Positions 1-64,000 of a stretch of 64,000 bases of DNA are shown here, piece by piece (the stretch's first letter is position 1; each line of letters starts with the position of its first letter). This DNA is from a virus (taxonomy: Duplodnaviria > Heunggongvirae > Uroviricota > Caudoviricetes): IMG/VR virus record IMGVR_UViG_3300042363_000940; one strand, 5' to 3'. Below the pieces are notes generated by a model. That model saw nothing but the letters and a program-made list of their open reading frames with translations. It was not told where the DNA came from and ran no database searches. The position numbers were made by a program, and so were the translations under genes.

Positions 1-61
1 CATCAAATCCTAATTCTTTTAAAGCTAATGCTTCTTGGTATGGCATAAATTCTTTTTCCAT
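1..61 (-). CDS. N-terminal fragment of a gene running off the window start (MEKEFMPYQEALALKELGFD...)
   Basis: ATG at 59-61 on the minus strand with an open frame to position 1; partial, no recognisable motif. Confidence 0.3.
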   Translation of the reverse strand, partial: MEKEFMPYQEALALKELGFD

Positions 62-250
62 TTTGTTTGTTGTTTAAGTTATATAATTTGTTAAATGTTT
101 TTTTGGTGCTTGTTAAATGTTTGTATAAATTTTTAGTAACGTTTCATGCACTTTGTCCAGTTAATTCATTAAAAGACTGGACATTACACGCCTTTAAATG
201 CTTAAGCCTATTGGCTTTTGTTAATTGTACCTATGGTACTTTGTTAATTG

Positions 251-329
251 TAGTCAGGGCCGGACTCGAACCGGATAAACAACCATTTTATTGGACTTGG
301 GCACCATCCCGCATTACGCCCACCTGACT
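251..329 (-). tRNA. tRNA gene, isotype undetermined, no encoded CCA
   Basis: Reverse complement has a 7-bp acceptor stem AGTCAGG/CCTGACT, U8, and a T-arm CCGG-TTCGAGT-CCGG (GGTTCGAGTCC box). Length is about 78 nt. No ORF in this interval. D and anticodon arms could not be folded cleanly by eye. Confidence 0.5.
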
Positions 330-513
330 ATATAACACCCTATTTTATCCAACTACAGGTGTTAAGGCTGTCCCTATTGCTAGGTTAGGAATAAACTTAT
401 TTAAATTAGATAGTCAATCTAAATAGAACCTTGTCCTATTAGCAGTTCCATATGAGGAATCACCTCACTTCTCATCGTATTGGACATACTATCCGGTGAT
501 TAACCGAATCGCG

Positions 514-634
514 TAGTCAGGACAGGAATCGAACCTATAACCAGTTTTCTAAGCCCTACGTGCAGGATTTTCACTGCCTCGTACTGGTGTCTAATCGAGC
601 ATACACAGCGTTTAACCAATTCCGCCACCTGACT
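514..634 (-). tRNA. tRNA-like gene, atypically long (about 120 nt), possibly carrying an insertion or intron
   Basis: Same acceptor stem AGTCAGG/CCTGACT as the neighbouring tRNA, and a T-arm ATAGG-TTCGATT-CCTGT. About 45 extra nt between the D region and T-arm contain internal hairpins. No ORF in this interval. Confidence 0.35.
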
Positions 635-1055
635 ATTTTTTCTTATTCTTCTTTAATTCTACCACCTTCTCATACTCCTCAGATTCAATTAAATTATCAA
701 TAACCATCTTTTCAAATATGTTTTTGTCACTTTCATTATCCGATAATTCGTGATGTGCACCACTTTTGAAAAGTTGGTACATACTTTCAAGTGACTTAGA
801 ATCGTTCTTCATTTGATAATTTAATGAATAGAGCATTAAAGAGTTTAATAAACCAAACCAAGTATGTTCAGATTCGGTAAATTCGGATTCGTCTTTACCT
901 TTGGATAATATTTTATTCCCAACTTCAAAGATATCATCAATATCAATTGGAGATTTTAATCTGACATCACTGTTTTCAATCAAATCAATCATAATCTGAG
1001 GTATGTGTGTATATTTTTTCATGGCACAAAGATAATCAATATATTCTAAAAACAA
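633..1055 (-). CDS. hypothetical protein (140 aa, acidic)
   Basis: ORF in the minus-strand gene array; no recognisable motif. Confidence 0.55.
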   Translation of the reverse strand: MFLEYIDYLCAMKKYTHIPQIMIDLIENSDVRLKSPIDIDDIFEVGNKILSKGKDESEFTESEHTWFGLLNSLMLYSLNYQMKNDSKSLESMYQLFKSGAHHELSDNESDKNIFEKMVIDNLIESEEYEKVVELKKNKKK

Positions 1056-1082
1056 AAAAATATTTTTTTGTTCATCAAAATG

Positions 1083-1712
1083 TTACTCGTCGTTTATTTT
1101 TAATTCAAATTTTTTAATTTTAAAAAATTTTTCAAAATATTCCCGTTTAAAGAGCCATCCACGAGTTTTTTTAAGGTTACCACCGGAAACGACGGACCAA
1201 ATATGTTCTTTGGCAAGGTTTATTATCCTTATTGGAGTATTAATCCAAATTTCACCAATAAAAACGTATATAGTGATAAAATAATCTGAGGTCGTAGCAA
1301 TAACTCCAGAATCTTGTTGTATACCATTTTCATCTTCGCATGAAATTTCTATAAACCCATTACCTGTATCTTTATCGGCAGATAATTGCCTCTCAAAATG
1401 TTGCATTTTTAATACCCTTTCATATTTACCGGGGTATGCCTTCAAGTCTAATTTTACTTCAAATTTTCTTATTTTCCCATACTTACTGGCAACAATGTCA
1501 AATTTCTTTAATTCACCAGTCGGTAAGTTAGTTCTAAAACATGATATAATAGTCCAACCATAATCAATTAATAGTTGAATAATAATTTTTTCACCAATAT
1601 CACCAACTCTACTATCTTTACTAAAAGAATAATCATTGGGGTATTGTTGCCTTAACCTACCCATTTTATGGATAAAATTATAATCATCTTCGGTTAAGTA
1701 AACTTTTTTCAT
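1083..1712 (-). CDS. hypothetical protein (209 aa); weak PD-(D/E)XK-like D...EVK pattern
   Basis: ORF preceded by the promoter-like motif at 1737-1749; motif FDIV...FEVKLD is only suggestive. Confidence 0.55.
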   Translation of the reverse strand: MKKVYLTEDDYNFIHKMGRLRQQYPNDYSFSKDSRVGDIGEKIIIQLLIDYGWTIISCFRTNLPTGELKKFDIVASKYGKIRKFEVKLDLKAYPGKYERVLKMQHFERQLSADKDTGNGFIEISCEDENGIQQDSGVIATTSDYFITIYVFIGEIWINTPIRIINLAKEHIWSVVSGGNLKKTRGWLFKREYFEKFFKIKKFELKINDE

Positions 1713-1736
1713 GGCACAAATATAATAGGTTATTTA

Positions 1737-1749
1737 GAATATTCCAAAT
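1737..1749 (-). promoter_or_regulatory. conserved promoter-like element (plus-strand GAATATTCCAAAT; minus-strand ATTTGGAATATTC)
   Basis: About 25-40 nt upstream of the minus-strand start at 1712; same motif at five further sites. Confidence 0.45.
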
Positions 1750-1845
1750 TATTCTTCAATGTTTTTTGATTTGAACCATAGGAGTATAACCCCCACGATT
1801 CCGTAGACAATTAAAAATGTCAATATGTGTTCAACGATTATCATA

Positions 1846-2115
1846 TTATTTTCCATCAAGATGAATGTCGGTTGCGTAATTCTTTTCCTTATTGAATAAA
1901 GGTTCTTGGTCTACCAACTCGTCATGTAGTGTCCAGTCATCATATGTTTTTTCACCATCGTTGAAACTCATATTATCTGAATTCTCTTTTAGGTATTCCA
2001 GCACCTGTTCTTCTTCCATACCCTGAAGTTCAGGATAGTTATCCGTGTCAATCTCAATTGATTTCTTTAGAATCCATGTGTGAAACCCTTCGCTTAATTG
2101 AATTTTTAGTTTCAT
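1846..2115 (-). CDS. hypothetical protein (89 aa)
   Basis: ORF abutting downstream gene. Confidence 0.45.
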   Translation of the reverse strand: MKLKIQLSEGFHTWILKKSIEIDTDNYPELQGMEEEQVLEYLKENSDNMSFNDGEKTYDDWTLHDELVDQEPLFNKEKNYATDIHLDGK

Positions 2116-2118
2116 AGT

Positions 2119-2382
2119 TTAAAAATTGTCCGTTGAATTCATTTTAATGTTCTCATCATATTTGGTTTTACCATAATGTTGAGCGTTAATTGTTTCACCG
2201 GTTGTTGTGAAGTAATGATGTTTACCCCCATCAAAGAATCGGTACATCTTTATACCATCCTTCTCGAATAGAAACTCAACTTGGAATCCATTACCCTCTG
2301 TTGTTGATGATTGTGGGTCCTTGTAACATCCTGTTAATAGAACACCCGCCAATAATAATCCTAATATTTTTTTCATTACCAA
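2119..2382 (-). CDS. putative lipoprotein (87 aa)
   Basis: N-terminus MVMKKILGLLLAGVLLTGC has a signal peptide plus lipobox LTGC. Confidence 0.55.
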   Translation of the reverse strand: MVMKKILGLLLAGVLLTGCYKDPQSSTTEGNGFQVEFLFEKDGIKMYRFFDGGKHHYFTTTGETINAQHYGKTKYDENIKMNSTDNF

Positions 2383-2609
2383 TTATCTAAGTCTGTTAAA
2401 TCTAATTCTGTTTTTGTGTTATGACTGTACACAACAATTTCACTACCAATACCCGTAGGGGTTACTTTCCATGTGAGTAGTCCGCACTCACCATAGATTG
2501 CCTTGATATGTGATTTCCACTCATTAAATTTATTTTGTTGCTCGTCGCTTAACTCAACAGTTATAGTGTTGTTTTTATTTTTCATAATACTTCGGTTAAT
2601 ACTCTCCAC
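2376..2609 (-). CDS. hypothetical protein (77 aa)
   Basis: ORF, 4-codon overlap with downstream gene. Confidence 0.45.
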   Translation of the reverse strand: MESINRSIMKNKNNTITVELSDEQQNKFNEWKSHIKAIYGECGLLTWKVTPTGIGSEIVVYSHNTKTELDLTDLDNW

Positions 2610-2965
2610 TCTTTTAATACGTTACCATCAAATATTACTTCAACGGGAATACCTTTTAGTTTATCAACACTACGTACCTTCGCGTCTTTAAGAAGTTTAG
2701 AAAGGAACCTCATAGTTTCTGAGTATCCTTTATCCCTATCTTCTTCTGTCCACTTACAGTGTTCACTCCACTTAATTGATTCAGCGTCCCAATTACCCTT
2801 GAAGTCTCCAACTGCCCAACCACCATCACCAAGAGTGATAGATAATCCAAGTTGAGAATCTTGATAACCACCAAGACCAAATTGTACCAATTCGATTTTA
2901 CCTAATTTCTTTTCCATATTTTTTTTATTTTTAGATTCCACGGAATAACCATGAAACAAATTCAA
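2582..2965 (-). CDS. hypothetical protein (127 aa)
   Basis: ORF in array. Confidence 0.5.
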   Translation of the reverse strand: MNLFHGYSVESKNKKNMEKKLGKIELVQFGLGGYQDSQLGLSITLGDGGWAVGDFKGNWDAESIKWSEHCKWTEEDRDKGYSETMRFLSKLLKDAKVRSVDKLKGIPVEVIFDGNVLKEWRVLTEVL

Positions 2966-3028
2966 TCATTAAGTAACACATCAAAGATATACTACCCAAC
3001 ACTAATAGTGTTGCTAAAATTTTATCTT

Positions 3029-3301
3029 TCATTTTACTTTAGGCATTAATTCACAATCAAATTTATAAAGTTCATTCACCACCGGAGTGTAACCCTTTAT
3101 TTTTGTTTTAATTACAATTTCTTTCCTATCCTCCAACATCAATCCAACAACCACACTATCATTCCATTGAAATGTCATAACATATGTAATCAGACCAGTG
3201 CACGATTTTGGTTTAACCTTTGTTTTTTCTTTTGGAACATCCTTAAAACTTGATAGTGTTACTATAACAACCATCAATAATAATGTGTGTTTTATTCTCA
3301 T
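3029..3301 (-). CDS. hypothetical secreted protein (90 aa)
   Basis: N-terminal hydrophobic signal-like segment MRIKHTLLLMVVIVTLSS. Confidence 0.5.
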   Translation of the reverse strand: MRIKHTLLLMVVIVTLSSFKDVPKEKTKVKPKSCTGLITYVMTFQWNDSVVVGLMLEDRKEIVIKTKIKGYTPVVNELYKFDCELMPKVK

Positions 3302-3307
3302 GTTGTT

Positions 3308-3490
3308 TTATTGACCAATCTGTTCACCAATCTGTATTGATAACGCCGCAATGAATGAAACTAACGCGATTCCACCAAATACCATTCTAACAATAAATCG
3401 AACCTTGCGGTTTTTAATGTTATCAACCAACACCCACATCGATAATAAAAATACCCAACCAATAATGTTTAAAAATGTTACTGTTAACAT
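3308..3490 (-). CDS. small membrane protein (60 aa)
   Basis: two hydrophobic helices. Confidence 0.4.
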   Translation of the reverse strand: MLTVTFLNIIGWVFLLSMWVLVDNIKNRKVRFIVRMVFGGIALVSFIAALSIQIGEQIGQ

Positions 3491-3491
3491 A

Positions 3492-3674
3492 TTATTTTCT
3501 TAGTTCGTTTAGTTTATCTGAAAGTAAGTCAACCTCAGTTTTTGTTTCGAGTTCTCCTTCTTCATTTATTTTACCCCACGTTTTTATTAAATTACCCGAT
3601 ATGATTTCATCAAACGTTAATCCACTGTAACTACTGTACTGTGAAATTGTGCCCAATATAGATTCTGTTTCCAT
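3492..3674 (-). CDS. hypothetical protein (60 aa)
   Basis: ORF abutting neighbours. Confidence 0.4.
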   Translation of the reverse strand: METESILGTISQYSSYSGLTFDEIISGNLIKTWGKINEEGELETKTEVDLLSDKLNELRK

Positions 3675-3797
3675 AATATTTTATTCTTTTAATTTGTTAG
3701 CAACCCATTCAGGGTCATTTTTAAATTCTTTCCATGTGTCGAAGTCCTTCAACGACTCAATGATTTCTAATAATCTATCTATTGTATCCATAATATT

Positions 3798-4730
3798 TTA
3801 AAAAGGTAACGAGTCATTATCATAAATTTCCGATGCTCGGTTTGTTTCATCATCTAATCTTCTCATTATTTCCTCAACCCTAATTCTTTCCTGCCATTGA
3901 AGTCCTTCATTTCGTTCTTGATATTGTTGTTCTTGATTTAATTCATTGGCAATTCTTCTAACATCATCAATATCAATATCATCACGAAAATGTGGAGGTA
4001 ATGGTGCATTTTGTTTTTTACTTTGTTGTATGGTTACCGCGATTCCATGGTTTTTTGCCAATTCAATAACTGACTCTCTTTTTTTAACCTCCTCAATCAA
4101 CACACCCATAACTTCATTTGGTATTGACCATAACATTGGATTACTTTCCTTGTCGTTGGCCAACCATCCCTGTACTTTATCTTCGGTTGTTGAAGATGAT
4201 ACCGCATATTTTACATTACTCTTCTTATTGATGATGTAAATCAATTTGTATTTTGATTTGTAATCGTCCCAATGTCTCTCCTGGGTTGTACACCACTTCG
4301 TATTTGCACCATACATCTTTGATGCCTCAAATGATAATGGAATTATAACCAACCAAAAATCGGTTTCATATAATTTCTTAACCTGTTTCTCAAGTTCCTT
4401 TAGTTTAACAACATCATCCGCTCGGTTTACTTCCTTCTTGATGTCATTAAAATTTTTATAATGACTAATGTCGGGATTACTCAAACGGTTTGCTCGAGAA
4501 TGTTTTTCAAAATCAATAAGTAATGCCAAATTTTCATATTCGAATAGTTTAATTACTATACTCCTATGTAACGCCTGAACATCTCCCTTCTTATAGTACT
4601 CGTTTTTGAGTATCTTGATAAGAAACCCCATATACTTGTAGGTCTCTGATGGTTCAACTGATGCAATAATGTCAATCAGTGAAACATTTAATTCCGGATG
4701 TTGTTCTTTTAACTTATCTAATCTTGACAT
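3798..4730 (-). CDS. large hypothetical protein, paralog A of the TKWCTTQE family (310 aa)
   Basis: Shares the block FWLVIIPLSFEASKMYGANTKWCTTQE...LIYIINK with the ORF at 19064-20083 (DDEWIVLRPLTYHSSRKYGSSTKWCTTQE...LLYMINK). Confidence 0.7.
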   Translation of the reverse strand: MSRLDKLKEQHPELNVSLIDIIASVEPSETYKYMGFLIKILKNEYYKKGDVQALHRSIVIKLFEYENLALLIDFEKHSRANRLSNPDISHYKNFNDIKKEVNRADDVVKLKELEKQVKKLYETDFWLVIIPLSFEASKMYGANTKWCTTQERHWDDYKSKYKLIYIINKKSNVKYAVSSSTTEDKVQGWLANDKESNPMLWSIPNEVMGVLIEEVKKRESVIELAKNHGIAVTIQQSKKQNAPLPPHFRDDIDIDDVRRIANELNQEQQYQERNEGLQWQERIRVEEIMRRLDDETNRASEIYDNDSLPF

Positions 4731-4732
4731 AT

Positions 4733-5032
4733 CTACTTAGGTATTCTATCCAACACTCTTTCCACCATATCTTCTCTTATCCGATAGTTGTTTTCATTGT
4801 CGAATGACTGTTGCGATATGTACTCACCGGCACGATTCTTAAACCTCGCGTAGATACCATTACTTTGGTGGGTAAAACCATTCGTCTCCAAATAATCTTT
4901 AACATAATCCTTACCACTAAATCCTTGTTGTTTAACGGTTACGAAAAAAAGTCTATCCGCAAAACTAATCGATACATCCGAAAACTTTATGTATGAATGT
5001 AGGTGTTCGTGTACTTGAATGTTACTATCCAT
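4733..5032 (-). CDS. hypothetical protein (99 aa)
   Basis: ORF with the promoter-like motif 37 nt upstream (5069-5081). Confidence 0.5.
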   Translation of the reverse strand: MDSNIQVHEHLHSYIKFSDVSISFADRLFFVTVKQQGFSGKDYVKDYLETNGFTHQSNGIYARFKNRAGEYISQQSFDNENNYRIREDMVERVLDRIPK

Positions 5033-5068
5033 GATGGTTTATTTTTATAAAGGATAAGAAATTTTTCC

Positions 5069-5081
5069 GAATATTCCAAAT
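5069..5081 (-). promoter_or_regulatory. conserved promoter-like element
   Basis: TCCGAATATTCCAAATT, 37 nt upstream of the start at 5032. Confidence 0.45.
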
Positions 5082-5084
5082 TGT

Positions 5085-5822
5085 TTACCAATAACCCACA
5101 TCTTTTTTAAAGAAATCGTTATTGCCCCTGTTTCTGTAACTCTTAATGAGTAACTTAATCATACCAAAATACCCCATCTTTTTAAACCTCCTATCATCTT
5201 GACCAATATAGTGATTTGAAATTTTAAAGTTTTCGGGGTAAAACTTCTTACTCAATACATAATCCTCAGAGTGATTTAATGTTTCATCAAACCCACCGAA
5301 AAGATTAAACATCTTTCTATCAACCATGAAATAGGTTCCAACTGCAAAGGGGGTGACCTTACTAACAAAGTAATTCACGATATTAAACATTTTAAACATA
5401 AGTGAAGTTCTAAAATCATTACCATATGATTCTAATTTACAGGTTAATAGTTGTAATTCCCTCTCTTCCATTTCATTTAATGTATTTTTAATGGTATGGG
5501 AGTCATCTAAAATTACATCACCGTCAATGAATAAGATATATTTGGTATCAACCAATTTTGCCCCATTGTTTCGACCAACTGATACGGTACCCCCATCAAT
5601 CAATTCTATCTTTAGTTTCTTCTGATAAAAGAATGATTGTTTTTTAATTACCTTTCGAGTTCCATCATTACTATGATTGTCCGCAATTATCACTCTTGTT
5701 CCCCGTATACCGGTTTGGTTATGTATTGAATGTAATGTACGCTCAATGTAATTTGCTTCGTTATATGTTGGGATAACGATTGTAAGGTTATTTTTTATTG
5801 AAGTGTTTTGTGAATTTGCCAT
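5085..5822 (-). CDS. family-2 glycosyltransferase (GT-A fold)
   Basis: N-terminal TIVIPTYNEANYIERTL...IIADNHSNDGT and a DXD motif FIDGDVILDD. Confidence 0.8.
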   Translation of the reverse strand: MANSQNTSIKNNLTIVIPTYNEANYIERTLHSIHNQTGIRGTRVIIADNHSNDGTRKVIKKQSFFYQKKLKIELIDGGTVSVGRNNGAKLVDTKYILFIDGDVILDDSHTIKNTLNEMEERELQLLTCKLESYGNDFRTSLMFKMFNIVNYFVSKVTPFAVGTYFMVDRKMFNLFGGFDETLNHSEDYVLSKKFYPENFKISNHYIGQDDRRFKKMGYFGMIKLLIKSYRNRGNNDFFKKDVGYW

Positions 5823-6480
5823 TGTTATAAATTATATATGAATTATTTTCTATCCAGTCACCGCAATTGACGTATTCAATATCGTCGATGACTTTTATTA
5901 TGGGATGATGAATATGCCCACAGACAACTTTGGTACAGTTTCTTTTTTTCGCTTGGTAAACTATTTGGTCCTCAAAGGATGTGATGAATTTAACCGCCTC
6001 CTTTACTTTATCCTTTAAGAACTTAGATAAAGAACGTTTAAACCCCAATCTTTTAAGGTATCTATCAACTACAATTGCCAAATCGTAACCGACGGAACCA
6101 AGAACACCCAACCATTTTAATTTTACAACACCATCATATAGGTCTCCATGTGTGATGAAAATATCTTTGTAAATGTATTCATTGTGAAATTCGATATTCC
6201 CAAATGATAAGTCATCATAATCCCTCAAGAACTCATCATGATTACCAGTGATGTAAATTACTTTCGTACCATTTTTTGAATAGGATAGAATTTTTCTTAT
6301 TAAGTTGGTGTAAGATTGTTTCCAGTAAAATCTCTTTTTTAATAACCAACCATCAATTATGTCACCAACCAAGAAAAGGTATTCCGGTTGATATTTTTTT
6401 AAGGTCTCAAGGACCTCTTCAGCATTACATCCCTTTGAACCGAGGTGAACATCTGAAATTAATAACGCTTCAATTTTTTT
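5788..6480 (-). CDS. LpxH-like calcineurin-type metallophosphoesterase (UDP-2,3-diacylglucosamine pyrophosphatase-like)
   Basis: Motifs LISDVHLG, LFLVGDIIDGWL, ITGNHDE. Start trimmed to MKKIEALL (ATG at 6480), which abuts the upstream gene. Confidence 0.6.
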   Translation of the reverse strand, partial: KKIEALLISDVHLGSKGCNAEEVLETLKKYQPEYLFLVGDIIDGWLLKKRFYWKQSYTNLIRKILSYSKNGTKVIYITGNHDEFLRDYDDLSFGNIEFHNEYIYKDIFITHGDLYDGVVKLKWLGVLGSVGYDLAIVVDRYLKRLGFKRSLSKFLKDKVKEAVKFITSFEDQIVYQAKKRNCTKVVCGHIHHPIIKVIDDIEYVNCGDWIENNSYIIYNNGKFTKHFNKK

Positions 6481-6484
6481 CATT

Positions 6485-7210
6485 TTAAAATAGTTTTCCT
6501 TGTATGTATTCCATTGCTCTTCTATACCTACTGATTGGTTTGTGTTCCTCACCATCTAAGAACTTCTCCAATACTCTCTTTACATTAATCTCTTCGGGGT
6601 CATAGATGTCTCTAACAATATTATTCCCGTCAATTATGTGTGGTCGGGCGTAGTATGTTAACTTCTTAAATGAATCACCGTACTTGTGAAACTGTTCTTT
6701 GAATAACTCGGACGCCATCTCTTTAATTTTGATTTTAAATTGATAGTACTCGTCACCAATCTCTTTAGTCCACCCGTATTCCCAACTGGTAAACAAATAA
6801 ACTTTCTTTTCTGATTTGTGGAAGAACGTAATGATTTTATCTTCTCCCGGTGAACCGGTGTTCCACTCTATCTTTTCTTCGTTGTTAGATTTATCTTCAA
6901 TACCAAAGATTCCATTTGGTGTTACGAACAAATAATCAGGAGATGACTTACTTCCGAATGGTTCGTGAATAACAAAGTATCCACCGCCCAATTTATCGGA
7001 GGTGAATACACTGTGGTCGTATTTGAAATAGAAGTTTTTTAATTCGTCTTTATTCTTCTTATCTTCAATGTAGAATTGACCGTCTTTCAACCATGGTAAT
7101 TCTAAGAACTTGGTCATCGTAAATGATTCTCTCTCTTTACTGTTCCAATCGTTCTCAATCTCGTTAACTATACCTGATAGTATACCTTTCAATTCTTCAC
7201 TTTTTTTCAT
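6485..7210 (-). CDS. hypothetical protein (241 aa)
   Basis: ORF in array. Confidence 0.55.
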   Translation of the reverse strand: MKKSEELKGILSGIVNEIENDWNSKERESFTMTKFLELPWLKDGQFYIEDKKNKDELKNFYFKYDHSVFTSDKLGGGYFVIHEPFGSKSSPDYLFVTPNGIFGIEDKSNNEEKIEWNTGSPGEDKIITFFHKSEKKVYLFTSWEYGWTKEIGDEYYQFKIKIKEMASELFKEQFHKYGDSFKKLTYYARPHIIDGNNIVRDIYDPEEINVKRVLEKFLDGEEHKPISRYRRAMEYIQGKLF

Positions 7211-7419
7211 TAAGATTCTCTTTCTTTTCTATCTATGTATCTATGTACAATAATTAACAATATCATTACGATTATACTTTGCTGTGCTGGTATTGGTAAA
7301 AACATCACTAACGCCATGCAGATACCATAAAGAAAATCGTTCCAATCCTTCTTGATGAGTGACCCTAAAATATAGAGACCCCATATAATTCCAATCACTA
7401 TGTTGAAGACTACTAACAT
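7210..7419 (-). CDS. small membrane protein (69 aa)
   Basis: Two transmembrane segments. The promoter-like motif at 7445-7457 sits upstream, which favours this frame over the overlapping 7241-7477 ORF. Confidence 0.4.
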   Translation of the reverse strand: MLVVFNIVIGIIWGLYILGSLIKKDWNDFLYGICMALVMFLPIPAQQSIIVMILLIIVHRYIDRKERES

Positions 7420-7444
7420 TGTTCCAAATATAAAAGATTATTTT

Positions 7445-7457
7445 GAATATTCCAAAT
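7445..7457 (-). promoter_or_regulatory. conserved promoter-like element
   Basis: TTTGAATATTCCAAAT upstream of the start at 7419. Confidence 0.45.
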
Positions 7458-7513
7458 AATACCCTGATTTTTTTCAAAATCGGTATATATATGGATTATA
7501 AAAACTTATAACA

Positions 7514-7918
7514 TTGGACAAAATAGAAGTATTTGAACCCTATCATCAACACCTATTATTAAAGTGTTGGATGACTAATCCTCCTAAGAAGGAAGAACAA
7601 CTAAATAAATGGTTTATACACCTCGTAGATTCGGTTGGAATGAGGGTAGTTGCTGGGCCAACCAGTGTCTATGTATCCGACCCAGGTAATGAGGGGTTAA
7701 CGGGAACCGTAACATTAGCCACATCACACGGGTCAATACACATTTGGGACCATTATGAGTTACCAATGGCACAGTTTGACATCTACAGTTGTAAATGTTT
7801 TAACTTGGGTACCGTATTAAAGTGTTTTGAACCTTTCGGTATGGTAAAGGCAGAATGGGTTATGATTGACAGGAATGGTAGTCCTGTAATCACCGAATCG
7901 GGAGTGTGGGAAGGTTAA
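7514..7918 (+). CDS. S-adenosylmethionine decarboxylase (SpeD/class 1b)-like pyruvoyl-dependent decarboxylase
   Basis: Motif TVTLATSHGSIHIWDHYEL aligns with the SpeD self-cleavage region VxxxESHxxIHTWPE; the size (134 aa) fits the small bacterial/archaeal form; Glu is replaced by Thr before the Ser. Confidence 0.7.
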   Translation: MDKIEVFEPYHQHLLLKCWMTNPPKKEEQLNKWFIHLVDSVGMRVVAGPTSVYVSDPGNEGLTGTVTLATSHGSIHIWDHYELPMAQFDIYSCKCFNLGTVLKCFEPFGMVKAEWVMIDRNGSPVITESGVWEG

Positions 7919-8005
7919 TTTATTTATATTTTCCGAATAAATCTATGTAATATTGGTGGTGTTCTCAATATAGGGGCGGTGATATTTATATATAAATAAA
8001 AAATT

Positions 8006-8566
8006 ATGGGTGGAGATATACGTAAAATGATTGATAAAGTAAAAAACTTTAAACATTTTGTGAATGAAAGATTGGAATTAGGTAGTCAAGAAAGAATTCA
8101 TCTAAGTAAAACACCAATTGATAAAATTGAAAACGGAGTTAAAAATCAAGATGTTCACGGAAAACCGGGAGGTTTATGGTATGGATTCGGTGATAATTGG
8201 ATTAATTTTAAAAAATATGGTGTTACTTGGGATACCAAGGAAAACGTACCATTAAAGGGTGTGATGAATAGTGAGGTTTATATTTATAAATTATATTTAG
8301 ATATGAGTGAAATTATGATTCTGAATACAGAAGATTTATTTAAAGAGTTTACAGAAAAATATAGTACACACCAAAATTATCCACACAATATTAATTGGGA
8401 TTTAGTTTCAAAAAAATATAAAGGTATCGAGTTTCCAAATTATGAAGAGATTGGTGTTAGAAATTTACATCAAGAATCAAAAGAATATTATTGGGCATAT
8501 ACCATTGATGCAAATTCTGGTTGCATTTGGGATGTATCAGCAATAAAAAAATTTAGATTATTATAA
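8006..8566 (+). CDS. hypothetical protein (186 aa)
   Basis: ORF preceded by the AT-rich TTTATATATAAATAAAAAATT element. Confidence 0.55.
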   Translation: MGGDIRKMIDKVKNFKHFVNERLELGSQERIHLSKTPIDKIENGVKNQDVHGKPGGLWYGFGDNWINFKKYGVTWDTKENVPLKGVMNSEVYIYKLYLDMSEIMILNTEDLFKEFTEKYSTHQNYPHNINWDLVSKKYKGIEFPNYEEIGVRNLHQESKEYYWAYTIDANSGCIWDVSAIKKFRLL

Positions 8567-8585
8567 AAAATTGTGGATGAAGATA

Positions 8586-9305
8586 TTAATGAGAAATAAC
8601 TAACTCATCTCTAAGTTTCGCGGCCATTTCATAGTTCTCATCTGCAACCGCAATGAGTAATCTCTCTTGGAGTTCCTGTTTTGATTCTCCAGATAAATCT
8701 TCTTGAATTGGTTCTCTTTCTTCTTGTAGAATGGAAACCCACGCCTTCAAATAAAGAATAACATTCCCCTTTTTAGAATAGTAGTTGTGGTCTTGAGTGG
8801 TTGTGGTAACCATTTTCTTCACTTCAACCATTTTGGTTCTTCCAAACAATCTACCGAAGAAAGTATTAACTGGGATATAATCGTAATGGTCAAATACTTC
8901 AGTTGTTACTTTATGATGGGTAGATATCCCTGAACGTTTTAATATTGCGGAATTTTCCAAATACTCTAAGTGTGCGATGTCATCAGTAGTTAATCCAGCA
9001 TCGTTTAAATCGTCGAAAATCTGTTTCATTGGTACTCCCGTTATTGGGCACCATGCACTTATAAGGCTCTTCCAAGTTTTTGCCACCTCAGGTTTATCTT
9101 TAACCTTCTCAAAGATTGAGTGTGTAAAGATATCCTCATCTTTAAGTCGTTGTTTCAACTCGGTACCTGTTATCCCTAACATTGCTTGAGATACAACACC
9201 ACAGTTACAACTTTCTTGTTCCTGCCAATTGTAAATTACTGTTCCATTTTCAAGTGCTCTGATTGCACCCATTAAAGATTTGGTTAATTTTTCTTTACGG
9301 TTCAT
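8586..9305 (-). CDS. hypothetical protein with C-terminal UVR (UvrB/C-like) motif
   Basis: C-terminal ENYEMAAKLRDEL resembles the UvrB C-terminal EEAARLRDEI helix. Confidence 0.5.
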   Translation of the reverse strand: MNRKEKLTKSLMGAIRALENGTVIYNWQEQESCNCGVVSQAMLGITGTELKQRLKDEDIFTHSIFEKVKDKPEVAKTWKSLISAWCPITGVPMKQIFDDLNDAGLTTDDIAHLEYLENSAILKRSGISTHHKVTTEVFDHYDYIPVNTFFGRLFGRTKMVEVKKMVTTTTQDHNYYSKKGNVILYLKAWVSILQEEREPIQEDLSGESKQELQERLLIAVADENYEMAAKLRDELVISH

Positions 9306-9316
9306 AGTATGTAGAT

Positions 9317-10189
9317 TTATAATATTTCTTTTAAAGTTATTTCTTGTGGTGAATTTATAATTTTAGGACCTTCTCTAAACCATTTAGTGATGATGTTTTT
9401 TTCACCCGAGATAACCGGTAGTCCGCAATGTTTTGCGTATTCATTTGGTTTTCCATTTCTTAAAATATTAGACCAAACAACGGCAGTTCCGGTATTCGGA
9501 ATTAATGTTTTATCGATTTTTGTGAAGTGTGTTTCACCACCCTCTTCCACATCATTAAGATAAACCATGAATGTCCACGTTCTTTGACCAAGATTAACTA
9601 ACCCCACTTTATTGGGTTCGTAATTCTCATCAAAATAATCACCGTGTTCTTTAAATTGTTGACCAACTAGATACTTCTGACCTTGTGGTATTTCACCCAA
9701 CTCGTGGGGTAATTTCATAAACGAATGTATCTTATCATTTACGGATTTATAGATTGGATTATCTAAAAACATATCACAGGTTGAACTGGTTCTAACGTCT
9801 TCAACATTAGTATTTGTAACCACTGTTGATTGTCTCAACTTACCAACCATCTGTTCTATTAACTCCCCACATTCTTCACCCGATAAGAAGTTTGGTATTG
9901 TATAAATTTCCAAAAACTCAGTCTCGATTCTATAAACACCTGAGTTATCACACAACGGTTTATAGAGAGGTTGAATGGTAAATGGTGGTGTTTCATTAAG
10001 GGCTACTTGGGTATCCTTTCTTTTTTGTATCAAAGGATTTGAAGGTGTCATATCTAATTCTTTAGAAATTAAATCATATTCAAATCCATGATTTAATAAT
10101 ACGTTAAAGATATTTTCTTTACCTAAACCATTTACTACGTTTGTCCAAATCCAAACTTTCCATTCCGGTGATAAACTTTTGATAATCAT
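9317..10189 (-). CDS. prolyl 4-hydroxylase-like 2OG-Fe(II) oxygenase
   Basis: FMVYLNDVEEGGETHF...GTAVVWSN matches the P4Hc core (MxYLNxVEEGGETxF). Confidence 0.75.
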   Translation of the reverse strand: MIIKSLSPEWKVWIWTNVVNGLGKENIFNVLLNHGFEYDLISKELDMTPSNPLIQKRKDTQVALNETPPFTIQPLYKPLCDNSGVYRIETEFLEIYTIPNFLSGEECGELIEQMVGKLRQSTVVTNTNVEDVRTSSTCDMFLDNPIYKSVNDKIHSFMKLPHELGEIPQGQKYLVGQQFKEHGDYFDENYEPNKVGLVNLGQRTWTFMVYLNDVEEGGETHFTKIDKTLIPNTGTAVVWSNILRNGKPNEYAKHCGLPVISGEKNIITKWFREGPKIINSPQEITLKEIL

Positions 10190-10459
10190 TTTTATTTATA
10201 TTGATTGAATAAATCTATGTAATAATCCACCTTTTCGGGACGGACTGTCATTGAGAAATAAAATTGTTTTTCTTTAATTCCTTTTGGGAATTTTGTGCGC
10301 ATTAGATTAAATAACTCTCTTCTTTCGACAGTAGGGTTATGATATTCGTGTTTCATTTTTTTGTTTATAAACTACAATATACAATAACAGAAACAAGTAC
10401 CATCCACAGTACGAGTACTCCGGCAATTGCCCAATCCGTAGATTTCCAATTCTTCATTT

Positions 10460-10747
10460 TTATAAACTTTTTAAATGGCAGTATCGATTCGCCGCCACGA
10501 TTATCTTGAGGTTTTTCAGACAGTCTTGGTCTGCACGGTTGACTGCCTCGAATAAATTGTTATCAACGATTGACTGAACAAAACTCCCACCCATCGGACC
10601 AACACCATCTCGAGTTACCATCACTGATACAATGATATCAATAATGTGTTCACTTACATTTACTTCGTACTTTTTTACAAACTCTCTTGCGGTTTCGTAA
10701 AATTTGTTTCCTCTATCTATCATAACTATTTTGTTTTTAATTATCAA
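10460..10747 (-). CDS. hypothetical protein (95 aa)
   Basis: ORF. Confidence 0.45.
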   Translation of the reverse strand: MIIKNKIVMIDRGNKFYETAREFVKKYEVNVSEHIIDIIVSVMVTRDGVGPMGGSFVQSIVDNNLFEAVNRADQDCLKNLKIIVAANRYCHLKSL

Positions 10748-11216
10748 ACCAAAAAACTACTCTAAATCCATTTTCTTTAATCGTATGTCGATTGTCATCA
10801 TCAATCCAAAACTCATTTTTAAATCTTTCATTCATTGGGTTAACAAAAAAAGATAATGTTTCAATAAGTTCTTTATTATCTGAATTATTGTAAATGTAAT
10901 CTTTGAGTTCTTTCATTGTATAGTAAGAAGGTGTATGTACCTCATCCCATTTTTCATACTCTCTTTTGGTAACGTCACTCACATCTTCAGGTAAACCTCT
11001 CGGCTCCTTAATTGGGTCTTCAGAACTTCTCACACCAGCAAGTATTCCGAACAACTCATAATTTCTTCCAATGTAAAATGAAACTTGGTCGTATTCATTT
11101 TTAGAGTCGTCCAACCCAAAGTGTGGATTTATTTGCCAGTAGTCAACGTTGACCCATTTATTTTCACCGTTAATCGATGTGTATTTTTCTAAGTAACTAT
11201 GTATATCGCATCCCAT
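10737..11216 (-). CDS. hypothetical protein (159 aa)
   Basis: ORF. Confidence 0.5.
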   Translation of the reverse strand: MGCDIHSYLEKYTSINGENKWVNVDYWQINPHFGLDDSKNEYDQVSFYIGRNYELFGILAGVRSSEDPIKEPRGLPEDVSDVTKREYEKWDEVHTPSYYTMKELKDYIYNNSDNKELIETLSFFVNPMNERFKNEFWIDDDNRHTIKENGFRVVFWFDN

Positions 11217-11261
11217 ATTTCAAATATAATTAATTTTTTCCAATTATTCGGTTTTACCAAA

Positions 11262-12143
11262 TTAAACTTTTAATTTTTTTATTATTATTTCCGCAGTTGC
11301 TCTCGGACTCAAAAATTCTTCGTAAAATTTTTTATTATTTAATCCCATTTGTTCCAATTTTTTAGGATTTTTGAGTAAGTTTCGTGCGATTTTAATTCCA
11401 TCACTCCAATTTTCTACTTTTATAACTGGAATATTTTTATAGTATTCCCTATCGGGTAATTCTTCTGTTATAACTACACAACCATACTTCATGGCCTCAT
11501 ACAATCTAAATGTTTCTGAATTTGTCCAACCTCTTGGACAAAGTGCTATTTTACTATGTTGTAAAAAGTATTGGTATAATTCCGAGTCCATTCCTTTGTT
11601 AAAATCTTCGTTGAATTGAAACAAATCTCTATTCCATTTCCATTGAAGGATTTTATTCAAAATTTTCAAAGTTTTATTTTTGTAGAATGATAATCCCATG
11701 GATAACCAAAACTTACGAATACCACTCAACTCACTTGCCAATACCAATCGGTTTCTATTTAAACAACCAATAAAAGATATGTTGTATAGTCTTTCACCCA
11801 TTGGTATTATTTCGGAATTTATACTTTCAGTAAAATAACCCAAAGGTATTGATGTTGTATTTTTGGTATTCCAATAGTAATTTGAAAAAATATGAGTGTA
11901 ATCGTTTTTTATCTCATTTATATTATTTCTTTTGTTTTCACTACTATGCCAAATTAAAACTTTTTTGGAATGATTGATTCGTTTGGGTAGTGGAGTAGGA
12001 GTTTTACTTCCATTAGTAGAATACATCACAAACAAAAATTCATCAAAATTTTTAAGTTTCTTTTTTAGATACTTAAACATTTCTCCCGTGTACCCTCCTT
12101 TGTATTTTTGCTCATTACCCAACTCATCAATAACATTTTTCAT
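11262..12143 (-). CDS. hypothetical protein, possible GT-B glycosyltransferase
   Basis: C-terminal FRLYEAMKYGCVVITE resembles the GT1 C-terminal E...EAmA.G.PVI motif; weak. Confidence 0.45.
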   Translation of the reverse strand: MKNVIDELGNEQKYKGGYTGEMFKYLKKKLKNFDEFLFVMYSTNGSKTPTPLPKRINHSKKVLIWHSSENKRNNINEIKNDYTHIFSNYYWNTKNTTSIPLGYFTESINSEIIPMGERLYNISFIGCLNRNRLVLASELSGIRKFWLSMGLSFYKNKTLKILNKILQWKWNRDLFQFNEDFNKGMDSELYQYFLQHSKIALCPRGWTNSETFRLYEAMKYGCVVITEELPDREYYKNIPVIKVENWSDGIKIARNLLKNPKKLEQMGLNNKKFYEEFLSPRATAEIIIKKLKV

Positions 12144-12182
12144 ATTTTTAATATAATTAAAGTTTTTTAAAAAACAAAATGA

Positions 12183-13448
12183 TTACACCATTGAGTTGTA
12201 ATATGTGTGTGATTTTATGATTGCGTTTTCAATAACACCAATGATACTGGTAAGGTTAAATTCATCAATATTACCAATTGAAATTCTAAACCAACCCTTG
12301 TTTTCTTTTGAACCAAAGTATTCAAATGGTACAATACCCAAACCACACGTATTGATTAAGTAGGATATGTAATCCTCAGTATTGGCAAATGAGTGAGTGT
12401 ATTCTATATAAACTGAAATGTATATTCCACCTTCAGGTCTTTGACAGTCAACTCTGAATCCTTTACCTTTCATCTTATCAAACATATCACAAATAGAATG
12501 TGTAATGTGTTTGTATTTGGTGGTAACATTTTGAGTGTGGTGGGTGAACTCAGGTAAAGTATCTGACATAAATTTACCAACCGCATTTTGTTCCGCCTTT
12601 GGTGCCCACGCTCCGATGTGTGAAAATATCTCGGTTAGTTTTCCAATAATATCTTTAGGTCCAAACGCCCAACCAACACGAACACCGGTTGCATTAAGTG
12701 ACTTGGAGATACCATCAACACAAATCAAATAATCTTTAATCTCAGGACATAGTGTTAATGGATGAACAAACAAATCATCTTGAGTTAAATCAGAATAGAT
12801 TTGGTCAAAGAAAAGGTACAGAGGTCTCGAATTTATGTGGTCTTTCCTAACGTTATTTTCATTTACAATTAAATCACAAATATCTTTTAAAACTTCAGGG
12901 TCTATAACACGACCTGTTGGGTTCTGTGGTGAACAAATACAAACCAATGATGTGGTCCTTTTAATTTTAACGTCAATATCCATTACACTCGGGAAGAATG
13001 AGTTCTCAGGTTTACATTCGATAACATCTTTAACCGCATTATGTAAGAATGAGTAGTGATTGTTATTCCACGATGGAACCGGATAAATAACAGAGTCACC
13101 ATCATTTACGGTACCTTTGAATATGGTATAGATTAATGGTCGAACACCTCCACCAATTAATATCTCTTCGGGTGAATAGTCAATGTCGTGTTTTGTTTTC
13201 ATGTAATCACTAACCGACTTTCTCAAATCTAGTTCTCCCTGTGATGCCGGATAGTTGGTTAGGTCTTCGTTGTACGCATCTTGAATGAAAAACTTTAACC
13301 TCTCAGGTATTGGCCATTTCTTCGAATCAAAATCACCTATTGTTAAATTGGCAACGGGTTTAGTTTTTGATATTTCTTTAATTTGTTGTGAGATTTTAAT
13401 AATCTCTGAGCCGATGATTCCGTTTCCAATTTTCGATAATCTTTTCAT
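12183..13448 (-). CDS. class I/II PLP-dependent aminotransferase
   Basis: SPQNPTGRV motif and a PLP-lysine context GISKSLNATGVRVGWAFGP. Confidence 0.8.
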   Translation of the reverse strand: MKRLSKIGNGIIGSEIIKISQQIKEISKTKPVANLTIGDFDSKKWPIPERLKFFIQDAYNEDLTNYPASQGELDLRKSVSDYMKTKHDIDYSPEEILIGGGVRPLIYTIFKGTVNDGDSVIYPVPSWNNNHYSFLHNAVKDVIECKPENSFFPSVMDIDVKIKRTTSLVCICSPQNPTGRVIDPEVLKDICDLIVNENNVRKDHINSRPLYLFFDQIYSDLTQDDLFVHPLTLCPEIKDYLICVDGISKSLNATGVRVGWAFGPKDIIGKLTEIFSHIGAWAPKAEQNAVGKFMSDTLPEFTHHTQNVTTKYKHITHSICDMFDKMKGKGFRVDCQRPEGGIYISVYIEYTHSFANTEDYISYLINTCGLGIVPFEYFGSKENKGWFRISIGNIDEFNLTSIIGVIENAIIKSHTYYNSMV

Positions 13449-13477
13449 TGTTTTTTATGGGTCTTTATGTTTTAAGT

Positions 13478-13981
13478 TTATTCGTAATTTTCACTGAAAG
13501 TCTTATTCAACCCATTAATAACATTTTGTTGTTTATCTTTCAATGCATTATCGATTAAATACTTTTCATTTTCTATTGCCCACAATCTTTCGTAATTTTC
13601 ATCCAAAGTACCTTCTATTGTTTCAATATCCTTTTTCTTACACAAGTAAATAGTGTCATCATTTTGATAACCGTAAGTTAAAAATTCAACGGGATAAATC
13701 AAGAAAAGGGATAAAATTTGATGACCTTCTCTTTGATAATACTTTAAAGACCATTTTTTTATGTAAAATACGGAACCATCCCAATTATTCTCAGTTAACT
13801 CATAAATTGGGTTGACTTTGGTTCGGTATTTCTCAGATATTTTAAACTTGTGTACATATTTTATCTTATCGTATAATGATAATTTGTTTAATAACGCGTA
13901 CACAAGTATTCCGAATACTAACAATATCGATAATAACAGGAAACCTCCAAGTATTAATGTAGCAAAATCTGATAGTGTCAT
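13478..13981 (-). CDS. membrane-anchored hypothetical protein (167 aa)
   Basis: N-terminal transmembrane helix LILGGFLLLSILLVFGILVYALL. Confidence 0.5.
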   Translation of the reverse strand: MTLSDFATLILGGFLLLSILLVFGILVYALLNKLSLYDKIKYVHKFKISEKYRTKVNPIYELTENNWDGSVFYIKKWSLKYYQREGHQILSLFLIYPVEFLTYGYQNDDTIYLCKKKDIETIEGTLDENYERLWAIENEKYLIDNALKDKQQNVINGLNKTFSENYE

Positions 13982-14002
13982 AATAGTTTTATTTTAAATT
14001 GT

Positions 14003-14797
14003 TTAACTTAAAGAGTTAGGTAAGTATAGTAATGTTGGATTCTTTTTTTGTATATCTAATTCGGGATAGTTCTCTTTGAATTTCATAACATCAAACTTTT
14101 TAGTAATTAAGTGATGACCATTCTTAGTTGGAATAACCGCCTCGAGTTTCGGTCCCACTTTATAACCTATTGGCATACCCGCACTGTCGAACTCAACTTC
14201 AGTAATTGGTTTACATTCGTATTCAATAAATGCAACCATAAGAGGACTCATTTCTTTTATGTCATCAACATCAATAATCCATCTCTTCTCCTGTGTTTTA
14301 ATTTGACCAACAACTGAATCAAATAACCCCTTTTGGTTGTGTTGACCATTCTGAATACGTTGTGCCAAATCAACCATCATGTTTAATGACACATCAAAAT
14401 GGTTTTGTTTCTGAACGTGGATGTACGCTCTCGCCTTAAACATCTCACAGAGTTGTTTAATCTCTTCATACCTACGTTCAAGATGTTCGATACTTTCAAT
14501 ACAGTAAGTCTTAATTGTCCTTACCGATTGGTGATTATCTCTTTCACCTTCGGGTTGGTCTTTCTTACGTTTAAAAACATATAACATGTAGAAGTCCCCA
14601 CTTTTTTCAAAGTTCAAGAGAGGTCTAATTAAATCTATATTGTCCATACTACTTTGTTTATTGTTTGTCATTCTTTTTTCTTTTAACCATTCGTTTAATG
14701 ATTCACTTGTTTCGTTACTTAACGCATTGTCAAGTTTTTCTTCGAGTTTGTTTAAGTCTAAGTTGCTCACTATTGTTCCATTGTTGGTTTTAACCAA
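14003..14797 (-). CDS. hypothetical protein (264 aa)
   Basis: ORF. Confidence 0.55.
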   Translation of the reverse strand: MVKTNNGTIVSNLDLNKLEEKLDNALSNETSESLNEWLKEKRMTNNKQSSMDNIDLIRPLLNFEKSGDFYMLYVFKRKKDQPEGERDNHQSVRTIKTYCIESIEHLERRYEEIKQLCEMFKARAYIHVQKQNHFDVSLNMMVDLAQRIQNGQHNQKGLFDSVVGQIKTQEKRWIIDVDDIKEMSPLMVAFIEYECKPITEVEFDSAGMPIGYKVGPKLEAVIPTKNGHHLITKKFDVMKFKENYPELDIQKKNPTLLYLPNSLS

Positions 14798-15504
14798 AGA
14801 GTATTATCTTTGAAGATGTAGTTCCTTAATGCTGGGTATTCATGTAATGTCTTCAATGTTTTAACGGTATCGTGTTTAAAACATTTGAATAATTCCTCTC
14901 TAATTCTTTCAGTTGATACAACACCCATCTTACCAACATAATCATAATCTTGCATAATACTATCCATCGCCGGTCCTATCCAAAATCCTTTGGTTATACA
15001 GAACCTGATTGCTCTCAGAATACGAAGTGGGTCGTCATCAAATGTATCGGTACATGGTAATGGTGTACGAAGATACCCTCTCTTTAAATCCTCAATCCCA
15101 TTAAAGTAATCTATGATATTCCCATCACCGTCTTTTGCCAACGCGTTCAATGTAAAATCCCTACGTTCTAAATCGTCATATAAGGTCCCTGGTTTAACGA
15201 TAGGTATTCGGGTACCACTTATGTATCCAACTTCCTTTCGAGCCATTACGAAGTCTGCAACACCTTGGTAACGGTGTCCCTCAGGGAACCGTGCTCTAAT
15301 GGTGAAACATGATGGTGTTTCCAAGAATATTTCAAACTTTTCAGAGACAAGATAATAGTGTAAAACCGTGAACATATCCTCCGCCTCAGTGTATAAATCC
15401 AATAAAGATTGGGTGGGTACTGCAACATAATCCACATCTTTAGATGTTAACCCCAAGATTTCGTCCCTTACTTTTCCCCCAACTTCGTAAAATGTAAAAC
15501 TCAT
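14770..15504 (-). CDS. cca: tRNA nucleotidyltransferase (CCA-adding enzyme)-like, minimal head domain
   Basis: YEVGGKVRDEILGLTSKDVDYVAV (GGxVRD, DxD) and the RRDFTLNALA motif typical of class II CCA-adding enzymes / poly(A) polymerases. Confidence 0.8.
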   Translation of the reverse strand: MSFTFYEVGGKVRDEILGLTSKDVDYVAVPTQSLLDLYTEAEDMFTVLHYYLVSEKFEIFLETPSCFTIRARFPEGHRYQGVADFVMARKEVGYISGTRIPIVKPGTLYDDLERRDFTLNALAKDGDGNIIDYFNGIEDLKRGYLRTPLPCTDTFDDDPLRILRAIRFCITKGFWIGPAMDSIMQDYDYVGKMGVVSTERIREELFKCFKHDTVKTLKTLHEYPALRNYIFKDNTLWLKPTMEQ

Positions 15505-15540
15505 AATATTTTTTATGGTACAAATATAAGAGATTACTTC

Positions 15541-15553
15541 GAATATTCCAAAT
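15541..15553 (-). promoter_or_regulatory. conserved promoter-like element
   Basis: TTCGAATATTCCAAATT, 37 nt upstream of the cca start at 15504. Confidence 0.45.
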
Positions 15554-15569
15554 TATTTGTAAATAAAAA

Positions 15570-15602
15570 ACCCCCATAAACTATGAGGGTTTTAATTCTA
15601 AA
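15570..15602 (-). terminator. rho-independent terminator downstream of the glucosaminidase gene
   Basis: AAAACCC...GGGTTTT hairpin followed by a T-run on the minus strand. Confidence 0.45.
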
Positions 15603-15709
15603 AAACAAATTTAACCAATATGACAGAAAGTGCGGTAGTCACCGATACACATACTCAGGGTAGTGTTATGATAATGATAACAAATTCTATTTGGTTTTTA
15701 AAGTCATTT

Positions 15710-16276
15710 TTAAAATAATTCTTTTAGTTTGTGTTTTTCTATCACATCTTTCAATGAGGTAACATATTTGTCCCCCGACTCGGCGTAACTACCACTGAGG
15801 TAAGTGAAATATTCCTGTTCGTTACGAATAGATGAAAGGTATCGACATTGATAGAATGCGTAATCGTAAACAGATTCATACCAGTTCTCATAGTATGCAT
15901 GACCATTCTGTGTACCCTTAGCGGTGTTGATTCGAATAGTTGCCTGTTTCATTCCAAATAAGTTGTGGTTCTCTTTGAATATGTTACTTTTAAATGCACC
16001 TGTCTCAAGAATAGATTGTGCCATTACTATATGAGGAAAACGAACATTCAATCGTTTAAGTTCATCGGCAAATTTATCTTCAGTGAATTCATTTTTTTGT
16101 TGGTCGAGACTAACAACCAATAGTTCCATTTCATGTTCATCTAATGTTGTGAACCTATAGAATCTACCAAGTAGGAACGTTGCGAACATTAAGACCACAA
16201 CGACTGATAATGCAATCTTTGTTTTCTTTAAATCTTTCCTCCACACTAATGTATTTGTATCAAATTTATAAAACAT
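15710..16276 (-). CDS. membrane-anchored peptidoglycan hydrolase, FlgJ-type glucosaminidase domain
   Basis: N-terminal transmembrane helix, then SILETGAFKSNIFKENHNLFGMK, which matches the Glucosaminidase (PF01832) signature. Confidence 0.75.
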   Translation of the reverse strand: MFYKFDTNTLVWRKDLKKTKIALSVVVVLMFATFLLGRFYRFTTLDEHEMELLVVSLDQQKNEFTEDKFADELKRLNVRFPHIVMAQSILETGAFKSNIFKENHNLFGMKQATIRINTAKGTQNGHAYYENWYESVYDYAFYQCRYLSSIRNEQEYFTYLSGSYAESGDKYVTSLKDVIEKHKLKELF

Positions 16277-16318
16277 AATTTTAGGTTTTTAGGGTTAAAC
16301 AAACATCGGACCAAACTC

Positions 16319-16481
16319 AATTGTTCAATTTACTGTAATGAAATTCATAATATTCCTTACTCATTAAATGACCAACGATAATCTTGGTCATCCTTAACGC
16401 CTCGTCAAACGTTTCGTAGTAAAACGTTTTACCATTGTCGGTGACAATTACCCAATTCTTTATATTTTTTAGGTCATTCAT
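16319..16481 (-). CDS. small hypothetical protein (54 aa), not in the ORF track
   Basis: ATG at 16479-16481, translation MNDLKNIKNWVIVTDNGKTFYYETFDEALRMTKIIVGHLMSKEYYEFHYSKLNN; variant promoter-like motif upstream. Confidence 0.3.
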
Positions 16482-16553
16482 TGTGAATAGTTTTAAACTT
16501 CACTACAAATATAGTAAGGTTTTTGGAATATCCAAAAAAAATTAAAAATATTT

Positions 16554-16967
16554 TTAAATTCTAGAATTTAGTTCCCGAGTAAGTCTCTCACGAACTTTAT
16601 CACTAATTGGTATTGCGTTACCATCCTCGTCAACACGAACAAAGGTGATGTTGGTGGATAGTATAACATCTTCTTCGTGTGTGTACACGTTGAACGACCT
16701 TGCCTCCAAGTAAAGTGTTATAGATGTGTTACCAATTTTAACAACATCACCATATATTTTAAGTAACGAACCTTCTCTTGCTGGTTTTTTAAAAATACAT
16801 TTATCGATACAGATGGTTACCATTCGTCTATTGTGACAAATCTCCATCGCATACGATGCAGCTGATGAGTCTATCCAACTAGTAAGTTTGCCCCCGAAGA
16901 GGTTCCCATGAAATCCTAAATCCGATTTCTTAATTGGGTGTGTGTTGATTAAGTTCAATTTGTTCAA
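16554..16967 (-). CDS. hotdog-fold acyl-CoA thioesterase (YciA-like)
   Basis: HGNLFGGKLTSWIDSSAASYAME resembles the YciA/4HBT motif. Confidence 0.7.
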   Translation of the reverse strand: MNKLNLINTHPIKKSDLGFHGNLFGGKLTSWIDSSAASYAMEICHNRRMVTICIDKCIFKKPAREGSLLKIYGDVVKIGNTSITLYLEARSFNVYTHEEDVILSTNITFVRVDEDGNAIPISDKVRERLTRELNSRI

Positions 16968-16978
16968 GATTATTTTAT

Positions 16979-17356
16979 TTAATTGGAAACGATTAACTGG
17001 TCCACTATCATCTTGGCAGTGGCGTAGTTTGTTGCTAATGGTACTTCGTGAACATCACAAACTCTCATTAACATTTGTACATCGGGTTCATGGGGATGTC
17101 TATCCAACGGGTCTCTAAAGAATATAACCGCAGTCATTTCTTTTCTTGCGACCATTGCTGCGATTTCAGCATCACCACCCATAGGACCTGAGTTGACTGT
17201 GTCCACTTTAGTTATGCCAGCAAACATAATTCGTTTACCTGTTGTACCTGTGGCAACAATATCAACATCTTCTCGGTTGAAGAAATATAATCTCTTCATC
17301 ACAAAGGCAACCATGTCCGCCTTCTTCCCATCATGGGCAATCAATGCAATCTTCAT
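16979..17356 (-). CDS. mgsA: methylglyoxal synthase
   Basis: IALIAHDGKK...ATGTTG...GPMGGDAEIAAM...IFFRDPLDRHPHEPDVQMLMRVCDVHEVPLATNYATA aligns end to end with MgsA. Confidence 0.9.
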   Translation of the reverse strand: MKIALIAHDGKKADMVAFVMKRLYFFNREDVDIVATGTTGKRIMFAGITKVDTVNSGPMGGDAEIAAMVARKEMTAVIFFRDPLDRHPHEPDVQMLMRVCDVHEVPLATNYATAKMIVDQLIVSN

Positions 17357-17357
17357 A

Positions 17358-17837
17358 TTAATATAAGTAAAGTTTTATACCACAGAATAAGTTATGTTCG
17401 TTTTTCATATTCACATAACTTACTGAAGCATAAAATGGGTATGTTAGTTTATAGTCCGCACTTACTCTAAACATTGTTTTAGTATAGTCCCTAACATCAA
17501 CACCCAACCCAATTGTTGGTACAAGTCTCTTAATGTCTTTATGTCTAAAAACATAGTTACCACCAACGTAAACATCATCACTGTATGCGTTAAAAACAAA
17601 TGGTTCGTTGTTTACCATATACAAACCGGCGGACATTCTCCTGTGTCCAATTTCAATATTAGACATTCCGTACCTATTGGATAATGAATACCCAACTGAA
17701 TAGAACGAACCACCACCTCTATTCCCGTAGGATAATGAGTAGTTGAACGCCTTTTGAAACGGTCTACTCAATAAAGATGATGGTTGCCCAAACAACTGTA
17801 GAGGTAAGATGAACAGTAATGTTATTAATAATTTCAT
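17358..17837 (-). CDS. secreted protein, possible small outer-membrane beta-barrel
   Basis: Signal peptide MKLLITLLFILPLQLFGQ, alternating hydrophobic pattern, C-terminal aromatic ...LYLY. Confidence 0.45.
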   Translation of the reverse strand: MKLLITLLFILPLQLFGQPSSLLSRPFQKAFNYSLSYGNRGGGSFYSVGYSLSNRYGMSNIEIGHRRMSAGLYMVNNEPFVFNAYSDDVYVGGNYVFRHKDIKRLVPTIGLGVDVRDYTKTMFRVSADYKLTYPFYASVSYVNMKNEHNLFCGIKLYLY

Positions 17838-18232
17838 ACACTTTTGGGGTCGATTCCCACTTTAGCAAAAACATTTTCACATCTTTCTCTGAATACCGAA
17901 TCAGTACCAAATAAATCTTCAAACGTTCTAATGGAATGAATGATTGTTGTGTGGTCTTTACCGCCCACCATCTCACCAATCTTCGCTAAAGAAAATCTCG
18001 TCTTTCTTTTAATAATGTACGCAATTAAATGTCTTGATTCGACACACTCTCTCTTTCTTGAACGAGAGATAATTTGTTCTTTTGTTAATCCATAATCCCG
18101 ACCAACAATTTCAAAAATTTGTTCTTCTGTAATAACCATTTTGGATTTCTTCAAATACGGATGTTTTCTTGAATCTAAAAATTCAATCTTCAAACCCGGA
18201 TATATGTAAGGACTTATTTTTTTGTTAGGCAT
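17834..18232 (-). CDS. DnaA domain IV-like DNA-binding protein
   Basis: SRSRKRECVESRHLIAYIIKRKTRFSLAKIGEMVGGKDHTTIIHSIR matches the DnaA C-terminal helix-turn-helix (RxxxxARxxAMYLxxxxTxxSLxxIGxxFGGRDHTTVxHA). Confidence 0.7.
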   Translation of the reverse strand: MPNKKISPYIYPGLKIEFLDSRKHPYLKKSKMVITEEQIFEIVGRDYGLTKEQIISRSRKRECVESRHLIAYIIKRKTRFSLAKIGEMVGGKDHTTIIHSIRTFEDLFGTDSVFRERCENVFAKVGIDPKSV

Positions 18233-18438
18233 TAATCAACAATTTTTCTGACGAAATAAGTGTGACCTGAGTCGGTATTGGCATTCAATAACTCGACCAT
18301 TTTGTTTACCTCTTCTTCTGACTCAAACTCTTCAACTTCACCTAGTGAATCATTCATAATGATGTTGATGTAGTGAGGTTCCCCGTCTCCGTGGAACTTG
18401 TTAGAAACCATTTTTTTTACGATGATGTATTTTCCCAT
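18232..18438 (-). CDS. hypothetical protein (68 aa)
   Basis: ORF. Confidence 0.4.
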   Translation of the reverse strand: MGKYIIVKKMVSNKFHGDGEPHYINIIMNDSLGEVEEFESEEEVNKMVELLNANTDSGHTYFVRKIVD

Positions 18439-18439
18439 G

Positions 18440-18988
18440 TTATTTTGTTAAATAAAGTCTGTTGTGATTGTAAAGTGCAACGGGATTGTTGTCTGCAATT
18501 TCACCATACTTACTCATTACGTGTTCGTATGCCAAATCCTGCGGTTCATTAATAACTTCCGATAAGATATTACAGAAACCAAAGTTAGATTCATCAACGG
18601 AATCTTGTTTTGTACCGGGTAAACCACAGTAGTATGCCTCCCCAACTTCGCTGATGAACATTCCACTATAGAAACCTTTCAATCCAAATGGTTGAACGAA
18701 TCTATCGGCGTTACACCAAATGAATACTGAGTTGTCTTTCTCACTTAATACGGGTACAACGTTTTTATCAATAATGTATGGACCATACCCTTTGAATGTA
18801 CCAACCGAGAACAAACCACCGGGTGAACCGTGACCCATCATCATAACTCTATCGTGTTCTCTGATTAGTTCAATCAGTTCTTGTTGACTTACACCACCAG
18901 TTATTACTGTTTTGTTTGGTATAGGATTATAGACAATATCCAAGAATGATGTTGAACTGTCTTTCGGATGTACTATTAATGTTTTCAT
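18440..18988 (-). CDS. hypothetical protein (182 aa)
   Basis: ORF with the promoter-like motif at 19012-19024 upstream. Confidence 0.55.
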   Translation of the reverse strand: MKTLIVHPKDSSTSFLDIVYNPIPNKTVITGGVSQQELIELIREHDRVMMMGHGSPGGLFSVGTFKGYGPYIIDKNVVPVLSEKDNSVFIWCNADRFVQPFGLKGFYSGMFISEVGEAYYCGLPGTKQDSVDESNFGFCNILSEVINEPQDLAYEHVMSKYGEIADNNPVALYNHNRLYLTK

Positions 18989-19011
18989 TGTACAAAGGTA
19001 TGTTTATTTTC

Positions 19012-19024
19012 GAATATTCCAAAA
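19012..19024 (-). promoter_or_regulatory. conserved promoter-like element
   Basis: TTCGAATATTCCAAAAAT upstream of the start at 18988. Confidence 0.45.
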
Positions 19025-19063
19025 ATATTCTAATATTTTTATTATAAAACTATTTTGGTTATA

Positions 19064-20083
19064 TTAACCTCGAGCCATACCAATATCAAATCCTGTGTTA
19101 TACGCTGCGGTGCCCCCTCTCATATCTCCAACAGTTAGTTCACCGTGATAACGATTTTCTACGCGCATATCAAGGGCAGACTCTTCAGTAACTTCCATAT
19201 CAGTCGGACCTTCGTCAACCATAGGTGATTCCATTGCCACTTCCATTGGTTCTTCACGAGATATGAGATATTTTTCTCGTCGATTCATAAGTTCCTCTTG
19301 TTTTTTCAAGTCTTCCTCACTTAATAATAATAAGTTCGATACTGGATTCTTAAAAACTTCTTCTTTGATACATTCCATTATGAATAATGGTAATTCACTT
19401 TCAATTGAATCGATTCTTGTATCCGCTTGATTCCAAAATGAGAACTCAGGTTCAAGGTCTAACGATTTAAAACATGCAACTTTTAGACCTGTTACTTTGT
19501 TAATCATGTAAAGAAGGATTCCTCTCTTTGCATAACGAATAAAGTACTCAGGGTTATTCTCTTGAGTTGTACACCATTTAGTAGATGAACCATACTTACG
19601 AGACGAATGATAAGTTAAAGGTCTAAGAACAATCCACTCATCATCTGAGTATATTACTTTGATTTGTTTTTCCAAATCTTTCTCAAGTGTCTTTACCTCA
19701 GCAATACCAGTTGCCACCATAATCTCATCAAACGTACTGTAACGAGACAAATCACTTTGTTCAATCAAACCTCTTTCATTGTACTCACAAAACTTCATGA
19801 ATGACTTCAAATCATTATGGTTAAACATAATGTCAATGAAACGGTACATAAACATTAGTTGTAGTGGTGTGAAGTCACTAAGGTCCTCCTCACTAATTCC
19901 GTAGTCCTTTTTGTACGATGCGATAACTTCTTTTTGGTATTCATCAAGATTTTTAGTTTTCTTCATAACACGCATCAATGTCTCAACGTATTTTGTTTTT
20001 TTCTCAGGCACAAACAATTCAACAATGTCAATCATGTTGATGATGTGTTCAGGATTTGTTTTTAAGTTTCTAATTCGTGACAT
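19064..20083 (-). CDS. large hypothetical protein, paralog B of the TKWCTTQE family (339 aa)
   Basis: See 3798-4730; shared block around SRKYGSSTKWCTTQE. Confidence 0.7.
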   Translation of the reverse strand: MSRIRNLKTNPEHIINMIDIVELFVPEKKTKYVETLMRVMKKTKNLDEYQKEVIASYKKDYGISEEDLSDFTPLQLMFMYRFIDIMFNHNDLKSFMKFCEYNERGLIEQSDLSRYSTFDEIMVATGIAEVKTLEKDLEKQIKVIYSDDEWIVLRPLTYHSSRKYGSSTKWCTTQENNPEYFIRYAKRGILLYMINKVTGLKVACFKSLDLEPEFSFWNQADTRIDSIESELPLFIMECIKEEVFKNPVSNLLLLSEEDLKKQEELMNRREKYLISREEPMEVAMESPMVDEGPTDMEVTEESALDMRVENRYHGELTVGDMRGGTAAYNTGFDIGMARG

Positions 20084-20093
20084 AGTATATTTT

Positions 20094-20720
20094 TTAATAG
20101 TTCTTTCTTAATAATTCAATTACGTCCCACGCATCCTCAAGTGCATTGTGCGTAACAATACCTTCAATGTTGGCTCGTTCTTTACATTTAGTTAGTGAGG
20201 GAATTGCCTCATCATTTGACCAATCAACAAATAAAATTGATGGGTCGATTATTCTCGAACGAGTTCTTATTAATTTCTTCCACCACGGCAACTCTTCTAA
20301 GAATAACTTGTCAAAGGTACCAAAGTTCTTTCCGGCAACATTGATTGTAATTGGTTTAGTTTGTCCATTAATTACCAGTATAAAACCATCCCCATACCCA
20401 TTATTGATTAAGAAATAATAGAATTCTTTTACAACTTCATCTTCAGTATAAAATTTATATCCACTATTATTATTTAATAGTTCTCTAACTTCATCTTTAC
20501 CCTCAAGATATTCACCCATCATAGAGATAATGTTACTATTCATAGTGATTGCTCTTGGTGAACCTTGAATATTGTTTTGAATTACTATTGCGTTGAACTT
20601 GGGTAGTTCCTCGTAAGGTAATTTCTTAGTGGTGTCTTCGATGATTGCACCGATAGATAGGACATTGTTCATATCAGGATTTAAACCTGATGTTTCGATA
20701 TCAATTGATACATATAACAT
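20094..20720 (-). CDS. DEDDh 3'-5' exonuclease (DnaQ/RNase T-like)
   Basis: Exo I motif YVSIDIETSGL and Exo III motif HNALEDAWD. Confidence 0.75.
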   Translation of the reverse strand: MLYVSIDIETSGLNPDMNNVLSIGAIIEDTTKKLPYEELPKFNAIVIQNNIQGSPRAITMNSNIISMMGEYLEGKDEVRELLNNNSGYKFYTEDEVVKEFYYFLINNGYGDGFILVINGQTKPITINVAGKNFGTFDKLFLEELPWWKKLIRTRSRIIDPSILFVDWSNDEAIPSLTKCKERANIEGIVTHNALEDAWDVIELLRKNY

Positions 20721-20911
20721 TAGTCTAAGGATTTAATTATCATTACGAATATGATGAATAGAATAATGAGCGCAAAACCACCCCACAAAGGTGCGGTTAC
20801 CCACCACCAAGACCAATCAATAAAACCCGTAAGTTTAAGGGTCATGAAAATTAAAAACATCAGTCCGAAGAAACCTATCCCCCCTGATGAACTTGAATTA
20901 CTGTTCGACAT
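20720..20911 (-). CDS. small membrane protein (63 aa)
   Basis: Two hydrophobic helices, Trp-rich. Confidence 0.4.
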   Translation of the reverse strand: MSNSNSSSSGGIGFFGLMFLIFMTLKLTGFIDWSWWWVTAPLWGGFALIILFIIFVMIIKSLD

Positions 20912-21386
20912 TTTTTTTAAAATTATATTTGGTTGTTAATATTTCAATTGTTTTCTCTGCGGATGTGTGTTGTATACCAATACCACCGGCACCAATCCAA
21001 CCATCGATATTATCTTTTCTATCGTCAATTAGAATTGAATTTGGTTCCGCGAAATCTTTCTTGTGTTTAGCACTTCTAAGAATAAGTTGTGTGCCAGGTA
21101 ATTCTCTTTCAACCCAATCATGTTTGGCAACACGAGAATCATTCTGCCTTGATGGGGCAGATAAAATAAAGGGGTTATGTGGTTTAATAAAATCCCACAA
21201 GATGTGACCATCGTTCATCCATTTTAAGTTAATCCAAAAGTCATAACCGGCAGAATTAATCGGGTCCCAAAAATTAGTATCGTTTCGATGTTCACCATCC
21301 AAATCGTGACCGGTTAAATTCTTATATCCTTTATTGAAATCAATAAGGACACCATCAAGGTCACAGTATATTTTATAATCACCCAT
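20898..21386 (-). CDS. HAD-family 5'(3')-deoxyribonucleotidase-like
   Basis: N-terminal YCDLDGVLIDF motif typical of NT5C-type nucleotidases. Confidence 0.65.
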   Translation of the reverse strand: MGDYKIYCDLDGVLIDFNKGYKNLTGHDLDGEHRNDTNFWDPINSAGYDFWINLKWMNDGHILWDFIKPHNPFILSAPSRQNDSRVAKHDWVERELPGTQLILRSAKHKKDFAEPNSILIDDRKDNIDGWIGAGGIGIQHTSAEKTIEILTTKYNFKKNVEQ

Positions 21387-21450
21387 ATTTTAGAGATGTT
21401 TTTACAAATATACAAAAATGTTTTTAAATAAAAAAACTGGTAAGTATTAT

Positions 21451-21789
21451 TTACCAGTTTTCGTCATCGTCATCACCAAAGTCGTCTTTAAAATCGTCAT
21501 CTTCATAATCATCCTCCTCATCAACATGTTCGTCCTCCAATTCTTCAATTAGTGATTCATATACTAAATCCTCACTTACCCAATCAGGTAGGTCTTCATC
21601 TGTGTTTGATTCATAATTTTTAATGTCGATATCCTCACGATTAATATAGTTTGAGTCTCCGTAAGAATCTTCAATTATTTCGGGTTCATTGTACCACGAG
21701 TAACTTACATATACCTCGGCTTCGTCAGAACTATTAGGGTCGTATATTGTGACAACTTTAGTATTCAGTCCTTTTTTTGATTTTCCCAT
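21451..21789 (-). CDS. acidic hypothetical protein (112 aa)
   Basis: D/E-rich C-terminus. Confidence 0.45.
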   Translation of the reverse strand: MGKSKKGLNTKVVTIYDPNSSDEAEVYVSYSWYNEPEIIEDSYGDSNYINREDIDIKNYESNTDEDLPDWVSEDLVYESLIEELEDEHVDEEDDYEDDDFKDDFGDDDDENW

Positions 21790-21817
21790 AGTTTAAATTA
21801 AGATATTTATTAATAGA

Positions 21818-22366
21818 ATGTTCAAATATATATCTGTAATATTATCAAAATTCACTCAAGGTCAAAGAATTATTGCCCTGTTGTTATTATTATTGTCTAT
21901 AACATTCATTTCTATTGGTCCAAAAATAGTGGAATCGTTAACTTACAGTGATGTGGAATTGAAATCAAAAGTAGAGTCTCAAACCACACAAATACTTGAA
22001 TTGAACGACAGAGTAACTGAATTAAATACTCAAATTATATCCAACCAAAGACAATGTACAGATGCAATTGTTGAAAGAGAAAAAGAAATCATGGGTGAGA
22101 TTATTGCACTTGAGGGTAGGGTTAAACAACAAACCAATCCACTTGGTGGGTCCGATAATGGTCGTGAGAATGGTTCGGGTACACCACATCAAAGAATGTC
22201 GATGAAAACGATAGATACGGTAAACATGGAAATGATTGTTCTCGAGTCTACACCTCCACCACCCATACAGAAAGAAAAGACCCAACCAACATCATTGATG
22301 TTAGATGGGCTAAGTAAAATTAAAAAGAATCTAAATAATAGTATTAATTCAAAGAAAAAGAATTAA
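21818..22366 (+). CDS. membrane protein with coiled-coil (182 aa)
   Basis: N-terminal transmembrane helix and heptad-like region; the only long ORF filling a gap between minus-strand genes. Confidence 0.45.
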   Translation: MFKYISVILSKFTQGQRIIALLLLLLSITFISIGPKIVESLTYSDVELKSKVESQTTQILELNDRVTELNTQIISNQRQCTDAIVEREKEIMGEIIALEGRVKQQTNPLGGSDNGRENGSGTPHQRMSMKTIDTVNMEMIVLESTPPPPIQKEKTQPTSLMLDGLSKIKKNLNNSINSKKKN

Positions 22367-22602
22367 TTTCCTTTAGCAACAACTTCGGGGTTATCGGTAT
22401 GTGCGTCTTTCACAACATAAAAATTACCTTCTTCGTCTTGCGCCAAACTTAATAGAACCGCTTGTTCTTCTTCATAACTATCAGCACCCGGTAACTCCTC
22501 AGGTTGAACCTTAGTATCGAAATCATCGAATTCAGCCTCTTTTATTGTCTTTTTTACGATGTTCTCGATATCTGAAATACTCAATTTAACTATTTTAGCC
22601 AT
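22363..22602 (-). CDS. acidic hypothetical protein (79 aa)
   Basis: ORF. Confidence 0.45.
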   Translation of the reverse strand: MAKIVKLSISDIENIVKKTIKEAEFDDFDTKVQPEELPGADSYEEEQAVLLSLAQDEEGNFYVVKDAHTDNPEVVAKGN

Positions 22603-22639
22603 GATGTGTTGTTTTATATATAAATATCATTTAAAATGA

Positions 22640-22665
22640 AAAACCCCTCCGAAGAGGGGTTGTTA
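22640..22665 (-). terminator. rho-independent terminator after the SPFH gene
   Basis: On the minus strand AACCCCTC-TTCG-GAGGGGTT followed by a T-run. Confidence 0.5.
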
Positions 22666-23589
22666 TTATTTAATACCTATCATTGAACTAGTTTTGTCCC
22701 CTAACATCGTTTCGGGTAACTTACCATTCCATTTGTTAATCCACTCAAGTTGTAACAACATAGGGGTAATTGTCTTTTGTTTTAGACTGTTTGCCTCTGC
22801 CTCAGCCTTCGCTGCGGTTAACATTGCCTGAGCGTTACCGTTGGCGGTTGCGATTTTAATCTTAGCCTGAGCCTCAGCAGTTTTAACTTGATTTTCAGCC
22901 ATCAAAGAACTTTGTACGGCATTATTCTTAGCCTCGATTGACTTTTTAAATGTCTCAGGATAAATCAAATTAGAAGTGAATTGATTAATAACAAATCCTT
23001 CTTTTTGTAATTGACTCTCCAACAATCTACGAACCTCGACTTCAAACACCGCTCTATTTGATATGAGTTCATCTGCGGTATACTTATTGGTTGCCAAACG
23101 GAACGCATCGTACACTGCGGTCTTTAAAAATCCCTCCTCAATCTCGGGTAATGACCTACGATATTTCGCGAAGATGAATGGGACTCTTTCTCGTTGAACC
23201 GAATAGTTCACAATTGGGGATACATGGAATTCACTACCGTCTTTTGAGTTAACGATAAATGAGTTATCCGCATCTTCTGTCTTGGTGTATTCTTTGTGTT
23301 GGATGTAAATCGGGAACTCATAAATTTTTGTAGTTAATGGATTGTAAAACACCATACCGGTACATTCCGTAACATCATCCACTCCTTTACCTGTTCCATA
23401 AAGATTAACTTTAACACCTACGTGTCCTGCATCGATTCTCTCACATGAGAAGAATAACGTGATAAGTAGAATAAATCCTACGACTCCTAAAATAATTGAT
23501 TTCATTGTTTTTTTTCTTTTTATTTGTTCTTGTAATTTACGTTCTTGACGTTCCTTTTCTTGTTGTAAATAATAATTCTGGTAATCCAT
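22666..23589 (-). CDS. SPFH/band-7 (stomatin/prohibitin-like) membrane protein
   Basis: N-terminal transmembrane helix and the Ala/Gln/Glu-rich block KTAEAQAKIKIATANGNAQAMLTAAKAEAEA typical of SPFH proteins. Confidence 0.75.
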   Translation of the reverse strand: MDYQNYYLQQEKERQERKLQEQIKRKKTMKSIILGVVGFILLITLFFSCERIDAGHVGVKVNLYGTGKGVDDVTECTGMVFYNPLTTKIYEFPIYIQHKEYTKTEDADNSFIVNSKDGSEFHVSPIVNYSVQRERVPFIFAKYRRSLPEIEEGFLKTAVYDAFRLATNKYTADELISNRAVFEVEVRRLLESQLQKEGFVINQFTSNLIYPETFKKSIEAKNNAVQSSLMAENQVKTAEAQAKIKIATANGNAQAMLTAAKAEAEANSLKQKTITPMLLQLEWINKWNGKLPETMLGDKTSSMIGIK

Positions 23590-23595
23590 TTATGT

Positions 23596-23970
23596 TTATT
23601 TTTTTGGTTTATTTATTACCTCCGTTTTTGGTTTTCTTTTTTTCTTTGGTTTGACAAAAACAATTTCGGGATAATAATCCAACTCCGTTTCAGGTTCTTT
23701 ATCGGGTTCAGGTTCGAACAATGGATGTACCTTTGGTGTGGTATCCAAAAACGTTACCTTAACATAATATATTACAAATAATAGTACGAACACCGCACCG
23801 ATACCCGAAAGAATATTATACAATGTGTTTGCCACGGTTAAACCGGGGAAGATAATAAATTGGAAAAATCCAATTACCCCAGTCATTACAAAGAACGATT
23901 GTAAAATTGGGGATTTGATTAGTTCAGAGAAAACTTTTTTCATGATTGTTTGGTTTTTTAAAATATACAA
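23596..23970 (-). CDS. two-pass membrane protein with charged tail, possible SPFH partner (NfeD-like role)
   Basis: Immediately upstream of the SPFH gene; two transmembrane helices then a Lys/Glu/Pro-rich tail. Confidence 0.5.
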   Translation of the reverse strand: MYILKNQTIMKKVFSELIKSPILQSFFVMTGVIGFFQFIIFPGLTVANTLYNILSGIGAVFVLLFVIYYVKVTFLDTTPKVHPLFEPEPDKEPETELDYYPEIVFVKPKKKRKPKTEVINKPKK

Positions 23971-23991
23971 ATTAATTTTTAATTTTCCAAA

Positions 23992-24648
23992 TTACCCAAC
24001 AACATTTTTCATGTCATCATTGTGATGGTCAAGAGGTCCCATCTCAGAACCAATTGGTACTTTTAACATTGGGTTCATTACCTCATGAACAAAGTCATAT
24101 GGTCTAAACTCGGGATGTCCGTCCATACCAACATCCATTCTTCTTCCACCACTAACCTTAGCGTGATGAGGTAGGTGACAATGACCATGTAAATGGATAC
24201 GACCTTTTCTTAGATTGTTCCAAGATGTGATTGGGTAATGTAACATCTCAAATGAATGACCTTGGTATTCAAGTCTATTGTAGTGACTAACACTGGCAAA
24301 TAAACTCTTACAGTTTTCACGATTTCTTTCAATGTGATGGTCATGATTACCTAACAAGATATGAATCTCTTGACAGATGATTCTATTTCTGAATTCCGCA
24401 ATGTTCTCGAACCCACCGAATGACCAATCACCCAAGTGAATCAACACATCATCTTGACCAACAACTTCATTGATGTTGTTTACAATCGCAGCGTTCATCT
24501 TATCAAGAGTTGCGAAATCTCTTGTTTGACTAACGGGAATACTACCGTCGGGCATTCTCCAATTAGTAATTCCTCTACATATATTAGTATGTGAGTAATG
24601 TGTGTCAGATGTTATCCAAACCTTTCTACTATTATCTATCCTTAACAT
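23992..24648 (-). CDS. calcineurin-like metallophosphatase
   Basis: Motifs ITSDTHYSH, HLGDWSFG, LGNHDHH, HLHGHCH. Confidence 0.75.
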   Translation of the reverse strand: MLRIDNSRKVWITSDTHYSHTNICRGITNWRMPDGSIPVSQTRDFATLDKMNAAIVNNINEVVGQDDVLIHLGDWSFGGFENIAEFRNRIICQEIHILLGNHDHHIERNRENCKSLFASVSHYNRLEYQGHSFEMLHYPITSWNNLRKGRIHLHGHCHLPHHAKVSGGRRMDVGMDGHPEFRPYDFVHEVMNPMLKVPIGSEMGPLDHHNDDMKNVVG

Positions 24649-24649
24649 A

Positions 24650-25150
24650 TCAACTAAATTCTGTTGATGTACTTACACGAAGTCCATCGATTATTAAATC
24701 ATCATATTTTTCATTATCCATCCAAAAGGCACCATGACCTTTTGCTCTTTGTTCTTTACGATATTCTTCGTTGACAACCCAACCATCGGGTTCACCCCAT
24801 TCGAGTGCCATGGTAATAAACTCTTCAACATTTTCTTCTTCACCATATTCATCTACAACCCTACCTGAACGAATGAACGATAAAAGTTCTTCCTTATTGG
24901 AATAATATTTGTCCTTGTGAAAATTCCAACAGAACTTCCATCCACCACTTCGTTTACCTAAATGAATATTGGTACCATCGAGAAAATCATCCCAAACAGA
25001 AATAGAGTCCCAAGAATCTTCTTTAGTTACGCGGAATCCCCTTTCAATATTACTCGGAGTTAAATCTAAATCCATAACTCGTTGGATAAGAACCTTTTTT
25101 CTTTCGTCCATCTCACTCTCAAGTGGTATATGGTAATAGTTTGTGCCCAT
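24650..25150 (-). CDS. hypothetical protein
   Basis: Start moved to MGTNYYHIP (ATG at 25150) because the promoter-like motif at 25189-25201 lies inside the longer ORF. Confidence 0.5.
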   Translation of the reverse strand: MGTNYYHIPLESEMDERKKVLIQRVMDLDLTPSNIERGFRVTKEDSWDSISVWDDFLDGTNIHLGKRSGGWKFCWNFHKDKYYSNKEELLSFIRSGRVVDEYGEEENVEEFITMALEWGEPDGWVVNEEYRKEQRAKGHGAFWMDNEKYDDLIIDGLRVSTSTEFS

Positions 25151-25188
25151 AATAATTATATTATGATACAAAGATAAAAAATAATTTC

Positions 25189-25201
25189 GAATATTCCAAA
25201 T
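25189..25201 (-). promoter_or_regulatory. conserved promoter-like element
   Basis: TTCGAATATTCCAAAT, 39 nt upstream of the trimmed start at 25150. Confidence 0.45.
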
Positions 25202-25258
25202 AATAGCAAAAAAAATCCCCAATTTCTTGAGGATTCTTATTTTATGGGGGAATTGTAA

Positions 25259-25603
25259 TTATTCTTGTACGTAATTTTCGAAAGTTAAATCAGGATTTTC
25301 AGTTGAGAATTTACTAATTAAGTAGTCTTGAACCGATGACAATAACATTTCATATGGGTCAGTTAATGACACATCAAAACTTAATTCCGCTCTGTCAATG
25401 TTATTAATGGTAAATTGTGAAACCGTCACCAATTGTAGTGAGGTTACATCGGCCGGATTAGTAACTTCTTTTTCAACACATAGTTGACACTGAATATCTA
25501 ATCTACCCATAGGTATTTGTTGAACGTTTAATGCGATAACTGCATCTTTAATATAACTGTCGTTGTTTGGGTTTGGAAAGAATCCGTTTACTTGTATTGC
25601 CAT
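25259..25603 (-). CDS. hypothetical protein (114 aa)
   Basis: ORF. Confidence 0.5.
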   Translation of the reverse strand: MAIQVNGFFPNPNNDSYIKDAVIALNVQQIPMGRLDIQCQLCVEKEVTNPADVTSLQLVTVSQFTINNIDRAELSFDVSLTDPYEMLLSSVQDYLISKFSTENPDLTFENYVQE

Positions 25604-25609
25604 AATATT

Positions 25610-26788
25610 TTATTTCTTTAATTTAGTTATCACTCGTTGAACTAATCTGTTTTTAATACTTTCATTAACATCTCTCTTAATTTGGTATTGTTTAACGTTA
25701 GCGACTTTTAATGTTTCTTTAGGGTCGATTGCCTCGATTTGTGATTTTAATTCCTCAATGGCTTCCATCAATGCGTTAATCACATTGATATCATCCATTA
25801 CAGTATATGAATTACCATATTCTTTTCTTGGGTCAAGTTGTGCAGTTTTAGATACTTGGAAGATTTTGTCATCAAGGAAACCACCTCTTAAACCACTCTC
25901 TTCTTTCATCTTTTTACCAATCTTGTTTGTCATTTTAACATTCCACGCAAAACTCTCACCCATTCTTTCACCACTGATTTGAAAATCCATACGAATAGAA
26001 ACGTCAATGTTCTTTTCTTCAAGACCAAACGCATCTAATTTATAGACATCTGTTTTACCAGCGTATTGTTTTTGGTTCTTCTTGTCTGCTGCCCAATTTC
26101 TATAGTTTTGGTTAAATTGTCTAGCCAAGTAATAAGTTTTCATTTCAGGAGTATCTCCACCTTTAACACGTGCAATTGCCGCCTTTAAGAAATCTTGTAA
26201 CGATTCATAACCGTTGTAGTTATGTGTTTCGTAATTGATTTTATTGTTATCGTATCGACCGTACATACTAATATGTCTCCTGTCTCTAGCAACGATTGTT
26301 GGGATACTTCTTTTGTTAAGAATTTCACTGAACTCTTGGTCCCCGAATTCTGTATCAACGATAGAAAATAGTTTTCTTTTGATTTTTTCTCCTTCTGACA
26401 TATTTTCACCTGAGTGAATATATGATGTATCGATAGAACCTTCTTCATCACCTTCTCCACCCGGTAAAGGTTTTACATCCAACTTTCTTCTTGGTTGACA
26501 TGCCGGTAAATTACCTTGTTCCCATTTAAGATTTACTCCGAACTTTTCTTTTAGTTCGTCCATCAACTCAGAATTTTCTTCAATGAATTGATTAATATCA
26601 CTACCACAAGTGAATAAAATTGGGGTTCCTTGTACATTCCATCCTACAAGATTGTTGGTCTTATCCATTATCTTTTCGAATTTTTTGGTTATCCCGCTCA
26701 TTTTTTTCCAATCGGCCATCTCACCCATATCTGTAGTGATAGATTCAAAAATGAGATTTTTTAAATATTTTTTGGTTTTATTGTCCAT
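25610..26788 (-). CDS. hypothetical protein (392 aa)
   Basis: ORF; no motif recognised. Confidence 0.6.
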   Translation of the reverse strand: MDNKTKKYLKNLIFESITTDMGEMADWKKMSGITKKFEKIMDKTNNLVGWNVQGTPILFTCGSDINQFIEENSELMDELKEKFGVNLKWEQGNLPACQPRRKLDVKPLPGGEGDEEGSIDTSYIHSGENMSEGEKIKRKLFSIVDTEFGDQEFSEILNKRSIPTIVARDRRHISMYGRYDNNKINYETHNYNGYESLQDFLKAAIARVKGGDTPEMKTYYLARQFNQNYRNWAADKKNQKQYAGKTDVYKLDAFGLEEKNIDVSIRMDFQISGERMGESFAWNVKMTNKIGKKMKEESGLRGGFLDDKIFQVSKTAQLDPRKEYGNSYTVMDDINVINALMEAIEELKSQIEAIDPKETLKVANVKQYQIKRDVNESIKNRLVQRVITKLKK

Positions 26789-26836
26789 TTAACGATACTT
26801 TTTTCTTATATATAAATACAACCGAAATGGTTATTG

Positions 26837-27064
26837 TTATCTTTTATTGATGATGTCTCGTACTTTTTTACCGAGTTCCATATCATTTGGAGTATCATTG
26901 ATTACACTTTTTGGGACACATATAACATCCTCATCGATTTGACGTTCAAAACAAGTGAGACATAATTGTCCCATTCCTTCCAAATAACCCATTCTGTGGT
27001 CGATGTGTGTTTCGAACTCATATAGGGTTTCTTTCCCACATGTAACGCATAATTCTTTTGCCAT
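26837..27064 (-). CDS. small zinc-ribbon protein
   Basis: CVTCGKE...CLTCF; start trimmed to MAKELCV to remove overlap with the upstream lysin gene. Confidence 0.45.
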   Translation of the reverse strand: MAKELCVTCGKETLYEFETHIDHRMGYLEGMGQLCLTCFERQIDEDVICVPKSVINDTPNDMELGKKVRDIINKR

Positions 27065-27110
27065 AGTTATTTTTTTAATAAGATATACTTTTTTTTGTAA
27101 AAAAAAAATA

Positions 27111-28424
27111 TTATGATAAAGGTTTAATTTTAGGACTTGACCCACTATTGTATCCACTAACAACCTGTGCAACCAAATCACCTGTACCCCAAGTCTTTAA
27201 AGATTCACATTTGGCGATTTTATCCGCACCGATATCATTCTTTAAACCGTTAACAATACAACTGTATGTTGTTTTTCTAAGTGTTTTAAGGGTGGCAATC
27301 ATACCATCCTCAATCGTTTCATAACTTTTAACACCATGACTATTAACTGAGACAGAACCCGGTAAATCCCAAGTAGTGTTAAATGGATTAAACGTACCAC
27401 CACTTCCCTCCGCCTGTCTCCAAGCATAAAGGAATTTAAGGTTCTCTTCACTTACAGGTGCGCCAAGATTTTCAAGTAGTTTTGCGTAGAATGAACTATC
27501 GGTAACACCACCTGCCAATACTGTTGGGTCAAGATATTGTTTAATATCATTGTCCTCAATGTTCTTTGCTTTAAGTAATTCAATTAGTTTGGTTAACATT
27601 TCAGGGGTTGCCTTTGTCATCGATGCACTTGGTGAACCACCTGATGGTCCTCCAACCGCCTTACCCGCACCATATTGTAAGTGAAAGTGTGGTCCTGTTG
27701 CGTTTTTCGATGGGTTAGTGTACTCATCAATATATGAGAACTTACCGTCTTTAGATTTGTATTTGTTTAATACATTCATGAACGCCTTCGCGTTTTCTGA
27801 ATTATATGGTTTCAATACAAGGTCAACCGCTTGACCCATTGTATGTCTACTTTTAGTACCTTTATGGAAATTATCATTACCCGCGGTAACAACAACCTTT
27901 ACCTTAGGTTTAACCTCGGCATAATCTTTTAATACGTCACTTACAATACCACTAATTTCATCTGTAATCTGTCCACCACTGGTAAGTTCATTACCTTTCT
28001 CATCGTGACCCAAGTCATCCAATGTACTTCTTAGTTCGGACGCACTTTCATTAAGTTTCTCGACATTCTCAGATGTGAATTTACTAACGGCAGATGCGGT
28101 CTCGGGACCAAACAAACCGTCGACACCATATTTTGGTAAAGTGTAACCGAGTAATGTTAAACCGATTTGCATAGATTCAACTTCCTTTTGAAATCCCATT
28201 GAACCTTTTTGTTGTTGACTTAATCCACCCTTACCAACAGCATCCTCTAATGTAATGTATAGTTGTTCAACGTCTTTAGAAACTAAATCCGCTTTCTTTG
28301 GGTCGTCTTTCTTCTTTAAACCTACTTTTGACAAAATATTATCCAAGAAACCTTCGGTCATAACCTCCTTACCGTAAGTTATTTCGTGGATTCTTTCTAA
28401 TTCTTCTTGGAGTGTCTTCTTCAT
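27111..28424 (-). CDS. peptidoglycan-binding (PG_binding_1) plus peptidase M15-like cell-wall hydrolase
   Basis: LQIGLTLLGYTLPKYGVDGLFGPETASAVSKF is a PG-binding repeat; VVVTAGNDNFHKGTKSRHTMGQAVDL matches the M15 zinc-peptidase SxHxxGxAxD motif. Confidence 0.7.
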   Translation of the reverse strand: MKKTLQEELERIHEITYGKEVMTEGFLDNILSKVGLKKKDDPKKADLVSKDVEQLYITLEDAVGKGGLSQQQKGSMGFQKEVESMQIGLTLLGYTLPKYGVDGLFGPETASAVSKFTSENVEKLNESASELRSTLDDLGHDEKGNELTSGGQITDEISGIVSDVLKDYAEVKPKVKVVVTAGNDNFHKGTKSRHTMGQAVDLVLKPYNSENAKAFMNVLNKYKSKDGKFSYIDEYTNPSKNATGPHFHLQYGAGKAVGGPSGGSPSASMTKATPEMLTKLIELLKAKNIEDNDIKQYLDPTVLAGGVTDSSFYAKLLENLGAPVSEENLKFLYAWRQAEGSGGTFNPFNTTWDLPGSVSVNSHGVKSYETIEDGMIATLKTLRKTTYSCIVNGLKNDIGADKIAKCESLKTWGTGDLVAQVVSGYNSGSSPKIKPLS

Positions 28425-28465
28425 GTCTTAATAAATATATCTAATAAATAGTATAAAACTCCCTT

Positions 28466-29035
28466 TTAGAGTGTCAAAAACTTAATAACCTTCTCCTTTA
28501 CTCCCGATTGTTTGATGCCTTCATTTCCTTTTGGTGTTAAAACAAAATTATCTAACCCCCAAGTTTTCCATTCTTCATCATTACCCATGTTTAAATCGTC
28601 AATAGAAACCCAATGGGTTATCTCAGGATGGTCATGTAGGTATTGTTTAATTTCGATAACCCTACACATCTCCGAGTCCCATTGAGTTGACCATACCCAT
28701 GTCTTATCATTATACCAAGTACACTCAGATAAATCAGGAGTAAACGCAATTGGTTTCTTAATGATTCCTTTGGATTCATAATACTCTCCCATCTCTTCAA
28801 CATTCGCCCATCGTTTCCAATCTGATGAGACAACAATCTCAGCGCCTGTTTCTTCTAAGATTTCGTTAAGGATGGTAATCGCCTTTTTGTTAAAGTTGTC
28901 GAATCGAGCATCGACCGGTAAAGACAGAACGGATTGTGACAGTTTACGTCCAACCTTGGTTTGTTTTTTGAAACGACCGCCCCACTCTGTGGATAAACAG
29001 ATTACTCCGTCATGGTCTAAAAATATTACTTTCAT
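28466..29035 (-). CDS. HAD-like hydrolase (putative)
   Basis: N-terminal VIFLDHDGVI (DxDGV); weak. Confidence 0.4.
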   Translation of the reverse strand: MKVIFLDHDGVICLSTEWGGRFKKQTKVGRKLSQSVLSLPVDARFDNFNKKAITILNEILEETGAEIVVSSDWKRWANVEEMGEYYESKGIIKKPIAFTPDLSECTWYNDKTWVWSTQWDSEMCRVIEIKQYLHDHPEITHWVSIDDLNMGNDEEWKTWGLDNFVLTPKGNEGIKQSGVKEKVIKFLTL

Positions 29036-29116
29036 TCTTTTGGTTTAGTGAGACACTCCAAACATATACTTTGCGCAGGTAATAGAATTGGTATTGGGTT
29101 ACCACATACCTTACAG

Positions 29117-29809
29117 TTATTTATTGATTCCATTGTATTTCTTAAATACTTTTACGAACTCAGGTGAATACTTTTTATAAACTATTTCACTCCATTTGGC
29201 GTACTTACCAGTTGACATGAATGCCTGAATCTCATCATCTATTATTTTCTTATCGTTAACGTAACCCGCCTTGATTAGGTGTTTACCCAAACTGATATAT
29301 TCGGTCTTCCTGATTTGACTTATCAAATAATCCATCTCAACCTTATACTTCAAATCGGTGTAATATAACCCATGGGCCATCTCGTGGTTCATGGTACCTG
29401 ATTTGATTTTATCTGCACCAATTATGTACCACGGTTGGTGCTCTTCACCCTTTCCTTTGGTGTCGTTTTCACAGAAAGAAATAATCTTACCCATGATATT
29501 GTCATATTCATTTGGGTAATGTGATTTAAATTTTTTGTGAGACTCCAAAAGAATGTTTGATGGAATGTTATATCCAACCCAATCGTGTGGGTAACTAAAG
29601 TAAGTTGATTTATTACCCTTAGTGTATGTTCTCATGTAAGATTCAAGACTGAACACATTACCCCTCACTTCAGGGTATGGTGACTCATAATACTCTTGGT
29701 ATCTACAGAATAACATTGCACGGTCGTAGTCATCCTTTATTATGACGGCATAGATGTGCGGTTTAATTTCATTTACTTCACCAACCACTAGTGGATGTAC
29801 TATTTCCAT
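29117..29809 (-). CDS. putative zinc metallopeptidase (HExxH)
   Basis: HEMAHGLYY motif. Confidence 0.5.
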   Translation of the reverse strand: MEIVHPLVVGEVNEIKPHIYAVIIKDDYDRAMLFCRYQEYYESPYPEVRGNVFSLESYMRTYTKGNKSTYFSYPHDWVGYNIPSNILLESHKKFKSHYPNEYDNIMGKIISFCENDTKGKGEEHQPWYIIGADKIKSGTMNHEMAHGLYYTDLKYKVEMDYLISQIRKTEYISLGKHLIKAGYVNDKKIIDDEIQAFMSTGKYAKWSEIVYKKYSPEFVKVFKKYNGINK

Positions 29810-29811
29810 AA

Positions 29812-30006
29812 TTAAAATTTTCCTTCAGTGTGTGAATTGTTATCCCATTCGTCCTCATCTTCACCAAAAAGGTCCATCCCTTTATAATTGGGGTGGTTTG
29901 TTTTCATATAATCAATACCTTCAACCCATCTCCACGCAACAATCGTTATTGTTATAACAATTAACACAACATATCCTATAAATCCCATATCCTTAATTAT
30001 TGTCAA
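29812..30006 (-). CDS. small membrane protein (64 aa)
   Basis: Transmembrane helix. Confidence 0.4.
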   Translation of the reverse strand: MTIIKDMGFIGYVVLIVITITIVAWRWVEGIDYMKTNHPNYKGMDLFGEDEDEWDNNSHTEGKF

Positions 30007-30175
30007 TTCTCATTTTGGTCCTCTTTTTTTACAATGACTTTACCCTTTTTGTTTATAATATTACCATCTTTATCTAAAATGTTTCCGTTATCATCCATTA
30101 TGGGTGCCGTTACCATTTGGTAACACATAAACACCATTGATAGAAACATTAGTGATAGGATAGTGTATATTATTG

Positions 30176-30568
30176 TCATTGGTTAAAATATTTTGATTTC
30201 CAAAATTGGTACCATTTACGTTTTTGAATTGGTCGGCACTCTGAGAATGGATTATCACCAAAATTAACCCTACCCAAATACTTTGACGATAATACATTTA
30301 AAAATATCTCATGATATCTCTTAGGGATTTCATCAAAGTCTGCCGTGATTTCCACTATAAGTTCGATTGGTCCATTATCATATTGCACAACTATTCGTTC
30401 ATGAAGTTTCACAATGGTGGATGTTTTAATATGAATGGTATCTCCACCCAAAATAAAATCTTGTTGATTTGGGTTATCTGGGTCAATGTTTAACATGTCT
30501 TCTTTTACTTTTTTAGGGGTTCTCTTTCTACTCGGTTTCGTGCTCGAGGTATCGTTCGCATTTGTCAT
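30176..30568 (-). CDS. hypothetical protein (130 aa)
   Basis: ORF. Confidence 0.45.
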   Translation of the reverse strand: MTNANDTSSTKPSRKRTPKKVKEDMLNIDPDNPNQQDFILGGDTIHIKTSTIVKLHERIVVQYDNGPIELIVEITADFDEIPKRYHEIFLNVLSSKYLGRVNFGDNPFSECRPIQKRKWYQFWKSKYFNQ

Positions 30569-30800
30569 AGGATTCTTTATCTATTTCTTTTAGGTAGTCA
30601 AAAGTCAATTCATATCTACCACTTATTGTTGACTCATTAAACCATTCAGAATAGATACTATCCTTTTCATTGGTAACCTTCTCCAAATCCATTTTAAGGA
30701 TTTTATTTTCATTATCTACTTTGGTGTACTGTAGTGTCAACCAAATAACAAATAACATCAACAACATCAAATATGTCATTGGTTTTTTTAGGTATTTCAT
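30528..30800 (-). CDS. membrane protein (90 aa)
   Basis: Transmembrane helix. Confidence 0.4.
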   Translation of the reverse strand: MKYLKKPMTYLMLLMLFVIWLTLQYTKVDNENKILKMDLEKVTNEKDSIYSEWFNESTISGRYELTFDYLKEIDKESYDKCERYLEHETE

Positions 30801-31073
30801 AGTTAAAATTTAAAAAATTTCTTCGGCGATACCCAGTATCTCCGCTAAACACAACATGATAGCCGCACCGGTAAAATTCAAGGTAAAAAGACAATAACAT
30901 GCCCCGATTCTGATACCTGACTTTACAATACTAATCCTGAAATGGACATTTGTTTTTGATTCTTTTTCTTGCATAATAAAATGTACTTAATTTTTTTGAC
31001 ATTACAAAATTAGAAGACAAAAATAGTTAGAATATCCACATATCCAAAATATTTTTAAAGATATTTTGAAAAA

Positions 31074-32483
31074 TTACGAAATAAAGTCAAACTTTTCCTT
31101 CCTTAATTGAAGACCCGAATATTCCGACATCTTTTTGTTTAATATTTGTATTGATTTGTTAAACAAAACATCCACTGAGGTATTTGCCTTACCGTATTGT
31201 TGACTTAAACACCCCTTCCTGTATTGTAAATTAATTCTTTTTCTTTTGTGGGTCATGGCAATATAAACATAGAGTAGTCCGTTGGTAAATTGTTTACCCA
31301 TACAGTTTTTCATTTTATACCCCTCCAATGAAAATTCGTCTTCAGTTTTCAATATTGTGACGTTAAATGTTTCCCCGTCAACTACGATATCTTCTTCTAT
31401 ATGTGAAATAAAATCATCAGGTAACGCATACCTAATACGATAACCTTTTTTAAAATGGTTCTTATATCCTTCCCACTGTTTCAATAATATTTCAAAACTA
31501 TTATCATCATTTGCTTTAAACTTTAAATCTAAATTATTATTTAATAATGATTCACGAATAGATAGTAATTCGTTTAATGAAAATACTAACGAATCGTTTT
31601 GTAATCCATCTTTTTCCCAATTGTTAAACAACTTAACCATGAATCGTTTTTCAGATTCATTCTTTAATGTGTGGTACCTTTTGTTTGGAACTGTCACTGT
31701 GCAGTAATCAATCCATTTAATTTGTTTGAGGTAATCAATATAATTCTCACCAAATAAACCACACACATAACTTATCGTTCTGATATTAATGTAATCTTCC
31801 GATTTGTTGATTTCACCAATTAAGTATTTTGATTTGATACCGTATGAATCCAATATTGCTGGCAGATATTTGTAATCGTTTAACTTCAACCATTTTGGTT
31901 TTGGATAATCATATTGTATTGAATGGTACACATCATCGTGTGCTCTGATTTTTTTTCTATCTAAATGAAAGTCAACAAGTAAATCGAACAGAGGATTGAT
32001 GTGTGGTTTATGTTCATATAGTTTTGTTTTATAGTATTCGGATTGAAGTATTGGGACAATCTTACTCAACAATATTTTCATAATTGAGTCGCACGCTCTT
32101 GTGTATTTTACACCCCAGTAGTTTTGTCTTTTTTCACCTTTAAAAAACCCTGATTCGGTAAAATCAAAAAGTGTACTAAAGTTATTTGTTTGTCTTTTGA
32201 TTCTACCTTTGGTTGTACGATTATCATCGATACCGTCGTTTGATAATTGGTAATTTGTTGTAACATTACCATTCTTTAGATTAATAGTTAAACCGTGGCT
32301 AACAACCATCTTTCTACGGGTACCGTACCTATTATAATCAAATGAAAATTCGGCAATGTATTGAATTAAGTTATCGTATTGATATAACATTAATTGACAG
32401 TTAGAGGTTAAACCTCCTTGTTTGTCGATTACTCCCCTTTCTTTTTTATTTTGACTATGATTAAACAATAAGTCCATATACAA
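31074..32483 (-). CDS. large hypothetical protein, PcfJ-like paralog (469 aa)
   Basis: C-terminal FSLEGYKMKNCMGKQF parallels EEGSFMHHCVASY of the adjacent 623-aa protein; both share a DDF..HIE...block. Confidence 0.6.
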   Translation of the reverse strand: MYMDLLFNHSQNKKERGVIDKQGGLTSNCQLMLYQYDNLIQYIAEFSFDYNRYGTRRKMVVSHGLTINLKNGNVTTNYQLSNDGIDDNRTTKGRIKRQTNNFSTLFDFTESGFFKGEKRQNYWGVKYTRACDSIMKILLSKIVPILQSEYYKTKLYEHKPHINPLFDLLVDFHLDRKKIRAHDDVYHSIQYDYPKPKWLKLNDYKYLPAILDSYGIKSKYLIGEINKSEDYINIRTISYVCGLFGENYIDYLKQIKWIDYCTVTVPNKRYHTLKNESEKRFMVKLFNNWEKDGLQNDSLVFSLNELLSIRESLLNNNLDLKFKANDDNSFEILLKQWEGYKNHFKKGYRIRYALPDDFISHIEEDIVVDGETFNVTILKTEDEFSLEGYKMKNCMGKQFTNGLLYVYIAMTHKRKRINLQYRKGCLSQQYGKANTSVDVLFNKSIQILNKKMSEYSGLQLRKEKFDFIS

Positions 32484-32515
32484 AATATATACGGACTTTT
32501 TGGAATTATGTAGTC

Positions 32516-34387
32516 TTAAAATCCAAACAAATGATGGTTGGGTAAGTTTAAACCATTTCCTCCCTGTAATTGGGCTATTGGGACTTCTTTACCATTAATC
32601 TTTACCCTAACTTTTTTTGTTTCTAAATGGGTTAGGAGTCTTTGGTGTGAGAATCGTTTAACTTTCCCTCTCAATAACCTTAATGGTTCTGTAAAGTGTT
32701 CAGGTGGTATACGGTTACAGAAATGTCTTTCTTGAATACATTCACCGGTTTTCTTATCGAACTCACATGTCACCCTATCTTTTTCGTCGTCGGTCCTTAA
32801 TGAGATAACTATTGATGATTCCTTATTCGCGTAACTAGCAACGCAGTGATGCATGAATGAACCTTCTTCGGAATACTCCTCATCTCTTTTTAAGATGTGG
32901 GGTGTGAATTTTCTTTCAACCAAATCCGCACCTAACAAATTAAAAGGTTCCTCAACCTTTCTAACCATTCTGTTATCAAAAACATATTCGGTTGACCAAC
33001 CTTTTCTAATCGTGGCAATCATCTTTGATAACTCAATATGTTCAGTATGGAAGTCATCATAGTTTGTTGCCCTCATTCTAAAGTTTGGGTCAAACTCTCT
33101 AATCTGAGTTATCATATCCAAGTGGTCAACAAATAAACTATAGATACCACTCACTGAACGTAATGGGTCACTAACTGATTTGGTATCAACCAGTGAATTG
33201 GTGATTTTAATTATATTCTCCTTCTCACTATCTTCAAGGTTAAATCTTCGATAGTTCTTTCTTTCTTTGATTGGTTCGGCACTGTATGGTTGTGAGGTTA
33301 TTGACTTGAAGTAATCGTACGCTCGGGGTTTTAAATTACCGATGTGTTTTGTATATTCATTACCAAAAAATCCACAGAACAATGCCAAATGTTTAATGTC
33401 AATATCCACATGGGTATGTAACATTTTGTTTGTTAGTTTAGATAATATTCCGTAACTATCTAACGACGATTGTATTAATTTCCTACCATTCTTCTTGAGG
33501 TATACTTCGCCCGGATAGTACATGGTTATCAATTTATGGTAATCATTGGGCGTTTTAATTTTCTTATGTTTAACAAGAAAGTCTATAAATCTAAGACGTA
33601 ATTTTAATTTATCCTCATTATCAATCAACGTAATTGGGGTGTCGTTGTGTTGACCAATCTCAATTAATAATCTATCCAAAAAGACATCATCATCCATTTC
33701 TTTTTTAAACTCATTAAAAACGGGAGAATTTTTACTTACATTGTTAGTTATTTTAAAAAAACCATTTGAACCAATTAGGTTTTCAATTACACCAAAAGAA
33801 TTTCTTCTAAACCTATTTGTTTTAACACCTTTATTTCTTCTATTAGATTCCCCAACATTTATATCCCCATTATTTAAATTAAAGGATATGACTTCACTAT
33901 TCGTTCTAATCTTAAAATATTTAGAGTTAAGGTCCCTTGACCTTGTTCTTTTGTATGTGCGAGCAATGACTTTACCATCAACCAATTTAATGGTCCTTTC
34001 TGTTGTGACAATTAAAATACGAGCAAAAGGATTTACATAATGTTTTTTTATGTGTCTATCTTTAGTGGTGAAAAACTCCCCATCTATTCCACCTGAAAAT
34101 GTGTTTTTAAATGCCAATTCAAATGGTATCTTCAATGACTTTTCATCACCCAAATCCTCGTTAGTATAATAATATTTGGTTTTGGCCCCTTTTTCGTGTT
34201 TAAATAATGGGATGGTAAGATATTTTGGGGATAATGACATTGGGAGTTTAAAAACATCAAAAAAAACATTATCAAGTTCAGTGGGGATTACGAGTTTTTT
34301 AATTGGGTCACCTTGATGTGGGAACTTACAATAGTTCTTAACCACAGTTATAATAGCATAAGTTATCGATTGTCTTAAAATTTCCAT
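32516..34387 (-). CDS. large hypothetical protein, PcfJ-like paralog (623 aa)
   Basis: Motif ...EEGSFMHHCVASYAN resembles the conserved Met/His-Cys block of PcfJ-like phage proteins; family name recalled from memory. Confidence 0.6.
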   Translation of the reverse strand: MEILRQSITYAIITVVKNYCKFPHQGDPIKKLVIPTELDNVFFDVFKLPMSLSPKYLTIPLFKHEKGAKTKYYYTNEDLGDEKSLKIPFELAFKNTFSGGIDGEFFTTKDRHIKKHYVNPFARILIVTTERTIKLVDGKVIARTYKRTRSRDLNSKYFKIRTNSEVISFNLNNGDINVGESNRRNKGVKTNRFRRNSFGVIENLIGSNGFFKITNNVSKNSPVFNEFKKEMDDDVFLDRLLIEIGQHNDTPITLIDNEDKLKLRLRFIDFLVKHKKIKTPNDYHKLITMYYPGEVYLKKNGRKLIQSSLDSYGILSKLTNKMLHTHVDIDIKHLALFCGFFGNEYTKHIGNLKPRAYDYFKSITSQPYSAEPIKERKNYRRFNLEDSEKENIIKITNSLVDTKSVSDPLRSVSGIYSLFVDHLDMITQIREFDPNFRMRATNYDDFHTEHIELSKMIATIRKGWSTEYVFDNRMVRKVEEPFNLLGADLVERKFTPHILKRDEEYSEEGSFMHHCVASYANKESSIVISLRTDDEKDRVTCEFDKKTGECIQERHFCNRIPPEHFTEPLRLLRGKVKRFSHQRLLTHLETKKVRVKINGKEVPIAQLQGGNGLNLPNHHLFGF

Positions 34388-34586
34388 ATCATCACAATTT
34401 CTACAAAGATAGTATTTTTTTGGATATACAATATTTATTTGAAAAATATTAACATGGCAAAATCATCAAAAAGTAGTTCAAACTCTGTAAAGGTTAATTT
34501 TGGTAAAAAAACTTCGGGTAAATCGAAAAAAAATATCAACAAACATACCAGTAAAGTGAAGAAATACAGAGGTCAGGGTCGCTGAA

Positions 34587-34886
34587 TTACTCTCTTTTTG
34601 GAACATAAAGCGTGTAAAACGCAGTAATCTCCTCATTGGGGACTATGTCTTTAATTGCCCTAATCATTATAAATCTACCTTCTTCATACACCTCACAATT
34701 GGGTGTTTCCGAATGATTAAAGAACCCACCAAGTGGTGTTCTACTATACCCATTTTCAAACTCATCATCTCTAATGTGGGTGATTCCAAACACATGATGT
34801 TTGAGAATGTTTTCTGTTGCGAATAGACCTAATCCGTCTATATCACTGTTTCTAATTGTTACGTTTTTTGGTAATGGTCTGTACAT
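34587..34886 (-). CDS. SET-domain protein (putative lysine methyltransferase), minimal 99 aa
   Basis: GLGLFA...FFNHSETPNCE...ITAFY corresponds to the SET GxG, NHSC-PNC and post-SET tyrosine signatures. Confidence 0.7.
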   Translation of the reverse strand: MYRPLPKNVTIRNSDIDGLGLFATENILKHHVFGITHIRDDEFENGYSRTPLGGFFNHSETPNCEVYEEGRFIMIRAIKDIVPNEEITAFYTLYVPKRE

Positions 34887-35215
34887 TAACTTATCATCTG
34901 TAGTAGGATATAAGATAGTTTATAACCGGCAAATGCACCGAGAGCGGATGGTATTGGAAATACAATCATTTTACCCAAATCGGTCACATACTTTGGTCTG
35001 TTAACAATTGTACCCATAAAGTAATAGTATATGATATAACCAAACAAAACCGCAATGTCGGTTCGTGTTGAAATGAATACTACTAAAGTTGCCCCAATGA
35101 ATCCAAAGGTGAAGTTATCACGGATACCTTCCCAAATTTCATGTGTGGTTGCGCTCTTATATTCCTTTATTATTTTATTTAATTTAATTCCACCCTTCTT
35201 AATGCTACTCTCCAT
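34886..35215 (-). CDS. membrane protein (109 aa)
   Basis: Three hydrophobic helices. Confidence 0.45.
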   Translation of the reverse strand: MESSIKKGGIKLNKIIKEYKSATTHEIWEGIRDNFTFGFIGATLVVFISTRTDIAVLFGYIIYYYFMGTIVNRPKYVTDLGKMIVFPIPSALGAFAGYKLSYILLQMIS

Positions 35216-35220
35216 TTAAT

Positions 35221-35760
35221 TTAGTCTACGTTTATCTTTATCTTTGTTTTTTCTCCGTTTGGTTGTGAATACACCGCATGTTGTGGTGTTAGTTCGTAAT
35301 TTAAACCTATCATCTTCCTAATGTACTTATTACCCGTTCCCGGTTTAAGATATGCCACGGTTAAATGTGGGTGGTAATCAGGATAATCGTTTGTGTGTGG
35401 ATACCCTCTCAATTCACCATTTGCATCATGAAGACTGTCACCCTCAACATCGAACTTTAATACATCATATTGTTTGTTCTTAAACAATGACGGGTTATGT
35501 ACTTTACATGATGGGTATGTGTGTTTATTCAATACATTTTTTACATCATCAATGGATACACCATCGTGTAAACCATATAGTAATGTGGTATGTGGTTCTG
35601 TCTCCAATCCGAATGAACCATCTTCTTCTTCGGTGTAAACATCGTTAGGGTCAATCATACCGTGGATGTACTTCATTTCAGGAAATGCGAAGTACAACAT
35701 TGCACAACCAAATTCGTACTTTGGTTTGTTTTCTTCATTAATAATATCCATTAGTTTCAT
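35221..35760 (-). CDS. 2H phosphoesterase (LigT / Acb1-like) family protein
   Basis: Two H-x-T/S-x motifs: PHTTLLYG and HPHLTVAY. Confidence 0.7.
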   Translation of the reverse strand: MKLMDIINEENKPKYEFGCAMLYFAFPEMKYIHGMIDPNDVYTEEEDGSFGLETEPHTTLLYGLHDGVSIDDVKNVLNKHTYPSCKVHNPSLFKNKQYDVLKFDVEGDSLHDANGELRGYPHTNDYPDYHPHLTVAYLKPGTGNKYIRKMIGLNYELTPQHAVYSQPNGEKTKIKINVD

Positions 35761-36002
35761 TATCTAGTTTTTGTTATTTGTATCGTTATCCCTGCGGGTC
35801 CCGATGACATACTATATGTATTGAATCGGTTATCATTAAACCAACCATAATCCTTAAAATTAAATAAAATACAATCTCTACCCTCAAACCAAACATGGAT
35901 TGCGTTTGTTGCATAATCTATTGAAGGTTGGGATATGTACCCCAATTTCCAAGATTCTCTAAACTCTTCTACAAATTCGTCAGGTGTGATGTGGATAAAC
36001 AT
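35760..36002 (-). CDS. hypothetical protein (80 aa)
   Basis: ORF. Confidence 0.4.
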   Translation of the reverse strand: MFIHITPDEFVEEFRESWKLGYISQPSIDYATNAIHVWFEGRDCILFNFKDYGWFNDNRFNTYSMSSGPAGITIQITKTR

Positions 36003-36250
36003 TAATCCAAATTAAATAATCCTTTCAGGTAATCATCATAAGACATTTTCATTACGTGTTCGTATTGGTCTTCGTAACTTACTCTCTGCATGGTTTCCCA
36101 AATGTCTTCTGCCGGTTGTTCACCTATTTTATCTTTAAGGTCTTGGAACTCGGTTGTATTTCCAAAATTCTTATATCCTTGTACAATTGCGTCCACTTTA
36201 TCGTGTGCTGCAACTTTGAAATCTTCAAATGTTAATTGATTGTTTTCCAT
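36002..36250 (-). CDS. acidic hypothetical protein (82 aa)
   Basis: ORF. Confidence 0.4.
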   Translation of the reverse strand: MENNQLTFEDFKVAAHDKVDAIVQGYKNFGNTTEFQDLKDKIGEQPAEDIWETMQRVSYEDQYEHVMKMSYDDYLKGLFNLD

Positions 36251-36258
36251 ATAGATAA

Positions 36259-36546
36259 TTACTCAACTTCGGGCGTTTCTTCCGTACTATTTAATATAAT
36301 AATTTCCTTATGTTCCTTATCAACTAACAACGCAGTTACTGGTTTATCGACCCTATAGAAATGTTCTCCATCGAGTATTCCTTCTTCTCCATTAACCATT
36401 GAGTATTCCATAAACTCCTCAGGGAGTTTGTTAATCCATTCTTTTAATTCTTGTAGTATCATAATTCTAATTTGATAAATGTTTCTTTTTGTGTTGTAAT
36501 AGATTACCATACCCACCAATTTGTTTGCTACAAATATCACAAACAA
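36259..36546 (-). CDS. hypothetical protein (95 aa)
   Basis: ORF; overlaps the 3' end of the homing endonuclease ORF, so one of the two may be shorter. Confidence 0.35.
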   Translation of the reverse strand: MFVIFVANKLVGMVIYYNTKRNIYQIRIMILQELKEWINKLPEEFMEYSMVNGEEGILDGEHFYRVDKPVTALLVDKEHKEIIILNSTEETPEVE

Positions 36547-37129
36547 ATTTTTCTAAAGTTTTACCTTTGTTCCATGTAGGTTTTCCCTTTTTGGTTTCAC
36601 TTATTTTTTTACTATGTTCTTTTGTTCTTGGTGGTTTTGGTTTCCTTAATTTTTCTCTATTCTCTTCTTTTTTCATTGGATTATTATCACCTGATAATGC
36701 AATACTCATTTTATATCTATACTCATCAGATTTATGAAATCCATGTGATATTCTTTTTTGTATTGTTTCTTCAGATTGCGTTACCCCAATTTGATACTCT
36801 CTTAATTTTTGTTTATGCTCTTCTGTTTTTGGGTATCTTAACTTTTCTCTAACTTCATCTGATGGATTGAATAACCCCTCACCGCCATCTGTCATATTTG
36901 TCAATGTATCTCTACCATATTTTTGAATTAAATATTTTTCAGTATCACATGCACCTTCCCATTCAATATCCGATTCAATAATTTCAACATCATATCCATA
37001 TTTAGCAACAACGTTTTTCCAATGTATGTTTCTATTTCTATAAGAATAAGCTCTTTCTTCATAAAGGCCAATCCCAACATAAAAAACTTCATTAGTATTT
37101 TTCTTTTTGTGTAAATAAACAACTGCCAT
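36467..37129 (-). CDS. GIY-YIG homing endonuclease (free-standing, Seg/I-TevI-like)
   Basis: VVYLHKKKNTNEVFYVGIG (GIY-YIG), NUMOD-like K/R-rich repeats, C-terminal CDICSKQIGGYGNLLQHKKKH zinc finger. Confidence 0.8.
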   Translation of the reverse strand: MAVVYLHKKKNTNEVFYVGIGLYEERAYSYRNRNIHWKNVVAKYGYDVEIIESDIEWEGACDTEKYLIQKYGRDTLTNMTDGGEGLFNPSDEVREKLRYPKTEEHKQKLREYQIGVTQSEETIQKRISHGFHKSDEYRYKMSIALSGDNNPMKKEENREKLRKPKPPRTKEHSKKISETKKGKPTWNKGKTLEKFVCDICSKQIGGYGNLLQHKKKHLSN

Positions 37130-37200
37130 ATATTATTTCTTTTAGTATAAATATATAAAAGTTGTGAAAAAGGTGCTTTAATTGTTGGTTATTTTTCATA

Positions 37201-38493
37201 TCAATTGGACAAGGGCGCCTTAATTGTTGAATGCGATTGGTAATTATCCGTTTTAAAAGTGATATCCACATCTAAAGTATTAATAACCTCATCTACGGTT
37301 AATAAATGCCAATTTTCATTACCTGAATTGATTTTTAATGTGGGTAATTTAAATGGTTCTCTTGTGTGATTTGGTATTTTGTAAGAATTATAATACTCAC
37401 TTAAACCACCACCGAATGGTACTTGTTCATCAACCGCTGTTTTATAAAAATCACCCATTGCGGTCTTTAACAATTCTGTTCTCTCTTCGTGAGTGTATTT
37501 TCTTCCAATCTGTTCTTTAGCCTGTTCAATATGATTTGAATACAAATGTACATCACCTAAATTACCAATCAACTCATCAGGTACCATATTAACAGTTTTA
37601 GCAATTATTTCCAATAACAATCCATAAGATGCAATGTTGAATGGTAAACCTAAGAATGTATCTACTGAACGTTGATTCCACATTAATGAGATTGCTCTTG
37701 TTGGGATATTATGATTGTTTAGAACTTCTAATGTCCTTTCTTCAGGAATTACTGTCCCATAATTACCACCTCTTCTAAACTCAGAAGGGTCTAAATCTCT
37801 TTTTGTAAATTCTAATACTCTATCATTCAAACTCAACTCTCTTGTATAAACTTGAAATCCATAATGACAAGGAGGTAAAGTCATTTTATCCAACTCCCCC
37901 ACATTCCAAGCACTAACCATTAATCGTCTTGAGTCTGGATTTGTTTTAAGGTCGTTGATTAGATTTTGGATTTGGTCTATTGGTGGGTATTTGAAATATG
38001 ATACCCCATCGAGATATTCATCCTCGGTTTCCCAACTTCTCCATTGTTTACCATATATTGGACCTAACTCACCCCATTTCTTAGCAAACTCATCATCGGT
38101 TTTGATTTTGTCAATAAATTCTTCTATTGTAAATGGTTCAGTTAATGTTCTATTTTTCTTAGAATTCTCTAATAATTTGGTTTTACCAACATATTCACCT
38201 TTATTATATCTTTTAATATAGGCTTGGTAAGCATCACCATTCCAAATGTGACAATTGTTATCAACTAAATATTTAATGTTTGTATCACCACGTAAGAACC
38301 ATAATAATTCAGTTACAATAGTTTTCCAAGCCATCTTCTTGGTTGTAAGTAAAGGAAACCCTTCACTCATTTTATGACGTATTTGTCTACCAAATACTGA
38401 AATGGTACCACCATTTCTTGTTTCTTTCTTAACTCCATTATCAAGAATGTCTTGTAGGAGTAATTGATATTGTTTATCTATGTTATTCATCAT
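37201..38493 (-). CDS. thyA: thymidylate synthase ThyA with three large insertions (430 aa)
   Basis: FPLLTTKKMAWKTIVTELLWFLRGDTN, LPPCHYGFQVY (catalytic Cys), QRSVDTFLGLPFNIASYGLL, DVHLYSNH; extra segments of about 50, 45 and 50 aa relative to E. coli ThyA. Confidence 0.9.
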   Translation of the reverse strand: MMNNIDKQYQLLLQDILDNGVKKETRNGGTISVFGRQIRHKMSEGFPLLTTKKMAWKTIVTELLWFLRGDTNIKYLVDNNCHIWNGDAYQAYIKRYNKGEYVGKTKLLENSKKNRTLTEPFTIEEFIDKIKTDDEFAKKWGELGPIYGKQWRSWETEDEYLDGVSYFKYPPIDQIQNLINDLKTNPDSRRLMVSAWNVGELDKMTLPPCHYGFQVYTRELSLNDRVLEFTKRDLDPSEFRRGGNYGTVIPEERTLEVLNNHNIPTRAISLMWNQRSVDTFLGLPFNIASYGLLLEIIAKTVNMVPDELIGNLGDVHLYSNHIEQAKEQIGRKYTHEERTELLKTAMGDFYKTAVDEQVPFGGGLSEYYNSYKIPNHTREPFKLPTLKINSGNENWHLLTVDEVINTLDVDITFKTDNYQSHSTIKAPLSN

Positions 38494-38852
38494 TCAAATG
38501 TTTGTATTTTGGCATCTACTTCTTTTAATTCTGACCATGTTCCAAGATATGTGATTGCCCTAACTTTCCTGTTATCAATCCACACATACTCTTGTCCGTC
38601 TTTGATTCTTGGTTTGTCCATAACCAATCCATGGTATTTAAAACCTTTTTCTTTTAACCACGTTTCGGTAACTTCTCTGTCTTTACTTTCTCTTGCAGTA
38701 AAGAAGGTAATGATATGACCTTCATCATACCATTTATTGATTATATCCAATGCGTTTGGGAAATGATTTGCGGTTACATATAAATGACTGTCTTCGTTTT
38801 TGATGTCATCACAGATTGTTCCGTCGATATCGATTAAAAATACCTTACCCAT
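38490..38852 (-). CDS. small HAD-family phosphatase
   Basis: MGKVFLIDIDGTICDD (DxDGT); start trimmed to the ATG at 38850-38852, 4 nt downstream of the GS stop. Confidence 0.6.
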   Translation of the reverse strand: MGKVFLIDIDGTICDDIKNEDSHLYVTANHFPNALDIINKWYDEGHIITFFTARESKDREVTETWLKEKGFKYHGLVMDKPRIKDGQEYVWIDNRKVRAITYLGTWSELKEVDAKIQTFE

Positions 38853-38856
38853 TTTA

Positions 38857-39987
38857 TTATTCTTCGTCTTTTTTATACTCTTCAAATAATTCATCGTTTG
38901 AAAGTGTTCCGTATTTTGTTGACAAGTCATCGGTTTTAATTTCAGCGTACATTACATGTAATGTATTTTTTAACTCATCTGCTAATGATAGTGATTTACA
39001 AATAACAGTTAAGATTCTGTAAGGGTCAGCGTTTGAACCGGGTCGTCTATCTTCAAGATAACCCCTCCACGTTTCTCCGACGGTTTTTGGAACCCTAATT
39101 GATGCACCTCTATCAGATACACCCCAACTGAATTTATCAATTGATTGTGTTTCAAATTTACCCGTTAATCTTAAATGATTATCGGAACCATAATTTTCAA
39201 TATGAATTTTTGTCCTACTTTCAAATGTTTTAAAGATTGCGTTGAAGTATTCTTCCCCACCTGTCTCTCTCATTTTTTGGTTTGAGAAATTGGCATGTAA
39301 ACCTGAACCATTCCATTCACCTGTCGTAATTGGTTTAGGGTGTAACTCAATTGCCACCGAATATCTTTCAGAAATTTTATTTAAGAAGTAACGAGACATC
39401 CATAAGTCATCAGCACCTTTAAGTTTACCTTTAGCAAAGATTTGATATTCCCATTGACCCAATGCAACTTCTGCGTTTGTTCCTTCAAGATTGATACCAT
39501 AGTTTAAACACATATCTAAATGTTCATCACTAATAAGTCTACCAACAACATGACCACCAACACCGCAATAGTATTTTCCTTGTGGGTCAATCATCCCACC
39601 ATTTTCAAAACCCAATACAGGTTGGTTATGTCCTGAACGAATAAAATATTCTTGTTCAAATCCAACCCAAAAATCGGTATCTTCTTCCCCAACTTTTGCT
39701 CGGTAATTTGATGGGTGAATCTCATTGTTTCCGTCAAGTACTTCACACAACACATAAACTGTTGGGTAATCATCTTTACTGTTATTGTTTTTATAAAACC
39801 TAACAGGTTTTAAGTAACAATCGGAGAAGTTACCCTCCGCCTGCATTGTTGAACTTCCATCGAATCCCCAGTTAGAGATGTCATCAATGGTTAACTCGCC
39901 GTTATAGTCAACGACTTTAATTTTACTTCTAAGATTTGGTTCGGGTGAATATCCATCCAACCAAACGTACTCAAATTTAATTTTCAT
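38857..39987 (-). CDS. glnII: glutamine synthetase, type II (eukaryote-like)
   Basis: EYVWLDGYSPEPNLRSKIKVV, NWGFDGSSTMQAEG, GKYYCGVGGHVVGR, GTNAEVALGQWEYQI, NFSNQKMRE, ASIRVPKTVGE, YLEDRRPGSNADPY all match GSII blocks. Confidence 0.85.
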   Translation of the reverse strand: MKIKFEYVWLDGYSPEPNLRSKIKVVDYNGELTIDDISNWGFDGSSTMQAEGNFSDCYLKPVRFYKNNNSKDDYPTVYVLCEVLDGNNEIHPSNYRAKVGEEDTDFWVGFEQEYFIRSGHNQPVLGFENGGMIDPQGKYYCGVGGHVVGRLISDEHLDMCLNYGINLEGTNAEVALGQWEYQIFAKGKLKGADDLWMSRYFLNKISERYSVAIELHPKPITTGEWNGSGLHANFSNQKMRETGGEEYFNAIFKTFESRTKIHIENYGSDNHLRLTGKFETQSIDKFSWGVSDRGASIRVPKTVGETWRGYLEDRRPGSNADPYRILTVICKSLSLADELKNTLHVMYAEIKTDDLSTKYGTLSNDELFEEYKKDEE

Positions 39988-40210
39988 TCTGTTGTTTTTT
40001 TAATTTATCTATGCATTTGTAAATGCAATATGATTCTTCGATTGTGAACGCACCTTCTTTGTTCGCATGGGTAAGTGCGATATCGATAAGTTTTAATGCG
40101 TTTTCAGGTTCAATAGTTTCAAGGAATTCTTTAAAGTCCGATTCCTCTTCATATTCAAAGTCCCCGTTAAAAAGTGTACTCATATCAAAAATATAAGAAA
40201 TTATTTTCAA
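39977..40210 (-). CDS. acidic hypothetical protein (77 aa)
   Basis: ORF. Confidence 0.4.
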   Translation of the reverse strand: MKIISYIFDMSTLFNGDFEYEEESDFKEFLETIEPENALKLIDIALTHANKEGAFTIEESYCIYKCIDKLKKQQNEN

Positions 40211-40232
40211 ATTTCCAAGTAATTATTGTAAT

Positions 40233-40595
40233 ATGTCAGTAATAATTAACGATAAACAGTACGTGGCGGAATATCTGTCGACTCCCGAGGAAATAATGAA
40301 GGGAATGATGGGTAGAGACACCCTTGAGGGTTGTATAGTCTTCAAGATGGGAATGGGTCACCATTCGTTTTGGATGAAGAACTGTTACATACCATTGGAC
40401 ATTGTATTCGTGAATAAGAATAGAATTTCACATATCCATAAAAACTGCGAACCCGCCGGAAATAAACTTAATCCACCGAGATACACCGGTATCGGGGACC
40501 ATGTCATTGAATTTCCAACGGGAACCGCTAATAACTTTAAAGTGGGTGATAGGGTTGCCATGTACTTAGGTGCACCTGTGAACCCCGTTCGTTAA
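40233..40595 (+). CDS. DUF192 (COG1430)-like protein
   Basis: GMMGRDTLEGCIVFKMGMGHHSFWMKNCYIPLDIVFVNKNRI resembles the DUF192 consensus (GLMxR...FWMKNTxIPLDIxF). Confidence 0.5.
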   Translation: MSVIINDKQYVAEYLSTPEEIMKGMMGRDTLEGCIVFKMGMGHHSFWMKNCYIPLDIVFVNKNRISHIHKNCEPAGNKLNPPRYTGIGDHVIEFPTGTANNFKVGDRVAMYLGAPVNPVR

Positions 40596-41449
40596 CCTTC
40601 GTATTCGGGGAACAAATTATAATCAAACTGATTGATTCTCTGACGAGAAATCTCGGTGTACTTTTCAGATAGTTCAAATCCGATATAGTTTCTACCCAAT
40701 TTCTTTGCCGCAAGTGCCGTGGTTCCCGAACCTGAGAAACAATCCAATACCAAATCATTTTTAAATGAAAGGATTTTAATTGCCTTAACCGGAATATCCA
40801 TTGAGAAGGTTGCCTTAGTTAATGACTTCGTATCGTTGAAGTATTTCCACTGACCGAACACCAACTCCATAAACTCATTCTTATCTTTATCAGAATAGAT
40901 TCGTTTAGTTCTTGTTTTGGGGTCTTCACCTTCTTCCACCTCAACGTCAACTTGTGCTTCAGTATATGACCACGTTGAGATACCTTTATCTTTCTTCTTG
41001 TAGTCTTTCTTATATGCAAGAATAACACATTCTTTTGGATTATATATGTACGGTGCTGACGGTGACATCCACGAACCCCACGCAGTTGTTTTAGAACGGT
41101 GTGGAGAATCTTCCTCTAAATCGACAACACCAAAGAAACCGAATCCAATCTCTTTCATTATCTGCCAGTATTCAGATACGATGAATACACGACCGCCACG
41201 TTCCCTTACGTTTACTTCATAAGGTATGTTAATCGCAACACGACCATCGTCCTTTAATGTTCTGTAAACTTCAGATAACCAAGTTCTACACCACTCAAAG
41301 TAATCACCCATAGGTACATCGTCTATATGTGTATCATATGCGATACCAACATTATATGGTGGTGATGTGACCACTAAATCTATTGTGTTATCACCCAATT
41401 CTTTGAATAGTTCAACACAATCTCCGTTATAAATTTTATTCGATTCCAT
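40592..41449 (-). CDS. beta-class DNA methyltransferase (N6-adenine or N4-cytosine)
   Basis: Motif IV DLVVTSPPYNVG near the N-terminus and motif I LDCFSGSGTTALAAKKLGRNYIGFE near the C-terminus. Confidence 0.8.
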   Translation of the reverse strand: MESNKIYNGDCVELFKELGDNTIDLVVTSPPYNVGIAYDTHIDDVPMGDYFEWCRTWLSEVYRTLKDDGRVAINIPYEVNVRERGGRVFIVSEYWQIMKEIGFGFFGVVDLEEDSPHRSKTTAWGSWMSPSAPYIYNPKECVILAYKKDYKKKDKGISTWSYTEAQVDVEVEEGEDPKTRTKRIYSDKDKNEFMELVFGQWKYFNDTKSLTKATFSMDIPVKAIKILSFKNDLVLDCFSGSGTTALAAKKLGRNYIGFELSEKYTEISRQRINQFDYNLFPEYEG

Positions 41450-41538
41450 TTACAATTACGTTTTTATCGGTTATCTTCTGATAAAGTATAAGGAATTAAA
41501 ACCAATAAACCAAATATTTAATAAAAAAGAAAAACATT

Positions 41539-41715
41539 ATGGGATGCGGATGTAAAAAGAAGAACGTTCAAACAACAGTGAACCCTTCACCAGCGACAAT
41601 AACATTAAACGAAACATTTCAACCAACAACTACTATGGACCAACAGGTTCAACAGTTGGTACAGAAGATTGAGGAGATTAACGAAACTCTTGATTCTCAG
41701 GGGGAACAATAATAT
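41539..41715 (+). CDS. small hypothetical protein (58 aa), below the ORF-track cutoff
   Basis: MGCGCKKKNVQTTVNPSPATITLNETFQPTTTMDQQVQQLVQKIEEINETLDSQGEQ; followed by a hairpin plus T-run. Confidence 0.35.
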
Positions 41716-41730
41716 ATTATCGGTTTTAAG

Positions 41731-41768
41731 ATAACGGATAGAGTAAAAACTGTCCGTTATTTTTTGAC
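41731..41768 (+). terminator. rho-independent terminator
   Basis: AACGGATAG...CTGTCCGTT hairpin followed by ATTTTTT. Confidence 0.45.
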
Positions 41769-41798
41769 CATATAATATATATAAATTTATATACTTAT

Positions 41799-41996
41799 AT
41801 GAAAGCACAGACAAAACTTACGAGTGTTCACATTTTAGATGATGTGTACAAAAAATTCAAAATCAACACGATAGATGGTTCAATTAACCTACAGAAGTTA
41901 GTTAATAGGGCTCTTGATTTATACAATACAAGAGAGGATTTTAGAGACCAGATAAACAACCATAACGGTTTGGCAACAACGGGGTCTAAATTCTAA
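41799..41996 (+). CDS. hypothetical protein (65 aa)
   Basis: First ORF of the plus-strand operon; preceded by an AT-rich ATATATATAAATTTATATAC element. Confidence 0.45.
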   Translation: MKAQTKLTSVHILDDVYKKFKINTIDGSINLQKLVNRALDLYNTREDFRDQINNHNGLATTGSKF

Positions 41997-41998
41997 CT

Positions 41999-43357
41999 AT
42001 GAAGAAAAAGATTCTATTATTATCTGATGATTTAAGAATGACATCGGGTGTTGCTACTATGTCAAAAGAATTGGTAATGGGTACTATTCACAAGTACGAT
42101 TGGGTACAGTTGGGTAGTGCAATCAACCATCCTGAGGCAGGTAAAATTGTAGATATAAATGCGGACATTAGGGAGAAGACAAGAGTACTTGATGCAAACC
42201 TTAAAATCATTCCAAGTAATGGATATGGTAATATTTTTACATTGAGGTCTCTTATTGAGTCTGAGAAACCTGACGCAATATTACACTTCACCGACCCACA
42301 TTACTGGCAATGGTTGTACGAGGCGGAACATGAGATTAGACAACAAATTCCAATTCTATATTACCACGTGTGGGATAACCTACCTGACCCAACCTATAAT
42401 AGAAACAATTATGAAAGTTGTGATTGGATTGGTTGTATCTCCAAACAAACATATGGTTTAGTCCATAGAGTGGGTAAAATGGATAACGAACCAACCTTCA
42501 AACCTTTGGAGGATTGGCAAATCAGTTATGTTCCTCACGGTATTAATTCAGATGTGTTCAAACCAACAGATAGTGTTGCTGATGATTTAAAGAAATACAT
42601 TTACGAAGATAAAGAATATGATTTTATTCTATTCTATAACAATCGTAACATCAAAAGAAAACAACCGGGTGATGTGATATTATCATATAAATTATTCTGT
42701 GATTCTTTACCTAAAGAACAATCCGATAAATGTTTATTGTTAATGCACACCACACCAATCGATGAGAATGGTACCGACCTACCGGCGGTGGCTAAAAGTG
42801 TTTGTCCCGACTATAATATTAAGTTTGTTAACTTAAAATTGGAACAGAATAAATTGAATGAGTTGTATAATATTGTTGACTGTACAATTAACATTGCGAA
42901 CAACGAAGGTTTTGGTTTGGGTACCGCCGAAAGTATAATGGCTGGCACACCAATCATTGTTAATGTCACAGGTGGATTACAAGACCAATGTGGTTTTGAT
43001 TACACCGCAGACAATTACATAACATTCGGTTCACTCCACAATAGAAAGAAACACGGTTCAACTTTACATGGTGAATGGGTTGTACCCGTTTGGCCATCCG
43101 TTAACAATCTAAATGGTTCGGTCCCAACTCCTTTCATTTATGAAGACAGAGTAAACAATAATGATGTTGCCGGTGCAATTTCTGAAGTTTATGGTTGGGG
43201 TAAAGAAGGAAGAAAAGAACGAGGATTAAAAGGTAGAGAATGGGCAATCGAAAACCTATCAAGTAAAGTGATGTGTGATTCATTAATTGATGGAATTGAA
43301 ACAACTTTCAAAAACTATAAACCTAAAAAGAAATTTGAATTATATCGTATAGTATGA
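41999..43357 (+). CDS. GT-B glycosyltransferase (GT1/GT4-like)
   Basis: NNEGFGLGTAESIMAGTPIIV matches the E(x7)E sugar-donor binding motif. Confidence 0.75.
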   Translation: MKKKILLLSDDLRMTSGVATMSKELVMGTIHKYDWVQLGSAINHPEAGKIVDINADIREKTRVLDANLKIIPSNGYGNIFTLRSLIESEKPDAILHFTDPHYWQWLYEAEHEIRQQIPILYYHVWDNLPDPTYNRNNYESCDWIGCISKQTYGLVHRVGKMDNEPTFKPLEDWQISYVPHGINSDVFKPTDSVADDLKKYIYEDKEYDFILFYNNRNIKRKQPGDVILSYKLFCDSLPKEQSDKCLLLMHTTPIDENGTDLPAVAKSVCPDYNIKFVNLKLEQNKLNELYNIVDCTINIANNEGFGLGTAESIMAGTPIIVNVTGGLQDQCGFDYTADNYITFGSLHNRKKHGSTLHGEWVVPVWPSVNNLNGSVPTPFIYEDRVNNNDVAGAISEVYGWGKEGRKERGLKGREWAIENLSSKVMCDSLIDGIETTFKNYKPKKKFELYRIV

Positions 43358-44601
43358 GTAAACCTTTTTTATTATTTAGAGGACCCGTTGAAACATTAAG
43401 TGGGTATGGAGCACACTCGAGAGATTTATTGAGGTCTCTTCGTGACATGGACTTATTTGAAATAAGGGTGGATTCGTGTCATTGGGGTTCAACACCAAAA
43501 ACGGCATTACAAGAGGATACCGAATATAATAAGTGGATACTTGCGCATATCGTTAAAGTGATACCCGCAACTCCCGATGTTTATGTTCAGGTTACAGTAC
43601 CAAATGAATTCCAAAAGATTGGTAGGTTCAGTATCGGTATAACTGCCGGTATTGAAACAACAATGGCATCAAAGGAATGGATTGATGGTTGTAACAGAAT
43701 GGATTTAATCATCACAACTTCAACCTTCTCCAAGGAAGTACTACTTCAAACCGTTTACAATGAAACTGATAACCTAACCGGTAAACTAATTAAACAACAT
43801 AAAATTGAGAAACCTGTTGAGGTTCTTTTTGAGGGTGTTGACACTGAAATTTATAATGATAAATTTTCAGGGTTAGATGTTGGAATTAACGAAGATTTTT
43901 CTTATCTTTTTGTTGGTCACTGGTTAAAAGGTAATTTAGGTCAGGATAGAAAAGATGTTGGTATGTTAATTAAGTGTTTCTCTGAGGCATTTAAGGATTC
44001 GGAAGAACAACCCGCATTAATTCTTAAAACATCTTCAGCATCTTTTTCGATAAAAGAAAGAGAAAACTTTAAGAAGAAAATTTCTGATTTGGTTAAGGGA
44101 ATTGAAAACCCACCGCCAATCTATCTTTTATTCGGTGAGTTAACAGACAAGGAAATGAATGAGTTATACAATCACCCAAAAGTGAAGGCAATGGTAACCT
44201 TAACAAAAGGCGAAGGATTCGGTAGACCTCTACTTGAGTTCTCAATGACAGGTAAACCTATTCTTGCATCTAATTGGTCGGGACATAAAGACTTCTTACC
44301 AATGGATAAGGCAGTAATGTTAGGTGGTTCATTGACTGATGTTCATGAGAGTGTTGTTGATTCATTTATCATCAAGGGGTCAAAATGGTTTACACCAAAC
44401 TATGGTGAAGTTGTTGAGATTATGAGAATGGTTAAAAATGAATATGACACGTTCTACGGTAACTCTCAAGTTTTGATGGAAGAGAATAGAGAAAAATATT
44501 CGATGTCAAAAATGACCGAGAAGTTTGAATCAATCATAACACCATATGTGGTTAAACCTAAAGAAGTTAAATTAAAAATACCTCAGTTAACAAAACTATA
44601 A
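43354..44601 (+). CDS. GT-B glycosyltransferase (GT1/GT4-like)
   Basis: TKGEGFGRPLLEFSMTGKPILAS motif; start overlaps the previous gene (ATGA). Confidence 0.7.
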   Translation: MSKPFLLFRGPVETLSGYGAHSRDLLRSLRDMDLFEIRVDSCHWGSTPKTALQEDTEYNKWILAHIVKVIPATPDVYVQVTVPNEFQKIGRFSIGITAGIETTMASKEWIDGCNRMDLIITTSTFSKEVLLQTVYNETDNLTGKLIKQHKIEKPVEVLFEGVDTEIYNDKFSGLDVGINEDFSYLFVGHWLKGNLGQDRKDVGMLIKCFSEAFKDSEEQPALILKTSSASFSIKERENFKKKISDLVKGIENPPPIYLLFGELTDKEMNELYNHPKVKAMVTLTKGEGFGRPLLEFSMTGKPILASNWSGHKDFLPMDKAVMLGGSLTDVHESVVDSFIIKGSKWFTPNYGEVVEIMRMVKNEYDTFYGNSQVLMEENREKYSMSKMTEKFESIITPYVVKPKEVKLKIPQLTKL

Positions 44602-44882
44602 TGGGATTACTTGACAATTTTAAATTAGGTAGAGAAAATGAAGACAATTCATTTTTATTTACGAACCATAACCTTCAATTATTTACATTACAACCGACAG
44701 TTACATTTAATCAAACCGAATGGATGTTTCAATTTGATGAAGGTGAACCGACGGTTTTCGCAACACAACAAGAAGAATCCAATTTAACGATAACACTCAA
44801 CAACACCAATCACGCATCGATAGAATTTACGGGACCCAATAATCAAAAATTTAAAATATTCGCAAGAGAAAGACAACAATGA
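44601..44882 (+). CDS. hypothetical protein (93 aa)
   Basis: Translationally coupled ORF. Confidence 0.4.
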   Translation: MGLLDNFKLGRENEDNSFLFTNHNLQLFTLQPTVTFNQTEWMFQFDEGEPTVFATQQEESNLTITLNNTNHASIEFTGPNNQKFKIFARERQQ

Positions 44883-45505
44883 AAATAAGTTATGCAATTA
44901 CCGTTTGTGATGAGTTACAAGAAATCAAAAGACTTGTACCGTTTCTTTTAGAACATAAAAGACCTGAAGATGAAATCATAGTTTTATATGACCAAAAAAA
45001 TGGGTCGGATGAGGTAATTGATTTCTTATTACCATTTAATAGATTCCCACATGTTCAAACATGGAGAGGTATGGTTTTCGTAAATGATTTTTCTATTTGG
45101 AAAAACAAATTAAACGATTACTGTGGTGGTGATTACATTTTACAATTGGATGCGGATGAAATGATTACCGAGGAACTAATTAAAATGTTACCGGCAATAC
45201 TTGAATCAAATCCTGAAGTTGATTTGTTTGTACTTCCTCGAATAAACACGGTGGATGGTATAACCGAAGAACACATTAACAAGTGGGGATGGAAACAAGA
45301 TGAACAGGGTAGAATTAACTTCCCTGATTGGCAGGGTAGATTATACCGTAAAGGTTTAAACTGGTATGGTAAAGTTCATGAAAAAATTATAGGGGCAAAG
45401 AAATATTCGATTATGCCTGAAGATGAGGGATTTTGTATCCTTCATCCTAAAACAATCGAGAGACAGGAAAGACAAAATAATTTTTACAGTAAAATTCAAA
45501 AGTAA
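44879..45505 (+). CDS. putative GT-A glycosyltransferase (GT2-like)
   Basis: ISYAITVCDE N-terminal pattern and DXD motif QLDADEMI. Confidence 0.5.
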   Translation: MKISYAITVCDELQEIKRLVPFLLEHKRPEDEIIVLYDQKNGSDEVIDFLLPFNRFPHVQTWRGMVFVNDFSIWKNKLNDYCGGDYILQLDADEMITEELIKMLPAILESNPEVDLFVLPRINTVDGITEEHINKWGWKQDEQGRINFPDWQGRLYRKGLNWYGKVHEKIIGAKKYSIMPEDEGFCILHPKTIERQERQNNFYSKIQK

Positions 45506-46263
45506 TGAAGTTAATTTTAGCAACTGGGTCCGATATAAATTATATGACCAAGATGAGACCATACTTTAAATCAATTGAGAAAAACTCAAACTTCGATAAG
45601 AATGTTTTGGTTTTTGTTGGTGATGGGGAAGGTTTATCATTACCATTTAAAACTATCGATATCGCAACATTATCGATTTCAGACGTACAGGCATTGAATA
45701 ATAATAAGTGTGTTCAACACGGGGATTTCTTAAACTCCAATCACTTCAATTCAATAACCCAAGATGATGACGTTATCTTCTATACTGACGGTGACATCAT
45801 CCTTCAACGTAACATGACTGACGAAGAGTTAGAACAATTCAGAAACTTCAAAGATGGTGACGTTTATGTTGGTTATAATGCATCACCAACTGACACATTA
45901 ATGATTGAATCGGGTAGATTAGGTCAAACGGGTGTTAAGGTTGACGGTGTGAGTGACAAACCGTGGGATAAGATTAAAGTCTATAACACCGGTGTTCTCG
46001 CAATGAATAAAAGAACTTGGGCTAAACTACTAAGTGACTATGTTGAATTGTATCCGTCAGTTGAACCAATGTTTGCGCATTACGCAAAACAACAATGGTT
46101 GATTTCATTTTTGATTGGCACAAGAGAAGATTACAATATAATCGAAATGCCGTACCATATCCATAATCATTTACATTTCCCAAGTCCTGAGGGTACAATC
46201 CAAGATAAAAACGGTGATGTATTTTTTAACAATAAAAAAGTATTATTCAAACACAAATGGTAG
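45505..46263 (+). CDS. putative nucleotide-diphospho-sugar transferase
   Basis: DXD-like FYTDGDIILQ; weak. Confidence 0.4.
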   Translation: MKLILATGSDINYMTKMRPYFKSIEKNSNFDKNVLVFVGDGEGLSLPFKTIDIATLSISDVQALNNNKCVQHGDFLNSNHFNSITQDDDVIFYTDGDIILQRNMTDEELEQFRNFKDGDVYVGYNASPTDTLMIESGRLGQTGVKVDGVSDKPWDKIKVYNTGVLAMNKRTWAKLLSDYVELYPSVEPMFAHYAKQQWLISFLIGTREDYNIIEMPYHIHNHLHFPSPEGTIQDKNGDVFFNNKKVLFKHKW

Positions 46264-46913
46264 AAATTTTTAAAAGGATATCTGAAATTGATATCAAAGA
46301 AATCGATTTAAATGTTTTAGAAACAATTCTCCCCACATTTGGTATGAATGGTGAGAATTCGAGAGAGTTACCTTCAGAATTGTCTGAACACTTTAATGAA
46401 GGTATTCGTTTTTGGCAGTACCCAAATCAATTTGCTCCGTATCTTAAACAAATATCAAAATATAGAATTAAATCGTATCTTGAAATTGGTTGTAGGTGGG
46501 GTGGTACGTTTATTATAACAAAGGAAATATTAACCAAAATAAATGGTGAAGTTAATGGATTCGCGTGTGACTTTATGCCACAATCAAGGATGCTTGACGA
46601 ATACCAAAAATATGGTAATTTTAACTACTTACAAACTCATAGTCAAAAATTAAAAAGAGAATCAATAAATCAAGATATTGATTTAATTTTAATTGATGGT
46701 GACCACAGTTATGAAGGGTTAAAAAGAGATTTTGAAATCTGTAAACAATATAACCCCAAATACGTATCTTTTCATGATATATGTAGTGACGCATGTCCTG
46801 GCGTTGTTAAGTTTTGGAATGAAATTAAGGAACAATATAAACACTATGAATTTATGAGTCAATATGATAGTGTTGACGGTAATTTTTTAGGTATTGGTTT
46901 AATAGAGATTTAA
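46257..46913 (+). CDS. class I SAM-dependent methyltransferase (Methyltransf_24 / CmcI-like)
   Basis: LEIGCRWGGTFII and LILIDGDHSYEGLKRDFEI motifs. Confidence 0.6.
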   Translation: MVEIFKRISEIDIKEIDLNVLETILPTFGMNGENSRELPSELSEHFNEGIRFWQYPNQFAPYLKQISKYRIKSYLEIGCRWGGTFIITKEILTKINGEVNGFACDFMPQSRMLDEYQKYGNFNYLQTHSQKLKRESINQDIDLILIDGDHSYEGLKRDFEICKQYNPKYVSFHDICSDACPGVVKFWNEIKEQYKHYEFMSQYDSVDGNFLGIGLIEI

Positions 46914-46914
46914 T

Positions 46915-48012
46915 ATGGAGTACGATTATCTAATAGTTGGTGCCGGTTTCTTCGGTTCCATATGTGCCCACGAATTAACTAAGTCAGGTAAAAAAGTTTT
47001 AGTTATTGATTCAAGAGAACACATCGGTGGCAATTGTTACACCGAGAATAAAGATGGTATCAATGTTCAAGTATACGGTGCACACATCTTCCACACATCA
47101 AACAAAGAAGTGTGGGATTGGATTAACCAATTCGCTGAGTTTAACAACTATAGACACCATGTGATTGCCAACTACAAAGAAGAATTATATTCACTTCCTT
47201 TTAGTATGTGGACATTCAATAAACTGTGGGGAGTTAAGACACCTCAACAGGCGAAAGATATGATTGCAGAACAATCAAATGATATTGAAGAACCGAGCAA
47301 CTTAGAAGAACAGGCAATCAAACTTGTAGGTAAGGATGTTTATGAAAAACTCATTAAGGGTTATACTCATAAACAATGGATGAAAGACCCCAAGGAATTA
47401 CCAAAGGAAATCATTAAGAGGTTACCAGTTCGTTTTACCTATGACAACAATTATTTCTTTGACAAATATCAAGGTATCCCAATTGGTGGTTACACTCAGA
47501 TTTTTGAAAAGTTATTAGAGGGAGTTGAGGTTAGATTGGGTGTGGATTATTTTAAAGGTAGTTTACCTAAACATAACAAAGTAATATTCACAGGACCAAT
47601 CGATAAGTTCTTCGGTTACAAGTACGGTAAGTTAGAATACAAAACAGTTAGTTTCGAACACCAGTATTATAGTTCACCAAACCTTCAGGGTGTCCCTGTA
47701 ATGAACTATACTGATGTGGATGTACCATTCACTCGTATCATTGAACATAAACACTTTGAGGGTTTAGAAACGAATGGCTCGTGGATTACATATGAATACC
47801 CACAAGAGTATGTGGCAGATAAAACTGACCCATATTATCCTGTGAACGATAAAGAGAACAATGAAATGTTTTCAAAATATAAAGAAGAGGCGGAGAAAGT
47901 TAAGGATTGTGTATTGTTTGGTGGAAGACTTGGTGAATACAAATACTATGACATGCATCAGGTTGTCGAATCAGCACTAAACTTTATTAAAAAGGAAATC
48001 GATGGAAATTAG
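46915..48012 (+). CDS. glf: UDP-galactopyranose mutase
   Basis: YDYLIVGAGFFGSICAHEL...KKVLVIDSREHIGGNCYTE...VYGAHIFHTSNKEVWDWINQF aligns with Glf along its length. Confidence 0.9.
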   Translation: MEYDYLIVGAGFFGSICAHELTKSGKKVLVIDSREHIGGNCYTENKDGINVQVYGAHIFHTSNKEVWDWINQFAEFNNYRHHVIANYKEELYSLPFSMWTFNKLWGVKTPQQAKDMIAEQSNDIEEPSNLEEQAIKLVGKDVYEKLIKGYTHKQWMKDPKELPKEIIKRLPVRFTYDNNYFFDKYQGIPIGGYTQIFEKLLEGVEVRLGVDYFKGSLPKHNKVIFTGPIDKFFGYKYGKLEYKTVSFEHQYYSSPNLQGVPVMNYTDVDVPFTRIIEHKHFEGLETNGSWITYEYPQEYVADKTDPYYPVNDKENNEMFSKYKEEAEKVKDCVLFGGRLGEYKYYDMHQVVESALNFIKKEIDGN

Positions 48013-49105
48013 TTTTGTACTTGCGGTATTCAATAAATTAGACCTCACCAAGGATTGTTATAAAAGACTTCGTGAAATCTATCCCGATGCACCATTAGTA
48101 ATCAGTAGTGGGGGTTCAACAGATGGTACCAAAGAATGGTTAGAGTCTTTAGATGACGATAATCTTTCATTTGTTCACGATGATGATAGGTTAACCTTCT
48201 CAGAAACGTATAATGCTGCAATTAAGATTGTAGATACGGAGAAACTTGTCCTTATTCACAACGATATGGTCATTGGGAGACACTTTCTCGAGAATTTGAA
48301 TAGATTACTCACACCAGACACTTTGATGTGTTATACGACCTTAGAACCACCCATTTTTGCTGGTCACCAAAGACCCGGTAAAGTGATAATGGACTTAGGT
48401 AGTTCGTTCCACGATTTTAAATGGGAAGAATTTGATTCATATGTTGAAGAGAATAAGAACAACTGTCAGATATATGATGGTGGTGTGTTCTTTATGAGTG
48501 GTTATAAGAAACTATTCGAGGATGTGGGTTACTTTGATGGATTTAGTTTTGTACCAGCGTTTGCTGAGGATGATGACTTCTTAATCAGAACCAAACTGAA
48601 GGGATATAAATTAAAAACCACATCATGCGCAATCACATATCACTTTGTTTCACAGACTTCTCGTTTCAGTGATGATTACAAGAAAGATAGATTTAAGTAT
48701 GAGGTTAACTCAAATAGAAACTTTGTTCGTAAATGGGGCATATCAATTCCATCATTCAATGAATTAAGATATTGGGAGGATAATCTATTTGTTTATAAGA
48801 CTTTCACCATGGGTTTAACCACTCGCAGTCGAGCAAGGTTATTTGAGATAGAACCGTTCTTCGATAAAATCGATTTAGGGACAATTCCCGAGGATTACAT
48901 CGAGAATGAACAGAAGAATACTCGTTATGATTTAAGGTCGAAATTTGTCCTTACAGATATCGTAGATGTGATGGTTTATGAAGTTCAACCAATGACTGAT
49001 GATGACATCTACACGTTACAGAAATTGAGGTTATCAATTCCATATTATGAACCGGGTGAATACCAAGTAGGTTCATTAAAGATAGAAATAAGAAAGGGGG
49101 TATAA
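48002..49105 (+). CDS. GT2-like glycosyltransferase (candidate galactofuranosyltransferase)
   Basis: ISFVLAVFNKLDLTKDCY N-terminal GT2 pattern; directly coupled to glf. Confidence 0.55.
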   Translation: MEISFVLAVFNKLDLTKDCYKRLREIYPDAPLVISSGGSTDGTKEWLESLDDDNLSFVHDDDRLTFSETYNAAIKIVDTEKLVLIHNDMVIGRHFLENLNRLLTPDTLMCYTTLEPPIFAGHQRPGKVIMDLGSSFHDFKWEEFDSYVEENKNNCQIYDGGVFFMSGYKKLFEDVGYFDGFSFVPAFAEDDDFLIRTKLKGYKLKTTSCAITYHFVSQTSRFSDDYKKDRFKYEVNSNRNFVRKWGISIPSFNELRYWEDNLFVYKTFTMGLTTRSRARLFEIEPFFDKIDLGTIPEDYIENEQKNTRYDLRSKFVLTDIVDVMVYEVQPMTDDDIYTLQKLRLSIPYYEPGEYQVGSLKIEIRKGV

Positions 49106-49124
49106 ACCCCCTTTTTTTATTCGT
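49096..49124. terminator. bidirectional rho-independent terminator between convergent genes
   Basis: AAGGGGG-TATAAA-CCCCCTT with a T-run on the plus side and an A-run on the minus side. Confidence 0.55.
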
Positions 49125-49590
49125 TTGTTTCAGTTGGTTTTGATACCAATTGGAATAAGATTGAATAGTTGTCGGTAGTATCACCGGCGTTCTCCAAATC
49201 CTCTACTGTCAACGGAGTGTACTCAACTTCTTTCTCCTCGTTTAACAACTCACCGTATTCTTTTTGGAAATCGATGTATTTTGGATTTAACTCACGAGAA
49301 ATAACTGCATCGTTCTCATCTTTCTGTTCAATGAACATACCGATTTGAATTCCACCTTTACCATCGTCTTCACCATGTTTTTGGATGATATCATCACGAA
49401 GTGTTTCAACTGACTTGCGTTCTGCAGACAATCTCTCACCAAGTTCTGTCAACCAATATTTGGTTTTAAGTGCTAATTTATGTTTTCTAAAACCGATGAA
49501 AATTTCTTTTCCTGTTTGTGGATTAACCAAACCGTTAATCTCACTCTCCAATTGTAGGATTTCTCCAAGTTTAAGCGTTCTTTTTGCCAT
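49117..49590 (-). CDS. hypothetical protein (157 aa)
   Basis: ORF. Confidence 0.5.
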   Translation of the reverse strand: MAKRTLKLGEILQLESEINGLVNPQTGKEIFIGFRKHKLALKTKYWLTELGERLSAERKSVETLRDDIIQKHGEDDGKGGIQIGMFIEQKDENDAVISRELNPKYIDFQKEYGELLNEEKEVEYTPLTVEDLENAGDTTDNYSILFQLVSKPTETNE

Positions 49591-49645
49591 AATTGTTTAA
49601 TTTGATTTTTATTAATTATACATTTAATTTTTTAAATTGTCAAGT

Positions 49646-50365
49646 CTATTTCCCCAATAATTGAACTTTTGTTACCCCCGTCATCTTATCTTTTAATAAG
49701 GTTGTTAGATTCTTATCCTTTTCAATATTGATTGACGATAATTTTGAGGCAATGGTAATTGAGATACCTTCACCAGATGCAATAATCTTACCTCCATTGA
49801 TTAGACCACAATATTCTTTTGCGACTTGTAATTTTTCATAGATGTTATAAAAATGTTCTTGATTGAAACCATTTTTATTAATGGCAATAAAGTATTCCCA
49901 CAACATCTCAAGTTCATTATAACTCGGATACAATACATCTATATAATTTTTATAGTGAATCCACTCGTGTTGAGTCAAATCCATTTCATCCACATATTCT
50001 TTTTTGATTGGGTGATTAACCAAGGTATCAATATATGATATACCCTCTTTAAATGAATATGATTTTAAATCATCTAAGAATGTGTAATCGGAAATCTCGG
50101 TATCGGCATCAATCAGTATTGAGATGTCGTGATTTTTAAGAATGTATTTTGGAAGTATCATTTTATCATGATACGATTTTTGGGACCTTTCATATGGAAT
50201 TACATGAAGGTATAAAGAAGTTAAAAAGTCTTTAAAGTATTCGGGGTTATCAGTTAGAACGTAACAATGATAACCCCCATTAAGAATTTGTTTTACCTTA
50301 TCGGATGTGATTTTATAATAATAATCTTCACCGAAACAAAAAATTCCAAATCCTATATTGTTCAT
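49646..50365 (-). CDS. hypothetical protein, possible DXD glycosyltransferase
   Basis: ILIDADTE motif; weak. Confidence 0.45.
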   Translation of the reverse strand: MNNIGFGIFCFGEDYYYKITSDKVKQILNGGYHCYVLTDNPEYFKDFLTSLYLHVIPYERSQKSYHDKMILPKYILKNHDISILIDADTEISDYTFLDDLKSYSFKEGISYIDTLVNHPIKKEYVDEMDLTQHEWIHYKNYIDVLYPSYNELEMLWEYFIAINKNGFNQEHFYNIYEKLQVAKEYCGLINGGKIIASGEGISITIASKLSSINIEKDKNLTTLLKDKMTGVTKVQLLGK

Positions 50366-50394
50366 AGGATATAATTTAAGGAAAAAATTTTAAA

Positions 50395-50547
50395 TTACAA
50401 AGTGTTAGATAAGAAATTTGCGTAGTTTGTTGCGGTCTCTTCCTCACCAAATGGTTCGGTTGTCTCCAACACACCATTACGTTTAAATTCAACATACCAT
50501 ACGTTACCATTTTGGTAAACTCTTACATCAGTTATAGTGTTCATATT
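50395..50547 (-). CDS. small hypothetical protein (49 aa), paralog of the next small ORF
   Basis: MNTITDVRVYQNGNVWYVEFKRNGVLETTEPFGEEETATNYANFLSNTL; shares the pattern IY..N..WYV....G....P..E..A.N(F/Y) with 50578-50691. Confidence 0.35.
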   Translation of the reverse strand, partial: NMNTITDVRVYQNGNVWYVEFKRNGVLETTEPFGEEETATNYANFLSNTL

Positions 50548-50577
50548 ATGAATTTAATTTTAAACTAAAATTAATTG

Positions 50578-50691
50578 CATGTTGTTCTTCCATATATGGA
50601 TTACTTATGATAGTTTCACCGTCCTGTATGTATTTTACGTACCAACAGGTGTTTTCTAAATAAATTTCTATGTTATCGATTTCTGGCATAA
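50578..50691 (-). CDS. small hypothetical protein (about 47 aa)
   Basis: MPEIDNIEIYLENTCWYVKYIQDGETIISNPYMEEQHAINFSLKLNS. Confidence 0.35.
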
Positions 50692-50693
50692 TA

Positions 50694-51068
50694 TTATGAA
50701 TTTATATCAAATACAGTTAATGGTCTTTGAACCACAATCCATTGTTGATTAGTTTCATCCCAAATTGCGGCCTGAGTGTTTGTAATCGATGGTCTCTCAA
50801 TTGGTGAATCCCAACATTTTAATTCAGTATTAATAACCCAAGAATTGTAAGGTTTTGGAGGTAAGAATACATCTAAAACCTCATTGTATGTGAAACCAAC
50901 ACCAGCGAACATTCCTCTAATGGTTCCATTATAAGATGTTTGAATCCATCTTCCACCTAAACCTAAGTCAATCGATAGGTATTCCTCACCTCTGTGTTCT
51001 TCCTCATTAGGAACAACTAAAACTTTGGTTACAACGTTATTTAAATCTATTTCTGCAAAATGTGCCAT
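50694..51068 (-). CDS. hypothetical protein (124 aa), structural-block neighbour
   Basis: ORF. Confidence 0.5.
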   Translation of the reverse strand: MAHFAEIDLNNVVTKVLVVPNEEEHRGEEYLSIDLGLGGRWIQTSYNGTIRGMFAGVGFTYNEVLDVFLPPKPYNSWVINTELKCWDSPIERPSITNTQAAIWDETNQQWIVVQRPLTVFDINS

Positions 51069-51072
51069 ATTT

Positions 51073-52740
51073 TTATTTGTATTTATATCTAATTATTACG
51101 ATACCACTTCCACCATTTCCTCCTTGGTTATTTCCATTGTAATGAGAACCCCCGCCACCGCCACCACCGGTGTTGGTACCTCCATTTCCTCCCGGAACGT
51201 TTGCCCATGAACAACACGCACCGTATGCTCCGGGTACTCCCCACATGATTGAATCTTTTCCCCCTTCACCTTGTCCAAGAGCACCTCCACCCCCGCCACC
51301 ACGACCTCCATATCCACCCGCATCATTTGAGTAAGCGGAACCTCCTCCGCCACCGCCCCAATAATATGGTCGGCCTAATATACCTGAAAATTTACCTGAA
51401 CCACCGTTTGGTCTTGAAGGTGAGTTGGTACCAACTGCACCAGCACCTCCACCTCCACCTGAATAGTATTGTCCACCACCTTGACCACCATTAAATCCTT
51501 GACCCGATATTCCTGTACCTCCACTTCTTATATTTCCATCACTATATCCACTTGGTGCCCCTCCCGAACCACCATTACCTGGTGTACCGTAGTTAGGGGT
51601 ATAACCATAATATGAACTTGCTCCAAATCCACCACCTGTGGATGTTAACCCTAATGCAGATGAACTATCACCTTGGGATGCACCTATTTGAAATTGATGA
51701 AATTGTGGTTGTCCCGGTGTATTTGCTGCAGGTGCTCCCGCACCACCAGCCCCAACTGTTATGGTATAAGTGGTTTGATTTAAAACGGTTCGTCCCGATA
51801 AGACACCTCCGCCACCTCCTCCGCCGCCCATGTCCATACCTCCACCGCCACCACCGGCAACGATAAGATATTCCACTTCCAATAATGAAGCGTCGGCAGT
51901 TGATGTGATTGCGAATGTACCACTACTATTAAATCTGTGAACTCTCCATTCACCCACTTCGGTGATAACACCACCAGTGGCAATTACTCTATGATGTTTA
52001 AATGAAGAACCTGAAGTGTTTATTGTTAAGGATTCTAATTTGTTTTGTCTGTTATTATCTAATAAGTTTTGTATTGTTGGTTCTGAACCATCACATAAAT
52101 CAACTCGTGGGTCAAAAAATTGTAATCGTGTTGTATTGTCACCGCAATAGTAAAGATAAGTTCTATGATTTAATCCATATGTACTTGGTCCTGATTTACA
52201 ATCACTACCAATATTACAACCATTAATACTTCCAACTTTTCCTCCTGTTGTTGTCCAAAATCCAGTATCGGGGTGTCCACCCAATCCTTGTGGATAGTCA
52301 AATGGAAAACAATGACCAACAACTAAGTACCATTGGTCTTGTGTTAAACCTCCCGAACCACCACAATGCCAATATGGGTTACACTCCTCGTTTCCGTCGG
52401 ATAGTCTTATAACACATTGACCAATACCATTTGTACCTAAATAAAATGTTCCACCAGCACTAACGGATGTTCTTTTAACCCAAACAGAATGTCTATATAA
52501 TTTTGTGTTGTCGATATAAAACCAATCGGTGTTCCATCCACCGTCGGGGTTTCCATTACCTGATGGTCTTGTTTCCCAAACAACGGCGGAATTACCCCAC
52601 GGGTCGGTACCAACTACTCTTGCATTCTCATCGCCATTTTCATTGGCAGAAAAATTACCAAGGGGTGTGGCAAAACTACTTGAACCCGTTGTCCAATCGT
52701 TTCCCGTTATTTTACTCGATGTTTTATAATATACTGGCAT
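51073..52740 (-). CDS. glycine-rich structural protein (555 aa)
   Basis: Globular N-terminal about 250 aa followed by about 300 aa of poly-Gly low complexity (GGGGGGMDMGGGGGGGG..., GGSGG repeats). Confidence 0.7.
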   Translation of the reverse strand: MPVYYKTSSKITGNDWTTGSSSFATPLGNFSANENGDENARVVGTDPWGNSAVVWETRPSGNGNPDGGWNTDWFYIDNTKLYRHSVWVKRTSVSAGGTFYLGTNGIGQCVIRLSDGNEECNPYWHCGGSGGLTQDQWYLVVGHCFPFDYPQGLGGHPDTGFWTTTGGKVGSINGCNIGSDCKSGPSTYGLNHRTYLYYCGDNTTRLQFFDPRVDLCDGSEPTIQNLLDNNRQNKLESLTINTSGSSFKHHRVIATGGVITEVGEWRVHRFNSSGTFAITSTADASLLEVEYLIVAGGGGGGMDMGGGGGGGGVLSGRTVLNQTTYTITVGAGGAGAPAANTPGQPQFHQFQIGASQGDSSSALGLTSTGGGFGASSYYGYTPNYGTPGNGGSGGAPSGYSDGNIRSGGTGISGQGFNGGQGGGQYYSGGGGGAGAVGTNSPSRPNGGSGKFSGILGRPYYWGGGGGGSAYSNDAGGYGGRGGGGGGALGQGEGGKDSIMWGVPGAYGACCSWANVPGGNGGTNTGGGGGGGSHYNGNNQGGNGGSGIVIIRYKYK

Positions 52741-52747
52741 GTCTTAT

Positions 52748-53536
52748 TTATATTTTAAAACGAACTCTTCCGTTATTAAAGTTTTGTGTTATTTCAGATT
52801 CTGTTAGTGCTCGATTATATATATGAACCATTGGAATATATGCATCCATAAAGTGATTACTATTTACACAACCAACAAAAAATTCATTGGTTGGGGTTCC
52901 CCCAACTCCAACTGCAGCTTTAGAGTCAACTAAAACACCATTTACATATAATCTAACATCACCACCTGAGTCAAGTACAAATCCGTTATAATACCAAATT
53001 CCAGTTTCAAAAGTATAATTATATAAACCACTGTTATTACCCGCACCAGCATAAAAATATCCCTGACCTCCATTTTGAATACCAAGATACGTGTAACCTG
53101 CAGCGTCTTGTGTTCCGGTAAGTGAATAACCACCCGTACCGTCTAAATTTTTATATTTAATCCAAATAAAATAACTTCGAGCACCAGATGGTCTAATTTG
53201 ACTTCGACATTTAGAACTCAATGCCGATTGAAAGTTAGCACTACCATTACCTTGGTCATATATGATTTGTGCTCCCGATTCAATAGTTGCATCGTAACCG
53301 TAACCACTCATATCTCTCCATATTGTGTTACAATTGACACATCCGGGATTTGATGAATAATATTGACACCCATAACCACAATCATAATAATTGGACGTAT
53401 TTTTAAAAGAATAATCATTGGCCGCGTCTAACCATAAGGTAATTCCTCTAGTTACTAATTCGGGTGGATGTATCGTTGTACCCGTTGGGCTAAAATCATC
53501 CGCACCTAATACGTTACCTCCAATTGCTATTGACAT
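52748..53536 (-). CDS. LamG/concanavalin-A-like domain protein (putative distal fibre or receptor-binding protein)
   Basis: RGITLWLDAANDYSFKNTS resembles the LamG_3 (GLVLHLDA...) pattern. Confidence 0.6.
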   Translation of the reverse strand: MSIAIGGNVLGADDFSPTGTTIHPPELVTRGITLWLDAANDYSFKNTSNYYDCGYGCQYYSSNPGCVNCNTIWRDMSGYGYDATIESGAQIIYDQGNGSANFQSALSSKCRSQIRPSGARSYFIWIKYKNLDGTGGYSLTGTQDAAGYTYLGIQNGGQGYFYAGAGNNSGLYNYTFETGIWYYNGFVLDSGGDVRLYVNGVLVDSKAAVGVGGTPTNEFFVGCVNSNHFMDAYIPMVHIYNRALTESEITQNFNNGRVRFKI

Positions 53537-53552
53537 ATTATATTAATTATAG

Positions 53553-54323
53553 TTAAAAATAGTTATTAACTGTAGCGTTATAGTTCTCTAAAATTTCATA
53601 TGGATTTAAAATTCTATTGTAGAGACTAATCATTGAAATGTCGCCCCAATATTGACTTGCATTGTTAACATCATTTTGTGAACCATTGTTGTATGCACCT
53701 ATGGAACAAAATCCGTGTTTAAATCTTGAATTTATACTACTAATACTACCACGTTTAAAACTCGCACTATCGTTATATCCAAATTCATAATAAGGTGCCT
53801 CCGTATCAAAAAATCTCCAAACCATGAAAACCCACGATGATGGGTAACCCGGTAAACTCTGTTGACTAAATCCTGAATTGTTAAAACCTGTTCCATTTGT
53901 GTTATCGTACATTCCAATGTCCCATGCACCCGATTGTATAATGACATGGTGGTCTTGTCCTGAACTTAAACCCCTAAGTAATGTTCTCCATTCCGCAGTA
54001 CTGTTTTTAACTCTAGTCCAAAGACAGATTGTCACATTACCTGACACAATTAAATCCGAACTCTGTTTTTTTGCACAACCATATGAACCATTAAAGTCCA
54101 TATATTTAATTGCGGTTGCTGAATTAAACGCCGATGCATTTATTTCAAAATTATTTCCGAGAGGACTTAAATCAAACCACGTTGTTCCACTACCAGGATA
54201 TGAATCTTTATCGGTTGCATCCAAATGTAGTATCAATCCATCTCTATTATATTTTTGTTTAAAAACTCCTGTTGATGTAATATCGGTACTAGTGATTTCA
54301 TTATTTTTTAGATATAACGCCAT
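53553..54323 (-). CDS. LamG/concanavalin-A-like domain protein
   Basis: DGLILHLDATDKDSYPGSGTTWFDLSPLGNNFEI is the signature of phage LamG-like jellyroll domains. Confidence 0.7.
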   Translation of the reverse strand: MALYLKNNEITSTDITSTGVFKQKYNRDGLILHLDATDKDSYPGSGTTWFDLSPLGNNFEINASAFNSATAIKYMDFNGSYGCAKKQSSDLIVSGNVTICLWTRVKNSTAEWRTLLRGLSSGQDHHVIIQSGAWDIGMYDNTNGTGFNNSGFSQQSLPGYPSSWVFMVWRFFDTEAPYYEFGYNDSASFKRGSISSINSRFKHGFCSIGAYNNGSQNDVNNASQYWGDISMISLYNRILNPYEILENYNATVNNYF

Positions 54324-54324
54324 A

Positions 54325-57300
54325 TTAAATTTCTTCCAAAGTTATGCGGTATTTCTTACCATTTAAGTTATTGATTATGTATAGGTTTTCATCACCCTCT
54401 TGGATTGTCCACGTACCACTTGTTCCGTCAATATCGTTACCTTCGGGTTTATTCATGTTACTTAGGTGTAAGTCATTCGTGTAAATGTTTCTCCAACCTA
54501 ATGATGCTGAACCCAAATCGTATGCGTTATTTGTGGTTGGTAAGAAGTGTCCTGTTGTATTCCAAGAACCATATATTGTACCACCATATGAACCACCATA
54601 GTTCACTCTAACACCCCATCCACCGATTTCATTTAATATTCCAATACCCGCAGCGTCCCAATAGAAACTACCTTTGTAGGTTCCTTGGTGACCCAATCTC
54701 ATTCTTATTTCACCGTAAGATGCGTTTGTAGAACCAACTGTCCAACTTGCGTTGTTTTCTGAATACCAATGGTTATTCGTAGCCTCATTATAAAGACCTT
54801 CATTTACCTGATTATTTCTAAACCAATTGTTGGCATAAATGTCAACAAATGTTGGTGAGTTACTAGTTGATACTCTTTGATTCTCTAATGGTTGGAAACG
54901 AGCATCTGACTCTGTTTCTGTAAAGTATCTGTCGTCATGAGTGTGTGATGACTCAGCGTATTTTCCATCGATATCAACTGTTACAGTTCCACCGTCATTT
55001 CTTGTCATGGTGATAACACCGGTTGACGTATTGAATGTTGCTCCGGTCACATAATAGTTTGTATCGACATATGATGTGATGTATCCACTGTTGTTTGTGA
55101 ACTGAGAAATGTTCATTGAGGTTAGTGCACCTGCGGTGGTTGCATATGTTGCGGTTGCCGCATTTCCTGATGTGTTTTGGTTCCACGTCGGAACTGTTCC
55201 AGTTAATCCACCATAATCAACATTGGTTGCGGTGGACGCGTTACCTATAAAATTACCACTATTATCAATGTAAGATACATCGGTTCCGTTTCTTCTAAAC
55301 TGAACAATTCTATCCGAAGCACTGTCAGATACTATATACCATCTTGCTGAGTGATATTGTATTTTTCCTTGTGTACCTGGGTCACCCGTCCAGTTAGAAG
55401 TAGAATTACTTCTTATATCGGTATTTGTTATTGTTATAGTACCGGTCATTGTACCTCCACCTAAAGGTAGATAAGAACTTAACGAAGATGCCGCCGCGTA
55501 GTATGAACCATGTTGACCATCTAATAAGTCGGCATCAAGTCCCGAACTCGCTCCGTCATTTCCTGCGTGCCATACTGTGTTACCTCTAATAGTTACGGCA
55601 CCTGCATTATCTATCTTGAAATCATTTAGACCATATCTACCCATTACAACTGTGTAATCGGCAAATGCCTCAATCACAGGTAAACCTGAAATTGTGTTAA
55701 CCGAGAAGATTGAATCGGTCATGTCATCGGTGATTGTAAACAATCTACCATTAACACCATCAACGGTCAATGCCTCAGTTCCGGCAACCGTACTATTAAC
55801 CTTAACAGTTTTTAAGTTTGAGGTACTTGCTGGATTTAAGTAATAATTTGTGTCGTTACTATCGTAGTAAATTGGTGCATATACTGCAGTTGTAACGTGA
55901 ACGTTTTGTGAGTTATCACAACGTAACGACCAGTTTCCACCTGTGTTTAAGAAACCAATTTCATTTGAGGTGTTTGCGTATATATAACCTCTTAATGCAC
56001 TTACGTGACCACCCGTGTAGAACCTAATACCAGAATAAGTTGTGGTACTTGACATATCCCAATATCCATTTGAATTTGAGGACAAGTGCTGTGTTGTTAC
56101 CTCATTATAAAAACCGTCGTTTGATTGGGTATTTCTAAACCAATTACTCGCATAAATATCGGTACCGGTTATTGTTCCAGTCACACCTAAATTACCTGAT
56201 GCATCTAAAGTTGTTCTAACATTACCATTTACAATTAAGTTTAATGGATGGTTTGACATTGTACCCATTTTACCCGCTCCGTTTCCGGTGTGGGAATACA
56301 TGGATGTTATGATTCCGTCACTTACTGAAACAACATCAAGTCTTGCATGTGCCGTACCTGCAATGTTTACTCTTGCATTCCAACCACCATCATTTGAGAC
56401 GCTACCATGTCCATCACCAAATTCATTATATGAGTTTGAGAATGTGTTTATTCCCGAGAAACCATTATCTCCCGAAAATGTGAGGTTGGTTGAAGTACTT
56501 GCACCTCTTGCAGTTACAGACGCTAACGTATCTGTTTCAGAATACGATTCCAAATATCTACCATCAATATCAACAGTTACAGTACCACCGTCATTTCTTG
56601 TCATGGTGATAACACCAGTTGATGTATTGAATGTGGCTCCCGTTATATAATTGTCAGTTACTGTTTCAGTTGCTGTCGATAAACCTATAACGTGTCCAAA
56701 ACTATCTAATAATATATCTTGAATGTAAGTTCTTCCTGAGTTGTCGGATGAAGATGCCGCAGCCACCGATGGGTGAGCAGTTAAATAAGTACCAAGTAGT
56801 TGGTATCTTCCATCCAAATTAGGAACAGTCACCGTACCACCGTCATTTCTTGTTAATGTGATAACACCAGTTGATGTATTGAAGGTTGCACCTGTTACAT
56901 AATAGTTTGTATCGACATATGATGTAATATAACCACTGTTGTTTGTGAACTGAGAAATGTTCATTGAGGTTAGTGCACCTGCGGTGGTTGCATATGTTGC
57001 AGTTGCCGCATTTCCACTAATATTAGTTTGGTCTCCAGTGTTTGTTCCTGAAGAAGAACCACTAAAGTTTGACGCTGTAAATGTTCCGGCAATTTGCATA
57101 TTACCATTACCCACATTTAATGCAGCAATTGGTGTACCACCATCAGTTCCCCAAGTAAATCCTCTAGTTGCCCCATTACTATCAATGTTGGTCTTTATAG
57201 AATAATCGGTAACCGGACCATAATGATATTCGGCACTGTTACCCATGTGGATTTTATATAAATCAGAACCTCCCCAGAATTTTAATCCATTACCAGCACC

Positions 57301-60300
57301 CGCTGTTACACCATAAGATGCGTTTAGATTACTCGCGTTTGGTGCGGAACCTGCTGTGGTTGCATATGTTGCGGTTGCCGCATTTCCTGATGTGTTTTGG
57401 TTCCACGTTGGGATGTTTCCTGAGTGATATACTGTGTACTCTGTCAGACCTGCACCAATCCTAACAACCAATCCGTTTGTGTTAACAGGATTCAATACGA
57501 TTATATCATCCGCATCATTTGATACACCGATAACCAATCTATTCGATTCACCTGACGAACCTCCAATACCAAATGCATGATATTGAATGAAACCAAAATC
57601 AGATGGGTGATTAATATTTGAGCCATCTCTTTCAGATTCGAAGAAGATACCACTAACACCAGTACTGTTACCTTTTAATACGATGTTATCCGCACCCGTT
57701 ACATAATTTGATTCCGTTGTATATGTACCTCTTGATAATGAACCACCAACGGTTAAACCACCAATGGTTATGTCATTTGTTGTTGATGCTCCTCTTGTTG
57801 TTACAGACGCTAATGTATCGGTTTCAGAATATGATTCCAAATATCTACCATCGATATCAACTGTCACAGTTCCACCGTCGGTTCTTGTCATGGTGATAAC
57901 ACCATTACCAGTGTTGAATGTTGCACCTGTTACATAGGTGTTGGTGTCAGTAACAACCGAGAAACCAGTAACTGTTACAGTTCCTCCGTTTGATTTGGTA
58001 AGTGTTAATGTACCTGCACTGTACGTACCACCCGTAACTGTAACGTCCGAAATGGACTCCAACATGGTGACGTTATATGTGTCACCATTATTTCTGGTGA
58101 ATGTTAGAACCGCAGTTGACCCATTCCACGTTACTCCCGTGGTGTAGTTATTGGTATCAACATACGATGTAATCCATCCAGGATTTGTGGATACACTACC
58201 GTCGGCCATTAAGAACTGAGAAGAACTTCCTCCACTCTTAACAAGTGAAGTTGCCGTTAATGCCCCCGCATTGGTTATTGTTACTATATTGGTCGCACCA
58301 CCGTTTCTAAATACAAAATCACCTCCACCTGTGTTTTGGAAATATAAATTGTTTGAGTGCCATTGAATTTTGTTTTCTTCTCCTGTCCAACTACCGTAGT
58401 TACCTTTTAATGCATAACCACCGGCAATTGTTAAGTTGTCATCAACATAAACAGAACCATTGAAGTATGATGTTCCGTTGTTATAAAAAGTATATCCGGA
58501 GTTGGCTCCACCTATTGAGACATTTCCGTTAACAAAGAGTTTAACTCCTGAAACGGGTGATGCACCCATCGCAATGTTTCCACTAGTATTAAGATGGAAA
58601 TCGTTTTGATTATAACGACCCATTATAACTTTATTATCAGCGAACGCCTCAATTACGGGAACACCCGCAATTGTATTAACTGAGAATAATGAGTTACTTA
58701 AATCATCTGTGATTGTAAACAATCTACCATTAACACCATCAACCGTGAATACTTCTGTTCCACTTGCTGTACTGTTTAATTTAACAGTTGATAAGTTTGA
58801 AGTACTTGCCGGATTTAAATAATATGCGGTGTCATTAATATCGTAGTAAATTGGTGCGTAAACTCTACCTGAACCATCTACTCTATATGTGAATGATGAA
58901 CTGTCCGTTCTTAATGCGTAACCATAAGTGGCCCCTGCGGCAATGTTTACATAAATACCATATTCTGATTTAGAACTGTTATATGCGTTGAACTGTGCCA
59001 ACCAGTCATTGTTGTTTGTTGCGGTTACATATAAAGTGGCATCTTGAACTGTGTTACTATTTCCACCATCAATCCAAAGACCTCTATTATCATAAGTTCG
59101 AACCATTGTTGATTCGGTTTGGTAGATACCACCACCATGTGTTGAGTTGTACCAACCAGTATTTCCACTACTTCTAAACCAATCACTTGCGTTAAATGAA
59201 GCGGCATAAACGTAATCAGTTGATGGATTTACATAAACTTCAGCGGTTCCATAAACCGCATTTCCTGAACCCCATAATAATTGATAGTTACTGTTACTAT
59301 TATTGTTGTAACTAATTGCCCCAAGATACGTTCCCGCCTCTTGGTACTTACCATCGATATCAACTGTTACAGTACCGCCATCATTTCTTGTCATGGTGAT
59401 AACACCAGTTGATGTATTAAATGTTGCTCCGGTTACATAATAATTTGTGTCGGTATCAACAACTGTTTCACTTGCGGTGGTGATTCCGGTGATGTGACCA
59501 AAACTATCTAATAAAATGTCTTGTATGTAAGTTCTACCTGAGTTGTCTGAAGAACCAGCAGCACTTACTGAAGGGTGACCTGTTAAGAACGCAGATGCGT
59601 GTTGACCATCAAGAGTATCCGCATCCAACCCACTTCCACTTCCATCATTACCAGAATGCCAAATTCTATATCTAACGTTACCTACTGACCATCCACCCCA
59701 TACTAAGTCATTTTCTGCACCACCTAATCCGAAGTAACCCGCATAATCTCCACCAATGTGGAATGTCATATATGCATCAGCACCTGCGGTATCTTGGTAG
59801 ACAGTTAATCCCCTATTAGCGGCGGCAACTGTATTAATAAATGTATTTGATGTTTGATAAAACTCGGCAGTTCTTGTTGTTGATGCCCCACGAGAAAGTA
59901 CACTATCTAATGTATCGGTTTCAGAATAACCAGTTATGTATCCACTATTATTTGTAAACTGAGAAATATTCATACTACTCAACGCACCAGCAGTATCGGC
60001 ATAACCCGCATAAATCTTATACCAAGAACCCCACGTAGTTGCTTCTCTTGTTCTAAATGTTACATACCTATCAGAAGTATTATATCTTGGGATTGCCAAC
60101 TGCATTGCGTAGTTAGCAAATGAATAATCATTACCAAGTCCCAAAGTAAATCCGTAGAATTGTGATGAACCCGTACCCGGACCGTTTGTTGACCCATTCA
60201 CATATCTCGCTCCAAAGTCTCCAACACTATTAAAATCGGTGTAGGTACTATGATTCTGACCCATGTTATTGAACAAACGATGTTCGTCTGTCATATCATC

Positions 60301-63300
60301 TATTACCGAATGGGTGTGTGATGATTCCGCATATTTTCCATCAATATCAACCGTGACTGTACCACCATCATTTCTTGTCATGGTGATAACACCAGTTGAA
60401 GTATTAAATGTTGCTCCCGTTACGTAATAGTTCGTATCGGTGTTAACTGATGATATATCAACCGGACTACTAAACGCCCCTCCTGAACCGGTAAATGTTA
60501 AATTAGTGCCGTCAAAAGTAACATCACTAATAAAATCATTCGTATCGGTTACAGTCTCACTCGCGGTAGTGATACCGGTTATATGACCAAAACCATCCAA
60601 TAAAATATCTTGTATGTATGTGCGTCCACTGTTGTTCGATGAACCTGCAGCACTTACTGAAGGGTGAGCAGTTAAGAATGAAGATGCGTGAAGACCATCT
60701 AAGGTATCGGCATCTAATCCTGAAGATGCCCCATCAGTACCCGCAGTCCACACTTTTGAATTATCCCAATATAAAACACCATCAGTTCTCATTTCTAAGA
60801 ACTTACCAACATTACCACTTATATGAAACGCAACACCAGTGGTGGTGTTACCATATGATTCAGTTGTAAGTGCTGCGGTCGAGTAGTTATTATCGGTTTG
60901 ATTCTTTCTGGCATTTAAACCTCCGGTGAACACCGATTGTGTTGAGGTTGACGCTCCCCTTGCTGTTACAGATGCCAATGTATCCGTTTCAGAATATGAA
61001 GTTAAGAATGAAGATGCGTGAAGACCATCTAAGGTATCAGCATCTAATCCTGAAGATGCCCCATCGTTTCCTGAGTGCCATACCGTTCCACCATTTACTG
61101 TTGCGGAACCACTAACCGCAAATGAACCACTTACTGTTGTTGTTGTTCCACTAACAACAAATGCGTTTGTTCCGAATGAACCCGCAACTAATTTGTCATC
61201 AGAGAATACCTCTAATATTGGTAAACCTGAAATATCGTTAACTGAGAATAATGAACCCGATAAACTATCGGTTATTGAGAACAATTGTCCTTGTGAACCT
61301 TGAACATCAAATACTAAACTACCTGAACCATAAACTTGTAATGGAACGTTTGGTGTTGCTGTATCTGATTCACCATAACCAACTCTAACACCTCTAGCAA
61401 CTGTTAAGTAACCATTGGTTGTAAGTGCCATTGCACCTTGTGCATCACTATGAGCAGTATCACCCCACCAAAAACCTCTATCGTCTTCACTATTGAATTG
61501 GAAAGTCATTGCGTAGTCATTAAGACCACCATATGTCATTCCATTCATCATACCAATTGCATACTCACTAGATGTACCCCATAATCTAAACTTATCTCTT
61601 AATGGTGAATACGTTGTGTTATATGCCGTTGCGGTAACACTTGAGAATGTTGGACTATTACTTGTACCTAAATCTTGGTTGATTGTATATTGAGTAATAT
61701 TGTATGCGTTTCCGGTAATATTACCTGTGATTTTTGAACCGGCAAGTGCGGTAATCCATGAAGGGTTACTATATGTACCGTTATCGTAAACACCATTAGT
61801 TACCGTTGCGGCATTTCCTGATATATTGATACCCCAAGTACCATTTTCAAAAACATATTTGTAACCGGCACCATTTCTAAGGAAACCATCTGTCGCCAAA
61901 TAGAATCTAACATTACCTGATTGTGTGAATTTAATTTCTTCATCACTATCATCCTGTGTACCGATTTCTAAGTATGAACCACCAGCGGCGTTACTTGTTG
62001 AAATAAACTTGATGAATGCAGCATCGGTATTCACTCCCCATGTTAAACCTAAGTTTGATGTTGCACCGAATGCAATGTTACCGGTCATTGTACCTCCCGA
62101 TAATGGAAGTTTTGCTCCGATTGAACTCGCAATCGTTGTTGCGAAGTTCGCATCGTCACCTAACGCCGCCGCCAATTCATTTAAAGTATCAAGTGCTGAA
62201 GGTGCCCCATCAATCAGGTTCGTAATTTGTGTTTGTACATAACCTGTGGTTGCATAACCCTGACTTGCGTGGTTACCCCATCCATATGCGGTATCCCAAT
62301 TTGATTTGTTATATCCTGTTATCGCAACCGAACCTCCAAAGAAGTTGGCGATTTCAGTTTCTGTATAATATCTTGTATCTGTTGTAGTTGAATAGTTGTT
62401 TGTATTCAAATACTCATATTGTGTTATGTCTCCACCACCGTAGATTGGTCCCGTCACAATCATACCACCTTGTGGTGTTTGGTCAAGGTCAACTTGTGCT
62501 GGAGTTTCGGTCAATGCGGGGAAATTACTTACATCTCCAGGGTCAACAGCCTCATCAACCCAATCTTTAATAACCCAACCGCTTGATTGGATATTTTCCA
62601 ACATCCATGCTTGTACCGTAGAACTACTTTGGTCTATATAAACTTGAAGTAATGCACCATCGTATGTTGAACCATCTTGAATACGAATGTATCTAAATGG
62701 ATTACCTGAATATCTTGAGTTAATTAAAACTGTAATATCTGAGTAATTTCCATAATGGTGTGTTGCATAGAACACAACTGATTGGTGATTACCACTTGAG
62801 GTGTCTCTTAAAATAAATTTACCAACCGCTCTGCTCCCCGTGTTTACCGCAATGGTATACCATCGACCATCGGGTAATCCCAAAGTTTCTACATTTTTAA
62901 CATACGGAAGATATCTATCATCATGAGTGTGACCCAATTCTGAATACTTTCCATCGATATCAACTGTTACAGTATTACCGTCATTACGTGTAAGTGTAAT
63001 AATACCATTACCTGTATTGAAAGTTGCTCCTGTTACATAGTAATTTGTATTTGTATCAACAACCGTTTCAGTACCTGTTGTAATTCCTGTAATATGTCCA
63101 AATGAATCTAATAAGATGTCTTGGATATATGTTCTTCCTGAGTTATCAGATGAACTCGCCGCACTCACCGAAGGGTGAGCGGTTAAGAATCTACCATCGA
63201 TATCAACGGTGATTGTGTTTCCGTCATTTCTTGTTAAAGTGATAACCCCATCACCTGTGTTGAACGTTGCCCCCGTTACATAATAGTTCGTATCGGTTAC

Positions 63301-64000
63301 TGTTTCACTTGCGGTTGTTATACCTGTTATATGTCCAAATGAATCTAAAAGTATGTCTTGGATGTATGTTCTTCCACTATTGTTCGAAGAACTTGCCGCA
63401 GATACAGAAGGGTGTGCGGTTAAATATGTGTTAGTGTCTAACGAACCATCACCCTTAACGAACTCACCACTATTACCTCCTTGGGTAATGAATGATGCCG
63501 CAGTTATTGATATTGTTGAGGTGTTACCTCTTTGAACAACATCCTCTAATGTTGATATTTCACTGTACGATGTTAAGAACCTACCATCGATATCAACAGT
63601 ATATGTTCCACCGTCGTTACGAGTGTATGTAATTACACCGTTACTGGTATTGAAGGTTGCACCTGTTGTGTAGTAATCAGTACTTGATACACCATATCTT
63701 CCATCTAAATCAACAGTATAAGTTCCACCATCTGTTCTTGTGAAAGTTAAAACACCGTCGCCCGTGTTAAATGTTACACCAGTTGTGTAATAGTTTAAGT
63801 ATGAAGTTAAATATGTATTTGTATCAACACTACCATCTGCCTTTAAGAACTGAGATGATGTTCCACCACTCTTAACAAATGATGTTGCTCTTACATTTCC
63901 ACTCACCGCCAATTTATATCCCGATACAGGTAGTAATCCCATACCAATCTCACCTGTTGTTCCTAAGTAGAAATCATTTTGATTAAATCTACCCATTACA
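54325..64000 (-). CDS. giant repetitive fibre protein, C-terminal 3223 aa at least (N-terminus beyond the window end)
   Basis: Single uninterrupted minus-strand frame to the window edge. About 14 copies of a roughly 33-aa unit YYVTGATFNT(S/G)xGVIT(M/L)TRNDGGTVTVDIDG(R/K)(Y/F), at least 5 copies of LTAHPSVSAAxSSxNSGRTYIQDILLDSFGHITGITT, at least 4 copies of WHSGNDGASSGLDADTLDGLHASSFL, and 3 copies of SGNAATATYATTAGALTSMNISQFTNNSGYI. Confidence 0.85.
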   Translation of the reverse strand, partial: VMGRFNQNDFYLGTTGEIGMGLLPVSGYKLAVSGNVRATSFVKSGGTSSQFLKADGSVDTNTYLTSYLNYYTTGVTFNTGDGVLTFTRTDGGTYTVDLDGRYGVSSTDYYTTGATFNTSNGVITYTRNDGGTYTVDIDGRFLTSYSEISTLEDVVQRGNTSTISITAASFITQGGNSGEFVKGDGSLDTNTYLTAHPSVSAASSSNNSGRTYIQDILLDSFGHITGITTASETVTDTNYYVTGATFNTGDGVITLTRNDGNTITVDIDGRFLTAHPSVSAASSSDNSGRTYIQDILLDSFGHITGITTGTETVVDTNTNYYVTGATFNTGNGIITLTRNDGNTVTVDIDGKYSELGHTHDDRYLPYVKNVETLGLPDGRWYTIAVNTGSRAVGKFILRDTSSGNHQSVVFYATHHYGNYSDITVLINSRYSGNPFRYIRIQDGSTYDGALLQVYIDQSSSTVQAWMLENIQSSGWVIKDWVDEAVDPGDVSNFPALTETPAQVDLDQTPQGGMIVTGPIYGGGDITQYEYLNTNNYSTTTDTRYYTETEIANFFGGSVAITGYNKSNWDTAYGWGNHASQGYATTGYVQTQITNLIDGAPSALDTLNELAAALGDDANFATTIASSIGAKLPLSGGTMTGNIAFGATSNLGLTWGVNTDAAFIKFISTSNAAGGSYLEIGTQDDSDEEIKFTQSGNVRFYLATDGFLRNGAGYKYVFENGTWGINISGNAATVTNGVYDNGTYSNPSWITALAGSKITGNITGNAYNITQYTINQDLGTSNSPTFSSVTATAYNTTYSPLRDKFRLWGTSSEYAIGMMNGMTYGGLNDYAMTFQFNSEDDRGFWWGDTAHSDAQGAMALTTNGYLTVARGVRVGYGESDTATPNVPLQVYGSGSLVFDVQGSQGQLFSITDSLSGSLFSVNDISGLPILEVFSDDKLVAGSFGTNAFVVSGTTTTVSGSFAVSGSATVNGGTVWHSGNDGASSGLDADTLDGLHASSFLTSYSETDTLASVTARGASTSTQSVFTGGLNARKNQTDNNYSTAALTTESYGNTTTGVAFHISGNVGKFLEMRTDGVLYWDNSKVWTAGTDGASSGLDADTLDGLHASSFLTAHPSVSAAGSSNNSGRTYIQDILLDGFGHITGITTASETVTDTNDFISDVTFDGTNLTFTGSGGAFSSPVDISSVNTDTNYYVTGATFNTSTGVITMTRNDGGTVTVDIDGKYAESSHTHSVIDDMTDEHRLFNNMGQNHSTYTDFNSVGDFGARYVNGSTNGPGTGSSQFYGFTLGLGNDYSFANYAMQLAIPRYNTSDRYVTFRTREATTWGSWYKIYAGYADTAGALSSMNISQFTNNSGYITGYSETDTLDSVLSRGASTTRTAEFYQTSNTFINTVAAANRGLTVYQDTAGADAYMTFHIGGDYAGYFGLGGAENDLVWGGWSVGNVRYRIWHSGNDGSGSGLDADTLDGQHASAFLTGHPSVSAAGSSDNSGRTYIQDILLDSFGHITGITTASETVVDTDTNYYVTGATFNTSTGVITMTRNDGGTVTVDIDGKYQEAGTYLGAISYNNNSNSNYQLLWGSGNAVYGTAEVYVNPSTDYVYAASFNASDWFRSSGNTGWYNSTHGGGIYQTESTMVRTYDNRGLWIDGGNSNTVQDATLYVTATNNNDWLAQFNAYNSSKSEYGIYVNIAAGATYGYALRTDSSSFTYRVDGSGRVYAPIYYDINDTAYYLNPASTSNLSTVKLNSTASGTEVFTVDGVNGRLFTITDDLSNSLFSVNTIAGVPVIEAFADNKVIMGRYNQNDFHLNTSGNIAMGASPVSGVKLFVNGNVSIGGANSGYTFYNNGTSYFNGSVYVDDNLTIAGGYALKGNYGSWTGEENKIQWHSNNLYFQNTGGGDFVFRNGGATNIVTITNAGALTATSLVKSGGSSSQFLMADGSVSTNPGWITSYVDTNNYTTGVTWNGSTAVLTFTRNNGDTYNVTMLESISDVTVTGGTYSAGTLTLTKSNGGTVTVTGFSVVTDTNTYVTGATFNTGNGVITMTRTDGGTVTVDIDGRYLESYSETDTLASVTTRGASTTNDITIGGLTVGGSLSRGTYTTESNYVTGADNIVLKGNSTGVSGIFFESERDGSNINHPSDFGFIQYHAFGIGGSSGESNRLVIGVSNDADDIIVLNPVNTNGLVVRIGAGLTEYTVYHSGNIPTWNQNTSGNAATATYATTAGSAPNASNLNASYGVTAGAGNGLKFWGGSDLYKIHMGNSAEYHYGPVTDYSIKTNIDSNGATRGFTWGTDGGTPIAALNVGNGNMQIAGTFTASNFSGSSSGTNTGDQTNISGNAATATYATTAGALTSMNISQFTNNSGYITSYVDTNYYVTGATFNTSTGVITLTRNDGGTVTVPNLDGRYQLLGTYLTAHPSVAAASSSDNSGRTYIQDILLDSFGHVIGLSTATETVTDNYITGATFNTSTGVITMTRNDGGTVTVDIDGRYLESYSETDTLASVTARGASTSTNLTFSGDNGFSGINTFSNSYNEFGDGHGSVSNDGGWNARVNIAGTAHARLDVVSVSDGIITSMYSHTGNGAGKMGTMSNHPLNLIVNGNVRTTLDASGNLGVTGTITGTDIYASNWFRNTQSNDGFYNEVTTQHLSSNSNGYWDMSSTTTYSGIRFYTGGHVSALRGYIYANTSNEIGFLNTGGNWSLRCDNSQNVHVTTAVYAPIYYDSNDTNYYLNPASTSNLKTVKVNSTVAGTEALTVDGVNGRLFTITDDMTDSIFSVNTISGLPVIEAFADYTVVMGRYGLNDFKIDNAGAVTIRGNTVWHAGNDGASSGLDADLLDGQHGSYYAAASSLSSYLPLGGGTMTGTITITNTDIRSNSTSNWTGDPGTQGKIQYHSARWYIVSDSASDRIVQFRRNGTDVSYIDNSGNFIGNASTATNVDYGGLTGTVPTWNQNTSGNAATATYATTAGALTSMNISQFTNNSGYITSYVDTNYYVTGATFNTSTGVITMTRNDGGTVTVDIDGKYAESSHTHDDRYFTETESDARFQPLENQRVSTSNSPTFVDIYANNWFRNNQVNEGLYNEATNNHWYSENNASWTVGSTNASYGEIRMRLGHQGTYKGSFYWDAAGIGILNEIGGWGVRVNYGGSYGGTIYGSWNTTGHFLPTTNNAYDLGSASLGWRNIYTNDLHLSNMNKPEGNDIDGTSGTWTIQEGDENLYIINNLNGKKYRITLEEI

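Follow-up and report, generated by a model that had tools for sequence, protein, structure and literature searches.

Organization of the operon

The stretch of tailed-phage DNA analysed here (64,000 nt, hereafter the window) carries nine ORFs on the plus strand at positions 41799–49105. According to the window's ORF list these are translationally coupled, with overlaps of 4, 1, 4, 1, 7 and 11 nt at their junctions and otherwise gaps of no more than 2 nt. Their products are two GT4-type GT-B enzymes, three GT-A glycosyltransferases, a Methyltransf_24 protein, an intact UDP-galactopyranose mutase and two small proteins without assignment. An earlier note on this DNA had described a tightly coupled nine-gene plus-strand operon with two GT-B enzymes, two or three GT-A enzymes and a mutase; layout and content are both borne out, and the GT-A count becomes three once the GT8-like o252 is included. 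The features of the locus are as follows.

41731–41765, plus strand: upstream hairpin and T-run (ATAACGGA...TCCGTTAT TTTTTT), from reading of the sequence
41778–41794, plus strand: promoter-like boxes, TATATAA and then ATTTATATAC, in which AATTTATA matches the TATTTATA box at 7 of 8 positions
41799–41996, plus strand: o65, 65-aa leader ORF; no family match
41999–43357, plus strand: GTB1, GT4-type (retaining) GT-B glycosyltransferase, frame gene 1; GT-B fold, EX7E
43354–44601, plus strand: GTB2, second GT4-like GT-B glycosyltransferase, frame gene 2; phrog_2170, Glycos_transf_1
44601–44882, plus strand: o93, small ORF inside the frame; no family match
44879–45505, plus strand: GT2a, GT-A (GT2) glycosyltransferase, frame gene 3; PF00535, DAD motif
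45505–46263, plus strand: o252, GT8-like GT-A glycosyltransferase, cassette gene; structure comparison, DxD motif
46257–46913, plus strand: MT24, class I SAM methyltransferase (Methyltransf_24), cassette gene; PF13578
46915–48012, plus strand: Glf, UDP-galactopyranose mutase, cassette gene; PF03275, TIGR00031, 1I8T
48002–49105, plus strand: GT2b, frame gene 4 and last gene of the operon; PF00535
49087–49121, reported for both strands: bidirectional intrinsic terminator, AAAGGGGGTATAAACCCCCTTTTTTT, a 12–14 bp G+C-rich hairpin followed by a T-run

The upstream hairpin and T-run are predicted to insulate the operon from a 57-aa ORF that precedes it, and in about 50 related loci a hairpin lies at the equivalent position, again followed by a T-run, with stem letters that vary and self-complementarity that is kept. 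At the other end, the terminator, a strong one, separates the operon from the convergent gene at 49117–49590. The suggestion that the operon lies next to a fibre and structural block holds for its right side, where the only such block of the window occupies the minus strand from 49117 to 63996 (52748–54323 being homologous to 'structural proteins' of Flavobacterium phage immuto), whereas the 40 kb to the left consist of accessory and nucleotide-metabolism genes. Fibre and structural genes thus adjoin the operon on one side only, and in immuto and Mel-JY01 the operon lies away from the fibre genes. Among the further glycosyltransferases that had been proposed outside the operon, 5085–5822 is a clear GT2 enzyme, 11262–12143 has a weak GT47/GT1-like match only, and the assignment of 49646–50365 found no support in any test run. 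No lysogeny genes were seen within the 64-kb window.

Frame genes and small ORFs

Relatives of the locus were compared in a set of 82 loci. GTB1 and GTB2 both have the two-Rossmann GT-B fold with an EX7E motif in the C-terminal domain, which in GTB2 reads EGFGRPLLE in the translation. GTB1 also matches, weakly, a Pfam family named 'GT4 in conflict systems'. GTB2 matches phrog_2170 (E 4e-22) and Glycos_transf_1 (E 3e-5), and is 64–75% identical to its homologues in 80 IMG/VR loci, 44% to that of immuto and 41% to that of Mel-JY01. GT2a scores 30.3 bits against PF00535 (cut-off 23.3) and is found in 79 of the 82 loci, its immuto homologue being 51% identical. GT2b combines a GT2 domain (approximately residues 1–230; PF00535 at 36.7 bits, above the Pfam cut-off) with a C-terminal domain of about 140 aa that has no assigned function. 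A sequence search of the PDB gave no match for it, and it occurs in 60/82 loci at 60–83% identity, with an immuto homologue at 26%.

Neither small ORF resembles a described family: o65 had no match in Pfam, PHROG, NCBIfam or the PDB, and o93 had none in family searches that included Pfam and PHROG. The leader ORF is nonetheless present in 66/82 loci at about 77% identity (38% in immuto), and o93 is weakly conserved (31–52% identity) in 67/82.

Cassette genes of this phage

The 252-aa ORF o252, previously without annotation, is GT8-like by structure, having a GT-A fold and a DxD motif, and is a candidate transferase for the cassette sugar. MT24, which the earlier note had called CmcI-like, is placed in Methyltransf_24 above the cut-off (PF13578, 30.8 bits against 26.3), while its likeness to CmcI is weak (E 0.03); it is probably a sugar O-methyltransferase. 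Wherever o252 occurs, MT24 lies directly 3' of it, the one exception to the pairing being a locus (L003) that lacks o252 and has an MT24 match by tblastn at 30% identity. Methyltransf_24 is also the commonest family over all cassettes (9 of 71 scanned cassette-family representatives).

The mutase is the best defined of these proteins. Glf reaches 398 bits against TIGR00031 over residues 3–361, a full-length match to the curated model (equivalog cut-off 303.75), and also matches PF03275 (E 1.3e-73) and E. coli Glf (1I8T, E 4e-139). The earlier note had made its reading depend on the FAD-binding residues, and these are in place: the GxGxxG motif is intact, IVGAGFFGS aligning with IVGSGLFGA of E. 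coli Glf, and all blocks shared with the E. coli enzyme are present. The blocks RLPVRFTYDNNYF, TRIIEHKHF, PYYPVND and YKYYDMHQV are identical to 1I8T or differ by one or two residues; they cover the Arg/Tyr blocks of substrate binding, and in this family they contain the catalytic residues. Homologues at 71–82% identity occur in 11/82 loci. Catalytic motifs are intact in the enzymes examined for them: the two GT-B proteins keep EX7E, GT2a and o252 keep DxD, and Glf keeps its FAD and active-site blocks. To judge from the families concerned, which are well defined, Glf would convert host UDP-galactopyranose to UDP-galactofuranose, o252 or one of the GT2 enzymes would transfer galactofuranose, and the Methyltransf_24 enzyme would O-methylate a sugar.

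A fixed frame around an exchangeable cassette

Four glycosyltransferases (GTB1, GTB2, GT2a and GT2b) form a frame, present in 60–82 of the 82 loci, that encloses a recombination-prone cassette and is conserved in a very large lineage of aquatic phages, with thousands of related members. More than 60 viral contigs share this frame, as does immuto, whose frame proteins are 26–51% identical to those of the window. The cassette holds 0–9 genes drawn from 72 families, and 31 compositions were counted in 60 loci; it is fully replaced between backbones of 94.2/98.7% and 91.5/97.9% nucleotide identity. By Pfam, its content comprises NDP-sugar epimerases and dehydratases, aminotransferases, acetyl-, acyl- and methyltransferases, and extra GT2 enzymes, and what varies in the glycan is determined by these genes. 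This arrangement, a fixed glycosyltransferase frame around an exchangeable sugar-tailoring cassette, is what is new here.

The region is a phage-encoded and entirely soluble glycan-assembly operon. No protein of the operon contains a hydrophobic 19-mer, and only two of the 72 cassette-family representatives do, one of them being a Rossmann N-terminus and the other a 77-aa ORF; judged by their sequences, none of these proteins resembles a membrane enzyme or transporter. A Pfam scan of 71 representatives matched 46 families, and among the 25 most frequent of these there was no flippase, polymerase, ligase, oligosaccharyltransferase or initiating phosphoglycosyl transferase, nor any ABC exporter or GtrA, GtrB or Gtr-type membrane protein such as would mark a surface-polysaccharide locus.

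Phage lineage

The lineage to which the window belongs probably infects Bacteroidota. A group of large aquatic phages with predicted Bacteroidota hosts, the 'moraphages', has been described as clustering by MCP, TerL and PolB, as lacking an RNA polymerase and as having four core glycosyltransferase orthogroups (PMC12619734). These four are probably the same as the four frame genes, although the match is one of traits and not of sequences. Shared traits include a glutamine synthetase homologue (present in the window), freshwater origin, Bacteroidota-type promoters and glycosyltransferase-bearing contigs of 200 to about 350 kb. Since the comparison was made by traits, that the window belongs to the moraphage lineage is something we infer from them. 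The moraphage study lists the glycosyltransferases as core and leaves their role open, and describes no operon, variable cassette, mutase module or promoter (PMC12619734). Even so, together with the multi-glycosyltransferase clusters known from large cyanophages (PMC12801897), it makes the earlier claim that such a gene combination had not been described too strong.

Promoter boxes and timing

Of 63 loci, 56 have a TATATAA or TATTTATA box in the 50 nt that precede the o65 homologue. The immuto genome has an exact TATTTATA 30 nt before gp88, the leader of the homologous glycosyltransferase operon. That genome has 30 coding-strand occurrences of the box, 24 of them no more than 70 nt away from the start of an ORF (2.9 expected), and they precede the genes for terminase, portal, sheath, tail completion, baseplate hub, tape measure and tail spike, those of the lysis cassette, and several genes of unknown function. 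The box was not found upstream of immuto's 7-deazaguanine DNA-modification genes. It is in immuto that an exact TATTTATA precedes both the operon and the structural genes, the box of the window being a 7/8 match; the promoter type in immuto may point to late expression of the operon.

The acceptor of the glycan

The earlier note had proposed either glycosylation of virion proteins or remodelling of the host surface. The former is the better supported, because the pathway is soluble and the immuto operon stands behind a morphogenesis promoter box. The reading favoured here, tentatively and with slightly less than even confidence, is late cytoplasmic glycosylation of virion proteins by soluble enzymes, giving a cassette-variable glycan on the particle. 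The acceptor would be one or more phage structural proteins, modified before or during assembly, and particles would bear a strain-specific glycan coat that is diversified as cassettes are exchanged, the selection coming from anything that recognises the surface of the particle. Among the structural neighbours of GTB1 and o252 are enzymes of viruses that glycosylate their capsids or fibrils (chlorovirus B736L and A64R, mimivirus R699). The fibre and structural genes next to the operon in the window favour a virion target as well, while the separate position in immuto and Mel-JY01 speaks against it. A fuller picture, which should be taken as possible but somewhat more doubtful, is that in one of the most abundant groups of large phages from fresh and brackish water the virions carry a protein-linked coat in which a core built by the conserved four-enzyme frame bears a 'glyco-serotype' swapped by cassette at a dedicated recombination hot spot, the galactofuranose and O-methyl type being one of at least 31, and that this glyco-serotype is the viral counterpart of bacterial O-antigen variation.

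Remodelling of the host envelope, the next to be weighed, is rather unlikely. Here the soluble glycosyltransferases would act at the inner membrane face on lipid-linked host intermediates (LPS core, O-antigen or capsule precursors), and host export would display an altered glycan that may block superinfection or keep progeny from adsorbing to debris. The top-scoring structural neighbours do act on lipids or LPS, which counts against a virion target: the best matches of GTB1 and o252 include PimA, PimB', WaaG, WaaB, PglH-like enzymes and LgtC. Solubility is, moreover, weak evidence for a virion target, because membrane segments are equally missing from peripheral enzymes of the GT4, GT2 and GT8 families whose acceptors are lipid-linked host glycans. 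The cassettes resemble O-antigen and capsule loci in content, and bacterial surface-glycan loci likewise show cassette swapping. Similar clusters in large cyanophages are usually interpreted in this way (PMC12801897). Against this, none of the initiating transferases, flippases, polymerases, ligases or Gtr-type membrane proteins was found among the cassette-family representatives, and the four frame enzymes do not vary with the cassette or, presumably, with the host strain. The morphogenesis-type box of the immuto operon would also mean that, in a lytic cycle, the surface could hardly turn over in the time left, and the lack of lysogeny genes in the window points the same way.

Another soluble acceptor, whether a free oligosaccharide, a glycosylated small molecule or glycolipid, or a host protein modified for takeover or anti-defence, is improbable. 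The GT4 neighbours do include small-molecule enzymes (BshA, MshA, sucrose-phosphate synthase and GlgM), and both the weak match of GTB1 to the conflict-systems family and the small conserved ORFs o65 and o93, with no assigned role, would fit such an acceptor. However, an assembly line of five glycosyltransferases with interchangeable tailoring cassettes suits a displayed and recognised glycan better than a metabolite, and no specific small-molecule pathway is indicated within the window.

Glycosylation of a hydroxylated base (5hmC, 5hoC or 5hmU) of the phage DNA, as a means of evading restriction, was missing from the options first proposed and has a real precedent, in that a Pootjesviridae DNA-hypermodification cluster contains a mutase and glycosyltransferases and uses UDP-galactofuranose for 5-hydroxycytosine glycosylation (PMC13326640). 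GT-B genes near a ThyA homologue have been used to flag DNA pathways (bioRxiv 10.1101/2023.12.21.572611), and in 51/82 loci the GT-B genes have a ThyA homologue no more than 10 kb away. DNA glycans are diversified too, and a DNA methyltransferase adjoins the operon. That enzyme, however, is of the N6/N4 and not the C5 type, and is present in only 3/82 loci. The ThyA homologues of the window, of 48/48 loci and of immuto (whose complete genome has a single one) all have L143, D169 and N177, the dTMP-synthase signature; the N177D, L143E and D169N signatures of hydroxymethylases or 5hoC synthases were not seen. Within the 64-kb window no enzyme for a hydroxylated acceptor base was found, whether a ThyA with N177D, L143D/E or D169N or a C5-methyltransferase with a Tet/JBP dioxygenase. 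In the ranking of structural neighbours of GTB1, the T4 alpha-glucosyltransferase and the phage HY126 DNA glycosyltransferase come only at places 43 and 50, and immuto DNA consists by LC-UV-MS of dA, dC, dT and fdPreQ1 only (PMC10516641). Given canonical ThyA homologues and the absence of glycosylated nucleosides from immuto DNA, a DNA target is disfavoured and must be considered highly improbable.

Almost no credence can be given to the operon being a recently captured and passive host island with no role in infection, an outcome of the kind that the earlier note had named as refuting its reading: although the mutase is at least 65% identical to enterobacterial Glf, unusually high for a phage gene, the operon genes match the rest of the phage in GC (0.30–0.36, window 0.349) and GC3, the nearest cellular mutase in a search of 185,579 species, each represented by one genome, is just 67% identical (71–82% for phage homologues), at least 20 contigs, which come from several samples, encode an identical mutase protein, the frame is found in more than 60 viral contigs and immuto, and the reading frames are intact and coupled behind a conserved promoter region.

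Comparison with known systems

Bacterial O-antigen and capsule loci consist of conserved flanks around a recombination-exchanged block of sugar-nucleotide and transferase genes. The phage cassettes draw on the same enzyme families; however, the bacterial loci have Wzx/Wzy or ABC export and an initiating phosphoglycosyl transferase, none of which was found in the phage locus, and the latter sits on a lytic-type phage genome.

The mechanism favoured here, virion protein glycosylation, is that of mycobacteriophages, tailed phages (lytic or temperate) which use soluble glycosyltransferases of their own to place glycans on capsid and tail-tube subunits, as summarized from Freeman et al. 2023 in PMC12619734. 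They differ in having few-gene sets and actinobacterial hosts, and neither a conserved frame around a hypervariable cassette nor a galactofuranose module is reported for them. Giant viruses, with their chlorovirus capsid glycans and clade-specific mimivirus fibril clusters, likewise have virus-encoded, cytoplasmic and host-independent machinery, with sugar-nucleotide tailoring, methylation and clusters that differ between clades (PMC9614988); but these are eukaryotic viruses, and at 12–19% sequence identity the likeness is one of fold and logic, not of orthology. The DNA glycosylation clusters (arabinosyl-5hoC in RB69/DLP3; Pootjesviridae RL38J1, which has a mutase) also combine several glycosyltransferases with family-wide synteny (PMC13326640), yet depend on a ThyA-derived 5hoC synthase with D169N/N177D, whereas the ThyA of the window is canonical. 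The 'cell wall synthesis and modification' clusters of cyanomyoviruses (P-SSM2, S-SCSM1 and S-SCSM2R) pair many glycosyltransferases with NDP-sugar epimerases in large aquatic phages, but belong to another phage lineage with other glycosyltransferase families, and no frame-plus-cassette organization is reported for them (PMC12801897).

Biological significance

The GTB1 family comprises at least 7,975 clusters at 90% identity in public metagenomes, and the system is therefore ecologically widespread. Pipelines in which a GT-B gene close to a thymidylate synthase homologue counts as a sign of DNA hypermodification would misassign this very large family. Because a frame-carrying phage, immuto, is in culture, the question of the target is directly testable. 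If the glycan is on the particle, self-glycosylation by virus-encoded enzymes, as in mycobacteriophages and giant viruses, would extend to aquatic phages, and a strain-variable coat would imply that something in the environment discriminates between particle surfaces, the candidates being host receptors or lectins, grazers, enzymes and adsorption to organic matter.

Layout and gene content of the operon

The operon comprises nine plus-strand ORFs at 41799-49105, joined by overlaps of 4, 1, 4, 1, 7 and 11 nt or separated by gaps of 1-2 nt. It is the sole long rightward block of the window, the rest of which runs leftward, and the sign of the GC skew flips across it. Its content is five glycosyltransferases, one methyltransferase, one UDP-galactopyranose mutase and two small ORFs, o65 and o93. 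The signals that bound the operon and the genes with family assignments are as follows.

Operon features
41731-41765, hairpin with T-run, preceding the operon
41778-41794, A+T-rich box region, preceding the operon
44879-45505, plus strand, GT2a, above the Pfam GT2 cut-off
46257-46913, plus strand, Methyltransf_24 enzyme (MT24)
46915-48012, plus strand, UDP-galactopyranose mutase, 398 bits against the TIGR00031 cut-off of 304, E 4e-139 to Escherichia coli Glf
48002-49105, plus strand, GT2b, above the Pfam GT2 cut-off
49087-49121, strong bidirectional terminator, ending the operon

The small ORFs o65 and o93 have no family match in Pfam, PHROGs or NCBIfam, and sequence searches of the PDB gave no useful match for o65 or GT2b. 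The best viral structural match to the model of GTB1, one of two GT-B enzymes, is UPI00000381B0 in BFVD (23 % identity); together with UPI00000381B2, which lies two identifiers away and also matches the model, it looks like an adjacent glycosyltransferase pair from one old viral genome.

An earlier note had described a coupled glycosyltransferase operon with a mutase and a methyltransferase; with the nine ORFs and their family assignments the feature proves real and correctly described, its definition being slightly sharpened. That note had also asked whether the mutase might lack its FAD-binding residues. Alignment to E. coli Glf reveals the FAD motif and intact conserved blocks, and the protein is a mutase by every measure used. 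Nor is the operon a recently acquired host island, as judged from several observations: GC and GC3 of its genes match the remainder of the window, the closest cellular mutase (freshwater Cytophagaceae; one genome per species, 185,579 species) is 67 % identical whereas phage homologues are 71-82 % identical, and several samples together yield at least 20 contigs with the identical mutase protein. One viral glf transcript is listed in a Lake Baikal metatranscriptome and is not assignable to the window's lineage.

A conserved frame around an exchangeable cassette

The second GT-B enzyme, GTB2, is found at 64-75 % identity in 80 IMG/VR loci and, among cultured phages, only in Flavobacterium phage immuto and 'Microcystis' phage Mel-JY01, while the GTB1 sequences of public data form at least 7,975 clusters at 90 % identity, the contigs that carry them reaching approximately 350 kb. 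When the window's proteins were mapped onto all 82 loci, a fixed order emerged: o65, GTB1, GTB2, o93, GT2a, a variable block, GT2b and a convergent gene. The variable block, or cassette, extends over as much as 7.4 kb and holds from zero to nine co-directional genes in close succession; its genes fall into 72 protein families, with 31 distinct compositions in 60 loci. In the window it consists of MT24, the mutase and o252, a GT8-like glycosyltransferase, which occur in five, 11 and nine of the 82 loci, respectively, o252 being present alongside the mutase in eight of the latter's 10 occurrences. The cassette families are those of sugar-nucleotide tailoring, including Methyltransf_24 enzymes, NDP-sugar epimerases/dehydratases, DegT aminotransferases, hexapeptide acyltransferases and short-chain dehydrogenases, as well as a KAS III and acyl-carrier set, a cytidylyltransferase and extra GT2 enzymes. 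The cassettes of four loci (L006 13127-17680, L014, L021 and L063) carry a KAS III-like enzyme, a 74-aa acyl-carrier-like protein, an adenylating enzyme and short-chain dehydrogenases beside an aminotransferase, a gene content that suggests N-acylated amino sugars in the glycans of those phages.

Exchange of the cassette is seen most directly in two phage pairs, the first with flanks 94.2 and 98.7 % nucleotide-identical and the second with flanks 91.5 and 97.9 % identical, within each of which the cassettes are wholly different (Jaccard 0 for the first). The locus, with its conserved frame, is a hot spot of recombination. Bacterial surface-glycan loci have the same organization, with a conserved frame and swapped genes; here it is carried on a phage.

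Promoters, timing of expression and host

In the immuto genome, which was assembled from four stretches (L166, L001, L167 and L168), the octamer TATTTATA has 30 coding-strand copies. No more than 70 nt separate 24 of them from the start of an ORF downstream, compared with an expectation of 2.9. Among the ORFs so preceded are those for terminase, portal, tail sheath, tail completion, baseplate hub, tape measure and tail spike, along with the head gene of a chitinase/holin cassette; the 7-deazaguanine DNA-modification genes of immuto are not among them. Since the octamer also precedes gp88, the leader of the homologous glycosyltransferase operon, that operon shares its promoter type with the morphogenesis genes. 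At the corresponding position the window has TATATAA ATTTATATAC, in which a TATATAA box is combined with a sequence matching TATTTATA at 7/8 positions; 56 of 63 loci have a TATATAA or TATTTATA box there, and exact GATATTTATATATAA boxes precede three other window genes. The octamer is the core of a promoter class, (G/T)ATATTTATATATAA, that occurs in immuto and in the window and resembles TATAAATA of T4.

Copies of (G/T)ATATTTATATATAA in the window
7983-7997, plus strand
22612-22626, minus strand
26804-26818, minus strand

As its immuto copies lie mostly before morphogenesis and lysis genes, the class with the TATTTATA core probably serves as late promoter in this group of phages.

Up to approximately 26 kb, the majority of the window's leftward genes are preceded by a different promoter, TTTGGAATATTC ... 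TAnnTTTG, which matches the Bacteroidota type (-33 TTTG/-7 TAnnTTTG) and points to a Bacteroidota host. Its upstream part, TTTGGAATATTC(G/T)AAA, followed by TA..TTTG approximately 20 nt on, has 13 copies with at most one mismatch between 1737 and 25200 on the minus strand, against 1.4 expected; this motif holds a GGAATATTCC-like palindrome, which could be an operator.

Examples of TTTGGAATATTC(G/T)AAA, all minus strand
1737-1748
5069-5080
7445-7456
15541-15552
19012-19023
25189-25200

A sigma-70 promoter scan of the window was uninformative (48 sites against 50.4 expected). A 12/12 sigma-70 consensus (TTGACA, 17 nt, TATAAT) does stand at 49615-49643 on the minus strand, upstream of the conserved convergent gene at 49117-49590, and is odd in that the other promoters of the genome look Bacteroidota-type. 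In Mel-JY01, a Bacteroidota-type box of the TAnnTTTG kind, TATATTTG, lies upstream of the glycosyltransferase cluster (L002 8920-8960) and makes the host assignment of that phage doubtful; its recorded cyanobacterial host may be wrong, for example if the Microcystis culture was xenic and the true host was a member of the Bacteroidota within it. An argument for a phage-encoded acceptor from retention of the frame across host phyla (Flavobacterium and Microcystis) was dropped given this doubt.

Neighbouring genes

The earlier note had placed the operon beside a fibre and structural block, which holds on the right, where minus-strand fibre-type genes follow, but not on the left, where 40 kb are non-structural. 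The right-hand block includes two homologues of annotated immuto structural proteins, and on a related contig (L085, 8650-12337) the gene call for the fibre runs to 4,057 residues. The fibre, Gly_rich_2 and Laminin_G_3 proteins are candidate receptor-binding proteins as well as candidate glycan acceptors.

Fibre-type genes right of the operon
51073-52740, minus strand, glycine-rich protein, Gly_rich_2
52748-53536, minus strand, Laminin_G_3 (lectin-fold) protein
54325-63996, minus strand, fibre gene of more than 3,200 codons

The left 40 kb encode an N6/N4 DNA methylase, a DUF192 protein, a glutamine synthetase homologue, a HAD phosphatase, a long-form ThyA, a NUMOD3 endonuclease-like protein, phosphoesterases, a glucosaminidase, an SPFH protein, an aminotransferase and a P4H-type 2OG oxygenase. 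Among three further glycosyltransferases proposed in the earlier note, 5085-5822 is a solid GT2 and 11262-12143 has a weak GT47/GT1-like match; 49646-50365 is unsupported, as it has no HMM match and hhalign against the o252 family gave a probability of 0.3. The genes at 5085-13448 (minus strand) form a second, looser set that is possibly glycan-related.

Left-hand genes
5085-5822, minus strand, GT2, with a TATATAA box 16 nt upstream
9317-10189, minus strand, prolyl-4-hydroxylase-type 2OG-Fe(II) oxygenase
11262-12143, minus strand, weak GT47/GT1-like protein
12183-13448, minus strand, class I/II aminotransferase
38857-39987, minus strand, glutamine synthetase homologue (Gln-synt_N and Gln-synt_C)

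Collagen and Skp1 are glycosylated on hydroxylated residues and, by analogy, a protein hydroxylase beside transferases could, speculatively, generate hydroxylated acceptor residues here too. The ThyA (37201-38493, minus strand) has 430 aa, with two extra segments relative to solved bacterial enzymes (approximately residues 224-268 and 334-405) and canonical active-site residues; immuto has the same long form (424 aa, 59 % identical). Directly downstream lies a gene with a NUMOD3 motif, homing-endonuclease-like (36467-37129, minus strand). The 2H-phosphoesterase-like product of 35221-35760 (minus strand) matches the anti-CBASS protein Acb1 just below threshold (E 1e-5; 25.7 bits, cut-off 27) and may be an anti-defence nuclease.

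The acceptor of the glycan

Five transferases, a mutase and a methyltransferase are thus encoded in one intact, coupled operon, which has a conserved frame, a swappable cassette and no membrane components. None of the operon proteins or 72 cassette-family representatives resembles a membrane enzyme or transporter, and no flippase, polymerase, ligase, oligosaccharyltransferase or initiating transferase was found among the 25 commonest Pfam families of the 71 representatives scanned; a hydrophobic 19-mer occurs in only two of the 72 representatives, at a Rossmann N-terminus and in a 77-aa ORF. This fits a cytoplasmic pathway, although peripheral LPS transferases look alike. The fold neighbours of GTB1 and o252 did not discriminate between protein, lipid and small-molecule acceptors.

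Putative late-type expression, as judged from the promoters, together with solubility, a constant frame with variable cassette and fibre adjacency, favours, short of proof, glycosylation of virion proteins, one of two interpretations in the earlier note. The other, remodelling of a host glycan, is a serious rival. The note's interpretation finds partial support.

Phage DNA is an unlikely acceptor, as judged from 64 kb of this phage's own genome. It needed testing because phage-encoded UDP-galactopyranose mutase and several glycosyltransferases of the Pootjesviridae glycosylate 5-hydroxycytosine in DNA (PMC13326640, 2026), the acceptor base being made by ThyA homologues with D169N, plus N177D and L143E (PMC13326640), and because a ThyA homologue lies 3.5 kb from the window's operon (within 10 kb in 51 loci). 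However, the window's ThyA reads LPPCH ... QRSVD ... PFN, i.e. L143, D169 and N177, the dTMP-synthase signature, as do all 48 ThyA homologues of the loci and the sole one of the complete immuto genome. By LC-UV-MS, immuto DNA contains dA, dC, dT and 7-formamidomethyl-7-deazaguanine and no glycosylated nucleoside (PMC10516641). Furthermore, the methylase next to the operon belongs to the N6/N4 type and occurs in only three of the 82 loci, and in the list of structures similar to GTB1, T4 alpha-glucosyltransferase ranks 43rd and a phage DNA glycosyltransferase 50th.

The enzyme families suggest that the mutase would convert host UDP-Galp to UDP-Galf, that o252 or a GT2 enzyme would transfer the Galf, that MT24 would O-methylate a sugar, and that the four frame enzymes (GTB1, GTB2, GT2a and GT2b) would assemble a common core out of ordinary host sugar nucleotides. 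From its context, synthesis would be late and the acceptor a structural protein.

Relation to known systems

Self-glycosylation by virus-encoded enzymes is established for mycobacteriophages (summarised in PMC12619734), and glycans from virus-encoded enzymes of giant viruses have been reviewed (PMC9614988). Mutases are annotated in several phages, and large cyanophages have multi-glycosyltransferase clusters of unknown role (PMC12801897). For moraphages, 'four core glycosyltransferase orthogroups' have been listed with no role assigned (PMC12619734); the window's four frame enzymes very probably correspond to them, the lineages being matched by description. A glutamine synthetase homologue, an auxiliary gene in nine moraphages (PMC12619734), is common to that lineage and the window. 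What appears to be new is the frame-plus-cassette organization, with replacement of the cassette between near-identical backbones, as well as the morphogenesis-type promoter and the evidence setting this large family apart from DNA-glycosylation systems. Since immuto is a cultured relative, the question of the acceptor is directly testable.

What the first reader, a model, noticed from the sequence alone, without database searches (positions are those of the whole stretch)
54325..64000. Giant (>3200 aa) fibre protein built from several near-identical repeat families, with DNA-level repeats of 60-100 nt
The largest gene in the window is one minus-strand frame that runs off the window end. At least four repeat families are interleaved: a 33-aa YYVTGATFNT..GVIT.TRNDGGTVTVDIDG unit, a 44-aa LTAHPSVSAA..NSGRTYIQDILLDSFGHITGITT unit, a WHSGNDGASSGLDADTLDGLHASSFL unit, and SGNAATATYATTAGALTSMNISQFTNNSGYI. 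Repeat copies are often more than 90 percent identical at the nucleotide level. For example the block around 54975-55200 recurs around 56565-57010, 57350-57420, 59340-59430, 60330-60420 and 62950-63020. That identity makes copy-number change by recombination or slippage plausible, and so possibly host-range variation. Fibre proteins of this size are rare and usually uncharacterised.
Basis: seen in the sequence. Interest (0 to 1): 0.7.

Follow-up and report, generated by a model that had tools for sequence, protein, structure and literature searches.

The report
Giant modular phage fibre gene

Summary
The observation largely holds. Window 54325-64000 (minus strand) is one uninterrupted frame of 3,224 codons that is still open at the window edge. 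Public assemblies give the full gene: 12,174 nt, 4,057 aa. The exact protein sits on 14 contigs, the longest 310.7 kb.

They are interspersed, not tandem.

The claim of frequent identity above 90% at the nucleotide level fails. Copies are 76-88% identical as protein but about 68-77% as DNA. Only 2 of 48 self-matches reach 90% over at least 60 nt, and codon choice at conserved residues is near random.

Eighteen close relatives (2,270-4,107 aa) at the same conserved locus carry the same modules in different numbers and orders. Two alternative C-termini co-vary 7/7 with two unrelated downstream gene blocks. One 110-aa cassette is flanked by a 66-nt, 98.5% identical direct repeat and is missing in several relatives.

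Recombination at conserved modules is therefore supported over evolutionary time. Slippage or rapid copy-number switching is not.

Best reading: a homotrimeric tail or adhesion fibre of a jumbo phage. It is a new member of a known kind, of moderate interest.

The parts
54325..64000 (-). 3' 9.7 kb (3,224 codons plus stop) of a 12,174-nt, 4,057-aa fibre gene. The 5' 2.5 kb lies beyond the window.
63694..63792 (-). A33 unit (YYxTGxTFNT..G.IT.TRNDGGT.TVDIDG), copy 1 in the window
   Evidence: HMM domains
63577..63675 (-). A33 unit, copy 2
63187..63285 (-). A33 unit, copy 3
62944..63042 (-). A33 unit, copy 4
60331..60429 (-). A33 unit, copy 5
59344..59442 (-). A33 unit, copy 6
58051..58149 (-). A33 unit, copy 7 (divergent, NYTTGVTWN)
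57841..57939 (-). A33 unit, copy 8
56803..56904 (-). A33 unit, copy 9
56554..56652 (-). A33 unit, copy 10
54958..55056 (-). A33 unit, copy 11
63286..63423 (-). B44 unit (LTAHPSVSAA..NSGRTYIQDILLDSFGHITGITT..ETV), copy 1. It nearly always precedes an A33 unit.
   Evidence: AF2 model of the B+A pair has pLDDT 82.7.
63049..63186 (-). B44 unit, copy 2
60538..60675 (-). B44 unit, copy 3
59449..59586 (-). B44 unit, copy 4
56647..56784 (-). B44 unit, copy 5
61003..61083 (-). C unit (WHSGNDG..SGLDADTLDG.HASSFL), copy 1. It is the upstream flank of the 110-aa cassette.
60673..60753 (-). C unit, copy 2, the downstream flank of the 110-aa cassette. Its core is a 66-nt, 98.5% identical direct repeat of copy 1 (61000-61065 vs 60670-60735).
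59584..59664 (-). C unit, copy 3
55495..55575 (-). C unit, copy 4
60754..61002 (-). Cassette between the two C units (SYSETDTL...KNQTDNNY...VLYWDNSKV). It is present in P0001, P0007 and P0008 and absent in P0002, P0003, P0006, P0009 and P0010.
56926..57018 (-). D+E unit (SGNAATATYATTAGALTSMNISQFTNNSGYI), copy 1. It contains the 68-nt exact repeat 56933-57000.
55078..55170 (-). D+E unit, copy 2. It contains the 68-nt exact repeat 55085-55152.
57355..57390 (-). D unit alone (PTWNQNTSGNAATATYATT)
61786..61821 (-). D unit, divergent (SGNAATVTNGVY)
59935..59982 (-). E unit alone (LSSMNISQFTNNSGYI)
63505..63570 (-). F linker (SYSE.STL..V..RG), copy 1. It heads variable cassettes.
60934..60999 (-). 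F linker, copy 2
59866..59931 (-). F linker, copy 3
57769..57834 (-). F linker, copy 4
56482..56547 (-). F linker, copy 5
61147..61332 (-). G unit (VF.V.G..G.LF..TD.LS.SLFSVN.ISGLP..E.F.D), copy 1
58585..58770 (-). G unit, copy 2
55606..55791 (-). G unit, copy 3
63796..63885 (-). H unit (SFVKSGG.SSQFLKADGSV), copy 1
63409..63498 (-). H unit, copy 2 (divergent)
58159..58251 (-). H unit, copy 3
62083..62262 (-). Collar/coiled motif (GYVQTQITNLID.AP.ALDTLNELAAALGDD.NFATT). A second copy lies upstream, outside the window.
   Evidence: PHROG tail-fibre families. For the copy outside the window, PDB 9d93 'tail collar fibers gp4' at 6e-12.
62299..62943 (-). Single-copy, non-repeat globular region that begins with HTHDDRYLPY...WYTIAVN...GKFILRDTSSGNHQS. 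It is also found in the Lauvirus podophage fibre (49% identity) and in 5,000-aa relatives.
62923..62931 (-). HxH motif 1 (KYSELGHTHDDRY), directly after an A33 unit
60310..60318 (-). HxH motif 2 (KYAESSHTHSV)
54844..54945 (-). Conserved junction HTHDDRYFTETESDARFQPLENQRVSTSNSPTF (holds HxH motif 3). Downstream of it, relatives carry one of two unrelated distal ends.
54328..54843 (-). Distal C-terminal cassette of the 'tip' type (172 aa)
54328..54522 (-). Terminal 65-aa module (YDLGSASLGWRNIYTNDLHLSN...WTIQEG.ENLYIINN..GKKYRITLEEI). It always sits at the exact C-terminus and is 60-86% identical in more than 80 metagenome proteins.
   Evidence: AF2 gives pLDDT 79-93 for the last 50 aa.
53553..54323 (-). 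256-aa gene starting 2 nt after the fibre stop. It has a weak concanavalin-like (Laminin_G_3) match and belongs to the block that co-varies with the tip-type C-terminus.
52748..53536 (-). 262-aa Laminin_G_3 (concanavalin-A-like lectin fold) protein in the same co-varying block
   Evidence: (1.3e-17)
51073..52740 (-). 555-aa Gly_rich_2 protein in the same co-varying block
   Evidence: (4e-15)

Best explanation
This is the receptor-binding or adhesion fibre, most likely a long tail fibre, of an uncultivated aquatic jumbo phage with a genome of at least 311 kb.

Structure. One 4,057-residue chain, with 46% of residues Ser, Thr, Asn or Gly and a single Cys, probably forms a homotrimeric, mostly beta-structured segmented rod. 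By proportion to the T4 long tail fibre it would be about 200 nm long (inference). Short conserved shaft and linker modules (A33, B44, C, D/E, F, G, H, collar) cover about 38% of the chain. They alternate with larger, more variable cassettes. The chain ends in a highly conserved 65-aa cap.

Role of the repeats. The repeats are kept alike as protein by structural constraint, while their DNA has drifted apart.

Source of diversity. Diversity in the family arises by homologous recombination, within a genome and mainly between co-infecting relatives. The conserved modules serve as crossover points. Whole cassettes are gained, lost or replaced. The distal end, together with three downstream genes (two lectin-fold proteins and a glycine-rich protein in this window), is exchanged as a single unit.

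What is shown: the ORF, the modules, the mosaicism among orthologous loci, and the co-variation of the distal end with the downstream genes. What is inferred: the trimeric state, attachment to the tail, receptor binding, and any effect on host range.
For: Gene and assembly:
- The ORF is intact and reproducible.

Fibre identity:
- PHROG tail-fibre families match (phrog_22284 at 1e-42, and others).
- The C-terminal ~100 aa match the P-SCSP1u tail fibre gp28 at 1.2e-17, and a collar motif upstream of the window matches PDB 9d93; the window's own copy of that motif is supported by PHROG tail-fibre hits.
- Pieces match genes annotated as tail fibre in cultured Synechococcus, Flavobacterium, Roseobacter and Lau218 phages.
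- Orthologues at the same locus end in a Peptidase_S74 intramolecular-chaperone domain, a hallmark of trimeric fibres.

Viral context:
- Window gene content is phage-like, and the N-terminal domain has relatives on IMG/VR contigs.

Module shuffling:
- Module counts vary among 19 relatives: A33 6-13, B44 3-8, C 1-6.
- Against L002, the flanks are colinear at 88-91% nucleotide identity while the gene interior is broken into replaced blocks.
- 14 of 18 block ends lie within 5 aa of a module edge, against 20.5% expected (P = 3e-7).
- Different cassettes follow the same '...HASSFLT' junction in different relatives.
- A 110-aa cassette is bounded by a 66-nt, 98.5% identical direct repeat exactly 330 nt apart. 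It is present in 3 relatives and absent in at least 5. Its two flanking units are more alike than either is to its orthologue.

Distal cassette:
- C-terminus type co-varies 7/7 with the downstream gene block. The two blocks show no similarity.

Fold:
- The AF2 model of the B+A pair is all-beta, a hairpin plus a three-strand meander, with pLDDT 82.7.
Against: - No virion data exist. Homology to an experimentally assigned tail fibre covers only the last ~100 of 4,057 residues.
- No baseplate, sheath, capsid or terminase gene was recognised in the 64-kb window or in the flanks of related loci. The neighbours are sugar-metabolism genes.
- No Pfam or NCBIfam model matches the window protein.
- Fold searches with both models found nothing, so the trimeric beta-fibre architecture is not demonstrated.
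- The block-end statistic partly reflects that conserved modules simply align better than cassettes.
- Apart from the one 66-nt pair, paralogous units are less alike than orthologous ones, so intragenic exchange is rare.
Confidence: 0.65

Rival explanations
1. It is a virion appendage other than the tail fibre: head fibres, collar whiskers, or tail 'hairs' as seen on some jumbo phages. It would be used for reversible first contact or particle stabilisation rather than for triggering infection.
For: - The collar-type motif upstream of the window matches a protein deposited as 'tail collar fibers' (9d93).
- No baseplate genes lie nearby.
- Jumbo phages with whisker-like structures along the tail are described (PMC5259590, title and abstract).
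Against: - The only experimentally placed homologous segment, the C-terminus, belongs to a true tail fibre (8i4m; PMC10575957).
- All annotated PHROG matches are 'tail fiber' or 'tail protein'.
Confidence: 0.2
2. It is a contingency locus. Near-identical DNA repeats would cause frequent copy-number change by slippage or unequal crossing-over within a population, giving rapid host-range switching.
For: - There are 34 exact direct repeats of at least 20 nt, the longest 68 nt.
- One 66-nt repeat pair at 98.5% identity flanks a cassette that is variably present among relatives.
Against: - There are no tandem arrays.
- Mean nucleotide identity of repeat copies is 0.65-0.77. The same-codon fraction at conserved residues is 0.51-0.54, against 0.42-0.47 expected by chance.
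- The identical 4,057-aa protein is on 14 contigs, plus a one-residue variant on another.
- No inverted repeats suggest an invertible switch.
Confidence: 0.1
3. It is an assembly artefact: a collapsed, expanded or chimeric repeat region, or really several genes.
For: Repetitive genes are a classic source of short-read misassembly.
Against: - An independent contig is identical apart from 1 mismatch over 12,377 nt.
- The exact protein is on 14 contigs.
- The longest exact repeat is 68 nt.
- Eighteen relatives keep single ORFs of 2,270-4,107 aa at the same locus.
- There is no stop codon in 3,224 codons.
Confidence: 0.02
4. It is a bacterial cell-surface adhesin on a chromosome or plasmid rather than a phage protein.
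For: - No capsid or terminase gene lies in the window.
- The neighbours look like polysaccharide-synthesis genes.
Against: - No tRNA gene was found in 64 kb, and none of the ORFs that were scanned matched a ribosomal or other housekeeping family; not every ORF was scanned.
- Many ORFs match PHROG families typical of large phages.
- Relatives of the N-terminal domain lie on 49 IMG/VR viral loci.
- No match was found in cellular protein-family models.
Confidence: 0.03

Closest known systems
T4-type long tail fibres (gp34-gp37) and the mosaic distal locus gp37/gp38
   Same: - Both are long, segmented fibres built from reiterated short motifs.
- Host-range diversity arises by recombination between conserved motifs that swaps distal cassettes and their associated adhesin genes (PMC3157838; the Tetart et al. 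1998 work is cited from my own knowledge).
- HxH motifs are present here. In T4 gp37 they bind iron (my own knowledge).
- Here too, a glycine-rich protein gene follows the fibre gene.
   Different: - T4 uses four separate proteins of at most 1,289 aa. Here a single chain has 4,057 aa.
- No T4 gp34/36/37/38 family was hit in Pfam, PHROGs or PDB.
- The modules here are different sequences.
Tail fibre gp28 of T7-like cyanopodovirus P-SCSP1u (PDB 8i4m) and homologues in P-SSP3, P-GSP1 and P-RSP2
   Same: The C-terminal ~100 aa are homologous, including the terminal 65-aa cap (1.2e-17; tblastn 44-60% identity).
   Different: - gp28 is 1,079 aa and docks on a podovirus adaptor/nozzle through an N-terminal jelly-roll domain (PMC10575957). 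That domain is not detected here.
- According to the paper, only the fibre N-terminus was clearly resolved, so it offers no description of the shared C-terminal part.
Fibres and tailspikes with a C-terminal Peptidase_S74 intramolecular chaperone (K1F endosialidase, T5 pb1 type)
   Same: Orthologues of this gene at the same locus (P0002, P0003, P0005, P0010, P0012-P0015, P0017) end in Peptidase_S74. This implies a trimeric fibre that folds from its C-terminus.
   Different: The window protein itself has no S74 domain. It carries the alternative 65-aa cap, whose function is unknown.
PHROG 22284 and related 'tail fiber protein' families of marine and freshwater phages
   Same: The A33 units match this 1,236-position profile (1.2e-42, 3 stretches).
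   Different: These are annotation-level families with no experimental characterisation. The window protein is about three times longer and combines many more module types.

Membership tests
Phage tail fibre (homotrimeric receptor-binding fibre) | Sequence homology to a fibre whose place on the tail is experimentally established | tested here: met
   The last ~100 aa match P-SCSP1u gp28 (8i4m) at 1.2e-17. This covers only 2.5% of the chain.
Phage tail fibre (homotrimeric receptor-binding fibre) | Elongated beta-structured trimer | tested here: inconclusive
Phage tail fibre (homotrimeric receptor-binding fibre) | Presence in virions, attached to the baseplate or tail | not testable with these tools
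   The phage is uncultivated, and no proteomics or EM data exist.
Phage tail fibre (homotrimeric receptor-binding fibre) | Gene lies in or next to the tail/baseplate module | tested here: not met
   Neighbours within about 10 kb are sugar-nucleotide and glycosyltransferase genes, lectin-fold proteins and unknowns. No baseplate, sheath or tube family was recognised.
Peptidase_S74 (intramolecular chaperone) fibres | C-terminal Peptidase_S74 domain | tested here: not met
   There is no Pfam hit in the window protein. The domain is present in the orthologue P0002 at 2e-10.
T4 gp34/gp37-type long tail fibre | Sequence membership of the T4 fibre families | tested here: not met
   No such Pfam, PHROG or PDB match was found.
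T4 gp34/gp37-type long tail fibre | HxH metal-binding motifs in the shaft | tested here: inconclusive
   There are three KY.E..HTH motifs. Metal binding was not tested.
T7-like cyanopodovirus fibre (gp28 family) | N-terminal adaptor/nozzle-docking domain | tested here: not met
   phmmer aligns only the C-terminus plus one weak internal stretch. The N-terminus here is a different, widely shared domain.
Tandem-repeat contingency locus | Head-to-tail arrays of near-identical units | tested here: not met
   TRF finds only a single 30-nt array. The units are dispersed and 56-89% identical as DNA.
Invertible-segment (Gin/Cin-type) tail-fibre switch | Inverted repeats flanking alternative 3' ends | tested here: not met
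   Only five weak inverted pairs (18-36 nt, 76-89% complementary) were found in 50000-64000.

The most novel reading that the evidence does not exclude
The fibre is a polyvalent 'string of adhesins', and the locus is a phage glycan island that decorates it.

The fibre gene sits in a conserved island of polysaccharide-type genes. Upstream lie a UDP-glucose dehydrogenase, a carbamoyltransferase and an acetyltransferase. On the other side lie UDP-galactopyranose mutase, several glycosyltransferases and a methyltransferase-like gene.

In the most novel reading, this machinery glycosylates the Ser/Thr/Asn-rich giant fibre. Virus-encoded glycosylation is known for mimivirus fibrils and for mycobacteriophage virions. 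The interspersed variable cassettes along the shaft would each bind a different host ligand.

Nothing here excludes this reading. Nothing supports it beyond gene adjacency, synteny and amino-acid composition. The known glycosylation sequons are not enriched.
Probability: 0.12. Interest if true: 0.7.

Novelty: new member of a known kind. Interest (0 to 1): 0.35.

Why it matters
At 4,057 residues this is among the largest phage proteins, and it belongs to an uncultivated jumbo-phage lineage from aquatic metagenomes.

The family offers an unusually clear natural experiment in fibre modularity:
- The same locus in about 90%-identical genomes carries different numbers and orders of a small set of conserved modules.
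- Cassettes are exchanged at recognisable junction motifs.
- There are two mutually exclusive distal ends, each linked to its own set of downstream genes.

This could guide rules for engineering receptor-binding proteins and for predicting host range from metagenomes.

The B+A repeat hits 2,839 cluster representatives at 50% identity, yet it has no Pfam model and no solved structure. The ubiquitous 65-aa C-terminal cap is also uncharacterised.

The finding does not overturn anything. Mosaic tail fibres evolving by recombination at conserved motifs are textbook biology.

Tried and rejected
- Near-identity DNA search of 44000-64000 against 50,697 phage records found no match.
- Pfam and NCBIfam found nothing on the window protein.
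- Tandem Repeats Finder found no arrays.
- Whole-protein self-BLASTP returned only the self hit because of HSP containment. I replaced it with a chunked search. That search over-calls: 89% of residues were flagged as 'repeated', probably from composition bias. I therefore used motif-seeded HMMs instead.
- Foldseek against PDB with the C-terminal model gave no hit at E <= 0.001. Only the last ~50 residues of that model are confident.
- The idea that the fibre is enriched in glycosylation sequons was rejected. D[ST][AILVMT] occurs 22 times against 25.7 expected, and N-x-S/T 80 times against 84.8.
- No invertible segment or shufflon: there are no meaningful inverted repeats.
- The two alternative downstream gene blocks show no similarity by BLASTP.
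- PDB sequence search of the three downstream proteins gave only a weak lectin-fold hit for the 262-aa protein.
- The contig look-up for the exact window protein P0369 returned nothing on record.
- L003 and L054 were not available to scripts, so nucleotide-level comparison was limited to L001, L002 and L053.
- Literature searches for described giant fibres of this lineage found none. The 'moraphage' paper (PMC12619734) describes aquatic jumbo phages with glutamine synthetase and four core glycosyltransferases. That resembles this window, but membership was not tested.
Full report

The minus strand of 54325-63999 translates without a single stop for 3,224 codons. The ORF lister starts it at an ATG at 63996, but the preceding codon is GTA (Val) and the frame is open to the window edge. 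The first residues (VMGRFNQNDFYLG...) repeat an internal motif of the same protein, so the gene is truncated by the window.

A protein search found P0001, with 4,057 aa and 100% coverage. Its contig L001 matches the last 12,377 nt of the window with one mismatch and no gap. That places the start codon 2,498 nt beyond the window and gives a 12,174-nt gene.

A second cluster member, P0369, is identical to the window translation over all 3,224 residues. It is recorded on 14 contigs, the longest 310,691 bp. The longest exact internal repeat is 68 nt. The gene is therefore real, single and reproducibly assembled.

**2. The repeats**

Motif-seeded HMMs define nine module families in the full protein:

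| Module | Description | Copies in full protein | Copies in window |
|---|---|---|---|
| A33 | 33-aa unit | 13 | 11 |
| B44 | 44-46-aa unit | 6 | 5 |
| C | GLDADTLDG unit | 4 | 4 |
| D | SGNAAT | 4 | 4 |
| E | MNISQFTNNSGYI | 3 | 3 |
| F | SYSETDTL linker | 7 | 5 |
| G | ~62-aa unit | 4 | 3 |
| H | SSQFLKADGS unit | 4 | 3 |
| I | collar motif | 2 | 1 |

- Together these cover 38-39% of the chain.
- They are interleaved, not tandem. Tandem Repeats Finder reports only one 30-nt array.
- None of these modules occurs in any other ORF of the window.

Only 2 of 48 self-matches reach 90% identity over at least 60 nt. Per family:

| Module | Mean amino-acid identity | Mean nucleotide identity |
|---|---|---|
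| A33 | 0.76 | 0.71 |
| B44 | 0.88 | 0.77 |
| C | 0.75 | 0.68 |

At residues conserved between copies, the same codon is used only 51-54% of the time. Gene-wide codon usage predicts 42-47%. The copies are therefore old duplicates held alike by selection on the protein. They are not recent, near-identical DNA repeats.

**3. What kind of protein is it?**

- *Family models.* Pfam and NCBIfam have no model for it. PHROGs match several 'tail fiber' families: phrog_22284 at 1.2e-42 on A33 units, and others on the collar motif.
- *Solved structures.* Against PDB sequences, the last ~100 residues match the tail-fibre protein gp28 of cyanopodovirus P-SCSP1u (8i4m, 1.2e-17). The copy of the collar motif that lies upstream of the window matches 'tail collar fibers gp4' (9d93, 6e-12). 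In the P-SCSP1u paper gp28 forms six trimers docked on the tail. The paper states that the fibre N-terminus was clearly resolved (PMC10575957), so it does not describe the C-terminal part shared with this protein.
- *Cultured phages.* tblastn finds short pieces in genes annotated as tail fibre in Synechococcus, Flavobacterium, Roseobacter, Prochlorococcus and Lau218 phages.
- *Viral context.* The N-terminal ~290 aa have relatives on 49 IMG/VR viral loci, on contigs up to 335 kb. The window's other genes are typical of large phages:
  - thymidylate synthase next to a homing endonuclease;
  - tRNA nucleotidyltransferase;
  - DNA methyltransferase;
  - 2OG-Fe(II) oxygenase;
  - a polymerase-exonuclease-like protein;
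  - SPFH and PcfJ-like proteins;
  - a glutamine-synthetase-like protein.

 No tRNA gene was found.
- *Missing hallmarks.* No capsid, terminase, sheath or baseplate gene was recognised. Tail attachment is inferred, not shown.
- *Composition.* 46% of residues are Ser, Thr, Asn or Gly, there is one Cys, and there are three KY.E..HTH motifs.

**4. Structure predictions**

For the C-terminal 140 aa, only the last ~50 residues are confident (pLDDT 79-93, four strands). Foldseek found no match. The units are beta-structured, and no more can be said from monomer models.

**5. Comparison with relatives: the key evidence**

The first protein search returned 18 close relatives of 2,270-4,107 aa, plus more than 100 further proteins of 1,800-5,400 aa that share modules.

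- *Same locus.* Seven related loci have the same upstream genes: UDP-glucose dehydrogenase, carbamoyltransferase, a 70-92-aa protein, a ~549-637-aa protein, a 48-49-aa protein, and a divergently oriented acetyltransferase. These are therefore orthologous positions.
- *Mosaic interior.* L001 and L002 (the latter on a 311-kb contig) are colinear and 88-91% identical in the flanks. The gene interior is broken into similar and replaced blocks.
- *Variable module counts.* Among 19 proteins, A33 ranges from 6 to 13, B44 from 3 to 8 and C from 1 to 6, and the order strings differ.
- *Breaks at module edges.* 14 of 18 block ends lie within 5 aa of a module edge, against 20.5% expected (P = 3e-7). One caveat applies: conserved modules also simply align better than cassettes.
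- *Shared junctions.* After the same junction '...LDG.HASSFLT', different relatives continue with a B unit or with one of three different F-headed cassettes.
- *A textbook indel.* In the window protein, a 110-aa cassette lies between two C units whose cores form a 66-nt, 98.5% identical direct repeat exactly 330 nt apart (61000-61065 and 60670-60735). P0007 and P0008 have the cassette. P0002, P0003, P0006, P0009 and P0010 lack it and keep a single C unit. The two flanking units are more alike (0.89 nucleotide identity) than the first is to its orthologue in P0006 (0.83). For the other C units, the orthologous copies compared are more alike than any paralogous pair, with one tie. This is what recombination between direct repeats leaves behind. 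It appears to be the exception rather than the rule within a genome.

**6. Two alternative distal ends**

All relatives share the junction HTHDDRYFTETESDARFQPLENQR.ST (window 54844-54945). Downstream of it there are two options:

- the 'tip' type found in the window, which ends in the 65-aa cap YDLGS..LGWRNIYTNDLHLSN...WTIQEG.ENLYIINN..GKKYRITLEEI;
- an unrelated end containing a Peptidase_S74 intramolecular-chaperone domain.

The type co-varies perfectly with the downstream genes in seven distinct loci (the window and L001 are the same locus):

| C-terminus type | Loci | Downstream genes |
|---|---|---|
| Tip | window/L001, L002, L053, L054 | 253-256 aa; 262-aa Laminin_G_3; 555-558-aa Gly_rich_2 |
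| S74 | L003, L055, L056 | 323-326 aa; 321-324 aa; 527-528 aa; later a Trp-halogenase-like gene |

The two gene sets show no sequence similarity. The distal end and its partner genes therefore move as one cassette. This recalls the gp37/gp38 distal locus of T4-type phages (PMC3157838).

The 65-aa cap always sits at the exact C-terminus. It is 60-86% identical in more than 80 metagenome proteins and in Prochlorococcus podoviruses. That is too conserved for a host-specific binding site. Because it alternates with S74 at the same position, I infer that it is a folding or trimerisation nucleus. Specificity would then reside in the upstream cassettes, the lectin-fold partners, or both. This is inference only.

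**7. How common is this?**

A profile of the B+A unit hits 2,839 cluster representatives (50% identity) among 1.84 billion proteins at E <= 0.001, and 1,214 at E <= 1e-10. The hit proteins range from 149 to 3,671 aa. One relative, P0020, carries roughly 50 consecutive B-like units. The repeat is thus widespread in uncultivated phages yet unnamed in Pfam. Proteins above 3,000 aa are rare among cultured phages but not in metagenomes.

**8. Verdict**

The finding is a real, complete-able, 4,057-aa modular fibre gene of a jumbo phage.

- The evolutionary idea is right in outline, since module gain, loss and exchange by recombination is supported. It is wrong on mechanism and tempo, since there is no slippage and no evidence of rapid switching.
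- It is a new, very large member of a known kind: mosaic receptor-binding fibres.
- The most interesting leads are the two linked distal cassettes, the uncharacterised 65-aa cap, the unnamed B+A repeat family, and the conserved glycan-gene island around the fibre gene.

Noticed in passing
window 41999-49105 (+ strand), and L001 646-6422 upstream of the fibre gene: A polysaccharide-type gene island surrounds the fibre operon. On one side are two glycosyltransferases (41999-44601), three unknown genes, UDP-galactopyranose mutase (46915-48012, 55-58% identical to Glf in Streptococcus prophages) and a GT2 (48002-49105). On the other side are UDP-glucose dehydrogenase, a carbamoyltransferase and an acetyltransferase. 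The synteny is conserved in related loci. Its target is unknown: virion, DNA or host surface.
   Followed up: partly
window 50001-64000 compared with the rest of the window: G+C content is 0.36-0.40 across the fibre gene and its downstream partners, against 0.30-0.36 elsewhere in the window. This may reflect the Gly/Thr/Ser/Ala-rich composition or a different origin.
   Followed up: no
window 37201-38493 and 36467-37129: The thymidylate synthase is long (430 aa). 344 of its residues align to about 250 profile positions, which suggests an insertion. A homing-endonuclease-like gene lies immediately downstream. This may be a mobile-element insertion or an intein-like arrangement.
   Followed up: no
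window 38857-39987: A glutamine-synthetase-like gene is present (Gln-synt_C at 8e-16, Gln-synt_N at 5e-9). Together with several glycosyltransferases this resembles the 'moraphage' lineage of aquatic jumbo phages with predicted Bacteroidota hosts (PMC12619734). Membership was not tested.
   Followed up: partly
window 3798-4730 and 19064-20083: Two ORFs of 310 and 339 aa hit the same two PHROG families of unknown function (17056 and 28193). They are probably paralogues 15 kb apart.
   Followed up: no
window 14770-15504, 22666-23589 and 32516-34387: A tRNA nucleotidyltransferase (8e-61), an SPFH/Band-7 protein (6.5e-21) and a 623-aa PcfJ-like protein are encoded, although the window holds no tRNA gene.
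   Followed up: no
P0020 (relative, 3,667 aa), outside the window: This extreme relative consists of roughly 50 consecutive B-like units (TYTAGDGINLVGTEF.H.DTSS..STNN..RTYIQNIEVD.FGHITGVTT..ETVV). It shows that the B unit alone can build most of a fibre.
   Followed up: no
P0104 and P0105 (relatives, 5,397 and 5,087 aa), outside the window: These even larger proteins share the single-copy globular domain (WYTIA.N.G.RA..RF.LRD..SG.HQS..FYASH..GN.SE.T.LH.SRYSGNP.RYIRI) and the GLDAD units. Otherwise their architecture is different, and they end in an S74-like domain.
   Followed up: no
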